Notes under the pieces: model-generated | Told to the model about the DNA's origin: nothing | What the model saw: only the letters and a program-made list of their open reading frames with translations | Database searches by the model: none | In this document: piece after piece, positions 1 through 29,340 of the stretch | How positions within the stretch are numbered: the stretch's first letter is position 1 | Layout of the letters: each line of letters starts with the position of its first letter | IMG/VR virus record: IMGVR_UViG_3300034101_000148 | Location: 1-29,340 of that record | Length of the DNA: 29,340 nt | DNA from: a virus | Lineage: Duplodnaviria > Caudoviricetes | Direction: 5' to 3' (one strand) | Translations under genes and position numbers: made by a program

Positions 1-2
1 AC

Positions 3-185
3 GAGATCGTGGCGGCTTGGAACTTTGTGTTGGTGATGGAAGCAGGGGACTACTTTGAGTTGGCTTGGGAGGCTGCCGATACCAACGTGGTCATCCCTTA
101 CGTAGCCGCTACGGGCAATATCCCGGCTATTCCGTCCATCATCATGACTGTCACTTGGGTATCGAATTACGAGGCCAACGAGTGA
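3..185 (+). CDS. 3' end of a phage structural protein (beta-rich C-terminal domain), 5'-truncated by the window edge
   Basis: Frame 3 is open from the edge: EIVAAWNFVLVMEAGDYFELAWEAADTNVVIPYVAATGNIPAIPSIIMTVTWVSNYEANE, TGA at 183-185. The AAWNF..GDYFEL.W..PAIPS pattern resembles C-termini of small virion/tail proteins of aquatic phages. Not in the ORF track. Confidence 0.75.
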   Translation, partial: EIVAAWNFVLVMEAGDYFELAWEAADTNVVIPYVAATGNIPAIPSIIMTVTWVSNYEANE

Positions 186-219
186 TACCATTTAAGAAAC
201 CTTACCCCACGGGGGTTGT

Positions 220-3200
220 ATGAACGATAGATATCCTGCGGCGGGGCTAGCGTCCCTTGTAGCCGCTCAAGGCCGTGGCAAGGACACAACCCTTGTCCAC
301 ATGACCCCTGATGAAGTACGGACTCTTGAAGAGTTTGCCGCTGCTAACGGGCTACCAATTAAACGTAACCCTATTACCGGGCTTCCGGAGGCAGGGGCGC
401 TAGACAGTATTCTGAAGTTCTTCACTTCAGCCGGTAAAGTTCTTAGGAACGTTGGTACCGCAGCCCTTGCTAATCCTCAAACCACGGCTCTTCTAGCCGG
501 TACCGCCTACGGCGCTATCAAGGGCGACCTGCAAAAGGGCCTTGAGGCGGGCATGAAAGCCTACGCTGGGACTAAATTGCTTGGCGGTATCACGGCTGGA
601 ATGCAGCAAGGCAGGAAGATCCCCGGCATCGCCGGTCCTGTTGGCTATAAGGAAGCTGGTCGTGGTGCTGATGACTTTGGTGAAGTCGCGCCCGGTCTGA
701 TGGATGTCAAACCTACGGTTGAGGCTCCGCTTGGGAGAAGTCCTTCCACGGGCGGTCTTGATGCTCTTCTAGGTCGAGCACTGGGCGGCGGTCAGACCGG
801 TACTGCACAACAAGGACAGGCTCCGCAAGGACAACAAGGACTGTTCCGTTCGGGTGATCCAATTATGGATGCCATCATGCTCTATGCCACTAAGAAGGCT
901 GAGCAGAAGCTCACGGGGCAGCGTCCGGGCATCCCGACTCCGGAGCCGACGCAGTATCGCAACGTGCAGTTTAGCCGTGGGCAGGTTAACCCTCGCTTTG
1001 GTGAACCGGGGCAGCCGTATTTCATTGGTGGCGGGTATACAGATCAAGGTACGACAACACAGTACCCTGACTACACTCGGCCGCCGCCTGTTACTCCGCC
1101 CCAGACGCAGACTCAGATGCCGGGGCAACAGTATCAACAGCCTCCACCCACGGCTCCACCTAGGTCAGAGCCGCTAAGCGGTTTAGGTGACAGGAGATAC
1201 GCTATGGCTGGGGGCGGTATTGTCCCTCGGCCTAATGCTTCTTATCCGTTGAGTCGGGTGCAGCCTGCTGGTTACGAACCTGAAACTAATGTGTTTACGG
1301 GTGAAGAGGGTTTTGCTGAAGGCGGCATATCGGAAACGGCCAGCAATTTAGATTTGGAGTCTGAAGAAGAAAGGAGGCGGAAGTATTTCGAGAATCTCCG
1401 CCCTTTCGCTCCCGCCCTGTCTGATTACTATCGCACTGGTGCTATCAGCACCGGTTCAGAACAGGGCGACAATTTAAACCGCGATCCGCTTACTCGTCTG
1501 CCTCAAGTGCCACCGGGCGGCATAGCCAGCCCGGACCTTGCAGATTGGTATCGTTCACTTCTTGTACCCCCTACAGGCCGTGCTCCGGTCAATATGGGGG
1601 ATTACTTTTCTACTAGTCCAAGACGAGGCACTACTAATTACGGCCCAGTCGTAACTTATCCAGAAGTTACACCGCCTCCGCCACCCCCACCGCCTCCGCC
1701 GCCTAAGACTTGCGAGGAAGGCTTCGTATATATCGCCGCACGCGTCCTTGCAGGACTTGATCCGTGCGCTAAAGAGTGTTCGCCGGGCACTAAGCCCGAT
1801 GCGTTAGGGTTCTGCATACCTGACGTAAAGACCTGCCCAGATGGGTCGTTGCCCGATGCAGAGGGTAACTGTAATACGACCCGTAAATGTCCGGACGGCT
1901 CAGACCCTGATCCTGTCTACGGCTGCGATAAGCCCAAATTGTGTCCGGACGGGTCTATGCCGGATGCTAACGGCAACTGCCCCACGACCCGTAAATGTCC
2001 GGATGGCTCAGACCCTGATCCGATCTATGGCTGCGATAAGCCCAAATTGTGTCCGGACGGGTCTATGCCGGATGCTAACGGCAACTGTCCTTCAACCCGT
2101 AAATGTCCGGACGGCTCAGACCCTGATCCTGTCTACGGCTGCGATAAGCCCAAATTGTGTCCGGACGGATCTCTACCGGATGCCAACGGCAACTGTCCCA
2201 CGACCCGTAAATGTCCTGACGGCTCAGACCCTGATCCTGTCTACGGCTGCGATAAGCCCAAATTGTGTCCGGACGGATCTCTACCGGATGCCAACGGCAA
2301 CTGTCCCACGACCCGTAAATGTCCGGATGGCTCAGACCCTGATCCGATCTATGGCTGCGATAAGCCCAAATTGTGTCCGGACGGGTCTATGCCGGATGCC
2401 AACGGCAACTGTCCTTCAACCCGTAAATGTCCGGACGGCTCAGACCCTGATCCTGTCTACGGCTGCGATAAGCCCAAATTGTGTCCGGACGGATCTCTAC
2501 CGGATGCCAACGGCAACTGTAATACGACCCGTAAATGTCCGGATGGCTCCGACCCTGATCCTGTCTACGGCTGCGATAAGCCCAAATTGTGTCCGGACGG
2601 ATCTATGCCGGATGCTAACGGCAACTGCCCCACGACCCGTAAATGTCCGGATGGCTCAGACCCTGATCCGATCTATGGCTGCGATAAGCCCAAATTGTGT
2701 CCGGACGGGTCTATGCCGGATGCTAACGGCAACTGTCCTTCAACCCGTAAATGTCCGGACGGCTCAGACCCTGATCCTGTCTACGGCTGCGATAAGCCCC
2801 GACGATGTGCAGATGGCTCACTCCCGGATGCCAATGGATCATGTCCGGAAGATAGAAAGTGTCCGGATGGCTCAGACCCTGATCCGGTCTACGGCTGCGA
2901 TAAGCCCAAATTGTGTCCGGACGGATCTCTACCGGATGCCAACGGCAACTGTAATACGACCCGTAAATGTCCGGACGGCTCAGACCCTGATCCGGTCTAT
3001 GGCTGCGATAAGCCTAAAACGTGTCCGGATGGTTCAGTTCCTGACCCAATCTTCGGCTGTAATAAGGTTAGACCGTGCCCAGACGGATCTATGCCGGATG
3101 CCAACGGCAACTGTAATACGACTCGCAAATGCCCTGATGGATCTGAACCCCATCCAGTTTACGGTTGCGAAAACAAGGGGCCGTGCCCTGACGGTAGGCA

Positions 3201-4659
3201 GCCGGGCGAAAACGGCATTTGCTCAAACGGAGGCTGTCCGGACGGATCACCTGCCGTGGAGTACTACGGCTGCGATAAACCCGATGGTTCAGAAACTTGT
3301 CCGGGATACAGACAAGGCGAGATTAGAGACCCCATAACCGGCAAGTGTCGTCAGAAAGATATTCCGAAACGTTGTCCAGACGGCACTGATCCTCATCCTA
3401 TTTGGGGGTGCAATAATCCGTCGCTTTGTCCAAAAGGCACGACAGAAAACGTCTACTTAAAGGCGCTTGGTTTAGAGTGGCCGTTATATTGCGTGCCAAA
3501 TATTGTCAAACCGGATGTAACTTTCTATTACTGTGATGACGGCAGTAAGAGTACCGATCACAAAGATGACACTTGCCCGGAAGATATACCTGACCGACCG
3601 CGATGCAGTGACGGCTCCTTCCCAGAAGATTACCCAGATGGTAAATGTCCTCCGGGAGTAACAAAGTGTCCTGACGGATATCGTTATGACACGACTCTTG
3701 AAAATCTTCCGGGCGTAAACCCTTGCGTGCCAGATGACGGTTGCCCTGACGGACAACAACGCAGTCCTAATGACAACAAGTGCTATAAGCGCGGGGAAGG
3801 TCCAGAAGCAACGGATAGGTTTAAGCAGTGCGGAAGCGGTGCGATGGTCTACAAAGACGATCCATGCCCGGAAGATGTTGATCCTGAATATGCCGCACGC
3901 CTTGATTGTGATCGTAGTGGCGGTACTTACGACGGTTATTTACAAATATGTGTTCCGCCCGGAATGTGCTTAGGTAGTTTTGGAGAACTGTATCCAGAAG
4001 GTCCAAATGGTTGCGGATACTCTTACGATAACGACCCGTATGCGTACAGATGGGGGCAGTATGCTGCCGGTGGATCAGTAGAAAGTACTGCTGAATTTAG
4101 TTCTCCTTCTGACAGTATGATGGGTAAATTTAAGATGTTCGGTATCCCCGAAATGCCTAAAGGATTAGGCAGTGAAGACATCCGAATGATGGAAATTGAC
4201 CCCCGATACATGGCCTCTGGAGACACCGTGAAGAGAACTAAGAAGTATCAAACCGGCGGTATCGCCTCCTTGCCGACCCGTGATCCCCGTCTAGGCGGGG
4301 CTATGAACCCGGTTGATGGATACAACTTTGGGTTTGCTCAAGGTGGTATGCCGTCGATGCCTGAATATCAGGCAGGTGGTAAGCTCTTACGTGGACCGGG
4401 AGATGGTATGTCTGATGACATCCCTGCCGTAATCCGAGGTAAGGGGGTGCAGAGAGCGGCTTTGGCAGACGGTGAGTTTGTCATCCCCGCCGATGTGGTG
4501 TCGCATCTTGGCAACGGATCAACCGAGGCAGGTGCGAAAAAACTGTATAAAATGATGGAGCAGATTCGTCGTGCGCGAACGGGGACCGGCAAGCAAGCCC
4601 CCCAAGTAAACCCCGATAAGTTCCTGCCCCGTGCAACGCCCGCCAAGAAGCGGCGATAG
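220..4659 (+). CDS. Large putative virion-associated (internal/ejection cluster) protein with central Cys-rich tandem repeats, 1479 aa
   Basis: N-terminal GRGKDTTLVHMTPDEV..NPITGLPE module; Gly/Pro/Gln-rich linker; Pro11 run; 78 Cys between 1711 and 4014; several [FYM]xxGG motifs; C-terminal GPGDGMSDDIPA..LADGEFVIPADVV module. First of four large co-oriented, tightly packed late genes. Confidence 0.85.
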   Translation: MNDRYPAAGLASLVAAQGRGKDTTLVHMTPDEVRTLEEFAAANGLPIKRNPITGLPEAGALDSILKFFTSAGKVLRNVGTAALANPQTTALLAGTAYGAIKGDLQKGLEAGMKAYAGTKLLGGITAGMQQGRKIPGIAGPVGYKEAGRGADDFGEVAPGLMDVKPTVEAPLGRSPSTGGLDALLGRALGGGQTGTAQQGQAPQGQQGLFRSGDPIMDAIMLYATKKAEQKLTGQRPGIPTPEPTQYRNVQFSRGQVNPRFGEPGQPYFIGGGYTDQGTTTQYPDYTRPPPVTPPQTQTQMPGQQYQQPPPTAPPRSEPLSGLGDRRYAMAGGGIVPRPNASYPLSRVQPAGYEPETNVFTGEEGFAEGGISETASNLDLESEEERRRKYFENLRPFAPALSDYYRTGAISTGSEQGDNLNRDPLTRLPQVPPGGIASPDLADWYRSLLVPPTGRAPVNMGDYFSTSPRRGTTNYGPVVTYPEVTPPPPPPPPPPPKTCEEGFVYIAARVLAGLDPCAKECSPGTKPDALGFCIPDVKTCPDGSLPDAEGNCNTTRKCPDGSDPDPVYGCDKPKLCPDGSMPDANGNCPTTRKCPDGSDPDPIYGCDKPKLCPDGSMPDANGNCPSTRKCPDGSDPDPVYGCDKPKLCPDGSLPDANGNCPTTRKCPDGSDPDPVYGCDKPKLCPDGSLPDANGNCPTTRKCPDGSDPDPIYGCDKPKLCPDGSMPDANGNCPSTRKCPDGSDPDPVYGCDKPKLCPDGSLPDANGNCNTTRKCPDGSDPDPVYGCDKPKLCPDGSMPDANGNCPTTRKCPDGSDPDPIYGCDKPKLCPDGSMPDANGNCPSTRKCPDGSDPDPVYGCDKPRRCADGSLPDANGSCPEDRKCPDGSDPDPVYGCDKPKLCPDGSLPDANGNCNTTRKCPDGSDPDPVYGCDKPKTCPDGSVPDPIFGCNKVRPCPDGSMPDANGNCNTTRKCPDGSEPHPVYGCENKGPCPDGRQPGENGICSNGGCPDGSPAVEYYGCDKPDGSETCPGYRQGEIRDPITGKCRQKDIPKRCPDGTDPHPIWGCNNPSLCPKGTTENVYLKALGLEWPLYCVPNIVKPDVTFYYCDDGSKSTDHKDDTCPEDIPDRPRCSDGSFPEDYPDGKCPPGVTKCPDGYRYDTTLENLPGVNPCVPDDGCPDGQQRSPNDNKCYKRGEGPEATDRFKQCGSGAMVYKDDPCPEDVDPEYAARLDCDRSGGTYDGYLQICVPPGMCLGSFGELYPEGPNGCGYSYDNDPYAYRWGQYAAGGSVESTAEFSSPSDSMMGKFKMFGIPEMPKGLGSEDIRMMEIDPRYMASGDTVKRTKKYQTGGIASLPTRDPRLGGAMNPVDGYNFGFAQGGMPSMPEYQAGGKLLRGPGDGMSDDIPAVIRGKGVQRAALADGEFVIPADVVSHLGNGSTEAGAKKLYKMMEQIRRARTGTGKQAPQVNPDKFLPRATPAKKRR
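1672..1704 (+). repeat. Poly-proline tract (11 consecutive Pro codons) just before the Cys-rich region
   Basis: ccg cct ccg cca ccc cca ccg cct ccg ccg cct, in frame with ORF 220-4659. Mixed codons suggest selection at the protein level rather than slippage. Confidence 0.95.
1834..3183 (+). repeat. Coding tandem repeat: 25 x 54-bp monomers (18 aa, C-x11-C-x5), mostly alternating A/B 108-bp dimers, with 324-bp higher-order periodicity
   Basis: A = CPDGS[LM]PDANGNC[PN][TS]TRK, B = CPDGSDPDP[VI]YGCDKPKL. TGC at 1834 and TGC at 3184 are exactly 25 x 54 nt apart. Variant gatccgatctat at 2017/2341/2665 and ccttcaacc at 2089/2413/2737 (324-nt steps). Confidence 0.97.
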
Positions 4660-4670
4660 AGGGTACAAAG

Positions 4671-5765
4671 ATGTCTACTACGACTCCGACCACTACAACC
4701 CAGATTACGTCCAACATTCCAGAGTGGGCAAAAGCTTACGCCACTGACATACTGGGTTTTGGCGCGGCGCTCACGTACCCAAAGCAGAAGATTGATCCAA
4801 AAACAGGACAACCGCTTTATGCGACTAATCCAGTTACTGGACAACCGATTTTAAATCAAAAGGGGGAAAAAGTACCTCTTCTTGAGTCCGGGTTCCAGCC
4901 CTACGGCGGCGAACTAGTAGCCGGGGAAAGCCCTCTTCAGACGCGAGCATATAATGACCTGTCAAGTATGCAGGTCTCTCCGCAGACCTCTCAAGCAACT
5001 GGCTTCACGGGGCTGGCCGCGCTTCAAGCGCAGAATCTTGCTAGGTACAACCCGCTTGGTCAGCAAGAGTATTATCAATCGCCTTATATGCAGCGGGGCG
5101 GCTTAGATGCTTACATGTCTCCGTACATGCAGGGCGTGGTTGAACAGCAAAAGAAACAAGCAGTTCAAGATTACAGAAGGCAGATTCCGGGCATGGGTGC
5201 AGCCGCAGCCCGAGTGGGTGGTCGTGGTGGTACTCGTGAGGCGCTTCTTCAAGCGGAAGGGCAACGTAATCTAAACGAACAGTTGCAAAACATTCAGGCA
5301 ACTGGACTTCAGAATGCCTTTCAACAGGCATCACAACAAGCGATGCAGGATGCTGCAACTCGCGCTCAGTATGGTCTTGCCGGTACGCAGTTGGGTGAGC
5401 AGTCCCGTCAGTTTGGTGCGGGTCTTGGTCTACAAGGTCTTCAACAACAGTTGGCCGCTGCCGGTCAGCTTGGTTCGTTGGGTCAACAGCAGTATCAGCA
5501 GCAAGCCGGTATTCTCGGTGCCCAGATGGGTGCTGGTGCCCAGCAGCAAGCACTGAAGCAAAAGATGTTGGAGTCGAACTACCAACGCTTCATTGATGAG
5601 ATGACGTACCCGTACAAGCAGTTGGAGTTCATGTCGAACTTGCTGCGCGGCACTCCGTCGTCTGCTGAGACTCGTAACATTTATACGCAGGGTCCGAGTA
5701 CCTTCCAGCAAATAGCAGGTTTGACTGGCGGTGTTGGCGGATTGTTTGGATCTTTCGGGAGTTAA
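4671..5765 (+). CDS. Putative DNA ejection/pilot (internal virion) protein, Gln/Gly-rich, 364 aa
   Basis: Thr-rich N-terminus followed by NIPEWAKAY; YMSPYMQGVVEQQ motif; long Gln-rich helical stretch; Gly-rich hydrophobic C-terminus (QQIAGLTGGVGGLFGSFG); no Cys; position typical of podovirus ejection genes. Confidence 0.7.
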   Translation: MSTTTPTTTTQITSNIPEWAKAYATDILGFGAALTYPKQKIDPKTGQPLYATNPVTGQPILNQKGEKVPLLESGFQPYGGELVAGESPLQTRAYNDLSSMQVSPQTSQATGFTGLAALQAQNLARYNPLGQQEYYQSPYMQRGGLDAYMSPYMQGVVEQQKKQAVQDYRRQIPGMGAAAARVGGRGGTREALLQAEGQRNLNEQLQNIQATGLQNAFQQASQQAMQDAATRAQYGLAGTQLGEQSRQFGAGLGLQGLQQQLAAAGQLGSLGQQQYQQQAGILGAQMGAGAQQQALKQKMLESNYQRFIDEMTYPYKQLEFMSNLLRGTPSSAETRNIYTQGPSTFQQIAGLTGGVGGLFGSFGS

Positions 5766-5768
5766 ACC

Positions 5769-7157
5769 ATGATTGGTCCGGTAAGCGAAACTGGTAAGAC
5801 GATGCTCTCCTCGCTCCAAGGAGCGATGGCTAAGGGTATGCCTGTGGATCAGGCTATCCAGTACGTAAAGAGTCAGGCTGCAACAGGCGTTGCTCCGCTT
5901 GTAGATTTGTACGCGCTGCTCAAACAGTTTGAGCGACTGAAGCAAACACCGGCTCAACCTCCGCAAGGCGGCAACTTAAAGCAACAACTTAACAATCTTG
6001 AGTCGTCTATTGTTGGCGGTCAGCAAGGTGTTGCTGGGCTTGGTGGTCCGACGAGTTACTACGAAGAAATGCAAAACCCGATGGATCGCGGTATTGCCTC
6101 ATTAGATTCAGGAGTAATGGATAATCCACAAGGCTTCAACATGGGCGGTATCGTGGCTTTTGCAGAGGGCGGTCAGCCTGAAGCGCCGAAGTCCATCACG
6201 CCCCAACTGTATACGCTGCCTAAGTCGTATGAAGAGTTAGCGCAACAAGCGATGCGTGAGCAGATGGCGCTTGAGACTCCGGAAGGACGCGCTGCGTTCT
6301 TGGCTAAACAAGACGCAGAACTTAAAGAAGCCGGGCTTGGTCCGTATGCTAAGTCTCTTGAAATGCGTGATGAATTGGCTAAAGAAGCTGAGCAACGAGC
6401 CGGGTTACTGCCCGGTGAAGAAGCTGCGCTCAACGAAGAATCGTTCTGGGCAGACGTAGCCGGTTCCGACGCAGGTGATCTCGTGTCTGCTATGGCTAAG
6501 AGTAAAGCCAAGGCGGTTGAGCGCAAACGCGCCAGCCGCGAGAAAGTTAATGCTGCTAAAGAAAAGGCAGCGGAAGAGAAAGTTCTGCGCCAAGAAGCTC
6601 GTGAGGCTCTCAAGCAAGGCGATATTAACGCTTATAAGACAAAGCTCGCGGCTGCTAACACACTGCGAGATACGAAAGTTTCTGAGTACGTTAAAGATGT
6701 TGAGGGTGACAAAGACCGAGAAGACGCAGCGGCAAGGGCACGTGAAGTGGCGCGGATTCAGAAAGATTCGCCGTTGGCTCGGGCGCAAGAAGCGTTGCGT
6801 ACTACTCCGATGTACTTGGAGAACGGTGAGCCGAACCCGACTTATGGTGAGATTCGCCGTCTCATAAGCGATATGAATGCAGGTCGTGGCGGTGCAGGGA
6901 ATCGGTCACAGATAAGTTACTATCAAAATATCTATAGAAACGCGACCACTGCGCTAAGAAAGGCTCAAGAGGCTGATGCTGTATCTGGTACGGCTGAGAC
7001 TAGAGCAGCACTTCAAGCAGCACGGGCTGCTGAAGCCAAAGCACGACGAGACTATGAAGCGGCTTCGTTGGGGCAGGACTTTGAAGCACCTACCGGAGGA
7101 GTATCAGATCCTACACAGATGTCGGATGAAGAATTGCTGGCCGCTCTGAATCAGTAA
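5769..7157 (+). CDS. Putative internal virion/ejection protein, Ala/Glu/Lys-rich coiled coil, 462 aa
   Basis: GIASL..FNMGGIVAFAEGG motif at 6135-6173 followed by a long helical A/E/K/R-rich region; no Cys; 3-nt and 5-nt gaps to its neighbours. Confidence 0.65.
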   Translation: MIGPVSETGKTMLSSLQGAMAKGMPVDQAIQYVKSQAATGVAPLVDLYALLKQFERLKQTPAQPPQGGNLKQQLNNLESSIVGGQQGVAGLGGPTSYYEEMQNPMDRGIASLDSGVMDNPQGFNMGGIVAFAEGGQPEAPKSITPQLYTLPKSYEELAQQAMREQMALETPEGRAAFLAKQDAELKEAGLGPYAKSLEMRDELAKEAEQRAGLLPGEEAALNEESFWADVAGSDAGDLVSAMAKSKAKAVERKRASREKVNAAKEKAAEEKVLRQEAREALKQGDINAYKTKLAAANTLRDTKVSEYVKDVEGDKDREDAAARAREVARIQKDSPLARAQEALRTTPMYLENGEPNPTYGEIRRLISDMNAGRGGAGNRSQISYYQNIYRNATTALRKAQEADAVSGTAETRAALQAARAAEAKARRDYEAASLGQDFEAPTGGVSDPTQMSDEELLAALNQ

Positions 7158-7162
7158 AGCAC

Positions 7163-10100
7163 ATGGCTAACCTGCAACTTTTGCTGGAAGCAGAGCGTCG
7201 TGGCATCCTGCCGCCTGATAAAGCCGCACTGTTACAAGAAGCGCGTAAGCGCGGTCTAGTCCCCGGTACTAAAGCCGCTCCGCCTCAACCCGAAACCACT
7301 TCCAACCCGTTCATGGGCGCATTGGGTCGTGGTGCAGAACTTCTTGGATCAGGTATTGAACTCGCGGCCCGCGCTGGTGAATCCATCGGTGACTTCATCG
7401 CTGAGAAGGCTCCTGTCCTTGATACCCGCGTTGTTGCAGACAAAGAGGGCGTACGTGTAGAGCGTCCATCTCTGGAAGAAGTTCGCAAAGAAAATCAGAT
7501 GCAGTACATGTTCGACTGGGCGAACAGTCTGCGCGAATGGGGTCGAGAGATTAATTATGAGCCGAGTACCAAACTCGGTGACTTGGCTGATAACCCATTG
7601 ACTGCTGTGCCGTTCATCGTTGAGCGCGTAATTACGTCTGCTCCGGACATGGCTGCGGCTGTGACTGTACCGCTTCCGTACATTGCCACACGGTCTAACG
7701 AGATCCTGAATGAACGTCTGGCTAATGACAACAAAACGCTAGATCAAGCAACCGTTGCTGACGTAGCTGCCGCTACTGGCGCGGCCATCGTTGAAGGAAG
7801 TCTTGAGCGATTTGCTACAGGACGCTTGCTGGAGAAGGGTGCGGAAGCCGCTACCCGTGCCGGTCGTATTGGTAAGGAAGCCGGGGTTCAGGCAGGTACT
7901 GAAGCCACCGAAGAAACTGCTGCTTATGCTGGTGCCACTGCGGGTACCGAGGCAGGGTTTGATCCCCGCACTGCGGGACTTACTGCGCTTGAAGCAGCCA
8001 TCGTTGGCGGCGGTCTCGGTGCCGGTGTGCAGGGTGTTCGTGAATTGGTTGGGCCGAGTGAAACTCCGCCTGAAGTACCGCCTGTTGCACCTGCCGCTAC
8101 AACTGTTACGCCCCCAACTGCGCCTACTCCTCCCCCGGCAGCGGCGGCTGTACCTGCGTCGAAGGATGAACTGCTTGATGCTCCGCCTAAAGTGGCAGCT
8201 GAAGACGCGCCTGAGAACGTTCGTTATGAAGTGACGACGCTGAACAACGAACAAATCAACGATGAAATCGACAAGTTAGAGGACACTCAAGAGCAGCTTG
8301 CAGAACTCCTCTTTAACCCGCAGCAAATTGAACTACAGGCTGCACTCGCTCGTATTCCGCTAGACGTATACCGCAACAACTTACAGAATGAATTTGATCG
8401 AACTACTACAAAGATTGACGTTTTTTACAAACATCTGAATGGCACGTTGCCGCCCGTTAAGCCTACGATTACGCAGGACCAAGTGACGGCAGCGGGGGTT
8501 TCACCTGACGTTGCCAAAGCTCTAAATGTACAGCCCACTGTCACTCCTACTACCCCTGTCCCGCCGGGTGTCTCTGATGCAGCCGCAACAACAGCACCGC
8601 CAATTACTCAGCCGCCTGTCGGTGGAACAGTTGGAAGAGGCGCTAATGTGCCTCCATCTGGACTTACTACCCAAAGACAAATTGCTCCGGAAACTCCCGT
8701 CGCAGGATTGGAACCTGCTGCACGAACTCCTAGTGATGTTGTTCCGGGAGAAAGACCAGTCGAGCCTGCACTAACCGTTGATGAGGTTGAGGCAGAAATT
8801 GCGGCTAGGAAAGCCAAACAACAAGAAGCTATAGATATTGCTAGGGGAAATGCGGCAAGTGCTTTTGCCGATCAAAATTCGTTTAGGGATTTAAATGATT
8901 CTATCGGTGCGTACTTAGATAATGTAAGAGACACACTTCAAGAGTACGGACTTAGTGAATACGAAAACGCTGCTTTTGATGCGTATAACAAGCGGGTTGA
9001 AGAGCTAACCACTGCATCAACAGGACTGCGAACATTTAAACAACGCACGGCAGAAGAATCTGTTGCCGATACAAACAGCGACGGTCGCCCGGTCTATCCG
9101 ACGCAGGAAGGTCTGTCTAATTTCAAGCGTTGGTTTGGACGCAGTAAGGTCAAAGATACTCAGGATCGTCCGATTGTTTACTACCACGGGTCTCCGTCAG
9201 GGGATATTCAGCAGTTCCGCCGTGGTAGAGCATCGGCTATTTTTGCATCACCTGATCCTGATTTTGCTAAAGGTTTTACTTATAGTTCAAAAGTTGAGAA
9301 CGCCGGGCCGGTTTACCCTGTCTACATCAAGGCAGACAACCCGTTTGACTATCAGAACCCGCAGCAAGTTGATGCACTTGTAGAGGCGTACGACAAACTA
9401 TCTCCGGCTGTTAAAGCGGTCATAATGAGTAATCAATTTACTCTCGACGCCACGGAAAACATGATAGCGAACTCGCTATCTACCCCTCAATTTAAGAAAT
9501 TAATTGAGGCAGGGCTTTGGTCGGTTATAGAAATAGGGCCGGTTCAACGTCTCATTAAAAATCTTGGACATGACGGTTTTTTTGTAAAAGAACTAGACAC
9601 CAAAAACCTTGCCGTATACGACCCGAACCAGATCAAGTCTGCGGTAGGTAACGTCGGTACGTTCGAGCCTAAGTCTCCTCGTATTCTGGAGCAGCGTCGT
9701 CCACGCACGGCTGAAGAGGCTGAGCGACGGGAGTTTGAAGACTTTTTTGCGGGTGAAGCGGAACTTATCTACAGCACTCGCTCGTATGAGGCTGAGCCTA
9801 AGCCTGATGGTCCGTTCACAGGTGCCAAGGGCAACGTAGTTGTATCTGAAAGCGTTGATCCGCGCTTTGAGAAGTTGCTGTCGGGCTTGATGAAAACGCT
9901 CGGCATGGGAGATGTACGGGTATTTTTGGCAACGAAGAAGGATATGTTGCCGCCCGGAGCGTCATATGCAGACGCGATGGACAAAGCCAAGACCCAGTAC
10001 GGGATGTCCGGTGACTATGCCATCAATAGTCTTTTGGCTGATCTGCGTCCCAAGGGCACGGTCGGTATCTCGGCACAGTGGGGCAAGACCAAAGACTTTA

Positions 10101-13100
10101 TTATTGTTTACGACTCTTCAAGGACGTTAGAGCAGAACATCGAAACGGTTGCTCACGAACTGGGTCACGTTGTACAGATCACTGCTTATGACAATGCATC
10201 AAGCGACGTTAAAGCAGCGATCCAAGAAGAGTACGAGAAGTGGCTTAAGGCTACTAAAGGCAAGACCGCACGTGACATGGTGCGGGCTACGCGCAATCGG
10301 GTGACGGCACAAGAAGCCATCATTTATCCGCCTGAGTACAAATTCTCGGGTGAGGATCTTGAGTACTGGACTTCGTTCAGCGAGTGGTTTGCTGACAACG
10401 TATCCAAGTGGGCTACGACTAATAAGAAGCCCATGACTGTCGTGCAGAAGTTCTTTGCCGACATCGCTCGTAAGATCCGTAAGATTGTCTCTGAGATAAC
10501 CGGAAACAAGTTCGTACCAAACAAAGCCGTGGCTGACTTCTTGGACAAGATGGGTCCGGAAGATATCTCTGCATGGCTCAAGTCCGACACGATGCCGGGG
10601 ATGCGTACCAACTACATGCTGAATGCGGTTGGTAACAGAGTTAAGAATCTGCCTAGCCTGACCCGCAACGTTTATGAAGCGGTACGCAACATCCTCGACT
10701 CGACCCGCATTACTGACAATATGCGCTCGGGTATCTATGCGTTCCTGTCCCTGCCTCAGCAGGTACAGTTATTTGCGAAGGAACTACCAAAGCTCCGTGA
10801 TCTGCTCAACGTAGTCAACGTACGGGCAAGTTCGCTCAAGGATCGCAAGGAAGTTTTGGATAGAAATGTTCGTAAGTGGAACGAGGCTATCAGCGGTAAG
10901 ACTCAGAAGATGCGGGATGACTTCTACCGTATCGCGCACGAATCCACGCGCTTGGTGGGTGCTGATGGCCGCATGGGTATCGACTTTAATGACCCGGCTG
11001 AGGCAAACAATCCGCTCACCAAGGAGTTTAACGCCCTGCCTGCTGACCTGAAGAAGGTCTACTTTGAGATGTTGCAGAGTTACAAGGACATGTCGGATGA
11101 GTACTTAAAGCTCATCTCAAAGAACCTGTCCAAGCGTGCGGCACGTAAACTTGAGCGGCAGATGGCGCAGAAGCGCCTGAAGGTCTACTTACCCTTGTTC
11201 CGTGAGGGTGACTACTGGCTGCGCTACCAAGACCAGAATAACGAAACCGTGGTTATGTCGTTCAAGTCTAACCGCGAACGTGAGATGGCTATCAAGGAAG
11301 CAGTTGCGGCGGGTATTCCTCGAACTGCTATGCAAGAGTTTGCTCGTGTTGAAGGTGCGTTTCAACAAGCCGGTGGTGGGCCTTTCTTCTTTGGTATTCT
11401 GGATGAGTTGGATAAGCGGGGCGCTCCGCAAGCGACTAAACGCGCCTTGTTTGAAATGTATTTGGATTTAATTCCTGCTCAGTCGGTGCGACAGCAGTAC
11501 CGTACCCGTGATGGGTACAAGGGTTATGAGTCTGATCTAATGAATGTTTACGCCACGGTTGCATCCCGTATGGCGAATCAACTTACCAATCTGGAATACA
11601 TACCTGAGATTGACAAGGTATACAGCGAGATTGAGCAGGAGGCTAAGACTGCCGCTGCCCAGTCCAAAAACCTTGCAATCAACAAGTTGATGCAGAACCT
11701 AGAGTTGCAGATGGATTACCTTCGTGATCCTGCCAACAGCCCTCTGGTCAACACGCTCTCCTCGTTTAGTTACTACTGGTACATCATTGGTAACGTCTCG
11801 ACGGCCTTGATCAACCTGACGCAGTTGCCGATGGTGGTCTACCCGATGCTTGCTGGTAAGTACGGCAACGTCGATGCCACGAAAGCAATGGCTGACGCCC
11901 AGAAACAATACATGAAGGGCGGTTGGGATAACGACAACATCCCCGGCGGGGCGAAGCGGTTCCCGTCTGACTTCTCGTTTGGTATCGGCCTACCGGCTAA
12001 TTCTCCGCTGAAGAAGTTGTACGACGCTGCTGTACGGCAGAGTGCGATCCGTCGCTCGACGGGGTATGACGTTATCGAAGGCAGGAAACAGAACTACGGG
12101 ATGGGGGATTACATCGGTCTGAAGGCTAAGACCGAGCAGATACTGGGTTGGGTATTCCAGAACTCTGAGCGTTACAACCGTGAAATCACGTTGATTGCGG
12201 CGTTCAACCTAGAGATGAAGAAGAATGGTGGCAAGGTAGACGAAGCTATCAACACCGCTATCGACTTCATTAATGATACTCACGGTACAACCCTGACCGA
12301 GACCTCGCCGCGAGTATTCCAGAGCGGGTTTGGTAAGGTGGCATTCACCTTCAAGAACTTCGCCCAGACGATGATTTATCTGCAAGCCAAGTTGTTGCGC
12401 GATGCAGTCAAGGGCGAGACTCGGGAAGTTCAGAAACTTGCTGCCAAGCAGTTCTTGGGTATCTCCGCGATGGCCTTCACGTTTGCGGGTATTCAGGGAA
12501 TGCCGTTCTTCGGGGCCGGGACCGTGATGGCCGACATACTGCATGACATTCTTGGCGACGAAGATGAGCCGTGGAGTGCAGCGGCGGCTGTACGGGGTTC
12601 GGTAAATACGATTGCCAATAAAGGACCGGTCAACGAACTCCTGATGACAGACGTTGCCTCCCGTACTGGCTTTGCCAACTTGCTGTGGAAGGATGACGAT
12701 AAGCGTATTGAGGAAGTAGGTCCGATTCTGTTTGCGATGGAGCAGATCTTTGGTCCGTCCTACGCTGCGGCTATGGGCATATTCAGAGGGTATAAGGATT
12801 ACAAGGAAGGTCATTACGACCGTGCGGTTGAGGCGGTAACGCCGTCGTTCATTCGGAACAACTTAAAAATGTACCGGTACTACACGGAAGGTGCGCTGAC
12901 TAGAGATAAGAAGGTTCTATACGATGACTTCAACAAGTATGAACTGTTTATGCAGTCTCTTGGCTTTACGCCTGTTGAAGTAGCGCGTCGTTCAGAAATC
13001 GCCGGGGACAAGGCGAAGAAGATTAATGATCTGGAGAACCGGAAGAAGGCTCTCCTCGATAGGATGTACTTGGCTCGTATTAGCGAAGACGATGAGGGCA

Positions 13101-13345
13101 AGAAGGAAGCCAAGGCTGCGATTGATAAGTTCAACGAAAACGAGACTGTCAAACAATACGGTATGCGTATCACGCCAGAAAGCATCATCAGTTCTTACAA
13201 TACGCGGCGTAGTCGCGGTGCTCAGTCCACGTTCGGTATCTACTCGCCGCCGAAGATGCGTCCTGCCTTGAGCAAGGAGTTTGAAGAACCGCCCCCGCCG
13301 ATACTGAAGCGAATATTTAGTAAAGAAGAAGAGAAGAAAGACTAG
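7163..13345 (+). CDS. Large polyvalent/internal virion protein with ART-PolyVal-like, zincin metallopeptidase-like and PLxRFG-like regions, 2060 aa
   Basis: FKRWFG.SKV.D...P..YHGS..VYPVYI...NP..GHDG..V.DPNQIKSA.GN.GTF (9122-~9670); AHELGH (10151-10168) with downstream EWFAD (10382); YLPLFREGDY (11186-11215); STALINLTQ helical C-terminal region; last gene of the late arm. Confidence 0.8.
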   Translation: MANLQLLLEAERRGILPPDKAALLQEARKRGLVPGTKAAPPQPETTSNPFMGALGRGAELLGSGIELAARAGESIGDFIAEKAPVLDTRVVADKEGVRVERPSLEEVRKENQMQYMFDWANSLREWGREINYEPSTKLGDLADNPLTAVPFIVERVITSAPDMAAAVTVPLPYIATRSNEILNERLANDNKTLDQATVADVAAATGAAIVEGSLERFATGRLLEKGAEAATRAGRIGKEAGVQAGTEATEETAAYAGATAGTEAGFDPRTAGLTALEAAIVGGGLGAGVQGVRELVGPSETPPEVPPVAPAATTVTPPTAPTPPPAAAAVPASKDELLDAPPKVAAEDAPENVRYEVTTLNNEQINDEIDKLEDTQEQLAELLFNPQQIELQAALARIPLDVYRNNLQNEFDRTTTKIDVFYKHLNGTLPPVKPTITQDQVTAAGVSPDVAKALNVQPTVTPTTPVPPGVSDAAATTAPPITQPPVGGTVGRGANVPPSGLTTQRQIAPETPVAGLEPAARTPSDVVPGERPVEPALTVDEVEAEIAARKAKQQEAIDIARGNAASAFADQNSFRDLNDSIGAYLDNVRDTLQEYGLSEYENAAFDAYNKRVEELTTASTGLRTFKQRTAEESVADTNSDGRPVYPTQEGLSNFKRWFGRSKVKDTQDRPIVYYHGSPSGDIQQFRRGRASAIFASPDPDFAKGFTYSSKVENAGPVYPVYIKADNPFDYQNPQQVDALVEAYDKLSPAVKAVIMSNQFTLDATENMIANSLSTPQFKKLIEAGLWSVIEIGPVQRLIKNLGHDGFFVKELDTKNLAVYDPNQIKSAVGNVGTFEPKSPRILEQRRPRTAEEAERREFEDFFAGEAELIYSTRSYEAEPKPDGPFTGAKGNVVVSESVDPRFEKLLSGLMKTLGMGDVRVFLATKKDMLPPGASYADAMDKAKTQYGMSGDYAINSLLADLRPKGTVGISAQWGKTKDFIIVYDSSRTLEQNIETVAHELGHVVQITAYDNASSDVKAAIQEEYEKWLKATKGKTARDMVRATRNRVTAQEAIIYPPEYKFSGEDLEYWTSFSEWFADNVSKWATTNKKPMTVVQKFFADIARKIRKIVSEITGNKFVPNKAVADFLDKMGPEDISAWLKSDTMPGMRTNYMLNAVGNRVKNLPSLTRNVYEAVRNILDSTRITDNMRSGIYAFLSLPQQVQLFAKELPKLRDLLNVVNVRASSLKDRKEVLDRNVRKWNEAISGKTQKMRDDFYRIAHESTRLVGADGRMGIDFNDPAEANNPLTKEFNALPADLKKVYFEMLQSYKDMSDEYLKLISKNLSKRAARKLERQMAQKRLKVYLPLFREGDYWLRYQDQNNETVVMSFKSNREREMAIKEAVAAGIPRTAMQEFARVEGAFQQAGGGPFFFGILDELDKRGAPQATKRALFEMYLDLIPAQSVRQQYRTRDGYKGYESDLMNVYATVASRMANQLTNLEYIPEIDKVYSEIEQEAKTAAAQSKNLAINKLMQNLELQMDYLRDPANSPLVNTLSSFSYYWYIIGNVSTALINLTQLPMVVYPMLAGKYGNVDATKAMADAQKQYMKGGWDNDNIPGGAKRFPSDFSFGIGLPANSPLKKLYDAAVRQSAIRRSTGYDVIEGRKQNYGMGDYIGLKAKTEQILGWVFQNSERYNREITLIAAFNLEMKKNGGKVDEAINTAIDFINDTHGTTLTETSPRVFQSGFGKVAFTFKNFAQTMIYLQAKLLRDAVKGETREVQKLAAKQFLGISAMAFTFAGIQGMPFFGAGTVMADILHDILGDEDEPWSAAAAVRGSVNTIANKGPVNELLMTDVASRTGFANLLWKDDDKRIEEVGPILFAMEQIFGPSYAAAMGIFRGYKDYKEGHYDRAVEAVTPSFIRNNLKMYRYYTEGALTRDKKVLYDDFNKYELFMQSLGFTPVEVARRSEIAGDKAKKINDLENRKKALLDRMYLARISEDDEGKKEAKAAIDKFNENETVKQYGMRITPESIISSYNTRRSRGAQSTFGIYSPPKMRPALSKEFEEPPPPILKRIFSKEEEKKD

Positions 13346-13545
13346 GCGGTACGCCAGACCCGAACGCCGAGGTGTCCTTCCTTGGACGAGGCATAAGCCT
13401 TCACTCGTACTTGAGCGGCCTTGGCTCGGCAGTCTATCACGTACAGCATTTCTGGAATCTTCAGCGTGGGGATAAAGAAACTATCCCCAACCGCCATACC
13501 CTCAAAGGGGAAGATCCACTCAGGCTCCACTACCTTTATTGTCAT
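13342..13545 (-). CDS. Small conserved phage protein (FPF..M.VGDSFF / GVRVWR family), 67 aa
   Basis: WIFPFEGMAVGDSFFIP...GVRVWRTA is a recurrent small phage protein pattern; overlaps the primase 3' end by 26 nt. Confidence 0.8.
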   Translation of the reverse strand: MTIKVVEPEWIFPFEGMAVGDSFFIPTLKIPEMLYVIDCRAKAAQVRVKAYASSKEGHLGVRVWRTA

Positions 13546-16339
13546 CTAACAACTCTTTTGGTACTTCGTACTGGAATGCGTACACATGAATAGGTGGGGT
13601 CGTCATACCGGCTTTCCAACCAGTAGACAGGCGCATCTTCTTCGACTCTAACTTGACGGTCGATTTCTCCAAGGCTTTTTCAAACTCAGCCGTGCCTACG
13701 CTACGACTGGTCAGGTACTGCTTAAATTTATTCTTGGAGACATACTGCGTCGAGTTGCCGATCTCAACACGGGCTACGAGTTCACCAAACGGCTCGTTCA
13801 CAACCCGGCCTTCGTCGAAGATCAACGTGCCCTTACGCCAGTGGTCGTTTAAGAACTCACCGATCAGGCCTTCATAGTCTGTGATGCTGTTCTTCTGGGT
13901 GTTATCCCGGACTTTGATTGTTTCAAGTATCACTTTGTCAAATATCCTTTCTATGTCAAAGTTAATAATACCCGCCTCGTTAGCAATCTCCGCACCGGCA
14001 AAGATGGCACTGAAAGCGGTTTCGTAGAAGCGGAAGGCTGCGTTGCTACCTAGTTTCGTACCGGTTACACGCTTACTCCACTTCTGAATACGGGCACGGA
14101 TCTCCGTGTCGCCCATCGTCAAGAGCTTATCCATGAAGGCAACACCGGCATGACCGTGGTTACGATGCAGTGGGTCGAAGATTTCTTTACCCACCTCAAG
14201 AGTCAGGAATGACGGCGGGACAAGCACGTACTCCAAGAGACGCATAATCTCGCCACTTGCGTTAGCTTTCTTATTGAAGATCAAGTCGTACAGTGAGACG
14301 TTCGACGACATCAAGCACAGCATGGAGGCGATCTCCTGCTGCTCACGCTCGGCGTTAATCGAACTCTGCATACGCATCTTGCCCTTGCCTTGCGAGACAA
14401 GGTGGATCAGCTTCGATATCTGCTCAGGCGGCTTCTCCTGAATCTCGTCCATGCCCATCATGATGTTCTTGAGCGACATGGCACGGCTGTTAAAGGCGTT
14501 GTCCGTAGACTCGTACACGCTCAGCGGCTTGGGCGCACCCCACACAGAGAGTGCTGCATAGAGCGACCCAGACTTGGCTGCGCCTGACGTACCCGTGAAG
14601 CAGAACGTCATACCGTTTGTGGATGTAAACCGCATCAGCGGGGAGCCAAACGAGATAAACAAACCGAACGCTTGCATCTCCAACTCGGGGCGGTTCAGTT
14701 GATTGATGCAGTCCTTCCAAACCTGAAAGTCACCCTTCGGACGCATGAGGCGGGATATGTCGCGTATTAGGGGACTGGATGCCGCCCTGCGAGTGACCCC
14801 GTTACCAATGACTTCGGTCTCACCAATCAAGAACGATTCGTTGCCTTCCGTCCACCCCATCTGGTGACAGATTTTGTCGGCAGCGTTCTGGCTCTGTAGG
14901 TAGTGTGCCCATTTCATAATGTAATCCACGATCTTAGGCCATAGGTTCTGGTTCGGCGGTGCGATACCGGCCTTGCCAAGAATGTCTTTCAGACTATCAA
15001 CAGACTGGGCCTCGCCCATCGAGATGTATTTCTCACGGACTTCGTGAGGCAGTTTGATCCGAACGAGGAACAGTTCACCGTCCGACTCACCGTACATACG
15101 CTTGATGGGGAAGAACTCATTAGTCGATATCAGCACCGGCTGTGGCTGGATCTTTACTCCATCGTCGTCTTCTTCGGAGGGAGGTAGGTAGTAAACTCCC
15201 CCGGCTCGTCCTCGTACATAGGGTAGGATCGCTTTAGGAAATGGCGGAACTTCTTGGGGATTCGCTTCGACCCGAACTGCGACCTCCTCGGTGACTTCCT
15301 CTGCCGGGGCTGCAACAAACTTCCTTCCAATGGCAAGTGGGTTGGTGATTCGTCCCTTATGAGGACATCCGTCACATCCACCGGGGTTTCGCTGCGCGAA
15401 AATTTCGCAACTATGCGGCTTACCAAACGTTTCATTCGCTTTCCTAAGTGTGGCTTCAGGGCTATATCCGGGGTAATCCTCGGACATCAAGTGGATGGCA
15501 GTCTCCCAATCCGTGCAGTGCCGTGCGATAGACAACGCCGAGTGCCACACAGGTTCAGGCAGGGTCTTGGAGTTGATCAGGGCGTTCCTGATCTGGTTGC
15601 AACCACTACCGTCCAGACTCATCTCAGCGATGTCTTGGAAGGTAACTTCAAAGTTGTCAAACTTAGCTATCTGCCGGGTATCGTCGTCCAATCCCTTCGG
15701 CACAAGATCAAGAATTGATCCGGTTGATAACTCCACTTCACCTAAATAATCTTTAAAGGCAGCGAAGTCATACTGATTGATCTCTTCTGTCAGGAACTTC
15801 GTAGGGTTCGGAGGATCGGTTTTGAAGTTCAGCGTCTCAGGACAACGCATGATCCGGGTGATGTCAGCCGTCACCACCGGGTCGATCTTCATATGATCTA
15901 GGCAGAGTTGCTTAAACTTCTCTGCATATGCCTTCCACTCTGCAATCGGCACAGCTTCTTCAAACGGCCAATACGCATGGATACCGTTACCCGAGTCGAT
16001 GACGACCGGCGGGGGAAGTTCCGTAACTTTCAGGAAATGATCTAGGTCTTCGATTGCCTCAGCCTTACTACTGTAATGACCGGGCTTATCAGGCTTGACA
16101 TCTAAATCAACAAAGAAGGAACGACAAGACACAGCATAGTCGCCCATACGACTATGACCGCTGAAATTACTCAGGGCAATGAATACGTTCTTGCCTTCTG
16201 AATTTATTTGCTCAACTAAGTTCTCAACCTCGTCAAGGCTCTCTGCAAACCGGTTGACTACCTTCTTGTCTACAGCAATCTCGGTAACGCAGTAGATGCC
16301 ATGCGGGGGCAGTACTTTCTCGTAAAATTGTTTTCGCAT
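13520..16339 (-). CDS. DNA primase-helicase fusion (RepB-like AEP primase, Cys4 cluster region, DUF927-type P-loop helicase)
   Basis: AEP motifs FVDLD, SGNGIHAYW, RIMRCP.T.NFK; GCNQI..PHSC..CDGCPH; Walker A-like GTSGAAKS, Walker B MGMDE, GKGK.R, RLLE. Start moved from 16408 to ATG 16339 (MRKQFYEKVLP) because the longer version reads through the terminator hairpin. Confidence 0.88.
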   Translation of the reverse strand: MRKQFYEKVLPPHGIYCVTEIAVDKKVVNRFAESLDEVENLVEQINSEGKNVFIALSNFSGHSRMGDYAVSCRSFFVDLDVKPDKPGHYSSKAEAIEDLDHFLKVTELPPPVVIDSGNGIHAYWPFEEAVPIAEWKAYAEKFKQLCLDHMKIDPVVTADITRIMRCPETLNFKTDPPNPTKFLTEEINQYDFAAFKDYLGEVELSTGSILDLVPKGLDDDTRQIAKFDNFEVTFQDIAEMSLDGSGCNQIRNALINSKTLPEPVWHSALSIARHCTDWETAIHLMSEDYPGYSPEATLRKANETFGKPHSCEIFAQRNPGGCDGCPHKGRITNPLAIGRKFVAAPAEEVTEEVAVRVEANPQEVPPFPKAILPYVRGRAGGVYYLPPSEEDDDGVKIQPQPVLISTNEFFPIKRMYGESDGELFLVRIKLPHEVREKYISMGEAQSVDSLKDILGKAGIAPPNQNLWPKIVDYIMKWAHYLQSQNAADKICHQMGWTEGNESFLIGETEVIGNGVTRRAASSPLIRDISRLMRPKGDFQVWKDCINQLNRPELEMQAFGLFISFGSPLMRFTSTNGMTFCFTGTSGAAKSGSLYAALSVWGAPKPLSVYESTDNAFNSRAMSLKNIMMGMDEIQEKPPEQISKLIHLVSQGKGKMRMQSSINAEREQQEIASMLCLMSSNVSLYDLIFNKKANASGEIMRLLEYVLVPPSFLTLEVGKEIFDPLHRNHGHAGVAFMDKLLTMGDTEIRARIQKWSKRVTGTKLGSNAAFRFYETAFSAIFAGAEIANEAGIINFDIERIFDKVILETIKVRDNTQKNSITDYEGLIGEFLNDHWRKGTLIFDEGRVVNEPFGELVARVEIGNSTQYVSKNKFKQYLTSRSVGTAEFEKALEKSTVKLESKKMRLSTGWKAGMTTPPIHVYAFQYEVPKELLDDNKGSGA

Positions 16340-16359
16340 GAACACCAACCCACTTAGAT

Positions 16360-16388
16360 AAAAAAGGCGGGGCGACAGCCACCCCGCC
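16360..16388 (-). terminator. Rho-independent terminator
   Basis: Minus strand reads GGCGGGGUG-GCUGU-CGCCCCGCC-UUUUUU: 9-bp GC-rich stem (one G-U pair) plus U6, just after the HTH gene stop. Confidence 0.85.
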
Positions 16389-16404
16389 AACCACGAGTAG
16401 CACC

Positions 16405-16716
16405 TCAAATAGTTCGGCCAAGCATCTCCTCTATATATGCCTTCGCTTGTTTAAGGTTGTGTGCAGGGAGTGTACCGGCCTCGATATCCTGCCTGACAAG
16501 GTGCATGAAAGCCTCGACTAACTTGCGCTTGTCTTCGTACATCATCTGACCCCTAAACCATAAATGCACCGTATTACGGGATACATTCAACGCTTCGGCT
16601 ACGTATACAACGGGGAGGTTCGCTTCAACACATAGGCGACCAAGTTGTACTCCTAACAGAGTAGCGTCTGCCTGTTGCAGTTGAAGTAGCAACTTGTCGC
16701 CATACGTGCGGGGCAT
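16405..16716 (-). CDS. Cro/XRE-like helix-turn-helix DNA-binding protein, 103 aa
   Basis: LPVVYVAEALNVSRNTVHLWFRG fits an HTH pattern; located between the SSB-like gene and the primase. Confidence 0.8.
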   Translation of the reverse strand: MPRTYGDKLLLQLQQADATLLGVQLGRLCVEANLPVVYVAEALNVSRNTVHLWFRGQMMYEDKRKLVEAFMHLVRQDIEAGTLPAHNLKQAKAYIEEMLGRTI

Positions 16717-16719
16717 TGA

Positions 16720-17598
16720 TCAACCCTTCTTAGACCACTTCTTGATGACATCCGACACATCGCCAGACGGCGCAGCCGGTTCAGCCTTCTTGGTCTCACG
16801 AACGACGGGTTCAGCAACAGCCTCCTCAGTCGGATTAAACGTAGCACTCGTAGCCGTAGCAACGACCACAGTCTCTTCGCCTTCATCCTGCTGATACACG
16901 GTCAACTTAACAGCGTTCTCCGCTGCCTTAGTCTCCTTCTGACGTTGCACGGCCTCAGCATCCTCTTGAGGGACAACGCCAATAGGCGAGAACAGCAACT
17001 TTGGTACAGGTGACTTGGTGTCAAACTGCATCTTCGTGATTACACGACCTGCCGAAATGTTGTTATTGGCAAGCATCTGAATGTATGGACGGAACGGATA
17101 CTTACCGCCCTCTTCCTTACCAAAGCAGGAAGTAGCCGGGAGAACCAACTGCATGACATCGCCGTTCGGATCTTGCGGGAGAACCACAGCCGTACGCCAC
17201 GACAGACGACACGCCGAGCCGCTGCCACCTTGACCAGAACCCTTAACAGAGAACTGACACTTGTCACAGGCAGAGGCTTGCGGAGTCTTCACTTCCGGAT
17301 CAGGCGTCTTGGAATCAGACGACCAACACACCGGAGAAATCTTCTCACCTTCCTTGTACGCACCCGTGTAGTAAGTGCGGCTTGGGGCGTGAGCCATCTT
17401 CACAAAGATCACATTCATGTGGCGATCTTCGATGGAGCCAATCTCCTTACCACCGGCCATCTTGCGGAACACGCCGCCCTTGATAGAGATGCGCTTAGAC
17501 AGCCCACCGCCACCGGCAACTGCACGGGTATCGTCATCGACCCCGCCTTGGATCTGGGCGAGTTCGCTCTTCAAACTTGCAATGATATCGTTACTCAT
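16720..17598 (-). CDS. Putative single-stranded DNA-binding/annealing protein with four Cys (probable Zn site), 292 aa
   Basis: RISIKGGVFR..RTYY..PVCWSSD..PQASACDKC..SG..ACR pattern; low-complexity Ala/Glu tail; replication-module position. Start moved to ATG 17598 (MSNDII), which has GAGGA upstream. Confidence 0.6.
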   Translation of the reverse strand: MSNDIIASLKSELAQIQGGVDDDTRAVAGGGGLSKRISIKGGVFRKMAGGKEIGSIEDRHMNVIFVKMAHAPSRTYYTGAYKEGEKISPVCWSSDSKTPDPEVKTPQASACDKCQFSVKGSGQGGSGSACRLSWRTAVVLPQDPNGDVMQLVLPATSCFGKEEGGKYPFRPYIQMLANNNISAGRVITKMQFDTKSPVPKLLFSPIGVVPQEDAEAVQRQKETKAAENAVKLTVYQQDEGEETVVVATATSATFNPTEEAVAEPVVRETKKAEPAAPSGDVSDVIKKWSKKG

Positions 17599-17605
17599 AA
17601 ATTCC

Positions 17606-18004
17606 TCACTTACTGGCTTTACGCACTGAAACACCGTACTCACGCATCACATTCACTCCCGGCGGTAGACCATCCATCGCGGTCTCCGAAAGGAACTGCT
17701 TAAAGTTGCTCTGATGGATGCGCCGCTCAAGCAACTGAACTGCTTCGTTATCTAAAACGAACTTGTAGAAATTTTCCCAGTCTTGACAGAAGAAGCGTTC
17801 GTTTAACTTCCTCATCACCGTGCCGTGCTTTGTCTTGATGCTATCGGCATTGACTGCGTTACACATCTCAAGCATGACTGCTTCTAACTTAGCCATGTCT
17901 TCCTTCAACTTGGCATCCGCTGCCTCATACTCGCGGAGCAACTTATCCCGCTCCGAGCGTATTAACAAATACGCTTCGACATACTGATCTGTATCTGTAC
18001 TCAT
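17606..18004 (-). CDS. Conserved phage protein with N-terminal coiled coil, 132 aa
   Basis: YLLIR..coiled coil..SIKTKHGTV..DWENFYKFV..LLERRI.Q..PPGV pattern, commonly seen between SNF2 helicase and SSB-like genes; ATGA overlap with the helicase. Confidence 0.8.
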   Translation of the reverse strand: MSTDTDQYVEAYLLIRSERDKLLREYEAADAKLKEDMAKLEAVMLEMCNAVNADSIKTKHGTVMRKLNERFFCQDWENFYKFVLDNEAVQLLERRIHQSNFKQFLSETAMDGLPPGVNVMREYGVSVRKASK

Positions 18005-19587
18005 ACTTCCTCCAACTCCTGCTTGTACAGGTCTACTAACTTTTGATGGTCATCAACTTTGCCTTGGAGCATGGTGTAGATCTTCTTTTCAACTTCCGAT
18101 CCACGCAGATGCACCACCGACATTTTGTTGACTTGGCCTACTCTCTCAATACGAGCAATGCACTGTAGATACGTCTCTACTGACATTACCGGTGCCCAGA
18201 ATACAACCGTGTCAGCAGCAGTTAGCGTTACGCCGTGTGATGCAGATTGAGGCTGAATTACTAGGACTCTAGGATCTGTCGCAGTTTGGAACCGGTTGAT
18301 AACGTCGTGCCGATTCTGGGCTGAAACACTTCCGTTTATTACCTCGTTCGTTATGCCTTCTTTCGTCAGGAATTCCGTAACGATGTCGATAGCATGAAGG
18401 AACGGAACAAATACTACAACCTTGTTGGTAGTTTCTTCAAGCACTTCTTTGAGCGCATTTAAACGTGGCGCGATGTCGAACTGCACAACGTCATGCTTGT
18501 CGGTGTACACCGCACCTGAAGATATCTGTAGAAGTTTATTAAGAGCCGCTGCCGCATTGACGGCGGAGACTTGCTCTCCGGCTGCTTCTATCAGTAATTG
18601 CTTTTTTAACGCATGGTAATACTTAGACGCCTGTGGACTTAGTTGTACGTCTCGGGTTTGGTAAATAATTTCTGGAAGATCTAAACACTCCTTCTTGGTA
18701 TATCGAACCGCTGGTTGTAGCGCACGGTACACCTCGTCGGTAGCCACGTGTTTCGGAACCCATTTAAATTTACTGACCTGCACCATGACGCGATCACGCC
18801 ATGCGGTTGAGAACTTGGGAACGCGCCCCGGACTAACCAATTTAGCTAATCCAAACGCATCGACCGGCGACTGTGCGGCAGGGGTTCCCGTCAACATCCA
18901 TAGCCATGTGTCTGCCTGAATCAACTTGGCAAGGTTCTTCCATCGCTTTGTGCTAGGACTTTTATAAGCGTTTGCCTCGTCAATCACGATGAGATCGAAC
19001 TTGGCTTGCTGTAAGTCTTCTAGTACGACCGCTGTGCCGTCATAGTTAATAATCGTAAAGTCAAAGTTCTCATCTAATATTTTCTTACGCTTTGAAGATG
19101 AGCCGTGTGCGACACCACACGTTCTGTGCATTGCCGTCTTAAAGATGTCGGCTTGCCATGCTGAATACATAATTGACAACGGGCAGATGACTAGTACTTT
19201 CTTGATTACGTTCTGTTTCATCAAGTAGTCAGCAGCCCAGACCACCGCTGATGTCTTGCCTGTCCCGGCCTCGTTAAAGCAGAAGGCTCGTTGACGCAGG
19301 GACAGAAACTCTGCCGTGTCGCGTTGGTGATCGAAAGGTTTGTAGAAACCCGGCCAGTCGTAGTCCCTCTGCATGGGCGAGGGGATCTTGGGCACGTTGG
19401 GGTTAGGGAGGTAACGATCTAGGTATTCAGCGAGAGTTTTCATCTCGCCATGATCCCAACAGATCAGGACTTCTTTACTGTGTTTGTTGTCTTTGAGGAT
19501 TTCGCTACGTTCTAGCCGGGTTGTGATTTCGGCAGCGAAATTATTGGATGCGGTTATCTGCACCGCTGCATTGTCTACTATTTGCAT
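18001..19587 (-). CDS. SNF2-family (SF2) DNA helicase/ATPase, 528 aa
   Basis: PFDHQ Q-motif, NEAGTGKT (I), VICPLS (Ia), VIDEA (II), LTGTP (III), HGVTLTAAD (V), QCIARIERVGQ (VI). Confidence 0.93.
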   Translation of the reverse strand: MQIVDNAAVQITASNNFAAEITTRLERSEILKDNKHSKEVLICWDHGEMKTLAEYLDRYLPNPNVPKIPSPMQRDYDWPGFYKPFDHQRDTAEFLSLRQRAFCFNEAGTGKTSAVVWAADYLMKQNVIKKVLVICPLSIMYSAWQADIFKTAMHRTCGVAHGSSSKRKKILDENFDFTIINYDGTAVVLEDLQQAKFDLIVIDEANAYKSPSTKRWKNLAKLIQADTWLWMLTGTPAAQSPVDAFGLAKLVSPGRVPKFSTAWRDRVMVQVSKFKWVPKHVATDEVYRALQPAVRYTKKECLDLPEIIYQTRDVQLSPQASKYYHALKKQLLIEAAGEQVSAVNAAAALNKLLQISSGAVYTDKHDVVQFDIAPRLNALKEVLEETTNKVVVFVPFLHAIDIVTEFLTKEGITNEVINGSVSAQNRHDVINRFQTATDPRVLVIQPQSASHGVTLTAADTVVFWAPVMSVETYLQCIARIERVGQVNKMSVVHLRGSEVEKKIYTMLQGKVDDHQKLVDLYKQELEEV

Positions 19588-19604
19588 ACTGTACCTTTGT
19601 TACT

Positions 19605-19742
19605 AAAAGCCCGTAACGTGGGCCAGACGGTTGACGCCTAGGGGGAATGTGCAAGGTAGCGAACCCTATCGTCAACTGGCGCGGTTATTGGGGGGAGAAG
19701 TGGGTGGTAGAAACTCCCCAGCAGCACACTCACGCCTTGTGC
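19605..19742 (-). promoter_or_regulatory. Structured intergenic element upstream of the helicase (candidate cis-regulatory RNA or DNA hairpin cluster)
   Basis: Largest intergenic gap in the window (156 nt). Inverted repeats: 19622-25/19677-80, 19630-36/19670-76 and 19639-43/19664-68 (one long interrupted stem); 19692-97/19714-19; 19724-28/19738-42; 19609-12/19620-23 followed by U4 on the minus strand. Strand is inferred from the flanking genes. Confidence 0.5.
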
Positions 19743-19743
19743 A

Positions 19744-19998
19744 TTATTTCATAGCACCGCTAGAAGTTCTACGGAAAGAACGGTTTTTTGAAGGTGGCTC
19801 CAACTTAGTTCCTGTTGAGTTACTGCCACCTTTGGATAGCGCCTTAACGTGGGCGATATCCTTACCCTTTCGGCTAATACCTTTCTTGTCATAGGATCGC
19901 CTCGCACGCTGGCGCTCCATGCGGTTCTCGTGTTCGCCACGCTCAACCTGCTGCTTGTATTCCTTCTTGTATGGCCGTGCCTTGTTTACGTATGGCAT
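19744..19998 (-). CDS. Small basic HNH-like protein (possibly degenerate), 84 aa
   Basis: R.YKKEY..RQRARR..GKDIAHVKALSKGGSN..NRSF resembles small phage HNH proteins (usually D.DH..PLS.GG.N); GGAG upstream. Confidence 0.7.
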   Translation of the reverse strand: MPYVNKARPYKKEYKQQVERGEHENRMERQRARRSYDKKGISRKGKDIAHVKALSKGGSNSTGTKLEPPSKNRSFRRTSSGAMK

Positions 19999-20326
19999 TT
20001 AATTGCTCCTCTGGAATCCAACACGTTGCTACCAAGACACGTTGGTTGCGTCCTGATTTCCCCGGCTTACGGATGCCGGTGTCTATGATCATACCCCTGT
20101 CAAGCAACGCTCTGTATCTAGCCGTGATTGAACTGTATGGGTATGTCGGGTAAATCGCTCTTACGTTATCGCTAATACAACCGTCTGCACCGAAACCCCT
20201 TATGGCTTCGTAGACCATTCTTTCTAACTTGGTTGTATCTACATCTCTCGCTGCTTCATGACTCGTATCGGGATCGTCTTGTCTAACTAAATAAAACGGA
20301 TCTGTACCGAAAATATCTCTATTCAT
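19943..20326 (-). CDS. Winged-helix DNA-binding protein, 127 aa
   Basis: R.DDPDTSHEAA..SITARYRALLDRGMIIDTG.R..KSGR.Q.V pattern. Start moved to ATG 20326 (MNRDIF), which has AAGGAG upstream. Confidence 0.72.
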   Translation of the reverse strand: MNRDIFGTDPFYLVRQDDPDTSHEAARDVDTTKLERMVYEAIRGFGADGCISDNVRAIYPTYPYSSITARYRALLDRGMIIDTGIRKPGKSGRNQRVLVATCWIPEEQLNAIRKQGTAIQEGIQAAG

Positions 20327-20327
20327 A

Positions 20328-20981
20328 CTATCGCTCCTTATAAAACTTACATGCACTAACTGGACACCACCCGCACAAACCGCCCGGCTTTGCCATCCAC
20401 ATATTGTTGTCGTAAGAGATCTGGATTGCACTCAGCACCGGGAGGAAGTTCTCCCAGAGTTTGTTTATGTCAGATCTCGCATACTCTTCAGTTACGAAAG
20501 TATTGTGCATCACGAACAACAAGCCAGCCTTGATCCGCTCAACTTCAGGAAAGTGGGCAAAAGTCATCAAGGCCATCAACTTTAACTGCTTCGGGTCAGG
20601 GTAGCGGTTGCTGCCGGTCTTGTAGTCCACGATGTAAGCATCGGCACCGTCCACAATCAGCAAGTCAACGATACCCCGTACCCACCTATCCTCCGAATCA
20701 AACGCGCATGGCTCGTGAGTTTTTGATATTGCCATCTCATGCTCACAATATCGCGAGCCGGCTATCGCGATTAGCGCGTCTAACTGTGGCTTAAAACGTT
20801 CATAATTCTTGGCAAGTGGTGTCCCGTCACGGACGTAATCCTCGCAAGCCTTGTGGACAGCCGTACCATAGAGCATCTGCTCCGTGGTTTTCTTAACAAA
20901 GTCCTTGGCTACCTTGGTGTGGTAGTACTGTTTCGGACAATTTATGTAGTCTTTAAGACTGCTGAACGACCACTGAATCAC
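20328..20981 (-). CDS. PD-(D/E)xK exonuclease, Cas4/RecB-like with four Cys (Fe-S type), 217 aa
   Basis: WSFSSL...CPKQYY, GTAVH, E.EM, RGIVDL, IVDYKTG, QL.LMA, C-terminal CGWCPVSAC. GTG start at 20981 overlaps the polymerase TAG (TAGTG). Confidence 0.9.
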   Translation of the reverse strand: MIQWSFSSLKDYINCPKQYYHTKVAKDFVKKTTEQMLYGTAVHKACEDYVRDGTPLAKNYERFKPQLDALIAIAGSRYCEHEMAISKTHEPCAFDSEDRWVRGIVDLLIVDGADAYIVDYKTGSNRYPDPKQLKLMALMTFAHFPEVERIKAGLLFVMHNTFVTEEYARSDINKLWENFLPVLSAIQISYDNNMWMAKPGGLCGWCPVSACKFYKER

Positions 20982-22840
20982 TAACAATCCCCATAGGACT
21001 CCCCGTACTTGGCCTCGCAAGCAACAGGCAACCCACTAGCCCAACTAGGGGGAGTAGACATGACTTCAGTTATAAACGCAACTGCTTGGTTTAATTCATC
21101 TTTTGGTACGACGATCACCGCTGCGTCATGCACCGTCAGGACAGGTCGATACCGCTCTCGTATCTTAAGCATCTGCTCACCAACAATAATCCGAGCCAAG
21201 GCTTGCACGATGTTCTCAACCATCGCCCCACCCCATATACTCGTGATGCCCTTGCGAGACTTGTAGATATATTTCTTATCGCTGAGTCTGAGATCTGGGT
21301 ATCGTATAAACAATTTATTTGGGAGAAGTATTCCCGAAGAGGTAGCCCATACACACTTGTTCTTGCCTATGGGGTAAGATTTTAAATTATCAGGCCATGA
21401 CGATAAGTGCGGTAGCGCACTATCGCAATCTCGCCATAAGTCCGTGATCATGTGGTTTGAATCGCGGTACAGATTCACGATGCGCTTGCACTCGTCTTCA
21501 GGCAGGTCAGCCCCCGGCGGCTGTGTCTTGAGTGTGTGTTGTAACTTCTTAGCCCCTGTGCCGTAACCCAGTCCAAGGATGCAGGTCTTACCGACGAACC
21601 GCTCGACAGGATCAGCCTTGCTGATGGGCTTCTTGTAGATCTTTGTAGCAAAGATCGAATACACATCGTCACCCTTGGCGAACTGTGCGGTGACATCATC
21701 CTGTCCAGCCAGCCAAGCCAGTACACGCGCCTCAATCTGAGAAGAGTCACAGTTGATAACGACATGGCCTGCGGGGGCCATAATCGACTTCTTCAGTGTT
21801 TTCTTTTTCTTATCACGGCTAGGCAGGTTCTGGAAATTAACCGAGTCCGATCCTGCCCAACGCCCGGTGTGCGCTCCGTAATACTTCAGTGGGATGGGAA
21901 CCTTGCCCCCGTTACGCGCACCGATCCCGATGAATCGTTCAATGCGCGACTCTTCGATGGTGGACTTCGTACCCAACCGGACAGAGCAGAGTTGTTGGAT
22001 AAGTGGGTCTTCGTGTTCTAAGAGTTCAATAAACCCTTCGTCGTTTTTAGCAAGTGCAAACGTTTCCTTACCGGTTGTTGGACTAATCTTCATCGGCACG
22101 GGGATGCCGAGTTCTTTTAGTATGGCAGCGAATTGCGGATTGCTGGCTAACTTCGCCCGAACCTCTTCCTCACTCCCAACGTCTAGTACCCCTTTCAATC
22201 CCGCCAAGAGTTCATTCTTTTCCTGCTTGATCTCTTCAAGTCGCTCGACTAGCAGCGCATCGTCCACTGTGAGGGTTGGGATGGTGTACATCCGCAGGGT
22301 CATGTCGATCAGGTCTAACTCTGACTGCGGGAAATAATCTTCGATAAAAAGGTTGAAAAGCCTGAAAGTAAGATTGACATCGTTAATGCAATAATCCCCA
22401 TAACGATGCAGATCAGCAGGAGCAAAGTCTTGCCGACGCTTCCCAAGGGCATCGACAACTTCCGTACCTTTTTCACCTAGCCCATACCTCTTAACCAGAT
22501 TCGCTAGAGATCCACTTACATCAACGCCATGCTTAGCCCGAGCCATGCAGAGCGTGTCGAAATAGTACGCAGGGGTGATGTCAAAGATGAAGGAGAGAAT
22601 CCCTCCATCGAATTGCGTGTTGTGGCACAGCAGGGCTGATGTACTCCAATCAACTTGGTTTAGCCATGCTTTAATCTCTTGCTTGGTTCCACTAAACCAT
22701 TGCGTTTCGTCATCGTCGATCTTCATCGCTACGCCGATGACTTCAAACAATGGACTACGGATGTATTCTTCCGTGGTCATCCGACTGAGACTGAACTGAT
22801 GCGAATAGTACGTCTCAAAATCTAGTGTTACGAAACTCAT
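20981..22840 (-). CDS. polA: Family A DNA polymerase with 3'-5' exonuclease domain, 619 aa
   Basis: ExoI LDFET, ExoII HNTQFD, ExoIII YCINDV; HTGRW, NFQNLP; motif A DSSQIEAR; motif B R..GKTCILGLGYG; ENIVQ; motif C VHD. Start at ATG 22840 (ATGA overlap with the upstream gene). Confidence 0.95.
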   Translation of the reverse strand: MSFVTLDFETYYSHQFSLSRMTTEEYIRSPLFEVIGVAMKIDDDETQWFSGTKQEIKAWLNQVDWSTSALLCHNTQFDGGILSFIFDITPAYYFDTLCMARAKHGVDVSGSLANLVKRYGLGEKGTEVVDALGKRRQDFAPADLHRYGDYCINDVNLTFRLFNLFIEDYFPQSELDLIDMTLRMYTIPTLTVDDALLVERLEEIKQEKNELLAGLKGVLDVGSEEEVRAKLASNPQFAAILKELGIPVPMKISPTTGKETFALAKNDEGFIELLEHEDPLIQQLCSVRLGTKSTIEESRIERFIGIGARNGGKVPIPLKYYGAHTGRWAGSDSVNFQNLPSRDKKKKTLKKSIMAPAGHVVINCDSSQIEARVLAWLAGQDDVTAQFAKGDDVYSIFATKIYKKPISKADPVERFVGKTCILGLGYGTGAKKLQHTLKTQPPGADLPEDECKRIVNLYRDSNHMITDLWRDCDSALPHLSSWPDNLKSYPIGKNKCVWATSSGILLPNKLFIRYPDLRLSDKKYIYKSRKGITSIWGGAMVENIVQALARIIVGEQMLKIRERYRPVLTVHDAAVIVVPKDELNQAVAFITEVMSTPPSWASGLPVACEAKYGESYGDC

Positions 22841-23385
22841 GGGTCTACGCTCCATGTGTCCGTTTGCCGTTCCAATCTAGGCCATTCGGATGCCGTGATG
22901 AAAGACTTATCCTGCACGAGAATGTGATTAGTGGGCTGTGCCGTGAACCTGCCGTTGTCCAACTTGATGAAGTAGAACTCCTTCGACTGCTCCGGTTCTA
23001 AACTAAACCCATCGAGCATAGGTATGGCGGTAAACATATACCGGCCAGTCAATTCTATTTTAGATCGCAAGCGAACGCGCAAAGGCACTCCTTCAAGAAA
23101 CGGATACTCCACCATGCTGAAGTGATGGCCGTAGCAATCCCATGTCTGGCTGTCGCCCGGTTTCCAATCTAGTGATGTAGTTGTAATCTTGTGCGTCAGT
23201 TGATGCAGTGGCACGTTGCGGTACACCGCTCCGCATTCAAGCATTACATGGCATCCCCACGTACGACCGGGATGACTGACTAAACCAAACCACGACACGC
23301 GCAGCCAATCTTCGTTACCGAAAGCGTGTGGCTGAACGTAGCAATATGTGTGTCGGGGCAGTGGCCCCGCGCCTGAGTAAATCAT
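22837..23385 (-). CDS. Conserved phage hypothetical protein, 182 aa
   Basis: HVMLECGAVYR.VP..WDC..E.K..IKLDNG.F.AQP.N pattern recurrent in aquatic phages; ATGA overlaps at both ends. Confidence 0.8.
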   Translation of the reverse strand: MIYSGAGPLPRHTYCYVQPHAFGNEDWLRVSWFGLVSHPGRTWGCHVMLECGAVYRNVPLHQLTHKITTTSLDWKPGDSQTWDCYGHHFSMVEYPFLEGVPLRVRLRSKIELTGRYMFTAIPMLDGFSLEPEQSKEFYFIKLDNGRFTAQPTNHILVQDKSFITASEWPRLERQTDTWSVDP

Positions 23386-23561
23386 GTGTTAACCACCCTA
23401 ATGAATTTCCACCCTTTACCCGTCTCTATGAACCCTGCCAATCTCAAAGCCTCGATAGACCGGCACTGACCGAACTTGTACTTGTGTGACCGAAAAGATT
23501 CCGGACTAGCGAACTTCCGCTTGCACTCCGTACACTTTCTTTCTTTTACGGCGACTGTCAT
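23382..23561 (-). CDS. Small C2HC zinc-finger protein (FDXHR-like), 59 aa, missed by the ORF track
   Basis: Manual translation: MTVAVKERKCTECKRKFASPESFRSHKYKFGQCRSIEALRLAGFIETGKGWKFIRVVNT. CxxC-x3-F-x5-F-x2-H-x6-C; GAGG upstream; its TGA overlaps the next ATG. Confidence 0.8.
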   Translation of the reverse strand: MTVAVKERKCTECKRKFASPESFRSHKYKFGQCRSIEALRLAGFIETGKGWKFIRVVNT

Positions 23562-23724
23562 TTTTCAACCTCGCTACCTCTCTACGTAGGTAAATAATTT
23601 CGTCTCGACAAGCCCACAACACGCTACCAACCGTCAAAAACTTCATCTCTGTCGTCGTAGAGGCGTCGTTGATGTTGGCAGGAAGTGCCTGAATCAAGTC
23701 AAGGATATCATCTTCTAGTTCCAC
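23506..23724 (-). CDS. Hypothetical protein, 72 aa
   Basis: GTG start with GGAG upstream; DI..L...A.DEI..LR..V pattern of small phage coiled-coil proteins. Confidence 0.65.
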   Translation of the reverse strand: MELEDDILDLIQALPANINDASTTTEMKFLTVGSVLWACRDEIIYLRREVARLKNDSRRKRKKVYGVQAEVR

Positions 23725-23950
23725 GTAAGGACTCCAATTCAGTCTTCAAAGTATTCAACTCTAATAAGAGGACTGTAGCCTCGTCGAACAGTCCCGCTCT
23801 CCGTATATTCTCTAAGGATCGCTCGACGCGCTTCTGCTGACTTTGACCATAGCCCCAAGGGGCAGCTTTCATCTCGTCTTTCCACGCGCCGGGCGGGGAT
23901 TGGTCGTCGATTGTTAATGTCTTTACCTTCGGCTTTGATTCGTTCGTCAT
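23708..23950 (-). CDS. Hypothetical protein, 80 aa
   Basis: ATG with GAGGA upstream; protein-like composition with a helical C-terminus; chained overlap with the next gene. Confidence 0.6.
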   Translation of the reverse strand: MTNESKPKVKTLTIDDQSPPGAWKDEMKAAPWGYGQSQQKRVERSLENIRRAGLFDEATVLLLELNTLKTELESLRGTRR

Positions 23951-24161
23951 ACTGTCTAATTCCTCGGTGTACTGCTGTTGCCATGTGATGCTGCGGCAGA
24001 TTCCACAGCACCATCAAATCCTTGTAAGTCATACGTTCGTCGAGTTCTTTGGCTTTTCGTTTACGCTCTAACAAGAACAAGTACTGCTCATACGAAAGCA
24101 CCAAGTTGTATCTTGACTTTTGTGTATAGACTTTAGGCTCTTTCCTTTTTCTTCGTGTCAT
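23739..24161 (-). CDS. Hypothetical basic protein, possibly DNA-binding, 140 aa
   Basis: Fills the 23951-24161 gap; TYKDLMVLWNLPQHHMATAVHRG is weakly HTH-like; the last ~70 codons overlap the 80-aa gene in another frame. Confidence 0.6.
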   Translation of the reverse strand: MTRRKRKEPKVYTQKSRYNLVLSYEQYLFLLERKRKAKELDERMTYKDLMVLWNLPQHHMATAVHRGIRQYDERIKAEGKDINNRRPIPARRVERRDESCPLGLWSKSAEARRAILREYTESGTVRRGYSPLIRVEYFED

Positions 24162-24167
24162 CCCTAA

Positions 24168-24881
24168 TTACCATTTCTGAAGACCATTTCTAAACTTGTT
24201 AGAGCGATGAGTAATGTACTTACTCATCTTGGCGTACTCTTCGTCACTTACTAAATGGTTTTTAAACTCCACTTTTCTCTCTGTCAGTGGAATCAAATAG
24301 ACCATTGGAGTACCGGCGTTCAGTGAATACGTAGCATTCTTTTTAGGGACAAACGCATTCACATTTGGATGTGCGGTGTCTTTAAAATTTATAAGCCCCA
24401 ATGGTATACGCAGGTCAGGATATTCAGAAATTAAATTCCAATCTGCTGATGCAAATAAAAACTTTATCCCGGCTTTGTCTGAAATAATCCACGGGCATTC
24501 CAATTTTAAATGGATGTGGTTTTCAAAACCTTTGCCAAACTGTTGTCGGTTGTGTGAATTCACCAACTCCAAACCAATTTTTTCTGTGGACTTCGCTGCA
24601 CAGTAACTCCATCTACCTTCTTCAGTAGTTTTAACTATTAAATCTACCCACAGAGGAATAGTCCAAGAACTAGAAAACAAATATACGAATCCACTACAGG
24701 TTTTCATTGTTGGAAAAGGTACGTCTATACCAAATTCGGTCGGTCTAGTAGCTACTATTTCAAGGTCTTTCCACCACTGCGGGGTATATGCAGAAGACCG
24801 TTTGATTGAACACTCTTCTAAGATTATTGCTTGATTAACAAAGCAATCAACGACCACTTTTCTTTGTTTGAAAATAAACAT
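24168..24881 (-). CDS. Conserved phage hypothetical protein (beta-rich, TMKxC / K..CPW / AGTP motifs), 237 aa
   Basis: P.WWK.L..TMKTC.GF..IPLW.D..HLKL.CPW..AGTPMV.LIP pattern, which I recall near 2OG-oxygenase genes in aquatic phages; GGAG upstream; AT-rich. Confidence 0.75.
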   Translation of the reverse strand: MFIFKQRKVVVDCFVNQAIILEECSIKRSSAYTPQWWKDLEIVATRPTEFGIDVPFPTMKTCSGFVYLFSSSWTIPLWVDLIVKTTEEGRWSYCAAKSTEKIGLELVNSHNRQQFGKGFENHIHLKLECPWIISDKAGIKFLFASADWNLISEYPDLRIPLGLINFKDTAHPNVNAFVPKKNATYSLNAGTPMVYLIPLTERKVEFKNHLVSDEEYAKMSKYITHRSNKFRNGLQKW

Positions 24882-24896
24882 TACTTTTATACTCCG

Positions 24897-25550
24897 TTAA
24901 AATTCTACCCACCCGGTCATAACGTACTTGCTATCTTTCAACGGAGGGTTACCACGATGGGTATGAGTGAATGCGGCTGGCCAAAGTAGAAGTCGCCCCG
25001 CTTTAGGCTGAACACGTTTACCTAGATAAAGAAATTCTGTTTCACCACCATCTGATATGTCATTTAAATACAGAATGAATACCAATAAACGATTCGCGCG
25101 TTCCCGTGTCATCGACTCGTAGTGCCACATATGATAGCCACCACCCGGCGGGGTTTTTTGAAGTTTAACCGAATAGATTTTGTGCGAAGCTGATGCTTGT
25201 AAGATTGAATACTTCTCAACATACAGTGGGTAACACGCTGACCAGAACACATCATTGAACCCGGCGCACTCAATTTTTAATTCATCGTTTGTATAAACAG
25301 AGCAGTTAGCAAAATCTATTGATTGATCTTTCATCACATGAGATGGGTGATCCATACCTTGTACACGAGAGTAGGCCATCCCTGCTGCATCTACTTTGTC
25401 AAAATGTTTAATCCAACTCTGGCAGTACTGCTCGGAAAACATCCCGTCAAATACACCTACAGCATTGTCGTCGATGCTGTAATCAAGTGTTGGAATCCTA
25501 TCCCGTATCTGCTGCTCAAGGGGTGACTTTATTTTCCGCACTCTTTCCAT
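24897..25550 (-). CDS. 2OG-Fe(II) oxygenase, prolyl 4-hydroxylase-like, 217 aa
   Basis: GGGYHMWHYE (HxE), R.LVFILYLND..GGETEF, P..G.LL.WP..THTHRG.PP..KY..TGW. Start moved to ATG 25550 (MERVRK), which has GAGGA upstream. Confidence 0.92.
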   Translation of the reverse strand: MERVRKIKSPLEQQIRDRIPTLDYSIDDNAVGVFDGMFSEQYCQSWIKHFDKVDAAGMAYSRVQGMDHPSHVMKDQSIDFANCSVYTNDELKIECAGFNDVFWSACYPLYVEKYSILQASASHKIYSVKLQKTPPGGGYHMWHYESMTRERANRLLVFILYLNDISDGGETEFLYLGKRVQPKAGRLLLWPAAFTHTHRGNPPLKDSKYVMTGWVEF

Positions 25551-25789
25551 GTTTCCTCGCGTACTAATACTAATAACTTGCTCATCACTTCGCTTTGCGA
25601 CTTGGGTTTGCCTTGTCGGTGGTTTTCGTCGAACTGATTCGCCATCGCTGTAATGATCTCCCAATCAATATGAGCAAGTTTTAAATCCTCCCCAATTTGC
25701 GCCCAGACTTTCTCTTGTGGCGGCATTTGTATTACGTGTTCGGGTTTAATGTCTAGGTAAGACACATCGTCATCATCGTTTGAAGTCAT
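25529..25789 (-). CDS. Hypothetical protein, 86 aa
   Basis: GGAG upstream; short overlaps with both neighbours in a packed operon. Confidence 0.7.
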   Translation of the reverse strand: MTSNDDDDVSYLDIKPEHVIQMPPQEKVWAQIGEDLKLAHIDWEIITAMANQFDENHRQGKPKSQSEVMSKLLVLVREETWKECGK

Positions 25790-26945
25790 CTCTGATCTCC
25801 TGAATAAGTTCTTGAATCTGATTAGTCCACGGGACTGTCATGCCCTCGCGGGGAAATAGTTTTACTGACGGATAAAACAGGCTACTGCGTCCGTTCTTGT
25901 GATTCCAATACCAAAGTTTGTTTGCGTCAAGTACATACGTCGGTCTTCCCAACGCACCTGCGATATGCACGTTCGCATTACTGACTGACACCACCGCGTT
26001 ACACAACGACATGATCGCAGCCGCACCTTCCAAGTCAAAGAAGTTACTGACGGTGGTCTGCCACACTTGCTTGCCTGTCTTCTCCTCAAACGGCTCGATG
26101 TCATGATCAGGTTTGCCGTACTGAAGATTGACTACTTTGACATTCGGGATATCCCACAACCCAAGCAATTCTTCCAACGCCACGCTCTTGTGCTTGTCGA
26201 TACGGGGCGCGGTGCTTGCCCACGATAGGCCAATGACGAATTCTTCTCCGGTCAGATTTAATTCTTGCTTGACCTGTTCAATACGCGCCGGGTCAGGTGC
26301 AATATATCTAGGGGCAGCAAATATCTGTATGTCTTCTTGTCGTTTAATAAAGTGTCTACCGATACTGGCAATCGCAATCTGCGAGTCGTAGTCAGAGTTA
26401 TTCACTTTGGAGTTGTGCGGGATGAAAGTAATGTGCTGATTCGGTCGTTGCAGCAATCCCATCATGCGAACATCAATCATGACCGTAACTTTCTCGGTCT
26501 GACTCTTCAGTGCGTCAATTAAACTTCCATACAGCAACTGATCACCAATGCCCTGCTCACACCATACAAGCACAGACTTGTAACCTTTTCCCGATTCCCA
26601 CGTAGGCAGTTTGGTTTTAAGTTTTGGGGAATTAAAAACGCTGCTATCCCACCGCCCATCGTACAACTCCCATCCGCGCTCAAAGTTGCCGGTCTGCAAC
26701 TCAATCAGACCCATCGTCCACTTGGCATCTGCGCTATCAGGATCAAGTTGTAAGGCTCGGCTAAAATCTTCTTTAGCCTTGTCCCAACGTTTCATCTCCC
26801 AATGCACCCGACCGCGCTGTACGTAAGACGCTACGACTAACGGATGCAGTTCGATGATCGTGTTCAGATTCGGTAGTGCGTCGTCAAACTTGTCGCCATC
26901 AATGTTAGCGAGTGCGTCCTTGAACATATCCTGTAATGATCTCAC
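25773..26945 (-). CDS. TPR-repeat protein fused to a GT-B glycosyltransferase (family 9/heptosyltransferase-like), 390 aa
   Basis: About three TPRs (SYVQRGRVHWEMKRWDKAKEDFSRALQLDPDSADA), G.FE.GW..Y..RW, VWCEQGIGDQL, IGLSW.S, VNLQYG, AA.M..C..VVSV.N..VH.AGALG.P..VL, W.W..S.FYPSV.LF. Confidence 0.88.
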   Translation of the reverse strand: MRSLQDMFKDALANIDGDKFDDALPNLNTIIELHPLVVASYVQRGRVHWEMKRWDKAKEDFSRALQLDPDSADAKWTMGLIELQTGNFERGWELYDGRWDSSVFNSPKLKTKLPTWESGKGYKSVLVWCEQGIGDQLLYGSLIDALKSQTEKVTVMIDVRMMGLLQRPNQHITFIPHNSKVNNSDYDSQIAIASIGRHFIKRQEDIQIFAAPRYIAPDPARIEQVKQELNLTGEEFVIGLSWASTAPRIDKHKSVALEELLGLWDIPNVKVVNLQYGKPDHDIEPFEEKTGKQVWQTTVSNFFDLEGAAAIMSLCNAVVSVSNANVHIAGALGRPTYVLDANKLWYWNHKNGRSSLFYPSVKLFPREGMTVPWTNQIQELIQEIRDDFKR

Positions 26946-27058
26946 CAGTAATCCCTCCCACTTCGTTTAGCTCCCCATGCGGGAGGTGGCACGTGCGCCC
27001 ATTCTCTCTTACGAAATTCATCTGCCCTTCTGAAAAACCCTAGTATCCACCTGATCAT
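26942..27058 (-). CDS. Small Trp/Arg-rich protein, 38 aa, missed by the ORF track
   Basis: Manual translation: MIRWILGFFRRADEFRKREWAHVPPPAWGAKRSGRDYW. ATGA overlap with the upstream stop (27055-58) and GTGA overlap with the downstream start (26942-45); fills the gap exactly. Confidence 0.75.
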   Translation of the reverse strand: MIRWILGFFRRADEFRKREWAHVPPPAWGAKRSGRDYW

Positions 27059-28062
27059 GCGGCTTCCCCCTTTGTAATTTCATAACTCTTCTCAACCACG
27101 CCCTTCTCGCGGTTGCCTACGAAACATGATCGAACAAACGTCTGCGCTCCGCTCGACAGGTTCCGTAGGTGCGCCCTTCGGAAATGATATCTTGGGCCAT
27201 CTCGGTCACTTCCCTCTCGGCTACCCAGTGTTTCTTTCACCGTACCGTGAGGCAGTCTTAGTACGTGATACTCAAACCCACCCACACCCTGCTTATCCAT
27301 CGTACGGTTCTTGGTATAAGACTTTTCCTTACGAGACTCCAACACCGCACCGACACGTAAGGCATGACAGGCTTGCACGACTAAACTGATGTCACCCTGA
27401 AACTCAGAGAACACCGCTGAACCGATCTCTTTATCTTTCGCTTCGATGTATCTGTTATTGACCAGATCGTAGACTTCTGCGGTTGTACCCCACCCTTTTC
27501 TACCATCCGAATAACTCATCGGATAAACTTTGAGCGGATCAAATACTGTCACACTAGTTGGTTGGGGGTTCCACCGCTTCACGCTTTCGTGATAACAAAT
27601 ACTCAGGAAACAAATCCTAGTGGGTAAAGATTTATCTTCCCCCTCTATTTCGACTAATTGTTTCCCGTCAACGACCAAAGAGATTCGCTTCGGTGGGTTC
27701 TCCGTAATCATCGGTGAACCATCAAGACTGTATGATGGGTTAATGTTTTTATCTAAATCATGAGTCCATGCGTATTCAAACGATGTGATAGGCGCGGGTA
27801 ATCCTGTCAGCGACGGACATTCTTGGTCGCTCGGCCCTGTCGTTTTATTATCTCTATAGATCTCGCCGTTCGGCGGCAGCACAATGTGTGTCGCTTGCCT
27901 GAGCAAACTCGCTATGTATCTGTAAGACTCAGCAAAGGCTAGAAGTTTTTTCTTATCCTCGCCGTAATACGCTTGGGCTTGCCTGACAGCATTTTTGTAG
28001 CCTAGTTCCAGATCCCGCACTGCTTCGGCAGCGTACTGTGGTAAATAATCTTTCTCAGTCAT
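27055..28062 (-). CDS. Hypothetical protein with C-terminal PRxHxRRxHxR motif, 335 aa
   Basis: GPRYHFRRAHLRNL..FVR.C.VG...G.V.K.Y is a recurrent C-terminal motif in phage early proteins of unknown function; ATGA overlaps. Confidence 0.8.
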   Translation of the reverse strand: MTEKDYLPQYAAEAVRDLELGYKNAVRQAQAYYGEDKKKLLAFAESYRYIASLLRQATHIVLPPNGEIYRDNKTTGPSDQECPSLTGLPAPITSFEYAWTHDLDKNINPSYSLDGSPMITENPPKRISLVVDGKQLVEIEGEDKSLPTRICFLSICYHESVKRWNPQPTSVTVFDPLKVYPMSYSDGRKGWGTTAEVYDLVNNRYIEAKDKEIGSAVFSEFQGDISLVVQACHALRVGAVLESRKEKSYTKNRTMDKQGVGGFEYHVLRLPHGTVKETLGSREGSDRDGPRYHFRRAHLRNLSSGAQTFVRSCFVGNREKGVVEKSYEITKGEAA

Positions 28063-28271
28063 TTCTTCACCTCGCGCTCTGACAGCATCGCATCCGCTGT
28101 GGCATAGGCAAGTTTAGTGACTTCCTCGGGACGCAGGACTACGCCATGAGATATGACGTAACCCTGCATCGCCTTGGCAGCAAAGTAATCCCGCAAAGTC
28201 ATGCCGTGTCCCCACCACTTCAGACGCTCACCTTCCAACTGTGGAAAGGCAAACTCATTCTTGGGTTTCAC
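28059..28271 (-). CDS. Conserved small phage protein (AFP..GMTLRDYFAAKAMQ family), 70 aa
   Basis: AFP...GMTLRDYFAAKAMQG...AY..ADAML..R signature. Confidence 0.9.
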   Translation of the reverse strand: MKPKNEFAFPQLEGERLKWWGHGMTLRDYFAAKAMQGYVISHGVVLRPEEVTKLAYATADAMLSEREVKK

Positions 28272-28744
28272 GCCCGTTTCCTCCGGGCTATCTCGCGCTT
28301 CAGGTAAAACTCTGCTTTCTCAAGATCCTGCACCGGATCAACATCGACCTTCTTCCCTGCGCGAACAACGTACTTCACGACGTTGAACAGGTAAGCGTTC
28401 TCGGTCAGACCTTTGGCTTCCGCAAAGTCAATGAAATCGACGCCACCTGCTGTGTAGTGAGGCGGTCTGTTCACGAGATCGGGCTGTTGGTTTTTTAAGA
28501 GAGTTAGTGCTTTGTCTAAATAGTCAGGCTGCACAATCACTTTCTTCGGCTTGTCTTTGATCTTGTCCAACGCATTGAGCGTGGCCTTCATCTCCGTGAC
28601 CGCTTTGACGATCCTCGATTGCTTTTTCTGGTCAGTCCACCGGACGAAATACACGTACTTTGTGGTTGACCTTGTTGCCTTCGCTACCTCGCTCACCTTC
28701 TTGCCTTGCGACAATAGGCTGAGAATCTTTTCTTTCTTGGACAT
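28268..28744 (-). CDS. DUF3310 (SaV-like, T7 gp1.7-related) protein with N-terminal HTH-like segment, 158 aa
   Basis: D.VN.P.HYT.GG...ID...N.VKY..RAG.K..QDL.KA.FYL.REI; N-terminal KEKILSLLSQGKKVSEVAKATRSTTKYVYFV; AGGAG upstream. Confidence 0.88.
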   Translation of the reverse strand: MSKKEKILSLLSQGKKVSEVAKATRSTTKYVYFVRWTDQKKQSRIVKAVTEMKATLNALDKIKDKPKKVIVQPDYLDKALTLLKNQQPDLVNRPPHYTAGGVDFIDFAEAKGLTENAYLFNVVKYVVRAGKKVDVDPVQDLEKAEFYLKREIARRKRA

Positions 28745-29024
28745 AACTAATCAACTCCTTGCGTAGGTTCTCTACGTTTGTTTCATCAACTATGACCGCG
28801 ACCCCTCCTGCTTTTCGGATGTCATCGCAGTGCTTCAACTGTAGTGCGGTGGGCTTCCCACCGTTTGCTTTACACTCTATAGCATAAAACAACCCGGCGA
28901 TACAAATAATAAAATCGGGCACACCACTGTTCCCGTAACCCCCTGTAACTGGCATCGTGTAATACGCGCCAAGATCCGACAGGATCTCTTTGACACGCTT
29001 CTTTACTTTGACCTCGGGAGTCAC
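28632..29024 (-). CDS. VRR-NUC domain nuclease (putative Holliday junction resolvase), 130 aa
   Basis: TPE.KVK..V..GYG.SGVPD.I.C..G.F.AIECKA..KPTALQ..I..AGG.A..V.E.N. Confidence 0.9.
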   Translation of the reverse strand: MTPEVKVKKRVKEILSDLGAYYTMPVTGGYGNSGVPDFIICIAGLFYAIECKANGGKPTALQLKHCDDIRKAGGVAVIVDETNVENLRKELISYVQERKDSQPIVARQEGERGSEGNKVNHKVRVFRPVD

Positions 29025-29044
29025 CGTATTAACTAATACGCTAC

Positions 29045-29326
29045 TTAGACCGGAGTCTTCCCGGTCAGTTCATCTAAAAAACTATTGGGCAAACAAACCA
29101 CATATTCATGGGCGCCGGTCATCCACCCGGTATCTAAGAAATGTTCAGGGACATAATCGGGGCGAGACATAGAATCACGCCGACTATCCTTACACGGCCA
29201 GTCAATCGCATGAATCATGGCTAAGACTTCTTTTAACTTCATCGGCATTGTCTTGAGCGTAAACACACGCACAAGGTTATCGCTCACTCGTATGTGAAAC
29301 TCTCCCACATCAGTAAAACGTCTCAT
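29045..29326 (-). CDS. Hypothetical protein, possibly 5'-truncated by the window edge
   Basis: 93-aa ORF co-oriented with the early arm; the frame stays open upstream of ATG 29326 to the end of the window. Confidence 0.65.
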   Translation of the reverse strand: MRRFTDVGEFHIRVSDNLVRVFTLKTMPMKLKEVLAMIHAIDWPCKDSRRDSMSRPDYVPEHFLDTGWMTGAHEYVVCLPNSFLDELTGKTPV

Positions 29327-29340
29327 GTATACGTACGTTG

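What the first reader, a model, noticed from the sequence alone, without database searches (positions are those of the whole stretch)
220..4659. Candidate virion polyprotein: Cys-rich cargo between [FYM]xxGG motifs, capped by a tape-measure-type GEFV module
Seen: MAGGG (1204), FAEGG (1312), YAAGG (4060), MASGD (4210, degenerate), YQTGG (4246), FAQGG (4333) and YQAGG (4366) cluster on both sides of the Pro/Cys block. The last one leads straight into GPGDGMSDDIPA..LADGEFVIP. The late protein two genes downstream (5769-7157) has FNMGG (6135) and FAEGG (6159) just before its coiled coil. Knowledge, recalled rather than searched: FAxGG..GEFV..YAxGG occurs near the C-terminus of tape measure proteins such as lambda gpH, which is C-terminally processed during assembly. 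Inference: these motifs are maturation cleavage or sorting signals, and the gene is a conserved scaffold that packages or releases an exchangeable cargo. Caveat: the motif is short, and similar strings occur elsewhere (YMKGG in the 2060-aa protein, YTAGG in DUF3310).
Basis: partly seen in the sequence, partly recalled or inferred. Interest (0 to 1): 0.85.

Follow-up and report, generated by a model that had tools for sequence, protein, structure and literature searches.

The report
Likely cut sites in phage cargo
This lake-phage gene encodes a beads-on-a-string protein, likely carried in the virus particle and injected. Its swappable parts are joined by a short x-Ala-x-Gly-Gly string that is likely cut just before the Ala, as phage T5 is known to cut its tape-measure protein, and the same rule would predict the still-unknown cut site in phage lambda's tape-measure protein.

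Summary
In detail: all motifs sit at the stated coordinates (8 found, 1.9 expected). The 1479-aa gene heads a podovirus-type ejection block of a very common freshwater phage group (>12,000 related clusters). Its C-terminal GEFV module is homologous to a module in tape measure proteins (Douge, JBD30; lambda through shared PHROGs). The motif is enriched in ejection genes 1-3 and in small basic proteins behind the capsid gene, but not in early genes. It appears where segments are fused: 10 of 11 C-terminal extensions and 23 of 26 gene-2/3 fusions.

The register needs correcting: T5 pb2 is cut at R1127|AEGG, and the resolved crAss001 C1 piece starts at N|AFGG, so the likely cut is before the Ala. 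No cut is shown here and no protease was found. The Cys repeat is a variable-copy, clade-specific passenger starting about 130 residues after the motif. Best reading (0.55): a maturation-cleaved polyprotein; main rival (0.27): an uncut docking joint.

The scan noted this motif before on other phage DNA, and the T5 lead came from one such note; I found no paper describing the motif.

The parts
220..4659 (+). Gene 1 of the ejection block, 1479 aa; likely a virion-internal cargo polyprotein
   Evidence: 80 homologous loci, complete ones 293-1479 aa
220..399 (+). Optional N-terminal module (GRGxDxxLVHM...NPxTGLxEA)
   Evidence: in 40 of 73 complete homologues; when internal it follows a motif in 98 of 98 hits
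400..1203 (+). Gly/Ala-rich then Pro/Gln/Tyr-rich region; likely the membrane-contacting ejection part (inferred)
   Evidence: composition; 62 of 73 homologues have a 19-aa hydropathy window >=1.2 in the first 330 aa, but this protein does not
1204..1218 (+). Motif M|AGGG (aa 329); predicted cut after 1206
   Evidence: register from T5
1312..1326 (+). Motif F|AEGG (aa 365); N-side border of the cargo slot
1327..1710 (+). About 130 aa conserved in the closest clade, ending in poly-Pro; inside the motif-bounded segment
   Evidence: hits in 3 of 80 relatives
1711..4014 (+). Cys/Pro/Asp-rich block with all 78 Cys (aa 498-1265)
   Evidence: found in gene 1 of 8 of 9 loci retrieved with the repeat
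1867..3029 (+). Tandem array: 108-bp (36-aa, four-Cys) unit, 10.8 copies; variable copy number
   Evidence: near-identical L309 lacks 216 aa = 6 units; copy number not resolved by contigs
4060..4074 (+). Motif Y|AAGG (aa 1281); C-side border of the cargo slot
4210..4224 (+). Degenerate motif MASGD (MASGG in L311)
4246..4260 (+). Motif Y|QTGG (Gln where Ala/Ser is usual)
4333..4347 (+). Motif F|AQGG
4366..4380 (+). Motif Y|QAGG directly before the module
   Evidence: 81 of 81 homologues have [YF]xxGG within 14 aa before the module
4381..4632 (+). GEFV module (about 85 aa), shared with tape measure proteins; Gly, Asp and Glu invariant in 85 sequences
   Evidence: 12,553 cluster representatives at E<=0.001
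4671..5765 (+). Gene 2, DNA ejection protein
   Evidence: phrog_4287, E 1e-11
5769..7157 (+). Gene 3, likely ejection protein; leader of about 120 aa ending in a double motif
6135..6173 (+). Double motif F|NMGG-IVA-F|AEGG in gene 3
7163..13345 (+). Gene 4, polyvalent protein (ART-PolyVal, LPD39, HExxH); not enriched for the motif; its metallopeptidase is a candidate protease

Best explanation
The gene encodes a modular protein, likely the first-ejected cargo of a short-tailed freshwater phage, whose segments are joined by a conserved [F/Y/M]-[A/S]-x-G-G string that is likely cut before the Ala during virion maturation.

Shown: the motifs and their enrichment; their place at fusion joints; the tape-measure-type GEFV module behind the last motif; the variable middle slot.

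Inferred: (1) The precursor is loaded into the prohead through the GEFV module and basic tail, as crAss001 C1 docks on its portal. (2) A protease that reads mainly the A-x-G-G side cuts it. Here that would give a 34-kDa N-terminal ejection piece, a 97-kDa Pro/Cys passenger (aa 366-1281), small spacers and a 10-kDa module. The same enzyme would trim gene 3's leader, split natural gene-2/3 fusions and clip the small basic head proteins. (3) The pieces leave ahead of the DNA. The protease is unidentified: candidates are the GEFV module itself, gene 4's HExxH domain, or a host enzyme. The Cys array is most likely a clade-specific, length-variable passenger that would form disulfide-bonded hairpins in the host envelope; that step is weak (about 0.3).
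For: Enrichment, observed against expected, [FYM]AxGG over 81 loci: gene 1, 181/11.2; gene 2 family, 42/11.6; gene 3 families, 25/1.6 and 13/1.0; gene 4, 3/8.2; upstream 700-aa structural gene, 3/3.0.

Four complete relatives, [FYM][ASNQK]xGG: early ORFs 3/2.6 (146 ORFs); ejection genes 1-3, 22/3.4; small post-capsid proteins 18/0.9; gene 4, 1/1.3; other late genes 15/11.4.

Joints: the gene-2 core has 2 motifs in 26,240 aa, fusion junctions 46 in 5,850 aa; 23 of 26 fusions have one within -25..+60. The module is terminal in 357 distinct proteins and extended in 11; 10 of 11 extensions start with a motif, against 0 of 43 control windows. An internal N-module follows a motif in 98 of 98 hits and starts at Met in 51. 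An SLT transglycosylase domain sits between motifs in gene 3 of L023. Motif codons vary synonymously, so the constraint is on the protein.

Outside anchors: T5 pb2 is cut after R1127 by MS (PMC10038345), and the sequence there is R|AEGG, leaving 92 aa, kept in 28 of 28 T5-like loci. The crAss001 C1 portal-bound piece begins at A425 of N|AFGG, and 28 C1 homologues carry 98 motifs against 12.6 expected. Lambda gpH F733|ATGG would give 79.8 + 12.5 kDa against about 78 and about 14 kDa reported.
Against: No cut is shown for this protein or any close relative. No prohead protease was recognised among 30 late proteins of two complete relatives. Gene 4's HExxH is present in only 23 of 31 complete copies.

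T5's downstream module is not detectably homologous to the GEFV profile, so the T5 link rests on a four-letter string. T5 pb2 also has R138-A-L-G-G, which the passages read do not report as cut. The crAss authors read their two C1 pieces as one continuous chain; the second piece starts 7 aa after a motif's Ala, not at it.

The position after the presumed cut varies: Ser 57%, Ala 33%, Leu 4%, Gln 4% before the module, and two of this protein's six motifs have Gln. The enrichment classes were drawn after seeing the data. Gene-1 loci were retrieved with a query containing one motif. The 98 internal N-modules are mostly one clade, so they are few independent events. Virion location is inferred from gene order only.
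Confidence: 0.55

Rival explanations
1. The motif is an uncut docking or hinge element: a short strand that binds the portal, the capsid interior or the GEFV module and so loads any attached segment, while the protein stays whole until ejection.
For: It occurs 20-40 aa from the C-terminus of small basic proteins, before a conserved basic tail, where a handle makes sense. In crAss001 C1 the AFGG residues are ordered in the portal-bound density and the authors model one chain. It comes in tandem pairs 8-11 aa apart, tolerates Gln/Leu after the aromatic residue, and no protease was recognised.
Against: T5's mapped cut falls exactly before such a string, one of only 2 x-A-x-G-G strings in 1219 aa (noted after the fact). 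The motif disappears where a segment instead starts at Met or ends at a stop, whereas a loading handle should be kept by free-standing proteins. Gene 2 of this phage and most unfused gene-2 copies lack it at the end (7 of 43 have it by the strict pattern).
Confidence: 0.27
2. The strings are ordinary flexible Gly linkers or remnants of past gene fusions with no specific partner, and the Cys array is a neutral repeat expansion.
For: The proteins are Gly-rich and low in complexity. The array changes copy number between near-identical phages and is absent from 77 of the first 80 relatives.
Against: Tyr/Phe three residues before GG in 81 of 81 module-proximal sites, and Ala in 47 of 48 gene-3 sites, with synonymous codon variation. 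Shuffles keep the Gly content yet give about one-sixteenth of the count.
Confidence: 0.08
3. The gene is a tape measure protein of a long-tailed phage, as the Caulobacter homologue is annotated.
For: The module matches TMP families: 63 of 85 members hit phrog_3547. GB2A gp65 is annotated as a TMP.
Against: Only about 50-85 aa match. The rest is Pro/Gly/Cys-rich and varies from 293 to 1479 aa. The next gene is a DNA ejection protein. No tail-tube or chaperone family was hit among 30 late proteins of relatives.
Confidence: 0.03
4. The motif reflects a DNA-level recombination or insertion site that swaps cassettes.
For: Segments are exchanged between otherwise unlike cargoes: L001 and L004 share about 215 aa at 60%.
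Against: All four Gly codons, both Tyr codons and many Ala/Ser codons are used at the motif.
Confidence: 0.02

Closest known systems
Maturation cleavage of phage T5 tape measure protein pb2 into pb2* and pb2C (PMC10038345; passages read, supplement not readable)
   Same: Cut mapped after R1127, which in the record reads R|AEGG followed by a short GE-containing module; both are proteins that leave the virion before the DNA.
   Different: T5 has one mapped cut in a long-tail ruler; here there are six sites in a podovirus-type cargo and more in other genes. The T5 module is not detectably homologous to the GEFV module.
crAss001 cargo protein C1 (gp45; Pfam PF25725; PMC10172136, passages read)
   Same: First gene after the large tail-tip gene; Gly-rich N-terminal part; many x-A-x-G-G strings; a GE-V-containing domain right after a motif; basic C-terminus after a motif.
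   Different: No significant sequence homology. The module here is C-terminal, and C1 has no Cys array. Cleavage of C1 is not reported in the passages read.
GEFV-type module of siphovirus tape measure proteins (Douge gp16, PDB 8ZDO; JBD30 gp46 'hook' 1022-1066, PDB 8RK3, PMC11445458; lambda gpH 733-782)
   Same: Homologous module preceded by [YF]AxGG: E 4e-15 to Douge (two copies) and 3e-4 to JBD30; lambda is linked through phrog_24, 3336, 339 and 36688 at the same profile positions.
   Different: In TMPs the module is about 45 aa and flanked by two motifs about 100 aa from the C-terminus; here it has extra helices and ends the protein. It lies outside the modelled residues in the three structure papers read.
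Phage polyvalent proteins with MPTase (Iyer et al. 2017, PMC5512222; passages read)
   Same: Strings of domains delivered with the DNA and proposed to be split by proteolysis; gene 4 of this block is such a protein.
   Different: Gene 1 has no HExxH motif or LPD domain, and gene 4 itself is not enriched for the motif.
T4 gp21 / phiKZ gp175 / SPN3US gp245 prohead-protease processing of internal proteins (recalled; search listing only)
   Same: One short motif repeated over many head-internal and ejected proteins.
   Different: Those enzymes cut after Glu (recalled), and no such protease was recognised here.

Membership tests
Tape measure protein | C-terminal GEFV-type module after [YF]AxGG (a feature of many TMPs) | tested here: met
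Tape measure protein | Long helical body of conserved length | tested here: not met
   Pro/Gly/Cys-rich, 293-1479 aa among 73 complete homologues; no coiled-coil predictor was run
Tape measure protein | Gene between tail tube/chaperone genes and distal tail genes | tested here: not met
   followed by phrog_4287 DNA ejection protein and a polyvalent protein
crAss cargo protein 1 (PF25725) | Match to the family profile | tested here: not met
   no match at E<=10; HHalign probability 0.1%; only an Atlas lead at 0.84
crAss cargo protein 1 (PF25725) | Same fold as the portal-bound domain | tested here: inconclusive
   model pLDDT 68 with residues 1-33 under 50
crAss cargo protein 1 (PF25725) | Motif-punctuated architecture and position after the large tail-tip gene | tested here: met
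   the upstream 700-aa gene is phrog_3287, and its nozzle role is inferred
crAss cargo protein 1 (PF25725) | Binds the portal inside the virion | not testable with these tools
   no portal gene in the window; no structure of a related portal
T5 pb2-type maturation cleavage | x|A-x-G-G at the joint | tested here: met
   four of six sites here have Ala, two have Gln
T5 pb2-type maturation cleavage | Downstream module homologous to pb2C | tested here: inconclusive
   no profile match and no shared PHROG; both are short and carry GE
T5 pb2-type maturation cleavage | Cut demonstrated in virions | not testable with these tools
   needs proteomics
Polyvalent protein (Iyer 2017) | MPTase HExxH or LPD/ART domains in the same chain | tested here: not met
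   no Pfam family for gene 1 and no HExxH in its sequence; met by gene 4
Prohead-protease (T4 gp21/phiKZ gp175-type) processing system | Recognisable prohead protease gene in the head block | tested here: not met
   30 late proteins of G001/G002 against PHROGs; the only protease-named hits cover the capsid part of fused families; several conserved genes remain unassigned

The most novel reading that the evidence does not exclude
The GEFV module is a tiny self-assembling protease shared by tape measure proteins and podovirus ejection proteins. Its invariant Asp and Glu, brought together by a hairpin, cut x|A-x-G-G in cis (lambda gpH, JBD30, Douge) and in trans (genes 2 and 3, small head proteins). 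This would supply the missing enzyme and site for lambda gpH and give one of the most abundant aquatic phage groups a plug-in polyprotein system for loading and releasing any cargo. For: Gly, Asp and Glu are invariant in 85 diverse sequences; a motif always precedes the module; 5 of 5 genomes picked by a tagged small protein carry it. Against: no match to a known protease family, about 45 aa in TMPs, and no homology shown to the T5 module.
Probability: 0.18. Interest if true: 0.93.

Novelty: new variant of a known kind. Interest (0 to 1): 0.72.

Why it matters
PMC12617516 (2025) states that the site and the catalyst of lambda gpH cleavage are unknown and that only T5 and lambda TMPs are shown to be cleaved. 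If the rule holds, it names the lambda site (F733/A734, perhaps also Y778/A779). It would also suggest that the two separated pieces of crAss001 C1 are cleavage products rather than one chain threaded over 420 angstroms. And it would show how a very common group of lake phages (over 12,000 protein clusters with the module) adds or swaps injected cargo, including wall-cutting enzymes. Each prediction is testable by one proteomics experiment on a cultured phage.

Tried and rejected
Family and structure searches:
- Pfam and PHROGs give nothing for the whole protein.
- PDB sequence search with single sequences gave nothing.
- The first AlphaFold2 model from 24 close sequences was unusable (pLDDT 53). 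The second reached 68, with the first 33 residues uncertain.
- Foldseek on the PDB gave no match at E<=0.001; the VIA wide search peaked at Z 2.4; BFVD returned only uncharacterised phage relatives. None of this shows that the fold is new.
- HHalign of the module against crAss C1 and of the N-module against the C-module was not significant, so I dropped the idea that the two end modules are copies of one domain.
- Complex prediction of the module with gene 3's double motif gave no answer (score 0.00), which is evidence neither way.
- Atlas lead for the Cys repeat (peritrophin-A, 0.77) is below a usable score.
- No solved structure exists for the capsid or portal of relatives.

Other tests:
- Small free-standing head proteins did not match motif-bounded segments of cargo proteins by BLAST or phmmer. 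The one link found (extensions of P0031/P0023 and the free gene L063:10274-11026) runs through the common domain DUF4214, so it is weak.
- A cut after GG was rejected because T5's cut precedes the Ala and the AFGG residues are part of the resolved C1 piece.
- No RNA holder was listed.
- A co-occurrence test of module and tagged proteins had little power, since most of the 80 loci were fragments; only 5 were searched.

Literature: searches for a description of the motif found none (and 115 with 'AxGG' + 'phage': 0 papers). Searches for virion proteomes of cultured relatives found none. The library lacks most subscription papers.
Full report
Setting. The window is the whole held record, a linear virus contig estimated 46% complete. 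The + strand carries the end of a structural gene and four genes: 220-4659 (1479 aa), 4671-5765 (phrog_4287 DNA ejection protein, E 1e-11), 5769-7157 and 7163-13345 (ART-PolyVal, LPD39, DarB-like). The - strand carries replication genes. This is the layout of a short-tailed phage's ejection block (inference). Twenty of 23 listed runs, all lake metagenomes, hold half or more of the gene's words. The host is unknown.

Observation. The gene has 8 [FYM]xxGG against 1.9 expected, with 0 of 5000 shuffles reaching that count; 24 genes of the window give 13 hits in all, 11 of them in ejection genes 1-3. All 78 cysteines lie in aa 498-1265. The core is a 108-bp unit in 10.8 copies, made of two 18-aa CPDG units. 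A near-identical relative lacks six units (L309), and contigs of four runs do not resolve the array, so the copy number may be natural variation or assembly.

The family. The C-terminal module matches 12,553 cluster representatives at E<=0.001, and an estimated 2900 stored viral stretches hold a pattern match. In the 80 best loci plus the window, 73 complete proteins run from 293 to 1479 aa. Each has an optional 60-aa N-module (40 of 73), a Gly/Ala-rich part, motifs, a slot of variable length, more motifs and the module. The slot exceeds 200 aa in 21 of 81. Slots are mostly unlike each other, yet L001 and L004 share a 215-aa piece at 60% inside otherwise unlike slots. Only 3 of the 80 relatives have about 20 Cys. 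A search with the repeat gave 9 loci, 8 of them this same gene in a close clade. About 130 conserved residues lie between FAEGG and the first Cys, so the motif-bounded segment (aa 366-1281, 97 kDa) is larger than the Cys block.

Where the motif occurs. Over 81 loci, [FYM]AxGG observed against shuffled: gene 1, 181/11.2; gene 2 family, 42/11.6; gene 3 families, 25/1.6 and 13/1.0; gene 4, 3/8.2; the upstream 700-aa structural gene, 3/3.0. Gene-1 loci were found with a query containing one motif; the other genes were not selected. In four complete relatives, a looser pattern gives early ORFs 3/2.6, ejection genes 1-3 22/3.4, gene 4 1/1.3, other late genes 15/11.4, and 30 small proteins behind the capsid gene 18/0.9. 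I drew these classes after seeing the data, and the ORF calls include spurious ones. The cultured relative MinM2 shows the same pattern in genes 5, 6, 22 and 24. Codons at the motif vary synonymously, so the constraint is on the protein.

The motif marks joints. Gene 2 is fused to a long C-terminal part in 26 of 69 complete copies. Of these, 23 have a motif within -25..+60 of the domain end; the gene-2 core has 2 motifs in 26,240 aa and the junctions 46 in 5,850 aa (the wider junction window includes gene 3's own leader motifs, and 7 of 43 unfused copies also end with a motif and a short tail). The module is terminal in 357 distinct proteins and extended in 11; 10 of the 11 have a motif right after it (the eleventh reads FMEGG), against 0 of 43 control windows. 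The N-module starts at Met in 51 proteins and is internal in 98, each right after a motif; nearly all of the 98 come from one search of one clade. An SLT transglycosylase lies between motifs in gene 3 of L023. Nine of 149 gene-1/2 copies begin M-[AS]-x-G-G, against 1 of 373 ORFs in the four genomes, which is the N-terminus that a cut before Ala/Ser would create.

The module. An 85-sequence alignment keeps one Gly, one Asp and one Glu invariant. Its profile finds the Douge TMP (E 4e-15, two copies) and the JBD30 TMP (E 3e-4), and 63 of 85 members hit TMP family phrog_3547. Lambda gpH is not matched directly (domain E 0.04), but its FATGG-GEFV-YATGG segment and TMP-type members of the alignment hit phrog_24, 3336, 339 and 36688 at the same positions. 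The JBD30 paper predicts this stretch as a 'hook' of two helices and a short hairpin, finds no peptidase motif and speculates on a cut at R1066 (PMC11445458, passages). My model shows a hairpin and helices, with an uncertain first third.

Outside anchors. A scan note (e1-9707186) pointed to T5, and I checked it. PMC10038345 maps the pb2 cut after R1127 by MS (passages; the supplement with the figure could not be read). In NC_005859, R1127 is followed by AEGG and 92 residues remain, the length given in PMC12617516 (passages); the site is kept in 28 of 28 T5-like loci. This sets the register: x|A-x-G-G. In crAss001 C1 the portal-bound piece is modelled from residue 425 (PMC10172136, passages), which is the Ala of N|AFGG; none of the four MS peptides named in the text spans a motif. 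For lambda, F733|ATGG gives 79.8 and 12.5 kDa, against about 78 and about 14 kDa, and the paper says site and catalyst are unknown.

Against. T5's downstream module is not detectably related to the GEFV module, and pb2 has a second R-A-L-G-G at 138 that is not reported as cut. The C1 authors favour one continuous chain, and C1 is not detectably homologous to this module. No protease was recognised among 30 late proteins of two relatives; gene 4's HExxH occurs in 23 of 31 complete copies. Two of this protein's six motifs have Gln after the aromatic residue. No proteome of this group was found.

Verdict. The feature is real and wider than reported. It works most like the maturation cut of T5 pb2 applied to a crAss-C1-like cargo, but it is not a member of the TMP or PF25725 families. 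Cleavage before the Ala is my best reading (0.55), an uncut handle the main rival (0.27), and the module as its own protease the boldest case (0.18). Four literature searches found no description of the motif. Other papers seen as passages (PMC13033339, PMC1796659, PMC11447400, PMC5512222, PMC11053796) gave no cut sites at such strings. The scan has noted the motif before on other genomes; those notes are not independent evidence.

Noticed in passing
L295:1948-3229 (-), L298:6364-8062, L304:6776-7788, L305:7830-8648; MinM2 genes 5-6 (L081:2274-3462): Three to five small basic proteins behind the capsid gene carry variable N-terminal parts, a motif and often a conserved basic tail (RADG.A.KG.T.G); no family name; they look like capsid-internal proteins with a loading tail.
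   Followed up: partly
L085:543-3104 (lambda gpH aa 733-782): GEFV-type module between FATGG and YATGG; a cut at F733/A734 fits the published fragment sizes.
   Followed up: partly
L086:11988-14516 (crAss001 gp45): Six or more x-A-x-G-G strings; the resolved portal-bound piece begins at the Ala of one; inserts between motifs vary among 28 homologues.
   Followed up: partly
window 4660-4670; L057:10261-10713; L070:10261-10674: 55 of 75 loci have a gap of 300 bp or more between genes 1 and 2, often a GNAT gene (PF00583 in L057); this phage has none (gap 11 bp).
   Followed up: partly
L063:10274-11026; P0031, P0023, P0086: DUF4214 occurs as a free gene right after gene 1 (starting MAGGG) in one phage and as a motif-joined extension of gene 1 in others.
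   Followed up: partly
L317:2-5605: A long tape-measure-like protein carries, near its C-terminus, a Cys unit almost identical to this gene's repeat.
   Followed up: no
L295:10473-10922 (-) and homologues: Conserved 149-aa gene (phrog_36003) between the scaffold-like gene and the capsid genes in all complete relatives examined, MinM2 and GB2A; unassigned, and an untested protease candidate.
   Followed up: no
window 7163-13345: Polyvalent protein with ADP-ribosyltransferase, HExxH and LPD39 domains; MinM2's equivalent is annotated RelA/SpoT and GB2A's as lytic, so this slot is also swapped.
   Followed up: no
L003-L007, gene 2: Gene 2 expands to 500-1005 aa internally without any motif, a second mode of length change.
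   Followed up: no
window 24168-26945 (-): Lower-GC stretch (39-44% over 24001-26000) with ORFs that read like a 2OG-Fe oxygenase and a TPR-containing protein by eye; likely recently acquired.
   Followed up: no
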